64,000 nucleotides of DNA from Dendrobates tinctorius (taxonomy: Eukaryota). Positions within the stretch are counted from its first letter, which is position 1. Each line of letters opens with the position of its first letter. The stretch spans positions 930,001 to 994,000 of the forward strand of contig NW_027361792.1 of assembly GCF_039654945.1 (NCBI RefSeq), read 5' to 3'. Position numbers and translations under genes: made by a program. The notes beneath the pieces were generated by a model, which saw only the letters and a list, made by a program, of their open reading frames with translations, ran no database searches and was not told the origin of the DNA. Of the stretch, positions 1-64,000 are shown piece by piece.

Positions 1-59
1 CGGCAGCACTGATGCCCAAGCAATCAGCACAATCAGATGCGTGAAGTCCCATGTCTTAC

Positions 60-623
60 CTTTGGACGCCCTTGGATATCCCGGCCTTCTTGCTAACCAG
101 CCGGTCGCTGCAACAGTCCACCAACCTCTTGAGAGTATAGAGACATTCCCGGAAGGTGGAGAAGAAGGGATAATGGCTGATGATGCACAGCGAGGTCAGA
201 GTGCTGTTACGGGATCTCTGAGCTCCTTTAGACAGACGCTTCCCCCGAGGCGAGTGATTGAGATCCGGAGTGGACTCTGCGCTCTGGGCCTGTAAGGTCG
301 ACCCTCCGTCCGAGCCCTCGGACCCGTTCTCGGAGGCCAGTTTGGGCTGTTTGCGGCTCTTGTCTCTCGGGATGCGTTTTTGAAAGGAGCGGTAAAAATT
401 CATGCAGATTCCGTAGCGTATGACGCCGCTGTCCTTATCGGTAAGCGTGAACACAAACGACGTGTCGTCCCGTAGGCTCATCCGTTTCTGCCGTACGCTG
501 AGACATCCCTCCGGCTGGCAGAAAAACACCACGTCGGGAGGAAGCGGGAATTCTGGGTGGTCCTCGAGGGGGTAACGTCGAAGAAGCTCAGGCGTCTGGG
601 CAACGCTGTCGCTGCTCGGCTGC
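60..623 (-). CDS. MADD: MADD second coding exon (564 nt)
   Basis: Acceptor ctcctttccag|G at 624, donor AG|gtaaga at 59; frame continuous with the upstream exon. Confidence 0.96.
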
Positions 624-1329
624 CTGGAAAGGAGAGGAAAGCAGTGAGTGTAGATGGTGGACAAGACACAAGGTTTCATTATCAGACACCTGGAGCCTCA
701 GAGCAGCGCTCAGCGCACTGCCGTCTCTGTACAGACCGCTCTTCCCAAAGGCACATGACCAGTGCAGCCAATCACTAGTTACAGCTGTGACCTTTGCGTC
801 TGTGCAGCTCGAGCAGAAAGTACAGATTCCCCCCGACGCCTCTTCTGATTAGTCAGCAGCAGGAAGTCATGCGTGACAACGATGGGCATACTAGTCAGAA
901 GAGGCTCCAGGGATGCCGGCAGGTTGATGGTTCGCAGGGACCATGTCCGCAAGCGGTGACCAATGGTCGGACGAGTAAATGGGGGGTCTCCTCTTTTAAA
1001 CCATACGGCCACTGCCGGGGGAGGGAACGGTTCAGGCCGCGTGTGTTAAAACTTGGCTTTAGGGCGTCTTCAGCCCAGCGATCTTTTTAAAAAAAAAAAC
1101 AAAGAAAAAAAACACATTTCCTTTTGCTCCCAGTAACACGGGTAACTGCGCCTACTGCCGACATGACATAAAGGTAATCCGATGTCCCCGGGGAAGGAAT
1201 GAAATATTCATTCAAGACGACTGATCCCCCAACAGGTCATGTTCAGGCTTCCTTATTCCGAACTCACCTTGCGCCTATGATTACCAGGTAGTCCAGCAGC
1301 CTGGGACACAGCTTCTTCTTCTGCCCCAT
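60..1329 (-). CDS. MADD: MAP kinase-activating death domain protein (DENN/MADD), 5' part; join of 1329-1268 and 623-60, gene continues beyond window start
   Basis: Spliced translation [21 protein letters not shown]|[40 protein letters not shown]...[28 protein letters not shown] matches the recalled vertebrate MADD uDENN N-terminus; GT-AG sites and phases are consistent. Confidence 0.97.
1268..1329 (-). CDS. MADD: MADD first coding exon, coding part (whole exon ~1268-1406)
   Basis: Kozak caccATGG at 1329; donor AG|gtgagt at 1267; acceptor tttcatccccccag| at 1407. Confidence 0.95.
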
Positions 1330-2499
1330 GGTGGTGCCGCCGCACTATTTCATCGTACTATGGCTCGCTGGACCATCGCTGATCAGGTGGAAACATCCGC
1401 AGGGTCCTGGGGGGATGAAAGCCGATATTAGCACATGGCAGGGTTATATATAGGCTGAGGAGTATACGGCGCCGCCCTGCACAACCTCCACAGATCATCC
1501 GCAGAGTAATATCCATCCGATCTGCAGCACAAGACCACCGTATGACAAAGACCAGAGCCATGCCGAAACCTCACCATGCACCCACGTCCCAAAGATCTCA
1601 ATCACTGATCAACCATCGCCGCACCTACCTCCCCACACATCCCAGCTCTCGGCACACTCCTCCGTCATCTCCGCCTTGCAGCACGGCGGCCTGGCAGTCA
1701 GCCCCTCGCGTCTATCACAGCCTTCCAATATGCAGCCCTGGCGCACGGCCCTGAACGTCCTTGCAGCCGCTATGTGAGTGAAGAATCTCTGTCCCACAGC
1801 TGGGTGGTCTTGACATCACTGACCTTGTGCAGACCCCACCACCTGTAGCCAAGCTACCAACCCTTGAGAGCCCACCATGCCGACCTGCTGTGCAAAAGCG
1901 CTTCCTCAGCAGGATTGCTGCCTTTTCCACACCAATGAAAATTTTCCACAGCCCCCTCCATGTCCATAGCTCCCAGCAGAGCTGCCTGTCACCATCTCCC
2001 TGCCCCGGCTTCATGCACCTGCCCACTATATGCAACGTGCCCTTACCAGCCCATGTATTAGGAACCCACGACCCTGACCTGGCACTCAGGGCCCATCTGC
2101 ATCAGCACAGCCATCTCTCTCCTTGCTGGAGCGTTCACACAGTGCACACTCGTCCCCGAGCCTCGGCTCCAGCACAGCCGTCCTCGTACGTGCGAATTTC
2201 TCTCTCCCTATTAATCATCCGTCCCTGCTGCTCTTCTGGAATATCTTTACCCTTCTTCCCTTCCCTCGCAGAAGCCATCCCCTGCCAGGTGGGAGTCATG
2301 TCCGCTCCAATCATCGCTCCGCACATCTCGCACTCAGCCCGCCAGTTTGTGAAGATGTAGCAGAGCTGAATTTGCAATGTCACGTTGCAACACATACACA
2401 AGACATATCGGCATGCTTACTCATGAAGGACAAATAGCCATACGCCGACATCACCTACAGAAGTGTGGCTGACAGTGGGGGCTCCGCGGCGCGCAGTGG

Positions 2500-3860
2500 G
2501 GGCTGCACATTATGGCGTCAGGTGATGATAGTTACCCCTACAATATCAGAAATGATTTAGACATCAAAAAGGCACAGCACTTAAAAAGGTCATTCCCTTG
2601 ATCACTGGGGTCCAACCGTTGAGACCCTCGGCGGTCCAGAGACTGTGGCGCCCCTTCTTTAATGGAGTGGAAGTGCACAACGCCACATTGTCTATGGGAC
2701 TGCTGGAGAAAGCACAGTGCACCTCTATGTCTGCAAGTCCCATAGACAGTGAATAGAGTGGAGGCCAAAATGTACTCCTCTGCTCCACTCAGGGCTGTGC
2801 AGAGCCCCCTTCTCAGGATCATTGTGGTCCAGCAATCAGAAGATTGTAATTAGGGGCAGAACATTCTGCTGTGTGATTCGCCTGTATCTCAGTATATAGG
2901 GTATTGCTTGGACATGCCATTTAATGATGGGTCGGGGTCCGACCTCTGCGCACCCCTCACTGCCTTCCCCAGTGTTATTGCCGGTCATCTACTGCACCAC
3001 AGCTCTGTGCAAGTGAATGCAGCCGGCTTCTATTTCCCTGCACTGTCAGGTGGCTGGGAGCGCTGCTCTGCAGGGAAAAAATGTAAAGAAAAGCAGTGCT
3101 GAAAGAACATCTGATCAGTGGGGGTCCAAGAGATCAGACCACCAACCATCATTAAAAGAGAATTCCAGGACATAAACAGATGGGCAATCCTTAGAGCAGG
3201 TCGTCAATGTCAGAACATTGGGGGTCCGATAGCCTCACTGATCAGCTCCGGGGTAGTGTTCAGTTTGAGTACTGCAGCTCAGCTCCTAATAAGGTGAATG
3301 GGAACTGAGCTGCATTACATTTTAACATGCGGCCACCAGTGCTACAAACAGCGGATCACTGGGGGGGGTGTTGAAACCCCCACCGGTCTGATATAGATGA
3401 CCTATCTATGGGAAGGCCATCAATACACAAATCCAGGACAACCTCCTAATGGTGGGCATCCTAGCGATAGACTCAATCTCTGCATTGGTTATGTGATGTG
3501 TATCTAAAGCATAACAGCGCCACATCTGTCCACTGGTCATGTGCGGTATTGCAGGCTGCTCATCTGCCGACTGTAGTGCCAGACAAAACCCATAGACAGG
3601 AGAGGAGCCGTTTCTTGCACACGTACCTGCTGGGAGAACAGATCAGGCAGTAGGTTTACCTTAAAGGGATTGTCTATTACTGAATAACTCCTTTTCAATG
3701 GGCCCAACAAGATAAAAAAAAAAAAAAAGATCATACATCACTCCTGAGCTGACGCCGCTCCTCTATACTCACTGCGTCCCTCACTGATCCTCTTGGCATC
3801 AACATTGAGTGCAGAGGTCACGTAAGCGCTGCAGCCAATCAGCAGCGACTGATCATTAAT
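2500..3860. mobile_element. Cluster of decayed short non-autonomous DNA transposons (T2/MITE-like) in MADD intron 1
   Basis: Recurrent TTAAAGGG ends and tctatgggac / gacccc...gatcag blocks also seen at ~12.4, 20.7, 39.7 and 50.0 kb; boundaries not resolved. Confidence 0.4.
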
Positions 3861-6420
3861 GCTGCAGCCGATCCATGGCTGCGGACCTCACTTGATGCAG
3901 CACCGAGTATAGAGGCACATCAGTTATCCCCCAAAGTGCTCCGATCAGCTCACAACATCCATGTAGGATGGCGGTGTCACGCACGCATCCTGCTCTCGGC
4001 CGCTGATCTGTGCCTCCTGCCGCACCAGAAGCGACGATATATACACAAAACTAGAAGTGTGGAGAGCCGCGCCGCCATCTGTACACAGACGTATCGCCGT
4101 CACGCCTGTGCACACATTCCTAGTGCGGCCTTGTTGGCTAATGGTAGCTGAGAATACTGCAAGCAGCGTGCCATCTGCCTCCTCCGAGCCGCACACCCGC
4201 CTCCATCTACAAACACCACACCGTCCTCCTATTCCCAGACTCCGCCGCAGCTCGTGTGGGCGCTGTTTAACCATTTACATTCACTTGCACAGGTTTTCGG
4301 GATTTCCTTTGTAACCATTTCATTCCACTTGGATGATTTTTTCCGCGTTTTTCAGGACATTATATGGTAAAGTGAAAGATAAGCACTACCAGCGCTCCGG
4401 GCGTAATGTACACGTGCTCCAACATTTGCACCGTTTTCCAGCTCTGGTATTAATCTACCCAGAATATGTTGGCCCCGCCCACTTCACATGGACCACACCC
4501 ACTTCCCAATATAGGCCACACCCACAAGTCAATTTGCAGTCACGGGTGCAGCGGCGGAGTCTGTGGTCGCCGGAGAGGATCCTGTAAGACCCCCATTGCT
4601 GCAGCGTGATGGGCGCACACACGCCGCTCCAGGCCGGCTAACCAGAAGAGGGCTTCTGTCCGGCGGCTTTTGGGGGGGGGGAGTGGGCTGTTTAATACTA
4701 AACTTGTGAAGTTTTTCAGCCTATTGAAATACATACATACATATATATATCAACCTTCACATTAGCGCCAAACTCTTCAAATATCTGATGCAGAATCCGC
4801 CGGTGCAAAAAAGACAGAACGTGATCCTGATGATAACCACCGGCCAGCGCCGACGGGCCGTAGACTATGATGGTGCCGACAGAATGAAGATGCGCTCGGT
4901 CGTGCGTTATTTTCGAGGATGTATGCCTACTGGGGCATCACACGATTACTCTGCCGCCACCATTATAGTCTATGGCCTCGCCCGGCGCATATGTCCAAAT
5001 CCTGTTTTGCGGGGGGTTCGGACATAAGAACGGGGGTGTAAGAGCACCCTAAGGCTTATACAGTTTTTCGGGGTTGCCGACGTAGTACAAGTGTAAACTT
5101 CGCCTACACAGCTGCAATAACGGAGCCAGGGCCGGTTGTTCAGGCAACAGAAACCATCATCGGTTCCCCTGCCGGTTCGTTCCCATGTACCGCTATCTGA
5201 TGAGGATTTTCTAGAAACACCTATGGATCTGTTTGCTGAAAAAGTGCAAATTTTCTGCACTTTTAGCCCTTTGCACCGCTAAGGGAGGACTCTGCAGTGA
5301 CATCCACAGAGCTGGATTTTCCATAATCTCCTGGCGCTGTAATCCACAGGGAATTATCTGCCGCATCTTCACGCCATAGAAACATGCGCCAGATCCATGG
5401 CATTTGTGCTATAGGGATCTAGCAGATCCATGGTGCCTTCATGTGGCAGTAACATATGGATCTCCGAATACTCGGGGGCGCTGTAAACACAATGGAGATG
5501 TTAGTGAGGTGATGGTAAGGCCGCAGTTTATTCCCGGCCTCCCGCGGGACGATGCAACCATCTGTGCGCGGGCAATGTGCCAATCAGGTCGCGTTTTGCA
5601 ACAAGAAGTCATAATCAGGATTATAAAGAATCTCCAGAGATAATGGGTTGATGGCAGGAACCGACACTGGAGCAGCGGGGGACCATGACCTACAGGCGAA
5701 ACGGAAAGGCGGCTGACAACGACTTCATCAGGAGTGAATAGGACAGCGAGATGAAGAGGCAGCGGGGACATGATGGATGGAGGGGGAAGAAGCAAAAGGG
5801 GGAAGGGAAGAGGAAGGGACCGGAGATCTGCAAATTAGGATGTCCAGAGTGACAGCAGATCAGGCAGGGAGATGAGCAGCTGCCGCCCGGCACTGGCCCC
5901 TCATATCCCCACTGCAAATAAGGGACTGGACGGGAATGTCTACCCGATACTACGGCTCCGAGAAATGAGACTCTGCATGACAAGCGAGAATGGTCAATGG
6001 GACACTTCTCAAGAAGAGCAAAACACACCAGACATTCCAGGTGCCGGCACCGAGCACTATAGAACACGGCAATAATCGCAGACCTCACTCACCGCTCCAT
6101 GGGGTCTCCTAGCACACCATAAAAAAAACGCCACAATTAAAGGGGAGGTGACATACGCAGGTCCCCACTCCTGGTAAACAGCCGACTGAGCCATCAGGGA
6201 GATGCAGGATTACAAGGCGGCCAGATAAGCGACAAGCACGGCTCTCACTGGGGAGTCCGAGGACCCCCGTATAAAACCCACACACAAATAACAGGGGTGT
6301 CAGAGGCAGAGCGCAGGGACAAACACGGGCCCTGTACACATAGGCTGCGACTGAGATATTGGGATCCACCTCCCGTTCCATCTACTCTACCCAACACAGA
6401 TCAATAATACAGATCTGGAT

Positions 6421-8128
6421 GTAGCCCCCCCCCCATCAAATAAAACGGACGCAGCCACGTGGCCCCCCCCATCATACACAATGGACGCAGCCACGTAGCC
6501 CCCCCCATCAAATAAAACGGACGCAGCCACGTAGCCCCCCCCATCATACACAACGGACGCAGCCACGTAGCCCCCCCATCAAATAAAACAGACGCAGCCA
6601 CGTAGCCCCCCCATCAAATAAAACGGACGCAGCCACGTAGCTCCCCCCATCAAATAAAACGGACGCAGCCACGTAGCCCCCCCCATCATACACAACGGAC
6701 GCAGCCACGTAGCCCCCCATCGTACACAACGGACGCAGCCACGTAGGCCCCCCCATCGTACACAACGGACGCAGCCACGTAGGCCCCCCCATCGTACACA
6801 ACGGACGCAGCCACGTAGGCCCCCCCATCGTACACAACGGACGCAGCCACGTAGGCCCCCCCATCGTACACAACGGACGCAGCCACGTAGGCCCCCCCAT
6901 CGTACACAACGGACGCAGCCACGTAGGCCCCCCATCGTACACAACGGACGCAGCCACGTAGGCCCCCCATCGTACACAACGGACGCAGCCACGTAGGCCC
7001 CCCCATCGTACACAACGGACGCAGCCACGTAGGCCCCCCATCGTACACAACGGACGCAGCCACGTAGGCCCCCCCATCGTACACAACGGACGCAGCCACG
7101 TAGGCCCCCCCATCGTACACAACGGACGCAGCCACGTAGGCCCCCCCATCGTACACAACGGACGCAGCCACGTAGGCCCCCCCATCGTACACAACGGACG
7201 CAGCCACGTAGGCCCCCCCATCGTACACAACGGACGCAGCCACGTAGGCCCCCCCCATCGTACACAACGGACGCAGCCACGTAGGCCCCCCCCATCGTAC
7301 ACAACGGACGCAGCCACGTAGCTCCCCCCTCATCGTACACAACGGACGCAGCCACGTAGCTCCCCCCCATCGTACACAACGGACGCAGCCACGTAGCTCC
7401 CCCCCATCGTACACAACGGACGCAGCCACGTAGCTCCCCCCCATCGTACACAACGGACGCAGCCACGTAGCTCCCCCCCATCGTACACAACGGACGCAGC
7501 CACGTAGCTCCCCCCCATCGTACACAACGGACGCAGCCACGTAGCTCCCCCCCATCGTACACAACGGACGCAGCCACGTAGCTCCCCCCCATCGTACACA
7601 ACGGACGCAGCCACGTAGCCCCCCCATCGTACACAACGGACGCAGCCACGTAGCCCCCCATCGTACACAACGGACGCAGCCACGTAGCCCCCCCCCCATC
7701 GTACACAACGGACGCAGCCACGTAGCCCCCCATCGTACACAACGGACGCAGCCACGTAGCCCCCCCCCCATCGTACACAACGGACGCAGCCACGTAGCCC
7801 CCCATCGTACACAACGGACGCAGCCACGTAGCCCCCCATCGTACACAACGGACGCAGCCACGTAGCCCCCCCATCGTACACAACGGACGCAGCCACGTAG
7901 CCCCCCCATCGTACACAACGGACGCAGCCACGTAGCTCCCCCCATCGTACACAACGGACGCAGCCACGTAGCCCCCCCCATCGTACACAACGGACGCAGC
8001 CACGTAGCCCCCCCATCGGACACAACGGACGCAGCCACGTAGCCCCCCCATCGGACACAACGGACGCAGCCACGTAGCCCCCCCATCGGACACAACGGAC
8101 GCAGCCACGTAGCCCCCCCATCGGACAC
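6421..8128. repeat. Minisatellite, ~35-38 bp unit CATCGTACACAACGGACGCAGCCACGTAG+C-run, ~45-50 copies, in MADD intron 1
   Basis: Direct tandem repetition; variable C-run; blocks of variant units. Confidence 0.97.
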
Positions 8129-8448
8129 CTCGGATACTATGCAGGACCCACGGCGTCCCCTCTATGCTGAGCCTATAGAAGACCCCCAATGTGTCAGGGG
8201 CTCGCACTACCCTCATCTGCAGCACAGTGGATGATGACTACTCCCATCCCGATACTGGACGGTGCGCACCACTGACTGCAGCCGCACAATGTCGCCGCCG
8301 TCAGCACGACCCACAAACCGGGGAAAAGTGAAAGACCAGGAGAGGAGGGGGGGAGACACATGGACATCGGCGTATGGGGTCCCGGGGCAGACAGATGTGA
8401 ACGAATCGGAGGGCGAGTCTATATACTGGTGGTACATATGGTCCCGGG

Positions 8449-8716
8449 GCACACACGGACGTCGGTTATACGGGGGGGGCGTCCCGGGGGAAAAAAAGAA
8501 AAGAAAGTTGGTTATACGGGGGGGGGTCCCAGGGCACACACGGACGTCGGTGTACGGGGGGGCACACGGACGTGTTATACTGGGGGGGTGTCCCGGGGGG
8601 GGCACACGGACGTGTTATACTGGGGGGGTGTCCCGGGGGGGGCACACGGACGTGTTATACTGGGGGGTGTCCCGGGGGGGCACACGGACGTGTTATACTG
8701 GGGGGGGTCCGGGGGG
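8449..8716. repeat. Short G-rich minisatellite GGCACACGGACGTGTTATACTGGGGGGGTGTCCCGGGGG (~40 bp unit)
   Basis: About 5-6 degenerate tandem copies. Confidence 0.85.
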
Positions 8717-8927
8717 GCCCAGCACCCGGGCCCTGACTCTCCGCACTACCCTGCGCCCAATGACGGGTGACCCCGGGCCGCCCTCCTGAGAGGGTCCTGC
8801 CGCCTCCTCACACGGCCGTGACTGGCCGCACTGGGGCAGGAGGACGTCAGGGAGCCGCAGGATGAATGGCGCAGGGACACCGCCTCCCAGGGGGCAGCGC
8901 ACGGCGGACACACCGGCTGTCACCGAC

Positions 8928-9240
8928 CTGTCACCGCCGCGGTCTCTCCGGAGCCGACACCGACCATCAGCGCGCACCGGCTGCTCCCCGCCCGCCCATC
9001 ACCAGCTGCAGCAGGGCCGAGCCACGCCCCCTCTCGCCTGCTGCCCACGACGTGACGCACGTCCAATCCTGGCGTCACGACGTCTTCTGCTTTGTTTCTA
9101 TGGCGACGGTGTGAGGCCTAGAAGCAGCACCAAAGCCTTAGTAGAGTACTAAACCAAAATGTATGAAAATAAAATCTGTCAGTGACCCTGTGCAGCTCAT
9201 GTGCTGAGACGTCATACAGGGGGCTGGTCACGTGTCCCGG
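8928..9240 (-). promoter_or_regulatory. MADD: Putative MADD CpG-island promoter and non-coding exon 1
   Basis: CpG-rich unique DNA between two VNTRs; candidate donor CAG|gtcggt at 8927; GCCACGCCCC (Sp/KLF), TGACG/CGTCA half-CREs, CCAAT, X-box-like GTTTCTATGGCGAC at 9094-9107, GTCACGTG at 9227-9234. Confidence 0.6.
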
Positions 9241-9442
9241 CCCTCACACTCCCAGGGGCCCTTCTGCACTATAGCTTGCTCATTTTCTGTTTCTGACACC
9301 ATTTTGTCCGCACGACTTTCTGCTCTTTAATTTCCTTTTTTTAGGCGTCAAAGTGACCAAAAATCAGCGATTCTGACACATACATATGACTTCACAGACA
9401 TGTACATTGCAGACCGGGGGGTCCGTGAGGAGGCCATGACGG

Positions 9443-11508
9443 CAGACAAGCTGCTGTATAACGAGCAGACGAACCGCCGTATAACGAGCACGAGCAGACG
9501 AGCCGCCGTATAACGAGCAGACGAGCCGCCGTATAACGAGCAGACGAGCCGCCGTATAACGAGCAGACGAGCCGCCGTATAACGAGCAGACGAGCCGCCG
9601 TATAACGAGCACGAGCAGACGAGCCGCCGTATAACGAGCAGACGAGCCACCGTATAACGAGCACGAGCAGACCAGCCGCCGTATAACGAGCACGAGCAGA
9701 CCAGCCGCCGTATAACATGCAGACGAGCCTCCGTATAACGAGCAGACGAGCCGCCGTATAACGTGCAGACGAGCCTCCGTATAACGAGCAGACGAGCCTC
9801 CGTATAACGAGCAGACGAGCCTCCGTATAACGTGCAGACGAGCCGCCGTATAACGAGCAGACGAGCCGCCGTATAACGAGCAGACGAGCCGCCGTATAAC
9901 GTGCAGACGAGCCTCCGTATAACGAGCAGACGAGCCTCCGTATAACGAGCCGCCGTATAACGAGCAGACGAGCCGCCGTATAACGAGCAGACGAGCCGCC
10001 GTATAACGAGCAGACGAGCCGCCGTATAACGAGCAGACGAGCCGCCGTATAACGTGCAGACGAGCCTCCGTATAACGAGCAGACGAGCCTCCGTATAACG
10101 AGCCGCCGTATAACGAGCAGACGAGCCTCCATATAACGAGCAGACGAGCCGCCGTATAACGAGCAGACGAGCCGCCGTATAACGAGCAGACCAGCCGCAG
10201 TATAACGAGCAGACGAGCCGCCGTAAAACGAGCAGACGAGCCGCCGTATAACGAGCAGACGAGCCGCAGTATAACGAGCAGACGAGCCGCCGTATAACGA
10301 GCAGACGAGCCGCCGTATAACGAGCAGACGAGCCGCAGTATAACGAGCAGACGAGCCGCCGTATAACGAGCAGACGAGCCGCCGTATAACGAGCAGACGA
10401 GCCGCAGTATAACGAGCAGACGAGCCGCCGTAAAACGAGCAGACGAGCCGCCGTATAACGAGCAGACGAGCCGCCGTATAACGAGCAGACGAGCCGCCGT
10501 ATAACGAGCAGACCAGCAGCAGTATAACGAGCAGACGAGCCGCCGTATAACGAGCAGACGAGCCGCCGTATAAGGAGCAGACCAGCCGCCGTATAACGAG
10601 CAGACGAGCCGCCGTATAACGAGCAGACGAGCCGCCGTATAACGAGCAGACCAGCCGCCGTATAACGAGCAGACGAGCCGCCGTATAACGAGCAGACGAG
10701 CCGCAGTATAACGAGCAGACGAGCCGCAGTATAACGAGCAGACGAGCCGCCGTATAACGAGCAGACGAGCCTCCGTATAACGAGCAGACGAGCCGCCGTA
10801 TAACGAGCAGACGAGCCGCAGTATAACGAGCAGACGAGCCGCCGTATAACGAGCAGACGAGCCGCCGTATAACGAGCAGACGAGCCGCAGTATAACGAGC
10901 AGACGAGCCGCCGTATAACGAGCAGACGAGCCGCCGTATAACGAGCAGACGAGCCGCAGTATAACGAGCAGACGAGCCGCCGTAAAACGAGCAGACGAGC
11001 CGCCGTATAACGAGCAGACGAGCCGCCGTATAACGAGCAGACGAGCCGCCGTATAACGAGCAGACGAGCCGCCGTATAACGAGCAGACCAGCAGCAGTAT
11101 AACGAGCAGACGAGCCGCCGTATAACGAGCAGACGAGCCGCCGTATAAGGAGCAGACCAGCCGCCGTATAACGAGCAGACGAGCCGCCGTATAACGAGCA
11201 GACGAGCCGCCGTATAACGAGCAGACCAGCCGCAGTATAACGAGCAGACGAGCCGCCGTATAACGAGCAGACGAGCCGCCGTATAACGAGCAGACGAGCC
11301 GCCGTATAACGAGCAGACGAGCCGCAGTATAACGAGCAGACGAGCCGCCGTATAACGAGCAGACGAGCCGCCGTATAACGAGCAGACGAGCTGCCGTATA
11401 ACGAGCAGACGAGCCGCCGTATAACGAGCAGACGAGCCGCCGTATAACGAGCAGACCAGCTGCCGTATAACGAGCAGACGAGCCGCCGTATAACGAGCAG
11501 ACCAGCTG
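9443..11508. repeat. Minisatellite, 23 bp unit GCCGCCGTATAACGAGCAGACGA, ~90 copies
   Basis: Direct tandem repetition; 23-aa periodicity in the spurious 725-aa ORF. Confidence 0.98.
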
Positions 11509-11639
11509 CCTCTTGGCCTCGATTTTGAGGATCGTCACCATCTAAATTACGACCACTAAATTTTATGGCGTCCTATTTCCTGGAATAACCGGATTGGCGG
11601 CCTAGACGGGCGAGCGGCCTCCTCATTGTGTGGGTTTAA

Positions 11640-11997
11640 GGCTGTGTGCACACGCTGCGGATTATGTGCGGATTCATCCGCGCGGATTTTGTAAAATCCG
11701 CAGGTGAAACCGCAGGTCAAAAGACCTGCGGTTTTACCTGCGGATTGCTCTGCGGTTCCTCAATGGAGGAGATGGCAAACCGCAGGAGAATCCGCAGAAA
11801 GAATTGACATGTCAATTCTTTCTGCGGATTGAAAACCGCAGATAATCCGCGCGGAAAATTCCGCACCGTCTGCACTGCGGTTTTTGATTCCCATAGGGAA
11901 TCATGGTACTGTACACCGCAGCAAAAACTGCTGCGGGTCCGCAGCGGCCAAAACCGCTGCGGAACCGCAGCAAAATCCGCAGCGTGTGCACACAGCC
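11640..11997. mobile_element. PIF/Harbinger-like MITE
   Basis: TIR GGCTGTGTGCACACGCTGCGG...CCGCAGCGTGTGCACACAGCC with TAA/TTA flanks; sister copy at 54501-54810. Confidence 0.85.
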
Positions 11998-12488
11998 TTA
12001 TGGGAATTCTTCCTCGTGTGCAGAGAAAGCTCCATTCAGAATAATGGCCGAGTATTCGCTTGTTGAAGTGTTTTTAGTGTAGTCCACGGACAATAACTCG
12101 GCCTCCGATGCGTTCGTACGACAGAAGTCACTTCTCCATACACAAAGGCGTCTCTGTGGAAGACATTTACAGGAGGAGTAACTGAGGAACAGCACGACAC
12201 ACAATGCCAGGAAAAGAAGCCCCAGAATCGATATTTCAGGACGTTTACAAAAATATATGACAGCGAGATTACAGGAACAAGATGCCACGTGTGTTTATGG
12301 AGGATTTCTGAGGTGCCACCAACTGCTATATGGGAAGACGAGATGAGGATGCTTTGTGAAAGCCCAGTATGGAAGATGTCTCCTATCCCCATCACTGGGA
12401 CCCCCACCGTTCTTGGGAACAGGGGGCCTTTCTGAATTGAGCAGAGGTAGAGCAGCACACCTCCGATCCATTTATTCTCTATGGGACT

Positions 12489-13100
12489 GTCAAAGATAAC
12501 AGCCGGGGAAGGGGTCGTACATATCCCACCGCTGCCAACAGTTTGTCAAGGATAACAGCCGGGGCAGGGGGCACACAGATCTCACCGCTGCCAACAGTTT
12601 GTGAAGGATAACAGCCGGGGTGGGGGTCACGCAGATCCCATCGCTGCCACCAGTTTGTCAAGGATAGCGCCGGGGCAGGAGTCACACAGATCCCATCGCT
12701 GCAACCAGTTTGTCAAGGATAACAGCCGGGGCAGGGGTCACGCAGATCCCATCGCTGCCACCAGTTTGTCAAGGATAGCGCCGGGGCAGGAGTCGCACAG
12801 ATCCCATCGCTGCAACCAGTTTGTCAAGGATAACAGCCAGGGCAGGGGGCACACAGATCTCACCGCTGCCAACAGTTTGTGAAGGATAACAGCCGGGGTA
12901 GGGGTCACGCAGATACCACCGCTGCCACAAGTTTGACAAGGATACCAGCCGGGGAAGGAGTCGCACAGATCCCATCGCTGCCACCAGTTTGTCAAGGATA
13001 GCGCCGGGGCAGGAGTCGCACAGATGCTATGGCTGCAACCAGTTTGTCAAGGATAACAGCCGGGGCAGGGGTCACGCAGATCTCACCGCTGCCACCAATT
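12489..13100. repeat. Minisatellite, ~55-56 bp unit (GTTTGTCAAGGATAACAGCCGGGGCAGGGGTCACGCAGATCCCATCGCTGCCACCA), ~11 copies
   Basis: Tandem units with alternating variants, starting inside MITE-like sequence (tctatgggactgtcaaagataacag). Confidence 0.9.
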
Positions 13101-13599
13101 TGTTAGGGGACAAAACTTCACTGCCTCCAATCATCAGGACAATTACGCAATTGAGTGATGGACGAGCTCGCAGCTGCTTCCACTACTAGGCCGGTTATCG
13201 GGGGACTCACAATGAGCATATGATATGTACACCTCCGACTCCAATGCATGGAATATATATATATATATACACACACACCCCAGTACAGTCACTGCCAACT
13301 CCACAATAACAAAAGGGACTACTATCTGCCACCACCAATCGTTTATACAGGCTGATTGGACTTCTGTTACAGGTGCTTCAGGGGTGCGGTTTACAGAGTA
13401 AGAGGAACAGTACTATTACATTTTATTTTATATGTTTCATGCAGACGGATAGGCAGTATTTATAAAAAAAATACAAAGATGTTACAAAATGGTAACAAAA
13501 CAATAATGTATATACAATCACATAAAATAAAAAGGATTAACAAAAGAAAAGTACTAAATCTGGAGTTGCAGGAGTGGCTCTCATCTTTATGAAAGGAAG

Positions 13600-14200
13600 C
13601 TCTCTGAATAGGAAAATGGAGCACTCTCACAGCGAACTATGTCTTCCAGAATAAACAAAGACAGACTACCAAACTTTCATTTTTATTAGATCAAGGTTAC
13701 ACCCTTATACCTCCCTTTTTTGAAATCATTTGGGGTTGGTTATGGGATGTGCTAGGTGTGTTAGAAATTTATGAGATCCCCAACTTTCAGAATATCTTCG
13801 CCCCTGGAGGTCCCAGGTGGTAGACATTGTTATCATGTTTCTTATCGCAATTTTACCTATCCATAGAGATGAAATATGACATGAATAGCATCTTCCATAG
13901 GTCCAATATTAAGATGGAGGGATTCTGCCGGCCGTACGGTGATGTGAGTGATTACATTATTTTCATCCCTTTGCTACAGCGCCAAAAATATATCTCCCAT
14001 AAATATTGGATCGATGCAAACCCCAATATTCATCACCACCTCCAAAAAGTCTCAGAAAAAATCCCTTGAACAGAGAAAGCCCCTGTACTTATCTGTCTCT
14101 GAATAAATTAATCTCAGCTTTGGTGTAAAGCTCCCAGAATAGCAATTACCCAGCTGGCAGGACATCGTGCATCCATCACTACAGATCTTTGCAATCTAAT
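13600..14200 (+). mobile_element. Possible highly decayed L1/Tx1-type ORF2 C-terminal fragment
   Basis: Broken translations such as KYISHKYWIDANPN...EKIP*TEKA resemble non-LTR ORF2 C-termini; weak. Confidence 0.3.
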
Positions 14201-14220
14201 TTTTACAATTGCGTGCAGAT

Positions 14221-16659
14221 TGTCATGATCCAATGTGGATCTGACAGTTTCAATGCACAAAGTGAACTTTTTTTTCTTTGGCTTGGTGCCAAAGTGGGTT
14301 GACTGACCCCGGTGGCCATTAGAATTATTACACGTGGTGTCTAAATTCGCCAGTTGGAGGCGGTGTATCCTGCTGCACGTGTTTATTATTTAAATTCGCC
14401 CCACTGGAGGCGGTGTATCCAGGGTCACGCGTGTCATGGGTTCGCCTTGCGGTACTCGCTGCATCCAGACACACGTGACCGTGACATTATCAACAACTTT
14501 ATATTTCTTTTTTCTGGTGAGCTTTGGCCATGTAGAGACCGCTGAGTAATTGCTGCCGGGCCCCATGGAGGTGAGTGGGGAGCGGCAAGGTGTTTAGAGC
14601 CGCTGCAGCAGCACTTATCAGGGTCTGGGGCCTCTGCTCAGGGAACCAGGAAATCAAAATGGTGGCTTTGGCAAATTGTGGGTCTGGCAAAAGCCCCCTA
14701 GAGTCGCTGCTGGGGAGCGGGACTTGTTCATACAGGCGGTCGTACCCAGACAGGTGGGTGGAGTTGGTGATCCCTATGGTGCTGTCTGGGGTGCCCCGAG
14801 GTGAAGGGGTACGTCCCTGTAGTGAGCAGACTGGTGATAGTCCGCGGGGCTGACGCCAAATCTTCTATACCACCGAAGAGGTCGCCCCCTCCTGGTCGTG
14901 TGGAGGAAGGCAACCAGCGAGTGTATATTTCCTCCATATTCCGATTCCCTTCACCTCCAGGTGTGAGCAGCAGGTGCGCTGCGGGGGAGTAGGGACAAAT
15001 CTCAACTCTCGCCATGAACCAACCCTGGGAGGGTAGACCTCATGGTGAAAGGGTTGGAGGGTGGTGTCCCCTGGTGAATAGCGGGGGTGCGAGTGTGGTG
15101 ACACAGGGGGACGCCTCTGTTGTCGAGTCCAGAAGGAGTTCACCAAATATATGACAAACGAATGTGTGGCAATAAACGTTCAGGTCCGGACCTGTGTGTG
15201 AACGAGTGTGTATGGGTGCCACCAAAAAACATCTTGTGGAAGTGTGTTGTGGAGTCTGATCAGCTCATAGCAAACATACACATACATAAACTCGCTCCCC
15301 AGGTCGGCGCTGTGGAGATGAGTGGTGCCTCCAGACCATTTATTGCCAATACCAGCGGTGCATTTGTCATAAACCTGTAGTTTCAGGTGGTGGTGGGGTG
15401 AATCCAGGATCTGGGCGTCCCCGCTGTTGGTGTTTCCCTAATGAGGAGTGGTCTTGAGGGTCCAGAGGCCCCTCATTAAGGAGGGGGTACTGTCATGATC
15501 CAGGCTGGATCTGACAGTTTAAATGCACAAAGTGAACTTTTTTTCCTTTGGCTTGGTGCCAAAGTGGGTTGATTGCCCCCGGTGGCAATTAGAATTATTA
15601 CACGTGGTGTCGTTCATTCTAAGTTGCCCGGTGGTGGTGAGTGGTATCGCACCTTAGTTTTAGGTTTAATGTGCACTTAATTACAAATCAGGTGCAGGTG
15701 TTAGGCTCTATAAAAGGGAGCCAGGTGGGTTCAATCACGGTGGGTGATATTGATTGTGTTCGTCATTTGGGAAGCAAGCCTGGGTGATGAAGGAGCTGAA
15801 CATGAGTCCTGCGCAGCGCAGCCAGAGGGGACGAGTGGCAGCTAGGTGGTCTTCAAGAAGGGCTGGCATGGCATGGTGGAGTCACAGTTTATGGTGTTGG
15901 CAGGAAGTGCTTGCATGGCTTGGTGGAGTGACGACTATGGAGAGAGTTGCACTCACCATGCTGGACCTGGTTGCTGAGAGCTGGACTCAAGCATGCTTGA
16001 CTTTTTGGGCAGGAGCTGAACTCATCTTTGGGACTCTGTTACTGGACAGATGCAATTGGTGGTGGACTCTGCTCCAAGGCTGCTCTATGGTGAAGGATCC
16101 AGTTATGGTGATGGACCCGGGTGGAGGAGAAGATGCACACAGGTGGTGGGCTCGGTTGCTAGGAGCGTACGCAACAGAGCAAAGCTAAGTGGTGTTTCCC
16201 CTGTTTTGTCATTTTCCCTCATGTGTGTTTTAGTGCAGTGGTGGGATTAGTTTCTGCACCGATCAATTCCCTAGTGAGGGTTTAGGTCAGGACGAGCTAG
16301 GGTTTTTAGGTTCCTGTGCGTCGCCCGGTGCGGAACCGGCATAGGGAACGTTAGGAGTACAGGGACACTGGCTCAGGGGAGCTCAGGAGGTCTCCACTTC
16401 CCTATTCCCTATCGCAGGACCCACCATTGTTAATGTTTCCCAGGTTCCCCTTATTGTTTAAATTCACCTTATAGGAGGCGGGTTTTCCAGTCTTGTATAT
16501 ACGTGTAATGTCTAAATTCGCCAGTTGGAGGCAGTGTATCCGGCTGCACATGTTTATTATTTAAATTCGCCCCACTGGAGGCGGTGTATCCAGGGTCACG
16601 TGAGTCACATGGGTTCACCTTGTGGTACTCGCTGCGTCCAGACACACGTGACCGTGACA
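14221..16659 (+). mobile_element. Internally deleted Gypsy-like LTR retrotransposon: 5' LTR 14221-14486 (deleted), internal 14487-15490, 3' LTR 15491-16659
   Basis: Both LTRs start TGTCATGATCC and end ACACGTGACCGTGACA; 5-bp TSD CAGAT at 14216-14220 and 16660-16664; PPT AAGGAGGGGGTAC before the 3' LTR. Confidence 0.9.
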
Positions 16660-17800
16660 CAGATATTGCGCCTGCAACACGGATGAAGACTGCGGCCGTG
16701 GCACGTGGCGCTGATCAGCGCAGTTTAAAAATGACAGCAGCTAAAAGTATTTTCATTGCTAATGGCCGCGGGCAGGACAGCGGTTTTACTACAGAACTGT
16801 GCTGCTATTAACAATCAGAGCACAGCTATTATTTCACATCCGCTCCTTGGTCCCCCGACGCGCGTTGGCCGTGATGCGGTGGTGACTCGTCAGCACCGTA
16901 CAGAACTAACAGGAATTTCCACCTCTGATTTACGAGTGCAAACTCCACTGTGTATTACAGCTCCACGTGGATGAGATTTTAATAAATATGAAATCTGCAG
17001 CTTGTCGTTCTACGTTGTGGATTTTAATGCAGCGGGTGACATCTGCCCCATTTCCACAAAAAAAAATCTGCATTTTATTTCTGTTGTGAGAATGATAGGT
17101 TTCTGAAATGTCCCTTAGCTGTATAGTAGAACCTTGTGAGGAGTCAGGTGGGCGGTCCCAGACTCCTTAGGAGACACCTAGGTCTGGCCTAACATCACAC
17201 TTGCTGGAATGCACCATTACAAGGCAGATCTAGTGCATGCGCAGTGAAGCACAACGTATTGGCCTCGGGGCATTTTATAATCCTTTCACCACCCTATATA
17301 ATGTTATGGCAACGGTCTAAGCATCCTGATGAAATTCTGGCTGTTTGCAGTCACCACTAGGGGGAGCTCATTGCAATATGAAGCTGATCGCAGTGACTCA
17401 GGTCATTGTCGTGTATTGGGGAATTACTATTTCAGCTTTTTCCTGCACATAGATGTGTACGGTACTTTCTGATTAGTTCATGGAAGGTGAAACCATTGGT
17501 GTCCTCAGTTAATTGCTTGTGACAGGCCAGGACACGTTTCGCTGTATTTTACAAGCTCGGCTGCCATCTTTTTATAGCTGGTAATTACTGCTTCCTGGTG
17601 CAATGTCCTCGCACATTCCCGAGCTCTCAGACTGCACGGGGTTAAAGCCGAAGTACAAAGAGTGATCCAGTCACAGACTGCCGGTCCCTGGTATATACAG
17701 GCGCTTCTCACAAAATGAGAATATCATCAAAGAGTTAATTTATTTCAGTTCAGAGTCATTACACACAGAGTGATCTATTTCACGTGTTTATTTCTGTTAA

Positions 17801-18306
17801 AGGGAATCTGTCACCTGGTTTTGGCGGGCGATGAAAACGAGGTCGGTCCGGTCCGATGGGTGGTGTTCCCGATGTGTGCCGCCTCCCCATCCTTGGCTGC
17901 CGTCCACAATTTTTTGAGGAATAGGAGTAGGTCTCTGCCACTTGTTGCGCATGCGCTAAGCATTCTTGGCTAGCGCACGCGCAGTATGCAAAGCTGAAAA
18001 GCCTGACTGCGCATGTGCCGGTTAACTAAGCCCCGGAACACAGCAAAATACTTCCGGGGCTTAGTTAACCGGCGCATGCGCAGTCAGGCTTTTCGGCTTT
18101 GCCCGCAGTTGGGCAAAGCATACTGCGCGTGCACTAGCCAAGAATACTTAGCGCACGCGCAACAAATGGCGGAGACCTACTCCTATTCCTCAAAAAACTG
18201 CGGACGGCGGCCAAGGATGGGGAGGCGGCACACATCGGGAACGCCGCCCATCGGACCGGACCAACCTCGTTTTCATCGCCTGCCAAAATTAGGTGACAGA
18301 TTCCCT
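17801..18306. mobile_element. T2-type (TTAA) foldback MITE, near-perfect palindrome
   Basis: TTAA|AGGGAATCTGTCACC...GGTGACAGATTCCCT|TTAA; arms of ~240 bp complementary around a short spacer at ~18040-18050. Confidence 0.93.
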
Positions 18307-18730
18307 TTAATGTTGATGATTATGGCTTACAGCCAATGAAAACCCAAAAGTCATTATCTCAGTCAATTAGAATACTTTATATCACCAGCTTGAAAAATGA
18401 TTGTAAAATCTGAAATGTTGTCCTACTGAAATGTCTGATCAGTAAATGCACTCAATACTTGGTCGGGCTCCTTCTGCATCAATTACTGCATCAATGAGAC
18501 GTGGCATGGAGGCGATCAGCCTGTGGCACTGCTGAGGGGTTATGGAAGCCCAGGTTGCTTTGATAGCAGCCTTCAGCTTGTCTGCCTTGTGGTGTCTGGT
18601 GTCTCTCATCTTCCTCTTGACAATACTTCATAGATTGTCTATGGGGTTAAGGTCAGGAGAGTTTGCTGCCAATCAAGCCCAGTGATACTGTTGTTTTTAC
18701 ACCAGGTATTGGTACTTTTGGCAGTGTGGA

Positions 18731-20017
18731 TGGGTTGCCCTCCCAGGGCTGTGGGGTACTCGGTATCGGGCCGGTGTCGGCGGGATGTGTCACAGCAGCG
18801 GTGACCCGGTCCATGGCCCTGGGCGCCTAATTAATAGGGGAAGTTTGAATGGTGGAATGTACAGTAGTTAATGGAATAGTTCGTGACACCACCTGTGGTG
18901 TTTGGCAAGTGAGATGTTAAGCCAACGCTGCATGCAGATCCTCTGGGGCTGGTGGTGTGTTGCAGCCAAGATGGTGAAGCTCCCCACAGGTGGAGCTGTA
19001 GTCCCAGGGCAGTGTAGATGTAGGGGTAGAGGAGAGGCGCAGGCGGTGTAGAAGCTGGTACCCAGATGTAGCGGTGCTGGGTGTGTTAGCGCAGGAATAA
19101 TTGGAGGACACCAGGGCATGCAGTTCCAAAGCTTTTCTCACATGCTGTAGTACACACAGGTGCCTGCCTCCGTGCTGTGTCCTCCGGGTCAGATGGAATG
19201 CTCCCTTCAAACACTCCGCCAACATGTACCTCTCTGAACGTCTCCTCTTATAGCGCCTTTGGTGTGAAGTACTCCCAGTACTGAGTTACACTGGAGTGCC
19301 TCCTGACAGATGTTCCCAAGTACTCTGCTTGTATGGCAGACAGCTGTAGCCTGCTTCGGGGACTCCTTACTCCTGAGTCCCGGCTCTCTATCCAAGTTGC
19401 TGTTGTGCCCCCAAGTCTTAGATGGGAGTAGTGCATTTACAGCCCACTACTCCACCGGTGTCTGCTGCAGAACCATTAGTATCCATACAACCTCGGGGAC
19501 CGGGCCCCGGCCTTGCGCTTAGAACTTCTAGGCAGGGTTCCCTCCTAACCCACGTCCTCTGTTCCCTTTTACTCCTTCGTTCCGTACTAGTCTCTCCTTC
19601 TTATGGAAGATCAGGTTTCTGTTCAATGTCTTTCTCCTTCTTTCCTTTCCCGTGCCAGCAGACCCAGGTCACTGAGATCTGCTGCAGCACCTCCTTCCTC
19701 CATCCCTCTCCCAGGGATCTTCTCTCCTCACTCTCTCCCACTGACTGACCTGAAATCCTAAACCTTCCCGCTCTTTTATGTATTCTAACTCCACCCGCCT
19801 CCCAGCACGTTTCGTGTTCCAAGCAGGGAGCCACCAAAGGTGCTCTGCTACACTCCAAGCAGGGAGCCGCAATGTGGCTTTGCTGAACTACCGTGTTGTG
19901 TGGGATGCGAGTGTTGGAGCGTGGTCAGGAGCCTCCAACCTACCTGGATGGTGGGGCACTACACCTCAGGAGGAGGTGCAGTACCTCTGTGGCAACTGAA
20001 TCCTCAGGGGCGCCACA
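18731..20017 (-). mobile_element. Solo LTR (Gypsy/ERV-like), copy A
   Basis: TG...CA ends with short inverted termini; 4-bp TSD TGGA at 18727-18730 and 20018-20021; splits the Tc1 transposase; homologous to 48632-49910. Strand is tentative, from an AGTAAA-like signal in copy B. Confidence 0.88.
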
Positions 20018-20986
20018 TGGACAGGGGCCAAGTCCTGCTGGAGAATGACATTTCCATTTCCAAAAAGTTTGTCGGCAGAGGGAAGCATGAAGAGCTCTAA
20101 AATGTCCTGGTAGACGGCTGCGCTGACTTTGGTCTTGATAAAACACAGTGGACCTACACCAGCAGATGACATGGATCCCCAAACCATCACTGATGGTGGA
20201 GACTTCACACTAGACCTCCAGCAGCTAGGATTGTGGCCTCTCCACTCTTCCTCCAGACTCTGGGACCACTGACTACAGTCCGGTTCTTCTTCTCCTTGGC
20301 CCCGGTAAGACGCTTCTGGTGTTGTCTATTGGTCATGAGTGGCTGACACAAGGAATGTGACACTTGTAGCCCAGGTCCTGGACACGTCTGTGTGTGGTGT
20401 GAAGCAATGACTCCAGCAGCAGTCCACTCCGTGTGAATCTCCCCCACATTACTGAATGGCCTTTTCTTAACAATCCTTTCCCGGCTGCGGTTATCCCGGT
20501 TGCTTGTGCACCTTTTTCTACCACACTTTTTCCTTCCACTCCACTTTCCATTAATATTCTTGGATACAGCACTGTGTAAACAGCCGGCTTCTGCAGCAAT
20601 GACCTTTTGTGGCTTCCCCTCCTTGTGGAGCGTGTCAGTGACTCAGCCCTTATCAAAGTGAATGGGTTCTGAGCTGCAGTACTGAGAACGGCCACTACAT
20701 GGTGTACGGAGCCGCCGATGCTGATAACAGCTGATCTGTGGAGGGCACAGTTGTCGGACCCCACTGATCTGATACTGATGACCTCCATGAGGCCTCCTTA
20801 GTCGTGTGCTGTGTTTATGGCCTGGAGACTTACAGAGGATGCAGAGCAGGCCCGCGATGCAGCGTCATAGGGACCGGCGCAGACCCCTCTATAGCGGCAC
20901 TGACTATCATCACTTACATTCTCCCCATACTGGATCCTTTTATTGTGTTCAGACGTCGGAATGGCCGCCGTTGACGTCTCCTCTTA

Positions 20987-21790
20987 GGCTGGTTTCACAC
21001 TTGCGTTTTTTTTTGCGGGATTTTAGCGCTAAAAAACGCATGCGATTTTTTTTCCTATACTTTGCATGGGATGCGCTTATGTGCGCATACACATGCGTTT
21101 GTATGCGTTTTTCCGCGCATGCGTTTTTTTGCGGTATGCGCTCGGGAGCACAAAATGCATCCTGTTGCATTTTTTGAGCGTCCGACTTGCCTCAAAAAAA
21201 CGCATGCGCACGCAATGCGTTTTTTTACAGCAAGACACCCATTATAAGTCTATGGGTGCGCATATGTGCGCATTGGCATGCTTATGTATGCGTTTTTTTG
21301 CGCATGCGTTTTTTTTTTACCATTAGTTGGACAATGGAATTTAGGGGTTTGGGTTAGAGTTAGGGTTAGTTAAGGGGGTTAGGGTTAGCTAGGGTTTANN
21401 NNNNNNNNNNNNNNNNNNNNNNNNNNNNNNNNNNNNNNNNNNNNNNNNNNNNNNNNNNNNNNNNNNNNNNNNNNNNNNNNNNNNNNNNNNNNNNNNNNNN
21501 NNNNNNNNNNNNNNNNNNNNNNNNNNNNNNNNNNNNNNNNNNNNNNNNNNNNNNNNNNNNNNNNNNTTGGGTAGTGTGAGGGGCCACCTAATGTTGGAAA
21601 AAAACGCAAACGCGGTAAAAACGCACTAAAAACGCATACAAAAACGCATAAAAACGCTGCGTTTTTTTCATGCATGCTCATAAAAATGCTTGAAAAAAAC
21701 GCAGCATTTGTATGCGTTTGTATGCGTTTTTTCAATGCGTTTTTTTGCGGGAAAAACGCGCTGCAAAAAAAATCAAGTGTGAAATTAGCC
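20987..21790. mobile_element. PIF/Harbinger-like MITE with internal TTAGGG-like repeats and an assembly gap
   Basis: TTA|GGCTGGTTTCACACTTG...CAAGTGTGAAATTAGCC|TTA. Confidence 0.85.
21399..21566. other. Assembly gap (168 N)
   Basis: Run of n. Confidence 1.
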
Positions 21791-22779
21791 TTAGTCCTCT
21801 GACACTTTCTGCATTATCTCTGACCGCAGCCACATACCGGACGTCCCAGGTCATCAGGATGGAGAATTCTGGAATAACAAGATCGTCTGTAGGATCAGAG
21901 CCGTGTCAGGGCTGCCACGGAGAAGAGTAAGGGTGCAGATAAGGGGTTAACCCCTGTCAGGACATACAGAGGATATGGTGGGGTCCCCACTTCTGTCTTA
22001 CAGCTGCAAAGATTATTGCTCCAAAGGCTCAGGGGGGAGACAAAATCCAAAAACGAGCCCTTACTCGGCATCCAGGGGTCCAGCGCTGCTGCTCCAGTCA
22101 TTGATGATCGACTGCAGCCAACAACAGCGCTGCAGCCAATCACTGCGACCAGCTGTAGAGGGCATGAGCCTCTGAGCTCAGCGATTGGCTGCAGAGTGTT
22201 GGACATGCCGTCACAGCGGTGAGAGGCAGCGCCGGCCCCCGGCAGGGTGAGGAGGAGACCGCTTTATGGGACTTTGTGTTCTATGGGGGGGTTAATCCTT
22301 ATAGTGGGGTCTCTGTATCCTTATTGACCAGCAAAATATAGTCATGTGATGTGAATTATAATCCAAGAGGTCAGAAAAAAATAAAATAAAAACATGATTC
22401 AAAATAAGGCAACCGGAATAAAAAAAAAATCCGAAAAGTGATTATTTAGGGCAAAAAAAAGTAAAAATGAAACAATAAATCTGACATCGTTGCAATCATA
22501 TTGTCTCGCAGAATAAAGAGCTGTCAATTACACCAAAGGGCCATAACTGATCTGGAAAGTCTGTTTTCTGTTTTTCTTCATCCTGCCCCAAAAAAGTGTA
22601 AAAAAGTGATAACGTCGTATGGAGCAGAAAATGTTACCAACAACAAGAAAAGGACAAGTATCAGCCGTCACGTCGCTGCGTCGACGGAAAGTTGTAAAAT
22701 CAGTCAAGATTCTACCTTATTTCTGCAGCACAAGAGAAAACTCCAAAACTGCCATCACTGTTTATAGCCCATCCCTCAC

Positions 22780-23180
22780 CTCGCCACTAGAGGGAGCCTC
22801 ACATCACTCAGTATCCTTCTTATTGCCGTTCCACGCTCGGCCACTAGGGGCATAAGGAGAGTACGGCTGGTGATTTGCGCAGTTATGTCACATGACCTGA
22901 CGTCATTGGAAAGGCAGCCATCTTTGCAATCCATGACTAACGGCAGCCATATTTGTACTCTTGTTTGTTGCCGGGATACTGTTCCCCACAAGAAATGCGG
23001 CTCTGGGCTTGGGGTTCCGGGGTTTGCTAAGTCAGAACACGTGACATCATACCTGGAAGCAGCCCATAGTGTAGCGTCCACCCTGGGGGCAGCCATGTTT
23101 GTACTCTCGTGTTGCCTGGATACCATTCCCCACAGGAAGTGCGGCTGTGCACCTGTGGTTCCGGGGCCGGACATTTTGCG
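22780..23180 (+). promoter_or_regulatory. ACP2: ACP2 promoter with CLEAR/M-box-like E-boxes and CRE, CCAAT, YY1, RFX, ETS motifs
   Basis: GTCACATGAC at 22887-22896, TGACGTCA at 22898-22905, ATTGG, CACGTGAC at 23038-23045, GTTGCCTGGATAC, CAGGAAGTG; directly upstream of the ATG. Confidence 0.75.
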
Positions 23181-23294
23181 ATGGCTGCCGGCTGCGGCTC
23201 CGGATCCCTGCTGGGGGCGGTCGTGCTGTTATCGGGGCAGATTCTGGCCGCCGTTCACACCGCGCCGGCCCGGCAGCTGCGCTTCGTCACTGTG
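23181..23294 (+). CDS. ACP2: ACP2 exon 1 (signal peptide...RQLRFVTV)
   Basis: ATG at 23181, donor gtgagt. Confidence 0.92.
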
Positions 23295-26200
23295 GTGAGT
23301 AGGAGAGGACGGCGGCGGCCATTACACAGACCCCGGAAGTGGCTCCGTCCGGGGGGAAGGGGTCCGCTCAGTGTCGCCATTAACCCCTGAACCCCCGGAG
23401 CGGTTTTCGGTTTTGCGTTTTTCGCTCCCCTCTTCCCAGAGCCGTAACTTTTGTATTTCCCGTCACTATGGCCATGTCAGGGCTTATTTTTTGCGGGACG
23501 AGTTGCACTTTTGAAAGACCCCATTGGTTTTACCATGTCGTGTACTGGACAACGGGGAAAAAAGTTCCAAGTGCGGTGAAATTGCAAAAAAAGTCAATCC
23601 CACACTTGTTTTTTATTTGGCTTTTTTGCTGGGGTCACTAAATGCTGAACCTGAGCTGCCGCTATGATTCTCCGGGTCATTACGAGTTCATAGACACCAA
23701 ACAGGTCTCTTTCATCTAAGTGGAGAAAAAAAATCCAAAAAACAATTGCGCCGTGTTCCGATCGCCTCTGTGTAGCAGAATTGCAGCCTCGCTGTGAGTG
23801 GCGGAGGGACCGGGCGCGGGGGGGGGGCACAGGGACAGGACACGGCGGTAGCAGAGAGATGGAGCAGGTCAGGGGCGGAGGGACCGGGCGCGGGGGGGCA
23901 CAGGGACAGGACACGGCGGTAGCAGAGAGATGGAGCAGGTCAGGGGCGGAGGGACCGGGCGCGGGGGGGGGCACAGGGACAGGACACGGCGGTAGCAGAG
24001 AGATGGAGCAGGTCAGGGGCGGAGGGACCGGGCGCGGGGGGGCACAGGGACAGGACACGGCGGTAGCAGAGAGATGGAGCAGGTCAGGGGCGGAGGGACC
24101 GGGCGCGGGGGGGCACAGGGACAGGACACGGCGGTAGCAGAGAGATGGAGCAGGTCAGGGGCGGAGGGACCGGGCGCGGGGGGGCACAGGGACAGGACAC
24201 GGCGGTAGCAGAGAGATGGAGCAGGTCAGGGGCGGAGGGACCGGGCGCGGGGGGGGCACAGGGACCGGACACGGCGGTAGCAGAGAGATGGAGCAGGTCA
24301 GGGGCGGAGGGGCCGGACACGGCGCGGGGAGGCTCAGGGACCGGACACGGCGGTAGCAGAGAGATGGAGCAGGTCAGGGGCGGAGGGGCCGGACACGGCG
24401 CGGGGAGGCTCAGGGACCGGACACGGCGGTAGCAGAGAGATGGAGCAGGTCAGGGGCGGAGGGGCCGGACACGGCGCGGGGAGGCTTAGGGACCGGACAC
24501 GGCGGTAGCAGAGAGATGGAGCAGGTCAGGGGCGGAGGGGCCGGACACGGCGCGGGGAGGCTTAGGGACCGGACACGGCGGTAGCAGAGAGATGGAGCAG
24601 GTCAGGGGCGGAGGGACCGGGCGCGGGGGAGGCTCAGGGACCGGAAACGGCGGTAGCAGAGAGATGGAGCAGGTCAGGGGCGGAGGGACCGGGCGCGGGG
24701 GAGGCTCAGGGACCGGAAACGGCGGTAGCAGAGAGATGGAGCAGGTCAGGTGCGGAGGCGCCGGACACGGCGCGGGGAGGCTTAGGGACCGGACACGGCG
24801 GTAGCAGAGAGATGGAGCAGGTCAGGGGCGGAGGGGCCGGACACGGCGCGGGGAGGCTTAGGGACCGGACACGGCGGTAGCAGAGAGATGGAGCAGGTCA
24901 GGGGTGGAGGAGCCGGGAGCGGGGGAGGCTCAGGGACCGGACACGGCGGTAGCAGAGAGATGGAGCAGGTCAGGGGCGGAGGGACCGGACACGGTGGGGG
25001 GGGGGAGTCTTGGGGACACCGCTGGGGCAGAGGCACCTGGCATGGCGAGTGGAGGCTCGAGGATGTTGCAGGAGCAGAGTTACCAAGCACAGCCACAGAG
25101 GAGGCGCAGGGGGTGTGGGGTCTCGGGAGACGTGGGGACGCAGGGGGCTGACGGACCAGGACACGTGGGATGCAGTGGGTGATACACTCGGGCGGTGGCC
25201 GCACAGTGACTGACTGATCCCGCCATGAATGCTCAGCCTTCTGCAGTGGACATTGCGCCCCTCGGTCTCTCGGACCCCTCAGTGCGGATGACGTTCGGGT
25301 CGCGTCTGTTCCGATTTTCTGAGTCATCTTACGAGAAATCAGTGACGATTCGCAGTCACGCCGCTCCTCATCCTCCGACGTGCCGCCAATCACCATTGAT
25401 TCCTGAGCCGATGATTTCCCTGCGGAGAATCTGCCAGTGTGAATGAGCGCCTGCGGTGAACACGGTATTGTGTGCGGGGACGCTCCGCTGATGGCGGCTT
25501 TCGCTGTGGTTTATCTTCCAGGTGTATCGGCACGGCGACCGCTCCCCTGTGAAAGCCTATCCCACCGATGTGCATCAGGAGAGCGCCTGGCCCCAGGGAT
25601 TTGGGCAGCTGACGCAGGTAGGAGTGGCGCCATGTATTATTTTATTTGATTTTAAATGTAGCAATTATTTATTTTTCTATTTAAGACACTTTTATGATTA
25701 ATTTTTACCTCTTAACATTGTCCTGAATATTAATGCTAAAGTCCATGCTGCGTAATATTATAATATATCTTTCTAGTGGTCGGAGCTTGGTCCTATTCTG
25801 ATACAGAGCTCCAAATCCTCAGCTCTCCCATCACCAATCTCTACCATTGTAAATGCCTGCGGCCACCACCAGAGGGCGCTCCCTGCACTGCATTTATTGA
25901 TCTCCCTGTCTGTACAGTGTGTAGTGAGCTCCCCCTGCTGGTGAGTTGATATTACTGTCAGTGTATGCAGAGAGCGCCTCCTGGTGTTGAGATGCCAAAT
26001 AATGATCTAGAAATTAGCAGGAAACTAATCTATGTACTCGGCATCTAGTTTTCTGAGTTTTTGTGAAACTTTATTGTTTAGATTGGGATGAGGCAGCACT
26101 GGGATTTGGGACAGGCCCTGCGAGCGCGTTACAAAGGATTCCTGAATGAGTCGTATGACAGGCACGAGGTAAGAACTTCTCAGGGCTGGGGAACGTTGGC

Positions 26201-29200
26201 ACAATATCATGGCTTCTTATATTTGTTTCCTGTCCCTTCCCCAGATCTATGTGAGGAGCACAGACGTGGACCGCACGCTGATGAGTGCAGAGGCCAACCT
26301 GGCCGGCCTGTACCCACCTGCGGGTGCAGAGGTTTTCAACCCAAACATCAGCTGGCAGCCGATCCCGGTGCACACAGTGCCGGACTCTGATGAGCGGGTG
26401 AGTAATGGTGGCGGTGCTCAGGTACACAAGGGCGTGTGCGGACCTCCTGGCATGGGAATAGCAGAGCTGAGTCTCATCACGCCTTTATGGAGATGGAGAA
26501 ATTCCTTCCCGTCAGTCGTGTCTGTATTTTTAACCCTACATTTGTACTTTGTATTGATGCTGCATTTTACCATTTGATCTGCTGAAAAACGGGGAAAAAT
26601 TCCCGCTCCGCAGCCACTTACTGCCATTGTCAAAGATCATCTGCAGCGAGCAAAGGCAGGAGCCGCATATAACGTACACCCGCTCCTACGTGCGGCACAT
26701 GATGGCAAGGGTTAAGGGCTTTTAGTGGTGGTAGTTTTTGCTGTTGACCCCATATTTTTTTTTTTTTATTTCAGCTCTTAAAATTTCCAATTCTACCTTG
26801 TCCGAAATATCTGAAGCTACAAGAAGAGACGCGGCACTCGCCTGAGTATGTGAACAAGACCAGAGACAATCTGGTAAGTCCAGCGGAGGCCGTGTGCCCG
26901 GCGGAGTCTGTGCCCCCTGCTCGTCACATCCCGCGCTTCATCCTGACACCTCTGTATTCTGTAGGATTTCCTGCACATGGTCGCCAATAAGACCGGACTT
27001 CCGGATTGCTCCCTAGAGTCTGTATGGACGGTCTCCGACGTCTTGTTCTGTGAGGTCAGTCATCTCTAGAGTCTGTTCGTGACGCTGAATTCTGCTGAAA
27101 CCTTTCCAATATCGGGGGGGGGGGGGATTTGTCATTAGTGTGCGATTGTGAGGTCTCTGCACCCCCCCCATCCCCAGGACCCCACTAGTCAGATCCAGAC
27201 TCATGCGTGTCTGGTTCTCACGCTCGTTAGTCCCTGCAAATCCACTCAGCCATTGTTGTGAATGCATTTCGGTTTATGACATCGCTGGCAGTGAAAGGGT
27301 TATTGGACCTTCATCAATCGAAGGGAAGGGGCCGCAATGGCTGACGGATGTGACCCCCCCCCACACACACACACACACACACGTGGGGATCTCCAGATAT
27401 CGCTAAATTACAATTCTAATGATGCATTGAGATCACATGGTGTTGTGGGATGTTGAGAGTTGTAGCTTTCACAAGGTGGGGGGCAGAGTTGTAGTCCATT
27501 CACATCGCATACATGGTAAATGGCGCCATAGGGGTCTGTCGGACCCTCGGGCTGATGGACGCCGCTGTGTGGGATCAGTCACCGGCACCTGTGAAATATA
27601 AAGAACAGCTACCCATGTCATGTACATGAAATCAACATCATTATAGCGAGCTGTGGCCGCCTGTGACCGGTACCTGGCCCCCCGGCCTCCATCTGTGTCT
27701 GTTACATGGATGCAGCCTCTAGTCTATGGACAATGGAGGCCACTGTCACAGCCTCCATGTACAGCCTCCATCGGGAGACTTTGCCAATCAGAGCTGCAGA
27801 GGCACGCTTCTCACCCTCGTTCTTCTGCCCCTTTGTCATTGGGGTCTTCAGCTCCTGTGCCCCCCAATATAACTGATGATGGCAGAAAGGAAAAAAAAGA
27901 CTCTGGCTCTTTTAAATGTTTATCTTTCATTCAGAATTATGAATTTATTCTTTTTTCCCGTAGTCGAGACACAACCTGAGCCTCCCGTCCTGGGCGACAA
28001 GAGACGTCCTGGAGCGACTGAGGGACTTGAAGGATTTCAGCTTCAGGTTCCTCTTCGGGATCATCAAGCAGGAGCAGAAGGCGCGGCTGCAGGGAGGTGA
28101 GAGCGGGGGGACGCTACCGCCAGCCGCTTCGGCCGGTGACCCGATGGTGCCGCATGCAGCCAGAACAGGCCGGCGCCGGCTGTCGGGCACTGTTATAGGT
28201 AACGTGTTTTGCTTTCTGCAGGTGTATTGGTGGATCAGATCCTGAAGAATCTAACAGCCGCGGCACACAGCGACTCCGCAGGCCTGAAGCTGATCGCGTA
28301 CTCAACAGTAAGTGGCTGATTTATGGACGTGACGCAACCTGAATTTCTGGTTTGCCTTTTATGGACCCTTTTGAGGACACAATTGTTGTTTCTATCCTCT
28401 ATGCATCACTGAACATAGCACACTGCAGCATGAGTTCCCAATGATCAGTCAGCGAGCTCATCCTCTGGTCTGTACCTCTCCTCCATCCTCTATGCATCAC
28501 TGTACATAGCAGACTGCAGAATGAGTTCCCATTGATCAGTCAGCGAGCTCATCCTCTGGTCTGTACCTCTTATCTCTCTTCTCCCAAAACATCATTTGAA
28601 CTACATTAATGACCAGAGATGAAAAAAGATGAGAGCAGCAAACAACCAGAACAATGGCGGTCTGCGATTTGTGGCCGTACATAGAGGATGCAGAAGACAA
28701 ACAATCCCGATAGTAAAATAACAAATCCCCCGAGGGGCCTGTGTCATTTAGGCAGATTCCTGCCACTCCTCGGTATCAGTAGGATCCTACGGGTACAAGT
28801 CACGCATTGCATATATCTGTCACCTGTCCCCCCATATCTATCCCCACACGAGGACCAACCACCCCCAGCCTTGACATTTACCTCGGGGGATGGTGGCCAC
28901 CAGATATATCATGGTCTCTCGTCTTGTAGTCTGCAGTCATGATTTCTGACCCTGTCTCCTCAGCACGACACCACGCTGGGCGCCCTGCAAATGGCGCTGG
29001 ACGTCTACAATGGAAAACAGGCCCCGTATGCGTCCTGCCATATATTCGAGCTGCATGAAGAGTCTTCGGGGTAAGACACTCGCAGTAATCGGCTGCTATC
29101 GCAGATATTTTCCCCCAGTGACACGTGCAGTGGAGACGGCGACATTGTAAAAGTTACTGATATGTTCCCATTAGATGTGGCGCAAATTGATTCACAGGTG

Positions 29201-30452
29201 AAGGCCCATCAGCCACGTGTCAGATCTGTGGGGGGGAACCACTGTTTCGGCGCATGGCAGAGCTCGGAAGGGAAGGAGCGCTGTTTGACTTTTTTCAACG
29301 CAAAATTGGCTGGAATTGAGATCTGGAGCCATGTCACATTTGGAGAGCCCCTGATGTACCTAAACAGTGGAAACCCCCACAAGTGACCCCATTTTGGAAA
29401 CTAGACTCCCCCCCCCCAAGGAACTTAGATATGTGGTGAGAACTTTGAACCCCCAAGGGCTTCACAGAAGTTTATAACATACAGCCGTACAATTAAAAAA
29501 AATCATATTTTTTCCACAAAAATGATCTTTTCACCCACAATTTTTATTTTCCCATGGGAAACAGGACCCCAAAGGTTATTGTGCAATTTGTCCTGAGTAC
29601 GCCGATACCCCACATGTGGGGGTAAACCACTGTTTGGGCGCATGGCAGAGATCGGAAGGGAATCAGCGCCGTTTGACTTTTTCAATGCAGAATTGGCTTG
29701 ACGCCCCTGATGTGCCTAAACAGTGGAAACCCCCCACAAATGACACCATCGCGCTGTTCCGAGGGGCTCAGGGAAGCATGCAGGGAGCCCTCTCCCTGCG
29801 TGATTCCTCCCTATGCCCCCGGTACACTGTGATCATGTTTATGTCAGATGTCAGAAAGGGGTTAAACATAGAGCAATTTACCTTTATTTATGGAAAACCC
29901 CTTTAAGGATTATGACAGGACATCGATCGCTCCGCCGTCTCCTCCATGTCCATCGTTCATGGTCCTTTGTCTTCTACCAGAAACTTCACGGTGGAGATGT
30001 ACTTCAGGAACGACAGCTCGCGGCTGCCCTACCCCGTGACGTTACCGGGCTGTGCGCACAGCTGCCCCCTAGAAAAGTTTCAGAGCTTACTGGATCGAGT
30101 CATCACTAAAGACTGGGAGAAAGAGTGTCAGCTCTCCAGCCCAGACAACGACAAAGGTGAGGGAGCGGCGCAGATACTTCCCTACCAGGTACTAATAGTC
30201 CTGGACCCGTGCGAGGAGGCCGGTAACGTGGCGACGGCTGCCTCCTGCTGGAGCCAGGATGATTGTGCCGTACTCCGGCGTCTCACCCTGCGGCTTTCTC
30301 TTCTCTCCTGCCCAGAAGTCATCGTGATTCTGGTCGCCATCGGCTGCATCCTCTTCCTCCTCATCATCCTGCTGCTCACGGTGCTCTTCCGGCAGAAGTC
30401 TCCAGCCAGCGGCTACCAGCACGTCTCCAGTCTGGGCGAGGATCAGAGCTGA
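23181..30452 (+). CDS. ACP2: Lysosomal acid phosphatase, 11 coding exons, 425 aa
   Basis: join(23181-23294,25522-25617,26082-26168,26245-26397,26775-26873,26965-27054,27964-28096,28222-28307,28964-29070,29981-30156,30316-30452) = 1278 nt; signal peptide, RHGDR catalytic motif, HD motif, TM helix, GYQHV lysosomal YxxPhi tail; all introns GT-AG. Confidence 0.97.
23379..23800. mobile_element. Terminal fragment of a TTAA-CCCC (piggyBac/Kolobok-like) non-autonomous element in ACP2 intron 1
   Basis: Begins TTAACCCC; repeat-like composition; the complementary end GGGGTTAA occurs at ~29864. Confidence 0.45.
23802..24995. repeat. G-rich minisatellite, ~71-76 bp unit, ~16 copies, ACP2 intron 1
   Basis: Tandem GGACACGGCGGTAGCAGAGAGATGGAGCAGGTCAGGGGCGGAGGG... 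Confidence 0.96.
25522..25617 (+). CDS. ACP2: ACP2 exon 2 (VYRHGDRSP...GFGQLTQ)
   Basis: Catalytic RHGxR; ccag|...|gtagga. Confidence 0.97.
26082..26168 (+). CDS. ACP2: ACP2 exon 3 ([17 protein letters not shown]...DRHE)
   Basis: tttag|...|gtaaga. Confidence 0.96.
26245..26397 (+). CDS. ACP2: ACP2 exon 4 ([15 protein letters not shown]...[10 protein letters not shown])
   Basis: ccccag|...|gtgagt. Confidence 0.97.
26775..26873 (+). CDS. ACP2: ACP2 exon 5 ([12 protein letters not shown]...)
   Basis: tttcag|...|gtaagt. Confidence 0.95.
26965..27054 (+). CDS. ACP2: ACP2 exon 6 ([12 protein letters not shown]...LFCE)
   Basis: ctgtag|...|gtcagt. Confidence 0.95.
27964..28096 (+). CDS. ACP2: ACP2 exon 7 ([11 protein letters not shown]...KARLQG)
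   Basis: ccgtag|...|gtgaga. Confidence 0.95.
28222..28307 (+). CDS. ACP2: ACP2 exon 8 ([11 protein letters not shown]...KLIAYST)
   Basis: ctgcag|...|gtaagt. Confidence 0.95.
28394..28570. repeat. Tandem duplication of ~90 bp in ACP2 intron 8
   Basis: Two copies of ATCCTCTATGCATCACTG...GATCAGTCAGCGAGCTCATCCTCTGGTCTGTACCTCT. Confidence 0.85.
28964..29070 (+). CDS. ACP2: ACP2 exon 9 ([17 protein letters not shown]...)
   Basis: HD proton-donor motif; cctcag|...|gtaaga. Confidence 0.96.
29160..29864. mobile_element. Fragment of a repeat-bearing TTAA-type DNA element in ACP2 intron 9
   Basis: Two diverged ~390-bp subunits (aaccactgtt...gcatggcagag...cctaaacagtggaaaccccc) ending GGGGTTAA. Confidence 0.55.
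29981..30156 (+). CDS. ACP2: ACP2 exon 10 ([10 protein letters not shown]...CPLEKF...DWEKEC)
   Basis: taccag|...|gtgagg. Confidence 0.96.
30316..30452 (+). CDS. ACP2: ACP2 exon 11 coding part (TM helix, GYQHV tail, TGA)
   Basis: gcccag| acceptor; hydrophobic [24 protein letters not shown]. Confidence 0.96.
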
Positions 30453-31434
30453 TTTTGCTGCCGAGAGATTTTTTTAATTCTTAGCAAATTTTTTTACATT
30501 TTATTCTTTTAAAAGGTTATTTCTTAAACCTCCAGGGAAAAAAGGGTTTTAATGGGAACAAATCAACGCGAGCGATCACGTGGACTGAGGAGACTAGGTC
30601 TCCAGCACAATGTGCGCTGGGACTGTCGCCAGCTCTGTGGGTCAGTCTCATGGCTCCCCATACACAGACTGTGGTTCAGTGGTCTCAGATATATCTACGG
30701 GGTCTCTTTCTATTCTGCGCCGGCCACAGAAGGTAAAGGATTCATTCACATCGGTGCAGCCCGTCCACTACGTCCTGCGATCATCGGGGGTTTATAGGCA
30801 CCTACTGCTGTCCAGACCACCTAGCTGTAGTGTTAGACACTCTACCCGTAGGGGGCAGTACAGGCTATTCATCCCCAGATATTTTCGGGAGAGGTCATAA
30901 CTTTGGTTTTTCTTCAGCCTCGTGTGTGTTGGCGTCTCCGCTTTTTTCCGATTTGCAGTACTTTCCTCTGCCAGTAATCCTGCGCCCGTCACATTCAGGA
31001 AACACTAAATATTCCTGATGTGACCGAACAGGTTTTTTTTTTTTCTAGATTTGCTACTTCATGGTTTTTAAGGCAATTTTTAAAGCAGTAACACTTTTTA
31101 CCCTTTCTACACATCCTAATAGGATATGGACTTTTTTTTTGTTTAGACGATTGCTCAGCGGCGCCGTCCATGTATTGCACCGTCTTCCGTTTAGATGTCT
31201 GTCGTGTCATATTCTAGGGCGAGATCGAGGGATTGTGTCTGAACCCTCACTCTGCGCCCACTTGTTAGGGCCGCCATTATATTTACATATTGGCACAAAC
31301 TTGTTTTTGTACCATCATTGCCATCTGAGCTGCCGCGCGCTACTGTTGTCTTTCTTAATAATCCTTAGGGATCTGCTGCTAAGCAAAACTGTCCTAACTG
31401 GCGATGCGATCCCACAGACGGGTCACCGTGTGCC

Positions 31435-32850
31435 GCACGAGTACTGGGGATCTTATGGGTGGGCCAGCGTGTGCGGCATGATTACTGGGGATCTTACGGG
31501 TGGACCGCCGCGTGCGGCACGATTACTGGGGATCTTACGGGTGGGCCAGCGTGTGCGGCACGAGTACACGGGATCCTACTGGTGGGCCAGCGTGTGCGGC
31601 GCGAGTACTGGGGATCCTGCTGGTGGGCCAGCGTGTGCGGCGCAAGTACTGGGGAACCTACGGGTGGGCCAGCGTGTGCGGCACGATTACTGGGGATCCT
31701 ACGGGTGGGCCAGCGTGTGCGGCACGATTACTGAGGATCCTACGGGTGGGCCAGCGTGTGCGGCACGAGTACTGGGGATCCTACTAGTGGGCCAGCGTGT
31801 GCAGCTAGAGTACTGGGGATCCTACGGGTGGGCCAGCGTGTGCGGCGCGAGTACTGGGGATCCTACGGGTGGGCCAGCGTGTGCGGCGCGAGTACTGGGG
31901 ATCCTACGGGTGGGCCAGCGTGTGCGGCGCGAGTACTGGGGATCCTACGGGTGGGCCAGCGTGTGCAGCTAGAGTACTGGGGATCTTACGGGTGGACCGC
32001 CGCGTGCGGCACGATTACTGGGGATCTTACGGGTGGGCCAGCGCGTGCGGCTCGAGTACTGGAGATCCTGCTGGTGGGCCAGCGCGTGCGGAGCGAGTAC
32101 TGGAGATCCTGCTGGTGGGCCGTCGTGTGCGGCTCGAGTACTGGGGATCCTACTGGTGGGCCGTCGTGTGCGGCTCGAGTACTGGGGATCCTGCTGGTGG
32201 GCCGTCGTGTGCGGCTCGAGTACTGGGGATCCTGCTGGTGGGCCGTCGTGTGCGGCTCGAGTACTGGGGATCCTGCTGGTGGGCCGTCGTGTGCGGCTCG
32301 AGTACTGGGGATCCTGCTGGTGGGCCGTCGTGTGCGGCTCGAGTACTGGGGATCCTGCTGGTGGGCCGTCGTGTGCGGCTCGAGTACTGGGAATCCTGCT
32401 GGTGGGCCGTCGTGTGCGGCTCGAGTACTGTGGATCCTGCTGGTGGGCCGTCGTGTGCGGCTCGAGTACTGGGGATCCTGCTGGTGGGCCGTCGTGTGCG
32501 GCTCGAGTACTGGGGATCCTGCTGGTGGGCCGTCGTGTGCGGCTCGAGAACTGTGGATCCTGCTGGTGGGCCGTCGTGTGCGGCTCGAGTACTGTGGATC
32601 CTGCTGGTGGGCCGTCGTGTGCGGCTCGAGTACTGTGGATCCTGCTGGTGGGCCGTCGTGTGCGGCTCGAGTACTGTGGATCCTGCTGGTGGGCCGTCGT
32701 GTGCGGCTCGAGTACTGGGGATCCTGCTGGTGGGCCGTCGTGTGCGGCTCGAGTACTGGGGATCCTGCTGGTGGGCCGTCGTGTGCGGCTCGAGTACTGG
32801 GGATCCTGCTGGTGGGCCGTCGTATGCGGCTCGAGTACTGGGGATCCTAC
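31435..32850. repeat. Minisatellite, 41 bp unit GAGTACTGGGGATCCTGCTGGTGGGCCGTCGTGTGCGGCTC, ~35 copies, in the predicted ACP2 3' UTR
   Basis: Tandem units; 41-aa periodicity in overlapping spurious ORFs. Confidence 0.97.
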
Positions 32851-32973
32851 AGATGTGATTTTTGCCGCTGCTGGATTGGTTATTTTGCACATTGATTCTG
32901 TTGTACTTTGTGGGTTTTGATCGTTTCTTTATCTGTCTAACGTGAGAAATGTGATTTGTCTTTTTTTTTACCG

Positions 32974-32979
32974 AATAAA
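32974..32979 (+). terminator. ACP2: Putative ACP2 polyadenylation signal AATAAA
   Basis: First AATAAA seen downstream of the stop codon, preceded by a U-rich tract. Confidence 0.65.
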
Positions 32980-33353
32980 CATTGGAAGGATTGGGCCAGA
33001 GCCGTCGGCACAGAGTAGTTTATTATAAAGTCCACATCGGGCAATGTTCGGCTTTTTCTGAGTCACAACTGATCACCTGCCTATAAAGGTAAGTGATAAG
33101 TCACTGATCATTGGGGACCCTCAGCAATCAGAAGCACAGAACTGAGATCGAGGACACGGGCTGACAGACGTGCGACATGTGCACTCGCCTGACCACCGAC
33201 ATGTGCACACAAGGGCTTGCAACGGAAACCCAGAAATGGGAGTTGTACTCATTAGTGACATCTGCAGGTCATATCAGGCCATTACACACGAACAAAGAAT
33301 CTCCTGGATATAAAACACAAAAAAAACGCTAAAAATTGAAAAAGAAAGCCACG

Positions 33354-33359
33354 TTTATT
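33354..33359 (-). terminator. DDB2: Putative distal DDB2 polyadenylation signal (AATAAA on minus strand)
   Basis: TTTATT on the plus strand with a U/GU-rich tract downstream on the minus strand; a more proximal TTTATT was not excluded. Confidence 0.5.
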
Positions 33360-36300
33360 TCAGCTCAACATTACAGCAAACAGTATGTACAGAATACACT
33401 GATAGTCCCCAGTGACCGCCCGTGTATACATCCTGATCACTGAGCGACGCCTGCGTGTTCAGCCCTGGGAATTGGTGATCCCGTTACCTGTGTTCCTACA
33501 AGAGTAATGCTGGGGTTACACGGGGACACAGGCGGCGAGTTGCATTGCGACCCCCTGGGGTGCTGCCACCATGACAAACGGGTCAAAGTCGGAAGCAGTT
33601 GGATTTTTTTTTCTTTGCAACTTGTTTGTTGTGTTCTCCTGGCAGTAATAATACGACTCCATTTGCACTGATGTTCCGACCAAAGTTAGTTGCGCCCCGA
33701 CCTGCGGCTGCAGGGCAACCAGAAAAATATTGGGCAACCTCCCGTGCCATTTTATGCAGCATTTAACCCTTGCATTAACGTTTATAGCAAGTGAGTCGCA
33801 TGCCAGTGTCGCAGGTCACCGTGTTACAATGCAGCACCACGATCTCGGCATCGCCGTGTAAGCCTTGGCCTCAATCTGCAGGAAATTAACCCCTCACATC
33901 CCACACTGTCCATACGTTGTACTTTTGGGCACAGAAGCGGATGACGTCTCGAGCAGATTATATAACCACCACCTCCTGCCAAAGGCTGAACCGTCTGATT
34001 TTTACCTACAGCTCAACTTCCGGACAAAATATTTGGCTCCATATTTACATCCGATGCGCAACGGCGGCTACTGATCAGCAGGATAGCATACAGAAAATGT
34101 CACCTCCACGTGGCAGAAAAGAAAAAAAAACATGGCTGTGCCCAATCCTAGTCACGATAATGTGGCCGAGGCAAAGTGCCGCCCGTTGGGATCCCATTGC
34201 TGGGCGATTATAAATTACAAGCTTAGGTTATACCAGCAAAGAAAGAAAAAAAAAAAAGTCTGACTCCATTCACACAGGGGTTGCATCCTGCACACCTGCT
34301 TCTCCTGACGCCGGGACCCACACCAGACCCAGCCTGTGGTCAGGGGTAGCGCCATTTCTAAAAGAAGCAACATTTTCTCCAAAGCTGGACATCCCCTTTA
34401 AATGTGCAAGCCTTAAGGGAAACCATACCCTTCCTTTTGAAGCTCATTTTTTATTTTTGAGCTTTTTTTTTGTTTTCCTCTTCCCATAATGTTTCTATGG
34501 ACACAGACATGCAAGGGCACGATGTTCTGCAGGGCGACGCAATCATTCACTTTACCATATTATGTATCGAAAATATGGAGGGGGAAAAAAAAATGCAAAG
34601 GTAAACCAGAATCTATGGCGGATGTAAGCGAATGTGAACCGGCCTGGAGCAATGATGTCTATTGTAAAGGAAGAACAATCGGGCCGAGCGCAAGACGGGT
34701 CCAATGTGTCCGCAGATCGCATTATAACGGGGCACCGCAACAAAGGGACAGAAGCGACAGAAATTACATAAGACGCCATGTTATTCCTATATTATGCCAC
34801 CTCGCACTTTATTCCTAGCATGGAAAGGAGACGAGACGTCCCGTAGTAGGATCCATACTCTTCTACAAAAAAAAAATAAAGATGCGATGCTTAATTCTAA
34901 AGAAGATTAGGGGAAGCCTTCCTATATTTTTTTTCTCCTACTAGTACACCATCTTCATTCTCGATTATTGCAGAGATCCAACCACAAAACCCATCCTGAC
35001 CGCTGAAACGCCCCATCCGCAAAGCACCGCTGTGACCGGCTAAGCGTCCTCATCGGTGCCAGCATTTACGTGCACGAGCCTGGACCATAATGATGGACGG
35101 ACACATCATCCGTCTGTATTAAAAAAAAAAACAGCCTCCCTCCATGCAGCCGCACTAGATGAGCACACGGACAATGCACTGAATGTACAGGCTCAACACA
35201 TACATTTCACAGTTTTTGCATGGACACCATTTTCCAGACCAGACGCAGGTCTCGCACCCCAAACAGTCACATACAAGGCTGATAGTTTGGGTCAGGAGAA
35301 CCAGGATTAGTTCTGGAAATTGGGGCCTGTGAAATGCAGTCAATTCAGGCCCCATTCGCATTGCTGACATTCTCGTGCTCGTTTCATTCATTTTTTTCTT
35401 TGTGGGCAGCACTTATTATAGTCTCCGAGCCTTTTCAATTGCCCGTTGTCTTTTTTTTGCAGACCATCAATTGAAAAAAAAAAGTATTAATTGTTGGAGA
35501 ACGGAGCCCTCTCTTCAAATTGTTTTCCAATTTAGTGTCAGACGATTTTTAGGTTCCATGCACACCCAGACATTGTGGGGTTTTTTGTTTTTTTTTGATT
35601 GCTCAGAAAAATGTTTGCAAAAAGAAGAAAAAAAAAAAAAAAAAAGACTGAAACCGCTTAAAAAGACTTTTCTTATTAAGTTGTACACTAAAATCACTTT
35701 AGAGATCATATTTTCAATCTTAAGAGCGTCTTTTTTTTTCCAAGTTCCGGTTTTCAAAAACACCTGACGAGACAAAAGTGCAGATCATGGCTATAAAGCA
35801 TCTCCTGCTGGATAACGCTCCAAACTTGGCGATGCCCAATCAGAAGGGTGCAAAAACTTTGAGAAAAGAAAAAATCCTCCAAAAACTCCCTAGGGATAGA
35901 GAGTTTCCAGAAGAGGTTTTTACTAGAAAAACTTGTAGTTTTTAATAAACTCAAAAAAAAAAAAAAACTGCACAAAGCTTTAAGCGACATCATAAAAGTC
36001 TGAACGTAGGAAGCTCTGCAGGACCGGTGTCACTTCCATATGGTCACAACCACCCACGTTCCATCCATGCATTCCTTGTGAGGGATGGATAGCGGGTGAG
36101 GGGGCTGCAGACCCCATACATGACTGTGCGCGGAGAGCTGCATGAGTAGCGGTCACACCGGCCTGTAGCTGGCAGCCGCATCCGCACATCTGACCCAATC
36201 GTCAGCTGCACCGCACATTTTCATTACCAATTGCTGCATATAATCCTCTGCTCTTTGTATGACTCCGCATGAATTCTTCACGTCTGGTAGCTGCCGCCCA

Positions 36301-36563
36301 TCGCTGGCTAGGGCAATGCCATCCTGGCTTTTTCAATCATATTACACATGCCTCTTTGCCTTAACCCTTGTAGGAAATCCCATCAATGCCAGGTCAGAGT
36401 CAGAAGATTCCTGCACGGAGGCAGCAGCAAGTTTTATAGAAACGTCATGCCTTTTGCAAAAAGTTAAGAGAAACGACAGGTGATGTAACCAAACGTCCCC
36501 GGCTTCTTACACCATAAGGCACGCGCGGAGTTTGGTTACAGCAGAGGTTATGTCTGGACTTTC

Positions 36564-36775
36564 TCACTTTTCCTTCTCTTTCCTTTTGTCTCGTTGGCTT
36601 GTGGCTTCTTTCACCAGGACTTTCGTCAGCTGCGACGTCTTGTCTTTTTTAGGAGGACGAGTTTCGGATTCTTTATTCCTTCCCACTGGGATCCCTTTTT
36701 CTCTCAAGGCTTTCACCATCTCCTCTTCCTTCATCATCAGGAGGATTTCTCGGCTCCAGATCAGAACGTAAAAAC
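36564..36775 (-). CDS. DDB2: DDB2 last coding exon ([19 protein letters not shown]...KEKEK*)
   Basis: tttcag| acceptor; TGA at 36566-36564. Confidence 0.93.
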
Positions 36776-39700
36776 CTGAAACGAATAGGAAAAAAAAAAA
36801 AATCTTGCTTCATGAGCCGAACACAATTCCAATATCCACTGAATAAATGACGGTACCAATATGAATCTACGGTCTGGAAGCAAAAGGCCGAACTCAGACG
36901 GCCGACGTTCACGCTCCGAGGATGGACGACGAAGTGTGGAGCGGCCCCGGGTCTCCTGACCTGAATACACAGCTCCATATTTGCCCTTGGAGCTGTTGTA
37001 TTCTGGACAGGGAGACCCACCAGCTGATCGAGACATTGCGTCCCGCATGTGTGAACCCAGCCTTAGGTGAAGACCAAGGAATGACATTGATGCTCTGCAT
37101 ATCCAGTCATTGCCGGGGCGTGCGTACACACACACTGCTGCGAGCGGTGGCTGAGGCCGCGCCAGCACGACTGGATGACAAAGCCAGCTGCTCCAGGAGG
37201 AAATAAAGGTAATTTTCTCCAAGTAGCCGCAATTTCAGCAAGTCGGCCGGGCAACTTTCTAACTAAATTAACCTATGCATTAACCCTATATCTGCAACTT
37301 AATAGCATTAATTGAGGAGATTTAAAGGGTAAAATAAGGTCTGAAATATCTGGACTCCATCCGGGTCATTACAACAGTGATTGCAGACTGATTACACACA
37401 ATTCCCAGCACGGAAATTTTTTTTTTTTTTTTTTTAAATTTTTATGCCCTTTACACCCCAGGTAACATTCACTCACTAGTTTCTATGTTTTCGTGATCTA
37501 AACCTAGAAGATCGCTAAGGTAACGTTACATTAGGATCAGAAAGAGGAAAAAAAAAAGTATTAAAAATCAAGGTGACAGCTCTTACCCATTCCTGAAGCC
37601 AAAAGGTCTCCCATAGGGTTGAACTTGTTTAGCTAGACACAGGGGGAAATAATAAAGCGAATTATGTTGCTTTTTTTGTTTTCAGATCTATACAGCAAAA
37701 TTCCTCTAGAGGATCAATAAAAACCAAAGAGGACGAGAGCCCTATGGATGGTTCAGGAACCTACCGAGATAATACCGGATGCATAGGGGTCGCACAGCTG
37801 GCACACTATGTTACCGCTCTGTCCATCAAACACGTCTACTGTGCGCAGCTCATCTGCTGTGTATCCTGGAAATTGGGGGTCCGGGTATCGGCCAGCAACG
37901 ATTAGGTCGTAGCGGGGATGCCAGGCAGCCTGCACAACACATGAGTTATATATTAGAGAGAAAAGCCTCTAGAGCACAAAGTTACGGGTCCGACCTAAAA
38001 GTTTTGCACATAAGAATGTTTGCAGTAGAAGGCAAAATTACATTACTGGGTGGCAAGGATGTGCACTGCAGGGGGTCGGCCAAAGACCTGAAAGCCAAAA
38101 CAGACCTTTATGGCAGTGAGGTGCTGGAACTGGCGGTGCGGGTGAGGGATAATGCGCTGCGGCTGTGACCAATCAATGGCAGAGTACACGCGGATCTCGC
38201 TGTGCTGGTCGGTGGTGAGAAGTTTGGCGCCGTCCCAGGGGCTGAAGTACGCTGCAGCACAGGAGACATCAGAATGAGATGGGGTCTGCAGCAAACAGCT
38301 CTGAGGAAAGGACAGTGGAGAGCTGCGTCATTACCGGAGTTTACGCCGCGGGTGTGCGGCATTGTGTACAGGCAGCTGGACTTATCCTTGATCTTCCTCA
38401 GGTCCCACAACTTCACGGTTTGATCCACGGAGGCGGTGGCCAAAAGCCAGTCACATCGAGGGTTAAACTCCACATGTGTCACCTTCTTTTTGTGCAGCCT
38501 CTGCTTAAAGATCTTAAGGGGAAAGAAAAAAAAAAAAAAAAAATCACGGACCCTATAATCCTCAGTATGGGGGGGACCCACAGAATCCTCTCTGCACCTC
38601 GTTTCCACTGGTCTCCAGCAGCACCACGTTACCCACGTTATCTCCAGTGACCACGCACCGCTGGCGGGCGGACACGTCCAGGCTGCAGTACCACATGCTA
38701 GGAATAAGGAAAAAAGGGGCTTATTGTTTGACCTTGCTGTCAGGGCATGCTGGGAGTTGTAGTTTTACAAGAGCTAATGGCGAGCCACCGATTATAGCAG
38801 CAGCACAAAGGATGGGATCACAGACACCAGATTTTCCTACATGCTCCGCTATAGCAAGGGGTAATCCACATTGATAACTGCTAGGGATCACAACATTGAG
38901 ACCCCCACCACCGAGCGCTACTACTGGGGTCCGAGTCCCCGTTTGCAGAGAATGGGGGTCACATGCACGACCACAGCTCCACTAAAAAAAGGGGAGCATT
39001 AATCAATCCGCTCTTACGCCCAGTCTTCGGTCTTTGTAAATGTCTGCACGATGCGCCCGGTTAAGTCCTGCAGGATGGTGCTGCCCGCAACGGACGACGT
39101 ATAAAGCTGATTCGGATTAAAAGGGTCAAATTTCATCCCGGTGATGCAGCCTCCAGCTCCAATCTGCAGGACAGGAGAAGCGCCATGAAAAAAAACAGCA
39201 CAGATCGCACCTGTACAGCATCGCTCTGCCCCACCATACTTACTCCGGGGATCATGGTGTTATTTAACTCCTCGTAGTCCCACAAAATAATGTCTCCTCC
39301 TTTCGACCCAACGGCCACCGTGTTGGGCTGAGTCGGATGCCATTCTAGAGTGGTGACTCTTCTGTCGAAGGGACTGTCAGTCCGATAGACAATGTAGGAG
39401 GCCAGGGACTGCAGGAATGGGGTCTGCAGGTACTGGGGAGGGACACACATGGCGGTCGGATGCAATGCACACATGGACGGTCGGCGATCACATCACACGG
39501 GTCTCTTACCTTCGCTCTGACGTTCCCGCCGAGGGTGCTCCTGTACAGGTAATGCACGATGCTGGTCTGCACATCCTCCGCTTTACGGAATTTTCTCTCA
39601 TTTTGTAATTCTGACAAAGAAAAAAAAAAAAACTCAATGCCAAGACATTAAGGGGTAAGCAAATTATCCTTATCGCTGGGGTTCCGATCTCTAGGCCCTG

Positions 39701-40019
39701 CAGCCACCTTCCTGAATGGAGCGTATGTGTGCGACCTCCTCTCTATTCATTGACTATGAGACTGCTGCACTCTGCAGCCCCAGACAATGAAAATAGCAGA
39801 GGACAGCGCTAAAGAGGAGCGCGGAGGGGGGTCCCAGCAAATCCCCTCTCTGTATTACTCCATATTATCACCTTTGCTGCACTCCGGTGCATCTTGAGGA
39901 ACATTTTTCTTTCTACCGGATGTCTTGGGCCCTTTATCGGCCCCAGGATCGGGCTCTCGGTTTTTTTTCGCCAGTGGCTCTTCTGTCGTCTTGGCTTGAG
40001 CTGACCGTTTGGAACGCAT
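36564..40019 (-). CDS. DDB2: DNA damage-binding protein 2 (XPE), 10 coding exons, 476 aa
   Basis: complement join(40019-39872,39610-39510,39432-39244,39163-39018,38697-38598,38512-38335,38251-38106,37929-37765,37632-37587,36775-36564) = 1431 nt; SIVHYLY helix, [28 protein letters not shown] (WDxR), FQH hairpin; all introns GT-AG. Confidence 0.96.
37587..37632 (-). CDS. DDB2: DDB2 coding exon 9 ([15 protein letters not shown])
   Basis: gtctag|...|gtaaga. Confidence 0.95.
37765..37929 (-). CDS. DDB2: DDB2 coding exon 8 ([17 protein letters not shown]...SGIIS)
   Basis: gtgcag|...|gtaggt. Confidence 0.96.
38106..38251 (-). CDS. DDB2: DDB2 coding exon 7 ([15 protein letters not shown]...[11 protein letters not shown])
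   Basis: ctgcag|...|gtctgt; FQH motif. Confidence 0.96.
38335..38512 (-). CDS. DDB2: DDB2 coding exon 6 ([16 protein letters not shown]...WDLR...)
   Basis: cttaag|...|gtaatg. Confidence 0.96.
38598..38697 (-). CDS. DDB2: DDB2 coding exon 5 (MWYCSLDVS...TGDNVGNV...GNE)
   Basis: tcctag|...|gtgcag. Confidence 0.95.
39018..39163 (-). CDS. DDB2: DDB2 coding exon 4 ([14 protein letters not shown]...)
   Basis: ctgcag|...|gtaaga. Confidence 0.96.
39244..39432 (-). CDS. DDB2: DDB2 coding exon 3 (YLQTPF...[11 protein letters not shown]...IPG)
   Basis: ccccag|...|gtaagt. Confidence 0.96.
39510..39610 (-). CDS. DDB2: DDB2 coding exon 2 (ELQNERKF...[12 protein letters not shown]...AK)
   Basis: tgtcag|...|gtaaga. 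Confidence 0.93.
39872..40019 (-). CDS. DDB2: DDB2 coding exon 1 (MRSKRSAQ...PECSK)
   Basis: Acceptor ttctag|ATG; donor G|gtgata; basic N-terminus; phase fits the next exon. Confidence 0.8.
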
Positions 40020-41352
40020 CTAGAAGGGGGGAGAAAGAGAGAGCGCATGTAACGCCTGATAATCGCCCGTAGCCCCCCCCCCCCCCAAGCCAGACCGCCG
40101 TTAACTGCTCGGCGTACGGACGAGCGCGGCTGCAGTATTTCCGGTCTCTTTCCATTGGAGGTGAAGGGACGGGAGCGGCGATGCCGCGAGATCAGACTAT
40201 ACACTGGGCCTATAGCCATGGAGGCACATAGCTCTGCATAGGGGCTGCATACACAAAAAGTGGGTAACTTAAAGCCAAGAGTGTAGGCAATGGGTCTCAT
40301 TTTTTACCGCTAAATTTAAGGAAGCAATAAAAAAAAAAAAAAAAGGTAAAAGGGTTTTTTTCCTAGCAGAAAAATAAATCTATTTTTCATCCCAGGCAAC
40401 AATTTAATACTTTTTACAGTTCCAGATTTATTTCTCCAGCAGTGACCTGGTGGAACTACATGTCCCACAATGCCTTGCACCTACTATTCATGGCTGCGTT
40501 TTCGCACTACACCTCCTATGCAGGAGTAAAATCTGCCAGGCCCCGAAAATTAACCCCTCACTGCAACGTTAGGGAGGCCGCCCAACGCGGCGAGATACGG
40601 ACCGCACGAGCGCTGTATTAACCCCGTCCCGCACGGGAGGTCAAGAGCAAGCGTAAGGGGCGAGCTCAGGAGCAACGTTCACTGCATGCCAAGCAAGTGC
40701 CGGCTGTGTTATACAGCCTGATCCAGGTTTATAGAAGCGGTGGAGTCATGTGACCGGTCTGGACCCAAGCGCTCACCGCTCCCCCCCTCCCATGATGCCT
40801 CCTCATCGCCGCCATCTTTGTACTCCAGCGTCAATAATGGAATAAAAAAAAAAAGTTAAATCTATCAAAAATTAAATGAAACCCCAAAAACATGAGAAAA
40901 AGGGATCAAAACGTCACGATGAAACCAATGAAGACCTCGTCCTGCCACGAAAAAAATAAATTAATGGAAAAATTATAAAATGGCACAGATTATTATAAAT
41001 ATATATATATATATATAAAGTAGCGATTTGGTGTCGTCGTAATCTCGCCGCCCCGGAGAAAATATGGGAGCTGCAGCCCGGGGAGGAAAAAGAATGCTGG
41101 AAGGAAGGGGTTAATGCTTGCCGTGACCTTTGACTCGTGGGGTCACCTGCGCTATAGGGGGGGGAGGGAGCATAATAACACACACCGTAATAACTGCCTG
41201 CACCACGTGACTCTTAAAGGGGTTGCACACTTCAGCGTTATATAACCCCCCCGCTGCCGGCTCAGTGGACATCATGCGGCCAGCATGCTCTGAGGAGGAC
41301 GTGTGCCGGTTCCGTGGCCCCCGTACGTCCGCCCGGTTCCTCCTCACGTTAC

Positions 41353-41540
41353 CTGTTAGCCTCGGTATAACGTCCGTCCGCTAGGGAACCAAGATGTCGT
41401 GTGAGTAGTGCGCAGGCGCAGCAGGAGGCGCACCTCCCTCCACAGCTCCGCCCTCTAATATTTGCATGACGCTTTCTGATTGGCTGGTGGTTATTATCAG
41501 AGCTTGCGCCCTGTGAAGAAAAAAAAAGGCGGGAGTCTCG
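41353..41540 (-). promoter_or_regulatory. DDB2: Putative DDB2 promoter and non-coding first exon
   Basis: Donor CAG|gtaacg at 41352; NRF1-like TGCGCAGGCGCA at 41409-41420, GC box, octamer ATTTGCAT at 41460-41467, TGACG, ATTGG, E2F-like GGCGGGA at ~41528. Confidence 0.7.
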
Positions 41541-42359
41541 TTCCCTCACCTCAGACGATGTCCTCTGTCTCAGCGATCACATCGGCCGATCTGATTGTAC
41601 AATCTTGTTGTAGAATAAAGATGATGTCAAGCTATGGCTGCCTTGTTCATGGCCGACATGTTAATGCAGATACCGTGTGGTGAAGTTCTGTTCCGCGTTG
41701 TAATAAAACTCGTCCTGTAGTTATTGATGAATTTGCCCTATTTTTTGGCGCTTTCTGTAAGTGCATATGGTGCCCGGCCGTGTAATCGCCACATTCCGCT
41801 CCTGTGTAGGATGTGGTCGTTACCGCGGCCTCCTCTGGCGGACGGACGTCTGTACAGGAAAGCGCAGTCCGTTCACTCGATCATTTTCCTTTTCGCATCT
41901 TTTTTTTCAAACTTCTGATTTTCTTTCACGACTAAAATAAGAAAAACATTGCCCGTGTTGTGTGTCGCCGTATCCGCCGGAGCGGCGTCATATCGTGAGG
42001 CGGCTCACCACCACAAAATGTCCGCCATAAACCAAGTCCCGAAACAAGCGATGTCAGAATTGTGTTTTTTCTCCACACTATCGGCCCACTTGGTTTTCCA
42101 GGGCACCCTGTGGTAAAATAAATGGCGTCAGTCGAAAGTACAAAAAAAAACCCCACACCTATCTCTAATACCGCTGTGTGGAGAGAAAAACACAAGGATA
42201 AGGCTCTGGAAAAAGGGGAGGAAAAAACTAAAAGGCGAAAATGGAATGTGGCCTTGGCGGGAAAGGGGAATGTCCGGGAATAATTAGCACTGCTGTATTG
42301 GATGAACCAGATTATTACACATCACGGATCTGCAAATGATGGAGAAATGGAAACAGTTT

Positions 42360-45300
42360 CAGTGATTACACAGGAGCTGCCGGCAGCGTCTCCGGACTTG
42401 TCTCCATCGAGCACATCGGGGACGTCATTGGTCAGTGATTACACAGGAGCTGCCGGCAGCGTCTCCGGACTTGTCTCCATCGAGCACATCGGGGACGTCA
42501 TTGGTCGGTGATTACACAGGAGCTGCCGGCAGCGTCTCCGGACTTGTCTCCATCGAGCACATCGGGGACGTCATTGGTCGGTGATTACACAGGAGCTGCC
42601 GGCAGCGTCTCCGGACTTGTCTCCATCGAGCACATCGGGGACGTCATTGGTCAGTGATTACACAGGAGCTGCCGGCAGCGTCTCCGGACTTGTCTCCATC
42701 GAGCACATCGGGGACGTCATTGGTCGGTGATTACACAGGAGCTGCCGGCAGCGTCTCCGGACTTGTCTCCATCGAGCACATTAGGGACATCATTGGTCAG
42801 TGATTACACAGGAGCTGCCGGCAGCGTCTCCGGACTTGTCTCCATCGAGCACATCGGGGACGTCATTGGTCAGTGATTACACAGGAGCTGCCGGCAGCGT
42901 CTCCGGACTTGTCTCCATCGAGCACATCGGGGACGTCATTGGTCGGTGATTACACAGGAGCTGCCGGCAGCGTCTCCGGACTTGTCTCCATCGAGCACAT
43001 CAGGGACGTCATTGGTCGGTGATTACACAGGAGCTGCCGGCAGCGTCTCCGGACTTGTCTCCATCGAGCACATCAGGGACGTCATTGGTCGGTGATTACA
43101 CAGGAGCTGCCGGCAGCGTCTCCGGACTTGTCTCCATCGAGCACATCAGGGACGTCATTGGTCGGTGATTACACAGGAGCTGCCGGCAGCGTCTCCGGAC
43201 TTGTCTCCATCGAGCACATTGGGGACGTCATTGGTCGGTGATTACACAGGAGCTGCCGGCAGCGTCTCCGGACTTGTCTCCATCGAGCACATCGGGGACG
43301 TCATTGGTCGGTGATTACACAGGAGCTGCCGGCAGCGTCTCCGGACTTGTCTCCATCGAGCACATCGTGGACGTCATTGGTCAGTGATTACACAGGAGCT
43401 GCCGGCAGCGTCTACAGACTTGTCTCCATCGAGCACATCGGGGACGTCATTGGTCAGTGATTACACAGGAGCTGCCGGCAGCGTCTCCGGACTTGTCTCC
43501 ATCGAGCACATCTGGGACGTCATTGGTCGGTGATTACACAGGAGCTGCCGGCAGCGTCTCCGGACTTGTCTCCATCGAGCACATCAGGGACGTCATTGGT
43601 CAGTGATTACACAGGAGCTGCTGGCAGCGTCTCCGGACTTGTCTCCATTGAGCACATCAGGGACGTCATTGGTCAGTGATTACACAGGAGCTGCCGGCAG
43701 CGTCTCCGGACTTGTCTCCATCGAGCACATTGGGGACGTCATCGGTCGGTGATTACACAGGAGCTGCCGGCAGCGTCTCCGGACTTGTCTCCATCGAGCA
43801 CATCGGGGACGTCATTGGTCGGTGATTACACAGGAGCTGCCGGCAGCGTCTCCGGACTTGTCTCCATCGAGCACATCAGGGACGTCATTGGTCGGTGATT
43901 ACACAGGAGCTGCCGGCAGCGTCTCCGGACTTGTCTCCATCGAGCACATCAAGGACGTCATTGGTCGGTGATTACACAGGAGCTGCCGGCAGCGTCTCCG
44001 GACTTGTCTCCATCGAGCACATTGGGGACGTCATTGGTCGGTGATTACACAGGAGCTGCCGGCAGCGTCTCCGGACTTGTCTCCATCGAGCACATCGGGG
44101 ACGTCATTGGTCGGTGATTACACAGGAGCTGCCGGCAGCGTCTCCGGACTTGTCTCCATCGAGCACATCAGGGACGTCATTGGTCGGTGATTACACAGGA
44201 GCTGCCGGAAGCGTCTCCGGACTTGTCTCCATCGAGCACATCGTGGACGTCATTGGTCAGTGATTACACAGGAGCTGCCGGCAGCGTCTCCAGACTTGTC
44301 TCCATCGAGCACATCGGGGACGTCATTGGTCAGTGATTACACAGGAGCTGCCGGCAGCATCTCCGGACTTGTCTCCATCGAGCACATCGGGGACGTCATT
44401 GGTCGGTGATTACTCAGGAGCTGCCAGCAGCGTCTCCGGACTTGTCTCCATTGAGCACATCAGGGACGTCATTGGTCAGTGATTACACAAGAGCTGCCAA
44501 CAGCGTCTCCGGACTTGTCTCCTTTGAGCACATCGGGGACGTCATTGGTCAGTGATTACACAGGAGCTGCCGGCAGCATCTCCGGACTTGTCTCCATCGA
44601 GCACATCGGGGACGTCATTGGTCGGTGATTACACAGGAGCTGCCAACAGCATCTCCGGACTTGTCTCCATCGAGCACATCGGGGACGTCATTGGTCGGTG
44701 ATTACTCAGGAGCTGCCAGCAGCGTCTCCGGACTTGTCTCCATTGAGCACATCAGGGACGTCATTGGTCAGTGATTACACAGGAGCTGCCAACAGCGTCT
44801 CTGGACTTGTCTCCTTTGAGCACATCGGGGACGTCACTGGTCGGTGATTACACAGGAGCTGCCAGCAGCGTCTCCAGACTTGTCTCCATCGAGCACATTA
44901 GGGACATCATTGGTCGGTGATTACACAGAAGCTGCCGGCAGCATCTCCGGACTTGTCTCCATTGAGCACATCAGGGACGTCATTGGTCGGTGATTACACA
45001 GGAGCTGCCGGCAGCGTCTCCGGACTTGTCTCCATTGAGCACATCGGGGACGTCATTGGTCGGTGATTACACAGGAGCTGCCGGCAGCGTCTCCGGACTT
45101 GTCTCCATTGAGCACATCAGGGACATCATAGGTCGGTGATTACACAGGAGCTGCCGGCAGCATCTCCGGACTTGTCTCCATTGAGCACATCGGGGACGTC
45201 ATTGGTCGGTGATCACACAGGAGCTTCCGGCAACGTCTCCAGACTTGTCTCCATCGAGCACATCGGGGACATCATTGGTCGGTGATTACACAGGAGCTGC

Positions 45301-46183
45301 CGGCAGCGTCTCCGGACTTGTCTCCATTGAGCACATCAGGGACGTCATAGGTCGGTGATTACACAGGAGCTGCCGGCAGCATCTCCGGACTTGTCTCCAT
45401 TGAGCACATCAGGGACGTCATAGGTCGGTGATTACACAGGAGCTGCCGGCAGCGTCTCCGGACTTGTCTCCATTGAGCACATCAGGGACGTCATAGGTCG
45501 GTGATTACACAGGAGCTGCCGGCAGCATCTCCGGACTTGTCTCCATTGAGCACATCGGGGACGTCATTGGTCGGTGATCACACAGGAGCTTCCGGCAACG
45601 TCTCCAGACTTGTCTCCATCGAGCACATCGGGGACATCATTGGTCGGTGATTACACAGGAGCTGCCGGCAGCGTCTCCGGACTTGTCTCCATTGAGCACA
45701 TCAGGGACGTCATTGCTCGGTGATTACACAGGAGCTGCCGGCAGCGTCTCCAGACTTGTCTCCATTGAGCACATCGGGGACGTCATTGGTCGGTGATCAC
45801 ACAGGAGCTGCCGGCAGCGTCTCCAGACTTGTCTCCATCGAGCACATCGGGGACATCATTGGTCGGTGATTACACAGGAGCTGCCGGCAGCGTCTCCAGA
45901 CTTGTCTCCATTGAGCACATCGGGGACATCATTGGTCGGTGATTACACAGGAGCTGCCGGCAGCGTCTCCGGACTTGTCTCCATTGAGCACATCAGGGAC
46001 GTCATTGCTCGGTGATTACACAGGAGCTGCCGGCAGCGTCTCCAGACTTGTCTCCATTGAGCACATCGGGGACGTCATTGCTCGGTGATTACACAGGAGC
46101 TGCCGGCAGCGTCTCCAGACTTGTCTCCATTGAGCACATCGGGGACGTCATTGCTCGGTGATTACACAGGAGCTGCCGGCAGC
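42360..46183. repeat. Minisatellite, 73 bp unit GTGATTACACAGGAGCTGCCGGCAGCGTCTCCGGACTTGTCTCCATCGAGCACATCGGGGACGTCATTGGTCG, ~52 copies
   Basis: Unit starts at 42362, 42435, 42508 and so on. Confidence 0.98.
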
Positions 46184-46679
46184 GGATCCTGATGATTTGT
46201 ACACTCAGCAGCAGAACTTTCTTCGGACGACCATTAATAACCTCAGTGACAGCAGCCGAGGCCGGAGGTGCCGGGATCACTGCTCGAGGCTCAGACTCCG
46301 GATTGGACACATCCAGAGCTTATGACCAGGTTGTTACCTTTTTCACCAGCTGGCAGCACCCACTAATGGTTGTAACACAATGGGGCATTTCTTGTGCCCT
46401 CAGGAACCATTGTACTTTTTGTGCTGCTGTAAACATTGATATGGAGCGTCCGATTACCACTCCTAAGGCCATTATAGAAACTGACGGGAGGCCTATTACC
46501 CACAGAATGCAAAATGATGTGTCCCCACATATAGACAGCTTATGTCTGCACATCTTACCATGTCTCCATCCTGTGATTGTCAGAATTCCCCACTTTGCCG
46601 TCTTGGTGTTATAATTTCAATATATACATTGTAGCGAAGAAAGCTAGGATAGGGTTAAATCTTAGCACTGCAGGTCTCA

Positions 46680-47229
46680 GGCCTTTTTCACATTTCAGTT
46701 TTCTGGCGTCAGTCAAAATCCACCAGAGTGTGAAAAAACAGATCCGTTTCCGTTTTGTGACAAACGGATACCACCGGATCCGTTTTTGGACGGATCCGCT
46801 TTTAGTCGCTAGTGCATGAAATTTAAAGTAACGAGAGAGAGAGAGAAAGAAAGAGAGAGAGAGATATTTGCTGCCAGAACGGAATTTGGGGTTAAATATC
46901 ATGAAAAGAAATTCTTCCGGGCATGCTCAGTAGAAAAAGGCGTTGGCGGATTACGTCAATTAACGGTTGGCAACGGATCCGCCGCCCATAGGCGTCCATT
47001 ATAACGCATGGCGGACAGCGACAGATCCGTTGCTATCCGCGGTTTTAACACACACAAAAAAATCATTTAATTGTCCGTCCACTCAAGAGAGCGCACGCTC
47101 AAAATCCGCCGCAATGCAAGTTAATGGGGGAAAAAAACGGATCCGCCAAAAAAAAAAAATGGCAGATCCGTTTTTTTGCAAAACGGCGGATTTTGACTGA
47201 CATAAAAAAACTGAAGTGTGAAACAGGCC
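46680..47229. mobile_element. Harbinger-like MITE
   Basis: Imperfect TIR GGCCTTTTTCACATTTCAGTTTT...AAAACTGAAGTGTGAAACAGGCC; internal CGGATCCG repeats. Confidence 0.75.
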
Positions 47230-48631
47230 TAATATAGATGCACCTGGCTAGCTTTGACTAAGAACCATGAGTTCACCTGAGAGCTCTCTGTCTGCTGGAG
47301 GGTGAGCACAGTGGTGTATGCTAAAGCTGGTGAGTGACCAGCTAAAATGTGAGCTGTAGGAGAGCGACAAGCCAGAGCCCCAGAATCTCTGAACGGAAAC
47401 TGCTTGGGTCAGCTAGGAAAGCTGAGCAGTCTGTGTGTTGGAGCTGCAGAGAAACAAGTGGAAGCTGCAGCCTGTTCAGTGTGAATTGTTCCTGAAGTTG
47501 AACCCTTCTGTTTGGCGTTGAAAGCTGTTAGGGGTCAGGCTGAAGGTGATACCGAAACTCGTGGGATCGGCCTCTTCTGTTTATGAAGTCTGCTCTGGGA
47601 GAAAGGACGGCACTCTATTGGGGTGAGCCCGCACTGACATATGTGCTGCTGAATGAACCGGTTATTGGCTGTGACCTTTGTGCCCTGAAGAGGCAATTTT
47701 TGGTTTTAATTCATTTGGAGTTTTATGAAAGCAAAAAAATCAACCTGTTTGGACCAAATCATATTACCTGTGTGAACGCTGCGCAATGCCTACGTGAGGG
47801 CGTGAATCCCTACAATATATATATGACCTCTGTAATTACAGCCTTTCTCCTGAGACTAAATAAACGTATTTTGTCTCGCTGCATCCAAAAAGCAAAATGA
47901 GATCAGAAAGTTGCACGGATCCAAAAATGGTGATAAAAACGAAGGTTTGCACCGCGAAATCCCAAGTCCCGATACAAGACTACCAAACGGAAAATGCTAT
48001 AGATCTTGGAAGTGAAGAGGGGCCCTCTGGGACGGTAAGGGCCCGCATAGACCTGGAGCCGATGCTGATGGATAAGATGGCGATAAACCCTCATGGTCCA
48101 CATCCTCGATGTCTTTCTGCTGCACTGTCTGATCGCTGCCTGCAGGGGGCGCTCTCCTCTTATGTCACCACTTGTCTGGCCTGCACAGTACACAATGCCT
48201 CACTGACGTGGGCCCTGGGCTATGAGATGTAGATGTGGAGGAAAGTAGGACAGAGCTGGACTTTGGCTTTGCAGTCGGATATAATGGCTGGGTCTGTAGT
48301 ATCCAGCAAAGGCATAAACAGAGAGTTCTGACAACTAGGTCAGGAGAATGCAATCCCAAGCTGTGCGCCGTCCCTGTGCGCCGGGCTCATCAGTTCTATC
48401 AGACACTGATAGTTTCAAAGGTGTGAAATATTGCATATCCCGCGCACTGATCCGCATGGGAGCTGCATACAGATATAGTCTCTTCTACAATCCACCCACT
48501 TGGCAGGTGCTTGTCTGCGGATTTTGTAATCAGGTTCATAGCGGCAGACCCTCCATATTTCTGCTTCTGGTGGGCGCACGTATCTCCTCTCCAGAAAACA
48601 TAGGGGAACAAGGTTTGTACACAGGTGATAA

Positions 48632-49910
48632 TGGGACGCCCTCACACCCAGGGCTGTGGGGTACTCGGTACCGGGCCCGGTGGATCTCAATGGAAGTTGT
48701 CACTGTAGCTGTGACCCGGCCCGTGGCGCCCATTGTAAATGTTCAGTGTGAATGAATAAGTCGTGACGCCACCTGTGATGTTCGGCAATGTAGATGTTAT
48801 CCCGACGCTGCAGACAGATCCTCTGGGACTGATGGTGTGGTGCAGCAGTGATGGTATAGCCCTCCACAGGCAGGGCTGTTGTCCCCGGGCAGAGTAGATA
48901 TGGTGACACTTAGGTGGTGTAGTGTCAGGCGCAGGGGATGTAGCAGTGCCGGGCAGGTTGACGCTGGAATAAGTGGAGGACACCAGGGCTTGTAGTTCCA
49001 AAGCTTTACTCACAGTCTGTAGTACACACAGATGCCTGCATCCGTGCCGTGTCCTCCGGGTCTGGGACTCAGTCAACTCCCAGGCCAGATGGAATACTCC
49101 TTTCCAACACTCTGCCAACATGTGCCTTTCTGAACGTCTCCTCTTATAGTGCCTTTAGATGAAGTACTCCTAGTACTGAGTTACACTGGAGTTCCTCCTG
49201 TCTGATGTTCCTATGAACTCTACTTGTACAGCAGACAGCTGTAGCCTGCTTCGGGGACTCCTTGCTGCTAAGTCCCGGCTCACTATCCAAGTTGCTGTTG
49301 TGCCCCCAAGTCTTGTGTGGGAATAAAGCGGTCACTACTTCTATTCCTCCGGTGTCTGCTGCAGGACCATTAGTATCCGTACAACCTCGGGGACCGGGCC
49401 CCGGCCTTGCGCTTAGAACTTCTAGGAAGGGTTCTCCTCTCACCCACGTCCTCTGTTCAGTTTTACTCCTCACGTTCTGTACTAATCCTTTCTTTCTATG
49501 GAGAGTCAAGCTTTCAGTCTATGTGGCTCTCTCCCGCTTTCCCGTGCTAGCAGACCCAGATCACTGGGATCTGCTGCAGCACTTCCATCCATCTATCCCT
49601 CTCTCTAGGGATCTTCTCTCTCCAACCAACTACTGACTAACTGACTTAAACTATTCCCGCTCCTTGTAATGTAATCTAACTCCACCCACCTCCCAGCACG
49701 TTTCGTGTTCCAAGCAGGGAGCCACCAATGGGTGCTATGCTACACTCCAAGCAGGGAGCCGCCAAAGGTGCTTTGCTACAGTACTTTGTGGTGTGGGGTG
49801 CAGGTGTTGGAGTGTGGTCAGGTGTCTCCACCTTACCTGGATGGTGGGGTACCACACCTCAGGAGGAGGTGCAGTACCTCTGTGGCGACTGAACCCTCAG
49901 GAGCGCCACA
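48632..49910 (-). mobile_element. Solo LTR, copy B (same family as 18731-20017)
   Basis: TGGGACGCCC...GAGCGCCACA; 4-bp TSD ATAA at 48628-48631 and 49911-49914; colinear with copy A. Confidence 0.88.
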
Positions 49911-50014
49911 ATAACTTTCTGCGCATGCTCACTTCATTCAGACGACGCACTGCAGAGCCCCGTTTTTGGGATCAGAGGGGTTCCCCCCCAATGAGATATC
50001 ATCATCTACTTTAA

Positions 50015-50369
50015 AGGGGTTCTCTGGTGAAAACAAGTTATAACGTGTCCGTAGGGTGGGTGATTGTGTGAGTCTGAGCGCTGAGACCGGCGCCAATCAG
50101 CAGACTGGGGCACTTTACCCCCGATAGAATAGACCACCAATGTGCATGCCCAACCGCCGGTCCCTTCATCCCCTACGGGCAGCAGAGGGCTGCGCTCAGC
50201 ATCCTCCGACAGCCTCACAGAGAGTGAATGGTCTTCTGAGCAACCGCTCTGTCTGTAACAGGGATACAAATGCCCCATTCTGCCGGGATCGGTGCAGGTC
50301 CCAGCAACAGACACCCACTGACCGGTGAGTTATCACCTAGTCATCGCTTCTTTTCACCGGAGAACCTTC
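50015..50369. mobile_element. T2-type MITE
   Basis: TTAA|AGGGGTTCTCTGGTGAAAA...TTTTCACCGGAGAACC. Confidence 0.7.
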
Positions 50370-50432
50370 AAAGTTGCTGAGAGAGCAATGATGGACAGTA
50401 ATAATGCTGAAAGTGCCAAACTGTGCGCAAAC

Positions 50433-53400
50433 TAGTGCCACACAGTGCCATAGGGTGCCCTCATAGTGCCGCACAGTGCCAAAGGGTGCCCTCATAGTGC
50501 CGCGCAGTGCCATAGGGTGCCCTCATAGTGCCACACAGTGCCATAGGGTGCGCTCATAGTGCCACGCAGTGCCATAGGTGCGCTTATAGTGCCACACAGT
50601 GCCATAGGGTGCGCTCATAGTGCCACACAGTGCCATAGGGTGCGCTCATAGTGCCATAGGGTGCCCTCATAGTTCCACACAGTGCCATAGGGTGCGTTCA
50701 TAGTGCCGCACAGTGCCATAGGGTGCCCTCATAGTGCCATGCAGTGCCATAGGGTGCCCTCATAGTGTCACACATTGCCATAGGGTGCCCTCATAGTGCC
50801 GCGCAGTGCCATAGGGTGCCCTCATAGTGCCACACAGTGCCATAGGGTGCCCTCATAGTGCCGCGCAGTGCCATAGGGTGCCCTTATAGTGCCATACAGT
50901 GTCATAGGGTGTGCTCATAGTGCCACACAGTGTCATAGGGTGCCCTCATAGTGCCACGCAGTGTCATAGGGTGCCCTTATAGTGCCACACAGTGTCATAG
51001 GGTGTGCTCATAGTGCCACGCAGTGCCATAGGGTGCCCTCATAGTGCCGCGCAGTGCCATAGGGTGCCCTCATAGTGCCACACAGTGCCATAGGGTGCCC
51101 TCATAGTGCCGCGCAGTGCCATAGGGTGCCCTTATAGTGCCACACAGTGTCATAGGGTGTGCTCATAGTGCCACACAGTGTCATAGGGTGCCCTCATAGT
51201 GCCACGCAGTGCCATAGGGTGCCCTTATAGTGCCACACAGTGCCATAGGGTGCCCTCATAGTGCCACGCAGTGCCATAGGGTGCCTTCATAGTGCCACAC
51301 AGTGCCATAGGGTGTGCTCATAGTGCCAAGCAGTGCCATAGGGTGCCCTTATAGTGCCGTGTAGTGCCATAGGGTGCCCTCATAGTGCCATGCAGTGCCA
51401 TAGGGTGCCCTCATAGTGCCACACAGTGCCATAGGGTGCCCTCATAGTGCCGTGCAGTGCCATAGGGTGCCCTTATAGTGCTACACAGTGCCATAGGGTG
51501 CGCTCTTAGTGCCACACAGTGCCATAGGGTGCACTCATAATGCCATGCAGTACCATAGGGTGCCCTCATAGTGCTATGCAGTGCCATAGGGAGCCCTTAT
51601 AGTGCCACACAGTGCCATGGGGTGCGCTCATATTGCCGCGCAGTGCCATAGGGTGCCCTTATAGTGCCACACAGTGTCATAGGGTGCGCTCATAGTTCCA
51701 CACAGTGCCATAGGGTGCCCTTATAGTGCCACGCAGTGCCATAGGGTGCGCTCATAGTCAGTGGCGGATCTTAATAGGGGTGAATGGGGCGGTCGCCCCG
51801 GGCCCAAGGTTTTTTGGGGGCCCAGGGGCAGGGGCGGGCTGGGCCGGGTGTCAGAGAGGCAAATGCCCCCCCGGGCCGCTCCCCCAGCACCTGTACAGTG
51901 CCGGCCGTGCCCTGTGCTGTGACGCCGCCAGCAGCAGACAGCCGCCCGCGTCACATTCTATGAGGCCGGGGCCGGGAGCTGTGCACGGCCGTCACCTTGA
52001 CGGCTGCTCAGCTCCGGCTCCCTCCGGCTGTACTTCCGGGTCAAATGTCGGGCGTGCGCGATGACGTCATTGTGCACGCGGCGACATGTCCCGGAGGATG
52101 CTGAAAGCAGAGGCGCTGCTGGGGAGCGAGCCGGCTGTGAGGTAAGTATGGGGAACTTTTTTTATTTTTTTTTATTTATAAAATGAATTAAATGGGGGAG
52201 GGGGTGAGTGGGGGCTGTACACAATGAAGGGGGGGGTGACTGGGGCCTGTATATGATGACGGGGGGGTGACTGGGGGCTGTATATGATGAAGGGGGGTGA
52301 GTGGGGGCTACACAGGATGAAGGGGGTTGAGTGGGGTTGTACAGGATGAAGGGGGGTGACTGGGGTTGTACAGGATGAAGGGGGGTGACTGGGGTTGTAC
52401 AGGATGAAGGGGGGATGAGTGGGGACTTCACAGGATGAAGGGGGGATGAGTGGGGGCTTCACATGATGAAGGGGGGTGAGTGGGGCTACACAGGATGAAG
52501 GGGGTTGAGTGGGGTTGTACAGGATGAAGGGGGGTGACTGGGGTTGTACAGGGATGAAGGGGAGTGACTGGGGTTGTACAGGATGAAGGGGGGATGAGTG
52601 GGGGCTTCACAGGATGAAGGGGGGATGAGTGGGGGCTTCACATGATGAAGGGCGGTGAGTGGGGCTGCACATGATGAAGGGGGGTGAGTGGGGCTGCATA
52701 TGATGAAGGGGGGTGAGTGGGGCTGAACATGATGAAGTGGGGGATAAGGGGGACTGCACATGATGAATTAAGGGGTAAGTGGGACTGCACATGATGAATT
52801 AAGGGGTAAGTGGGACTGCACATGATGAATTTGTGGTAAGGGGGACTGCACATGATGAATTGGGGGTAAGGGGGACTGCACATGATGAATTGGGGGTAAG
52901 GGGGACTGCACATAATGAATTGGGGGTAAGGGGGACTGCACATGATGAATTGGGGGTAAGGGGGACTGCACATGATGAATTGGGGGTAAGGGGGACTGCA
53001 CATGATGTGGGGGTAAAATTAACTGCACATGATGATCGGGGAGTGGGGCTGCACATGAAGTTGGGGGGGAAGGGGACTGCACATGATGAAATGGAAGGGG
53101 GGATAAGGGGCTGCAAATGATGAAGCGGCACTGCAGATGAAGTGAGTGGGTGATAGGGGACTGCAATGGATGAAGTAAGGGGACTTCAAATTAAAGTGGG
53201 GACATTAAAGTGGATCCCCTATGGCCAGGATCACATTGGGCGATTTTGTGCGTATTGGCCATAGGCCTACAGCTTATGTGCAACGTCTTTTTAGGCCATG
53301 TCCACACGTGGTGGAATGGTGGCGGGTTTTCCGTATGGACCCGCAGCAAACCAAGTGCTGCGGTCCGTACGGCTGTCAATTCCCGCACGGGGACCGCAGC

Positions 53401-53914
53401 GATCAGGTGGGAAGGGGGGTACAGGGGCCCAGGTTTTATGAACAGCCCCGGGCCCATAGTCCACTTAATCCGCCACTGCTCATAGTGCCACGCAGTACCA
53501 TAGGGTGCCCTCATAGTGCTACGCAGTGCCATAGGGAGCCTTTATAGTGCCACACAGTGCCATAGGGTGCGCTCATATTGCCACGCAGTGCCATAGGGTG
53601 CCCTTATAGTGCCATACAGTGTCATAGGGTGCGCTCATAGTTCCATGCAGTGCCATAGGGTGCGCTCATAGTGACACGCAGTGCCATAGGGTGCTTGCAG
53701 TGCCATAGGGTGCCCTTATAGTGCCACACAGTGCCATAGGGTGTGCTCATAGTGCCACACAGTGCCATAGGGTGTGCTCATAGTGCCACACAGTGCCATA
53801 GGGTGCCCTTATAGTGCCACGCAGTGCCATAGGGTGCACTCATAGTGCCACGCAGTGCCATAGGGTGCCCTTATAGTGCCACGCCGTGCCATAGGGTGCC
53901 CCCATAGTGCCACG
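50433..53914. repeat. 31 bp minisatellite ATAGTGCCACACAGTGCCATAGGGTGCCCTC (50433-51758 and 53479-53914), split by a hAT insertion
   Basis: The same unit resumes after the insert with an 8-bp phase duplication. Confidence 0.95.
51759..53478. mobile_element. Non-autonomous hAT-like transposon carrying an internal ~29-30 bp minisatellite (52195-53180)
   Basis: TIR CAGTGGCGGAT...ATCCGCCACTG; 8-bp TSD CTCATAGT at 51751-51758 and 53479-53486. Confidence 0.9.
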
Positions 53915-54500
53915 CTTCACCCCCAAAGTCACAATGGCAAACTGTTCGCACATAGTATCAACATACAGCCACATAGTGTCCGATAGTGCGAGGAGATCCA
54001 TCCATCACTAGTCCACTGTATATAAATACCCAGTGTAAGGTAAGAACTCATCACCGTTCCCCATTATTTAGCTCCACGGCCTGAGACACAACATTTTCCC
54101 CTTTGGAATCTGAGTAATTTGTGGTGACGTCGATGCGAAGCTTCTTCCTCATAAATGTCAAGAAACTCAAAACTAGAAAGTCCAGATTACTCCGCAGAGA
54201 GGACAGACTTCGCTGCTTTTGTAGCTCAGCGCTGCAGCCATCGTCGTCGCTCACGTCCCTATTTTGGCTCACAATCACGTTCCCAGTCAGTGCACGTCAG
54301 TGTAGGAGGAAATCCTGGCAACTAACACAAGAACATACAGACTCCATGCTCAGTACCCAGGACCAGGGCCGCCATCAAAGCATTACTGCAATTACTGGAG
54401 TATGGGGCCCGGTGAGCAGAGGGGGCCTAGACTGGGCCCCCCACCTTCTGCTCACCGGCCCCCAGTGCAGGATCCTGCTGGTTCAGTTGAAATCTATTAA

Positions 54501-54810
54501 GGGTGTGTGCACACGCTGCGGATTCTGCTGTGGATTGATCCGCACGGATTTTGCAAAATCCGCAGGTAAATCCGCAGGTCAAAAGATTTGCGGATTAGCC
54601 TGCGGTTTTGCCCTGCGGTTTATCATCTCTACAATGGAGGCGATGGTAAACCGCTGCAGATTCTGCAGAAAGAATTGACATGTCAATTCTTTCTGCGGTT
54701 TAGAAACTGCAGCAAATCCGCGTGGAAAAATATGCACCGTCTGCACTGCAGTTTTTGATTTCCATAGGTTATAATGGTGCTGTACACCGCAGCAGAAACT
54801 GCACACACCC
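54501..54810. mobile_element. Harbinger-like MITE (same family as 11640-11997)
   Basis: TAA|GGGTGTGTGCA...TGCACACACCC|TAA. Confidence 0.85.
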
Positions 54811-54984
54811 TAAGTCTTGTACCCGACAATAGTTAACAGTCGCCAGCCAATCACAGACCGGCAGATGACATTACCGAAGTATGACGTCCCTGCCATGCAC
54901 CGGCGTGTCGGTTCCTCAGGTGGATGAAGGAGAGGACGCCACTGAGGATTTTTTCTTTTTTTACTTTTTTTGTAAAGACACACT

Positions 54985-55865
54985 ATGGGGGCAGGAGAGA
55001 CATGGGGGGGCAGTATGGAGATACATGGGGGGCCATGTGAAGAGACATGGGGCAGTGTGGAGAGACATGGGGGCAGTGTGGAGAGACATGGGAGCAGTGT
55101 GAAGAAACATGGGGGCAGTGTGAAGAAACATGGGGGCAGTGTGAAGAAACATGGGGGCAGTGTGAAGAGACATGGAGGCAGTGTGAAGAAACATGGCGGC
55201 AGTGTGAAGAGACATGGGGGCAGTGTGAAGAAACATGGGGGTAGTGTGAAGAAACATGGGGGCAGTGTGAAGAGACATGGGGGCAGTGTGAAGAGACATG
55301 GGGGCAGTGTGAAGAAACATGGGGGCAGTGTGAAGAAACATGGGGGCAGTGTGGAGAGACAGGGCAGTGTGGAGAGATACGGGGGCAATGTGGAGAGGCA
55401 TGGGGGCAGTGTGGAGAGACATGGGGGCAGTGTGGAGAAATATGGGGGGTAGTGTGGAGAGGCATGGGGCAGTGTGGAGAAATATGGGGGGGTAGTGTGG
55501 AGAGGCATGGGGGCAGTGTGGAGAGATATGGGGGCAATGTGGAGAGGCATGGGGCAGTGTGGAGAAATATGGGGGGGTAGTGTGGAGAGGCATGGGGGCA
55601 GTGTGGAGAGATATGGGGGCAATGTGGAGAGGCATGGGGCAGTGTGGAGAAATATGGGGGGCAGTGTGGAGAAATATGGGGGGCAGTGTGGAGAAATATG
55701 GAGGGCAGTGTGGAGAAATATGGGGGCAATGTGGAGAGATATGGGGGCAGTGTGAAGAGACATGGGGGCAGAATGGAGAGACATGGGGCAGAATGGAGAG
55801 ACATGGGGCAGAATGGAGACACATGGAAGCAGAATGGAAAGACATGGGGACAGAAATGAGACACA
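54985..55865. repeat. Purine-rich ~21 bp minisatellite GGGGCAGTGTGGAGAGACATG
   Basis: Tandem units; 7-aa HGGSVKK periodicity in spurious ORFs. Confidence 0.95.
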
Positions 55866-56178
55866 TAGGGTTCAAAATGGAGTACATATGGGACCAGGAT
55901 ATGTGACATTATTACTGTAGGGGCTTATTACTGTGGTGATGTGTTTTATTTTTGAGGTTATTGTTTTTAGTGAGGGGAGGAGAAGTACTGTTACTGTGCA
56001 GGGTGACACTGTCACTTTTTTTTCTTCATCTGGAGAAGTGTAGAAGTTGGGGAAAAATGGTGCATCTGCTCTGGAAGTGGAGCTCTAGATAACTGTTATT
56101 TTCTGCAGAGACGAGTCCTGGCTGCAAGAAGTGATGGCGATCTGTGCTGGATGAAGATGAAGGACTTCAATTCAATTC

Positions 56179-56356
56179 AATGTCACTGGCAATCCCTGTA
56201 TTACCTGTACACTATATACAGAGCTCCTGTGTAAAATGTCACTGGTGATCACTGTATTACCTGTACACTATATACAGAGCTCCTGTGTATAATGTCACTG
56301 GTGATCACTGTATTACCTGTACATTATACACTATATACAGAGCTCCTGTGTATTAC
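56179..56356. repeat. Three tandem copies of ~56 bp AATGTCACTGGTGATCACTGTATTACCTGTACACTATATACAGAGCTCCTGTGT
   Basis: Direct inspection. Confidence 0.85.
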
Positions 56357-57039
56357 ATTGTGCTTGGTGATGTATGGCTGTGTCCAGCCGTTTGGCCATG
56401 AAGCTCCGGGCGGGGGCTCAGTGTTACGGCTGATGTTAATACTAGTGGAGGTTTGGGGTCTGCCAAGAATTGGTGACTTTTCTGCCCTCCGCTCCTCGGC
56501 ACTTGGCCCCCTGCTCTGTAATATTATGGGGTCTCCATTTCGTGGCTGAGTTGATGCTTTTCCTTCCACTTCTCTATAATATCACTCCCAGGAGATGTAG
56601 AAGATCCAGGAGGAAGAAATGTCATGGACGGGCTTGTTACCCCGATGTTATACTCTGGGGGGCAATGGGACTGAAGGAGAAAATGGAATTCAGTGAATAA
56701 ATGTGCAGCCCTTTATCTTTCGGCACATAGTGTATGTTGTCGCTTACTATGACCACTTCTTATAAAGGGCAGTGGCTCAATCATTATCACTATTACTGTA
56801 CACTAAGGGCCCAGGGTGCGAATCTGACTAAATGATCAAGTGTTTATGCGTTCGGCTCCATTCACAGCTGTAAAATAATGCTGCATGATGTTATGTCATC
56901 CGCTAAGGCCTCTTTCACACATCATTTTTTTGCCATCAGTCACAATCCGTCATTTTTTGAAAAATACGGATCCAGCGACAGACAAAGTAACGTTTTTTGT
57001 GTACGTCGAAAAGTCGGACAGCACCACTTCCTACCAGAC

Positions 57040-60000
57040 TGATACACCATGGTATATTCTCCTTCATGCTGCCATGTCCTGATCCATCTGCTTTCATCCA
57101 CAGGTATATCTGCTGAACCCGCTTCAGAATACCCACTGCACCCCTGAACCCTCATGCATTCCTCACCCTCTGTTTTTAATTGGTATGCCTGTACTCTGTT
57201 TTTTCCCCTGACTTTAATTCCATGTATCATACTTCAAATTGACTGTATGCATATTAATATACCCATGCTCCTCACACCTAGACTTATCTGTCCATCTTAT
57301 CCTACCTCTTTCTTCAACTTTGATGCTAGGCAAATGTCCCATTAACTGCAATCTGTTAATTCCTCCCTCCTGTGAACTGTCCTCCAGCCCCTTCTCCTCC
57401 TCCCTCCCGCCCTCACCTGGCTTCATTTCATGGCCATTTGAATGGTATAAGTTGAAGAGAGCAGGTCAGATATGACCTTGGTCAGACGTGACATCATTTA
57501 AAGTGATACATGAGAAATATTACCAGACTGATACACCAGAAATCGGTCAGACGGTAAGACAAACCACTGCTTTCTTCCTTTACGTGTTTTTTTTTTTTTT
57601 ACCCTCCTCTTTAACCATGCTCACACTTGCTATCCCCAAGCCCTTACACCGTCGAAACAAATAACTATCTCCCCTCTCTCTTATCCCCCACCTCACTTTA
57701 TCTGCAGACATGCTCCTTAACCTCAGACCTCTCCTACTAAAATACAATACAAGACGATCACTCTCCTTCACCCACCTGCTTTCCCTTTCTCTGTTTCTTC
57801 TCACTGCTGGTGACATATCCCCCAATCTTGGCCCCCCCTGCCTCATACATCCCACTAATCCTCACCCCTATCTTTCTCACACGAAGAGAAACTACTGCAA
57901 TCCCTCACACTTAAAACCCGTGCCACTTACCCCCTCCCTCCCGCACCCTCTTTCTGGAGCACTTTGGAATGCTCGCTCCATCTGCAACAAGCTCCACGTG
58001 ATCCACGACATCTTTACCTCCCGCAACCTTTCCTTCCTGGCCCTCACTGAGACCTGGCTGACACCCCCTGACACGTCCTCCCCGGCCGCACTGCGTTATG
58101 GCGGCCTCCACTTTACCCACACTCCTTGCCCTGGCAACAGACATGGTGGAGAAGTGGGTTTCCTCCTTTCTAAAAAGTGCTCCTTCAACCCTATCCAACC
58201 CCCACCCTCCCTTATCCTCCCTTCTTTCGAGGTTCACTCTGTCCGTATCTACTCTCCCTCTAATCTCCAAAAGGCTATCATATACCGACCACCGGGCTCA
58301 GCTACTACCTTCATCGACCAATTTTCCACCTGGCTCCTCCACTTTCTCTCTGCTGACATCCCCACCATCATCATGGTGAACCTCAACATCCCCATTGACA
58401 TCCACCAGCCAGCAGCCTCCAAACTCCTGTCACTTAACCCATCCTTTGGACTTACTCAGTGGTCCTCCACAGCCACCCACTCAGATGGACATACATTAGA
58501 CCTCATCTTCACCTGCCTCTGTTCCCTATCTAATCTTACAACCTCTCCCTTCCCCCTATCTGACCACCATCTACTCACCTTCTCATCCTTGTCCTTCTCA
58601 CCTGCCCCCATGTCCAGCCACTAGCACATCCTTGCAGAAACCTCGCACACCTAGACACTCACAGACTCTCAGACTCTCTTCTACCTCTGTCCTCCATATC
58701 TTCACTCCACAACACAGACAGTGCCACCGCTTTCTACAACGCCACCCTCACATCAGCCACAGACTCAGTCGCTTCTCTCATGCATGGCAAAGTGCGACAA
58801 ACCAATAAGCAACCCTGGCACAACAACCTCACCAAAAATCTTCGACAAGCATCCAGGGTCGCAGAGCGGCATTGGAAGAAAACAAGCCTGCCAGACGACT
58901 TCACTGCTTTCAAACAAGGTACACTTGCCTTTAAATCAGCCCTCACCTCTGCTAAACAGACCTATTCACAAACCTTGTATCTTCACTATCCCACAACCCA
59001 AAACAACTGTTCAGCACATTCAACTCTCTCCTCCGCCCACCACTGCCACATCCAACTCCCCTCATCTCTGCTGAGGACTTTGCCACCTACTTCAAAAACA
59101 AGATTGACCAAACAAGGCAAACCTTTACAGTTCCACCACCCCAACCGCTCCACATATCAGCCCTCTGCCCTTCCCTAATAATCTCCCTCTCCAGCATCAC
59201 TGAAGGAGAGCTTACTCATCTCCTTTCCAAATCACCCCTCACCACCTGTGCACTTGACCCCATCCCTTCCCACCTGCTCCCCAACCTCACTAACATGATC
59301 ATTCCAGCCCTAACCCATCTCTTCAACCTATCCCTAACTTCTGGTACCTTCCCCTCTGCCTTCAAACATGCCACCATAACACCCATCCTCAAAAAATCAA
59401 ACCATGACCCAACTGCTCTGCCCAGCTATCGCCCCATATCACTGCTCCCTTTTGCTTCCAACTCCTTGAACAGCATGTCCATGCTCAACTTTCCTCCCAC
59501 CTCTCATCTAACTCCCTCCTTGACAACCTCCAATCTGGCTTCTGCCCCCACCACTCCACTGAAACTGCCCTGACCAAAATTACTAATGACTTACTCACAG
59601 CCAAAGCTAACACACAATTCTCCATCCTCCTCCTTCTCGACCTGTCCTCTGCTTTGACACAGTTGACCACTGCCTACTGCTACAGATTCTTTCTTCCCTT
59701 GGCATCAAAGACCTTACCCTGTCCTGGATTTCCTCATACCTTTCTGACCGCACATTCAGCGTTTCCCACTCCCACACTACCTCCTCATCCCGCCCCATTC
59801 TCTTTTGGAGTCCCCCAAGGCTCTGTCCTGGGGCCCCTACTTTTTTCCATCTATACTCTTGGCCTAGGACAACTCATAAAGTCCCATGGCTTCCAGTACC
59901 ACCTGTATACAGATGACACTCAGATCTACCTCTCTGGCCCAGATGTCACCTCTCTGCTGTCCAGAATCCCGGAGTGTCTATCAGCCATATCCTCCTTTTT

Positions 60001-61016
60001 CACCTCTCGCTTCCTAAAACTCAACGTAGACAAAACTGAACTCATTATCTTTCCTCCATCTCACGTATCTTCCCTACCCGATCTATCTATTATGGTAAAC
60101 CGCATCACGCTCTCTCCCGCACCTGAAATCCGCTACCTTGGAGTAACTCTCGACTCTGCCCTGTCCTTCAAACCGCATGTCCAATCTCTTCCACCTCCTG
60201 TCACCTCCAACTCAAAAATGTTTCCAGAATCCGTCCCTTCCTCAGTCCTCAATCTACTAAAACTCTTGTACATGCCCTCATCATCTCCCGCCTTGACTAC
60301 TGCAACACGCTCCTCTGTGGCCTCCCTGCTAACTCTCTTGCACCACTCCAGTCTGTCCTCAATTCTGCTGCCCGACTAATCCACCTCTCTCCTCGCTACT
60401 CCCCTGTCTCTCCCCTCTGCAAATCCCTCCATTGGCTCCCAATTCCCCAACGAATCCAGTTCAAACTACTAACACTGACCTACAAAGTCATCCACAACCT
60501 TTCCCCTCCCTATATCTCTGAACTAATCTCCCAATATCTTCCCTCACATAATCTTCGATCCTCCCAAGACCTCCTTCTCTGCTCCACACTTATTCGTTCC
60601 TAACACAACCGCCCCCAAGATTTCTCCCGAATATCCCCTATCCTCTGGAATACCATGCCTCAACACGTTCGATTATCCACCACCCTCGGATCCTTCAAAC
60701 GGAACCTGAAAACCCATCTCTTCAGGAAAACTTACAGCCTGCAATGACCATTCTGCCGCCTCACCACCGCCTGAGCTGCCGCCTCATCACCACCAGAGCT
60801 GCTGTACCCCCGACCTTCTGTCTCTTCCCCACTATACCGTAGAATGTAAGTCCGCAAGGACAGGGTCCTCTCCCCTCTGTACCAGTCTGTCAGTGTAAAT
60901 TTGTTGTGGAAATTTGTTTATTGTTAACGATAGCTATAACTTTGCATGTAACCCCCCCTTCTCATGTACAGCACCATGGAATTAATGGCACTATATAAAT
61001 AAATAATATTATTATT
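57040..61016 (+). mobile_element. Decayed L2-clade LINE (APE endonuclease plus reverse transcriptase, with stops and frameshifts)
   Basis: WNARS...LALTETWL...IYRPP...GHTLDLIF...SDHHL (APE); YRPISLLP, GVPQGSVLGPLLF, YTDDTQIY, YLGVTLD (RT); 3' tail TATATAAATAAATAATATTATTATT; 5' boundary approximate. Confidence 0.93.
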
Positions 61017-61587
61017 AGGCTGATTAGTCATATAAATAGTCGTCCGTGGCCCCCATGGTTGGGGCCCGTGCGCTGTCAGCAGGTGATACTACCACCGCTG
61101 CTCAGGAATGAAGGAAGTCCAGAATGTAAGGCATTCCTGCTCAGGTGACGCGTAGGTTATGGTTTAACCCCTTGTACAGCACTCCGTGGCTGGGATTACT
61201 GCCGCCGCTGACCTGTTTACATTCGGCGGGTTTTTAGCTCTTAGCCGGTTAAACACACTCACAAATCCCTGCAGGAGCTGTAATCCGGATTAACCACTCA
61301 ATCCAGCACAATAAACAAATAAAAGAAGGAACAACTGGATAAAAATAAGGCAGCCACATAGTAACGTACACGGGGCATCATAGTAAAGCATGGTGGATCT
61401 GCTCAGCTCATGCAACACGCATCGCAGTGCGCAATAAAGCAATATGGGGGACCTGTAGTCAGGGGCCTATAGAATGGCACACACTCACCGATCAGCTGCT
61501 CTACGCCTACACAGCCTAGACTAACTGAAGGGTCCTAATTTAAAGGGGTTATTACAATCTAAAAAGGTTTGCCACTACCCCCTGAAT

Positions 61588-63998
61588 CAGGAAGAGTTGG
61601 ATAGAACAGCATGGCACATGTGCCAGGAGGAGTTGGATAGAACGGCATAGGACATGTGCCAGGAGAAGTTGGATAGAACAGCATGGCACATGTGCCAGGA
61701 GGAGTTGGATAGAACGGCATAGGACATGTGCCAGGAGGAGTTGGATAGAACAGCATGGCACATGTGCCAGGAGGAGTTGGATAGAACGCAATGGTACATG
61801 TGCCAGGAAGAGTTGGATAGAAAGGCATGGGACATATGCCAGCAGGAGTTGGATAGAATGCAATGGCACATGTGCCAGGACTAGTTGGCTAGAGCGGCAC
61901 ATGTGCCAGGAAGAGTTGGATAGAACGGCATGGCACATGTGCCAAGAGGAGTTGGCTAGAACGGCATGGCACATGTGTCAAGAGGAGTTGGCTAGAACGG
62001 CATGGCACATGTGCCAAGAGGAGTTGGATAGAAAGGCATGGCATATGTGCCAGGAGGAGTTGAATAGAACGGCATGGGACATGAGCCAGGAGGAGTTGAC
62101 TAGAGCATCACATGCACCAGGAGGAGTTGGATAGAACGCAGTGGCCCATGTGTCAGGAGGAGTTGGATAGAACGCCATGGCACATGTGCCAGGAGGAGTT
62201 GGATAGAACGGCATGGCACATGTGCCAGGAGGAGTTGGCTAGAACGCAATGGCACATGTGCCAGGAAGAGTTGGATAGAACGGCATGGCACATGTGCCAG
62301 GAGGAGTTGGCTAGAACGCAATGGAACATGTGCCAGGAGGTGTTGGATAGAACGCAGTGGCACATGTGCCAGGAGGAGTTGGATAGAACGGCATGAGACA
62401 TGTGCCAGGAGGAATTGGATAGAACGGCATGGGACAAGTGCCAGGAGGAGTTGGATAGAATGCAATGGCACATGTGCCAGGAGGAGTTGGATAGAACGGA
62501 ATGGGACATATGCCAGGAGGAGTTGGATAGAATGCAATGGCACATGTGCCAGGAAGAGTTGGATAGAACGGCATTGGACATATGCCAGGAGGAGATGGAT
62601 AGAACAGCATGGCACATGTGCCAGGAGGAGTTGACTAGAGCGGCACATGTGCCAGGAGGAGTTGGATAGAACAGCATGGGACATATGCCAGGAGGAGTTG
62701 GATAAAACGGCATGGGACATGTGTCAGAAGGAGTTGGATAGAACGGCATGGCACATGTACCAAGAGGAATTGGATAGAACGGCATGGCACATGTGCCAAG
62801 AGGAGTTGGATAGAACAGCATGGCACATGTGTCAAGAGGAGTTGGTTAGAATGGCATGGGACTTGAGCCAGGAGGAGTTGGACAGAATGCAATGGCACAT
62901 GTGCCAGGAGAAGTTGGATAGAACGCAATGGCACATGTGCCAGGAGGAGTTGGATAGAATGGCATGGCACATGTGCCAGGAGGAGTTGGATAGAACGCAA
63001 TGGCACATGTGCCAGGAGGAGTTGGATAGAACGCAATACCACATGTGCCAGGAAAAGTTGGATAGAACGGCATGGCACATGTGCCAGGAGGAGTTGGATA
63101 GAACGCAATGGAACATGTGCCAGGAGGAGTTGGATAGAACGGCATGGGACATATGCCAGGAGGAGTTGGATAGAGCGGCATGAGACATGTGCCAGGAGGA
63201 ATAGGATAGAACGGCATGGGACATGTGCCAGGAGGAGTTGGATAGAATGCAATGGCACATGTGCCAGGAGGAGTTGGATAGAGCGGAATGGGACATATGC
63301 CAGGAGGAGTTGGATAGAACGCAATGGCACATGTGTCAAGAGGAGTTGGATAGAACAGTATGGCACATGTGCCAGGAGGAGTTGACTAGAGTGGCACATG
63401 TGCCAGGAGAAGTTGGATAGAACAGCATGGGACATATGCCAGGAGGAGTTGGATAAAATGGCATGGGACATGTGACAGGAGGAGTTGGATAGAACGGCAT
63501 GGCACATGTGCCAGGAGGAGTTGGATAGAACGGCATGGCACATGTGCCAAGAGGAGTTGGATAGAACGGCATGGCACATGTGCCAGGAGGAGTTGGATAG
63601 AATGGCATGGGACATGTGCCAGGAGGAGATGGATAGAACGCAATGGCACATGTGTCAAGAGGAGTTGGATAGAACAGCATGGCACATGTGTCAGGAGGAG
63701 TTGGATAGAATGGCATGGGACATGTGCCAGGAGGAGTTGGATAGAGTGCAATGGCACATGTGCCAGAAGTTGGATAGAATGCAATGGCACATGTGCCAGG
63801 AGGAGTTGGATAGAATGGCATGGGACATGTGCCAGGAGGAGTTGGATAGAATGCAATGGCACATGTGCCAGGAGAAGTTGGATAGAATGCAATGGCACAA
63901 GTGCCAGGAGGAGTTGGATAGAACGCAATGGCACATGTGGCAGGAGGAGTTGTCTAGAGCGGCACATGTTGCAGGAGGAGTTGAATGGCTTGGCATGA
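61588..63998. repeat. 36 bp minisatellite GGCACATGTGCCAGGAGGAGTTGGATAGAACGGCAT, ~66 copies
   Basis: 12-aa MCQEELDRTAWH periodicity in spurious ORFs; degenerates near the window end. Confidence 0.97.
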
Positions 63999-64000
63999 CG

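Follow-up and report, generated by a model that had tools for sequence, protein, structure and literature searches.

The ACP2-MADD interval of the frog Dendrobates tinctorius is free of recognisable NR1H3 (LXR-alpha) sequence and largely filled with repeats

Introduction

LXR-alpha, the product of NR1H3, is a cholesterol-sensing receptor that in mammals acts as master regulator of cholesterol and lipid metabolism. Its human neighbourhood at 11p11.2 is DDB2(+)-ACP2(-)-NR1H3(+)-MADD(+). Among the gnathostomes examined by Fonseca et al., amphibians alone were without an LXR-alpha orthologue (Fonseca et al. 2017, Genome Biol Evol 9:222, PMC5381633). In Xenopus tropicalis and X. laevis the syntenic LXR-alpha locus is conserved but holds no LXR-like sequence, and only LXR-beta was found in both Xenopus genomes and transcriptomes; LXR-beta is reported as the sole amphibian LXR (PMC5381633). 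Birds and teleosts lost the other paralogue, LXR-beta (NR1H2), and kept LXR-alpha as the single oxysterol receptor; in birds the entire LXR-beta locus was reported to be absent (PMC5381633). Beyond this study we found neither literature on LXR in salamanders or caecilians nor later work on amphibian LXR loss.

Here we describe the corresponding locus of Dendrobates tinctorius in a stretch of 64 kb, referred to as the window, in which NR1H3 had been predicted to be missing between ACP2 and MADD. As a different, non-pipid frog, Dendrobates tinctorius shares with Xenopus a conserved locus empty of LXR-like sequence; in contrast to the Xenopus description, the contents of the slot, namely VNTRs, MITEs and LTR and Tc1-like relics, are described here base by base.

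Results

The minus-strand gene on one side of the slot certainly belongs to the uDENN/DENN family. Its large 5' coding exon matched uDENN (E 6e-15) and DENN (E 0.0025) in Pfam and had uDENN/DENN clusters as its nearest neighbours in the Atlas (0.94); no relative of this exon was found in the PDB. The gene was named MADD from synteny and from the ATG-bearing piece, which we take to match the human MADD N-terminus, the database support (Pfam, Atlas) being at the level of the family. This candidate MADD is transcribed away from ACP2, on the far side of the slot. A CpG-rich stretch, located mostly outside tandem arrays, is the predicted MADD promoter and non-coding leader. The positions 9240 and 22780, which limited the interval considered in the original prediction, are putative non-coding gene ends. 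The MADD leader exon is predicted near 8250-9240, and the start site of ACP2 near 22800-23180.

On the other side of the slot ACP2, a lysosomal acid phosphatase gene, is encoded on the plus strand, and its 5' end is the one nearest the slot. Exon 1 presumably belongs to this gene, as judged from its resemblance to ACP2 and from its continuity with the exon carrying the RHGDR active site, which was found by translation within 25492-25698. A further exon piece (26173-26574) was recognised by Pfam as His_Phos_2 (E 2.8e-8) and had prostatic acid phosphatase as its PDB match (3e-18), and the last exon, which ends at 30449, encodes a transmembrane segment and a GYQHV tail. This C-terminal tail and the neighbouring genes, rather than a tree, point to ACP2 and not to ACP4 or ACPP. 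Beyond the 3' end of ACP2, DDB2 is encoded on the opposite, minus strand, the two genes being arranged tail to tail; the best PDB matches of its exon piece 38111-38764 were DDB2 (E 5.8e-25), and further exons were read. The order and relative orientation of DDB2, ACP2 and the candidate MADD in the window are therefore those of the human block seen as its reverse complement, in line with the conserved arrangement that had been proposed. The coordinates of all features are listed in Table 1.

Table 1. Coordinates of the genes, repeats and other features in and around the slot (positions in the window)
Feature	Position	Strand	Evidence or remark
MADD large 5' coding exon (uDENN and start of DENN), stop-to-stop piece	59-697	-	Pfam, Atlas
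MADD first coding exon, ATG-bearing piece, 21 protein letters	1267-1344	-	Translation and recall
Slot from the first coding exon of MADD to that of ACP2	1345-23180		NR1H3 expected on minus strand; Pfam and motif scans
VNTR, 36-nt unit, 47.5 copies, MADD 5' region	6427-8128		TRF; just outside 9240-22780
CpG-rich stretch	8250-9000		GC 0.65-0.71, CpG o/e 0.75-0.82
VNTR, 23-nt unit, 88.6 copies	9442-11510		TRF
MITE, 364 bp	11637-12000		30-nt TIRs, 97% complementary; second copy 54497-54802
VNTR, 56-nt unit, 11 copies	12488-13103		TRF
LTR-element relic	14221-16659	+	Two 266-bp direct repeats, 93% identical, TGTCA...TGACA ends
MITE, near-perfect palindrome	17797-18310		193-nt arms 93% complementary, inner 51-nt arms 96%
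Dispersed repeat, at least 1.3 kb	18730-20017		79% identical to second copy 48631-49910
Degenerate Tc1/mariner-like transposase relic (putative)	19966-20797	-	ORF translations, Atlas
MITE bracketing the gap, ~810 bp	20983-21794		TIRs 20983-21012 and 21765-21794, 83% complementary; also sub-terminal arms
Assembly gap inside this MITE, 168 N (length an estimate only)	21399-21566		
ACP2 (lysosomal acid phosphatase), coding span	23181-30449	+	Exon translations, Pfam, PDB
ACP2 exon 1, coding part, signal peptide, MAAGCGSGS...RQLRFVTVV	~23181-23297	+	Translation
VNTR beyond the slot	23800-25001		TRF; just outside 9240-22780
DDB2, approximate coding span	~36567-40019	-	PDB, exon translations

For the search the slot was taken as the ~22 kb between the two first coding exons, which is wider than the interval 9240-22780 considered before. 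Exons were searched piece by piece rather than as a joined spliced protein model. In the Pfam scan of 662 six-frame stop-to-stop pieces of at least 20 aa over 1-23295, with short pieces lying wholly inside VNTRs omitted, neither PF00105 (zf-C4, the double zinc-finger DNA-binding domain) nor PF00104 (Hormone_recep, the ligand-binding domain) gave any match at E<=1. Exact C4 zinc-finger, P-box and ligand-binding-domain signature motifs were absent from every frame of the whole 64 kb. Moreover, a fuzzy scan with two zinc-finger consensus patterns (C-x2-C-x13-C-x2-C and C-x5-C-x9-C-x2-C) and the helix 3-4 signature of the ligand-binding domain gave best scores equal to those of shuffled sequence. 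Rfam families and tRNAs were not found in 1-21799 either. The Pfam piece scan did detect single exons of MADD, ACP2 and DDB2. In the sensitivity control His_Phos_2 matched only two of eight clear ACP2 exon pieces; because exon-level sensitivity is limited in this way, the scan could miss a ligand-binding exon that is strongly decayed or very divergent, although conservation is much higher for the zinc-finger model and motifs. The empty scans agree with the earlier reading that no C4 zinc-finger or ligand-binding exon lies between ACP2 and MADD.

The slot consists largely of VNTRs, three MITEs, an LTR-element relic, a Tc1-like relic and one further dispersed repeat, and ~5 kb of 9240-22780 is not accounted for by repeats recognisable within the window. 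The LTR pair of the relic is located at 14221-14486 and at 15491-15611 plus 16509-16659, the second LTR being interrupted by an insertion of ~0.9 kb at 15612-16508. Its 1-kb internal part contained no protein domain recognisable by Pfam. From the list of repeats given in the original prediction, the VNTRs were recovered by TRF, the MITEs by their TIRs and the LTR relic by its paired repeats, whereas the label Gypsy was dropped as unsupported since the internal part is without a Pfam match. The Tc1 assignment is suggested by the reading of the ORFs and by the Atlas, where the nearest clusters were all Tc1/mariner/Sleeping Beauty transposases at 0.83, a value that we treat as a lead only; Pfam gave no match for these ORFs. 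The dispersed repeat may be the element previously listed as a solo LTR.

The N run of the single assembly gap was found between the two TIRs of one MITE, where it had been placed before. The left flank of the gap (21330-21398) is a degenerate TTAGGG-like array. A second full copy of this MITE was not found in the window. Since the gap sits between the paired TIRs of one ~810-bp MITE and beside TTAGGG-like repeats, a gene inside it is not plausible.

Discussion

The locus analysed in our study resembles the human 11p11.2 block in the order and orientation of DDB2, ACP2 and the candidate MADD, in the tail-to-tail arrangement of DDB2 and ACP2, and in the 5' end of ACP2 pointing toward the slot. 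It differs in that NR1H3 is missing from the Dendrobates tinctorius window. The original prediction that NR1H3 is absent from its place between ACP2 and MADD was thus confirmed: nothing resembling a nuclear receptor was found in the slot, around which the synteny block is intact. We consider it very probable that this is the frog DDB2-ACP2-[NR1H3]-MADD block from which NR1H3 is truly absent, its loss dating back to an ancestor that this frog and Xenopus have in common. Loss is the parsimonious reading over translocation because the slot is empty, the block is intact and only LXR-beta was found in amphibians (Fonseca et al. 2017, PMC5381633), which also agrees with the earlier statement that anurans retain only LXR-beta.

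The loss in Dendrobates tinctorius would then be the same event as the published loss in Xenopus. NR1H3 would have disappeared no later than in the stem lineage of living frogs, in an ancestor that also gave rise to Xenopus, and a loss of that age would be the reason why no recognisable exon remains. The ~22 kb that separate the first coding exon of MADD from that of ACP2 would since have been occupied by VNTRs, MITEs and LTR and Tc1-like relics. We further infer that no NR1H3 copy resides elsewhere in the genome and that the role of oxysterol receptor falls to LXR-beta in Dendrobates tinctorius.

Other explanations of the empty slot have to be weighed against such a shared loss. NR1H3 might have moved rather than been lost, with an intact LXR-alpha orthologue elsewhere in the genome, outside the window. 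No positive evidence speaks for such a move; both Xenopus genomes and transcriptomes yielded only LXR-beta (PMC5381633), and no nuclear-receptor motif occurs anywhere in the 64-kb window, so that we regard a relocated gene as very unlikely. There is an equally slim chance for the broader case, in which LXR-alpha was kept but moved out of the ACP2-MADD slot or was lost independently of the Xenopus loss; if this were true, amphibian LXR would have a more complicated history than the one early loss currently assumed. It is slightly less probable again that the slot still contains NR1H3 as a decayed pseudogene or as a set of highly divergent exons, under the detection limit of the methods used. 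The modest exon-level sensitivity of Pfam in some families, as seen for the ACP2 pieces, and the stretch unexplained by recognisable repeats would leave room for such a relic, but the fuzzy zinc-finger and ligand-binding-domain matching stayed at chance level. Neutral decay would moreover have erased any trace if the loss predates the split between Xenopus and neobatrachians, and a decayed relic would in any case still count as loss.

The least probable explanation, to which we give hardly any weight, is that the gene is present at the locus and was dropped from the assembly, either hidden in the gap or lost where a VNTR-rich stretch collapsed. Such an artefact is favoured by the single gap, whose length is an estimate, and by several long VNTRs, which are difficult to assemble. 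Yet the sequences on either side of the gap pair up as the ends of a single MITE, a simple TTAGGG-like array such as that on the left flank of the gap typically leaves a short stretch unresolved, and 168 is not a placeholder length. Furthermore, a gene with about nine coding exons would be visible in part in the assembled sequence beside the gap, where no exon was found, and the locus is likewise empty in Xenopus (PMC5381633).

The preferred reading, an old loss of NR1H3 shared with Xenopus, can be set beside the loss of LXR-beta in birds and teleosts. Both are asymmetric losses, in which a single one of the two LXR paralogues of gnathostomes disappeared; they differ in the paralogue that is gone, and whereas the bird locus is reported as wholly absent, the frog locus is conserved but empty. 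That frogs manage on LXR-beta alone is a published case of asymmetric copy loss after the vertebrate genome duplications. The empty slot of Dendrobates tinctorius is a further example of this already known LXR-alpha loss, extended to another frog, and leaves the overall picture of amphibian LXR loss unchanged. Here the vacated NR1H3 space was refilled by repeats rather than deleted, and one more frog lineage with an empty syntenic locus supports an old, shared loss.

Results

Gene order and the search for NR1H3

The flanking genes were identified exon piece by exon piece from stop-to-stop six-frame translations. Both MADD pieces, the shorter being in our reading of its translation the N-terminus of the protein, lie on the minus strand, and MADD therefore extends leftwards past the window edge. 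Further ACP2 exons are readable on the plus strand downstream of the YRHGDRSP exon, and the features of the last exon are those expected for lysosomal ACP2. This C-terminus (30300-30449, plus strand) has retained the transmembrane segment and the GYQHV tyrosine motif and closely resembles the tail that targets mammalian ACP2 to lysosomes. The sequence 22774-23110, just left of the signal-peptide exon, is more simply read as the ACP2 promoter and 5' UTR region than as an orphan divergent first exon. For DDB2, the best PDB matches of exon piece 38111-38764 were DDB2 structures (E 5.8e-25), and the remaining exons are legible in translation. The resulting order is MADD(-), ACP2(+), DDB2(-). Reverse-complemented, it matches the human block DDB2(+), ACP2(-), NR1H3(+), MADD(+) apart from NR1H3, and the originally predicted order and orientation are right. 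NR1H3 (LXR-alpha), if present, is expected here on the minus strand.

Features of the MADD-ACP2-DDB2 block (window-relative coordinates)
Feature	Position	Strand	Details
MADD exon piece	59-697	-	Pfam uDENN E 6e-15, start of DENN E 0.0025
MADD N-terminal piece	1267-1344	-	own reading of translation
VNTR	6427-8128		36-mer, 47.5 copies
CpG-rich stretch	~8250-9000		mostly outside tandem arrays
VNTR	9442-11510		23-mer, 88.6 copies
MITE	11637-12000		30-nt TIRs, 97% complementary; second copy 54497-54802
VNTR	12488-13103		56-mer, 11 copies
Direct repeats, 266 bp	14221-14486 and 15491-15611 + 16509-16659		TG...CA ends, 93% identical
MITE, foldback-type near-perfect palindrome	17797-18310		514 bp; 193-nt arms 93%, inner 51-nt arms 96% complementary
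Repeat, at least 1.3 kb	18730-20017		79% identical to 48631-49910
Putative Tc1/mariner-like ORF relic	~19966-20797	-	Atlas similarity 0.83, own reading of ORF
Gap-bearing MITE	20983-21794		inverted-repeat arms
ACP2 signal-peptide exon	~23181-23297	+	translation, ending ...RQLRFVTVV
VNTR in ACP2 intron 1	23800-25001		76-nt unit, ~16 copies
ACP2 histidine-phosphatase active-site exon	within 25492-25698	+	translation, YRHGDRSP
Later ACP2 exon	26173-26574	+	His_Phos_2 E 2.8e-8; prostatic acid phosphatase structures E 3e-18
Last ACP2 exon	ends 30449	+	translation, transmembrane segment and GYQHV tail
DDB2	~36567-40019	-	exon translations

NR1H3 had been predicted to be missing from 9240-22780. As these limits are presumed non-coding gene ends, we tested the full space between the first coding exons of MADD and ACP2 (1345-23180) with a slight margin. 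Among 278 pieces of at least 30 aa from 8790-23295, neither zf-C4 (PF00105) nor Hormone_recep (PF00104) was found at E<=1, and the Pfam matches that surfaced were scattered and at chance level. The 150 longest pieces of 1-8998 gave only the MADD uDENN/DENN matches in Pfam, and another 234 pieces of at least 20 aa up to 21799, a set omitting short pieces entirely within VNTRs, gave none. The invariant nuclear-receptor zinc-finger spacings, the P-box and the LBD signature were absent from an exact six-frame search of the full 64 kb. Scored by the number of consensus matches, a fuzzy scan for the two zinc fingers and the LBD signature peaked at 8/21, 6/13 and 6/12, values that shuffled sequence equalled. 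Rfam families and tRNAs were absent from 1-21799.

Repeats and the assembly gap

The predicted VNTRs and MITEs were recovered in the interval, as was an LTR-element relic formed by the direct-repeat pair 14221-16659, whose second repeat is interrupted by an insertion of ~0.9 kb. Its 'Gypsy' identity cannot be affirmed, as the 1-kb internal part contains no domain recognisable by Pfam. The Tc1/mariner-like ORF relic likewise had no Pfam match. The palindromic MITE is set in a stretch of raised CpG content, and the CpG-rich stretch near MADD is a candidate promoter or leader of that gene.

The sole N run of the window (21399-21566, estimated 168 N) is bracketed by an outer inverted arm 20983-21012 pairing with 21765-21794 (83% complementarity), and a second, sub-terminal pair of arms is formed by 21006-21041 and 21735-21770. 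Short internal inverted repeats of the same GC-poor "AAAAACGCA" type are numerous on either side. Taken together, the paired arms and common internal repeats make both sides one MITE of ~810 bp including the estimated N, which bears out the prediction that the gap lies between two TIRs of a single element. A second full copy for length calibration was absent from the window. A degenerate TTAGGG-like (telomere-type) array at 21330-21398, within the MITE, directly adjoins the gap on the left and plausibly caused the short stretch to stay unassembled. Since nothing around the gap is coding, the reading frame is irrelevant there.

Outside the interval, a GC-rich VNTR (GC >0.7) dominates ACP2 intron 1 just downstream of the signal-peptide exon, and more long tandem arrays with repeated peptide-like translations occur downstream of ACP2 (31400-32900) and upstream of DDB2 (42440-45950). 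Minisatellites are unusually abundant throughout the block. Beyond DDB2, a 319-aa open piece (57665-58621, plus strand) carries an endonuclease-like N-terminal motif (...LWNARSICNKL...) that we read as typical of LINE ORF2, and it is a probable LINE fragment.

Discussion

As a positive control, piece-wise scanning recovered single exons of MADD, ACP2 and DDB2 and caught only two of the eight evident ACP2 exon pieces, so its sensitivity is limited where exons are short and their domains loosely modelled. A strongly decayed NR1H3 relic between ACP2 and MADD is improbable. His_Phos_2 is much less conserved than the zinc-finger domain, and an intact NR1H3 would give about seven independent detection chances; an intact gene is therefore excluded from the assembled sequence of this interval, and the predicted absence is confirmed.

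Fonseca et al. (2017, PMC5381633), describing LXR-alpha loss in Xenopus tropicalis and X. laevis, found an LXR-alpha orthologue in every gnathostome that they examined "except amphibians", in which they reported LXR-beta. Our window presents the same situation in another frog, and together with the lack of nuclear-receptor sequence this published absence supports the interpretation as a loss. In the literature we found nothing on LXR in salamanders or caecilians, nor a later revision of the amphibian loss. A translocation of NR1H3 elsewhere in the genome of this species would also leave the interval empty and is in our view very improbable. We consider it highly likely that NR1H3 was lost in a single old event common to this frog and Xenopus, after which the vacated ACP2-MADD interval would have accumulated repeats. 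The loss is already known biology, and Dendrobates tinctorius provides one further species as an example.
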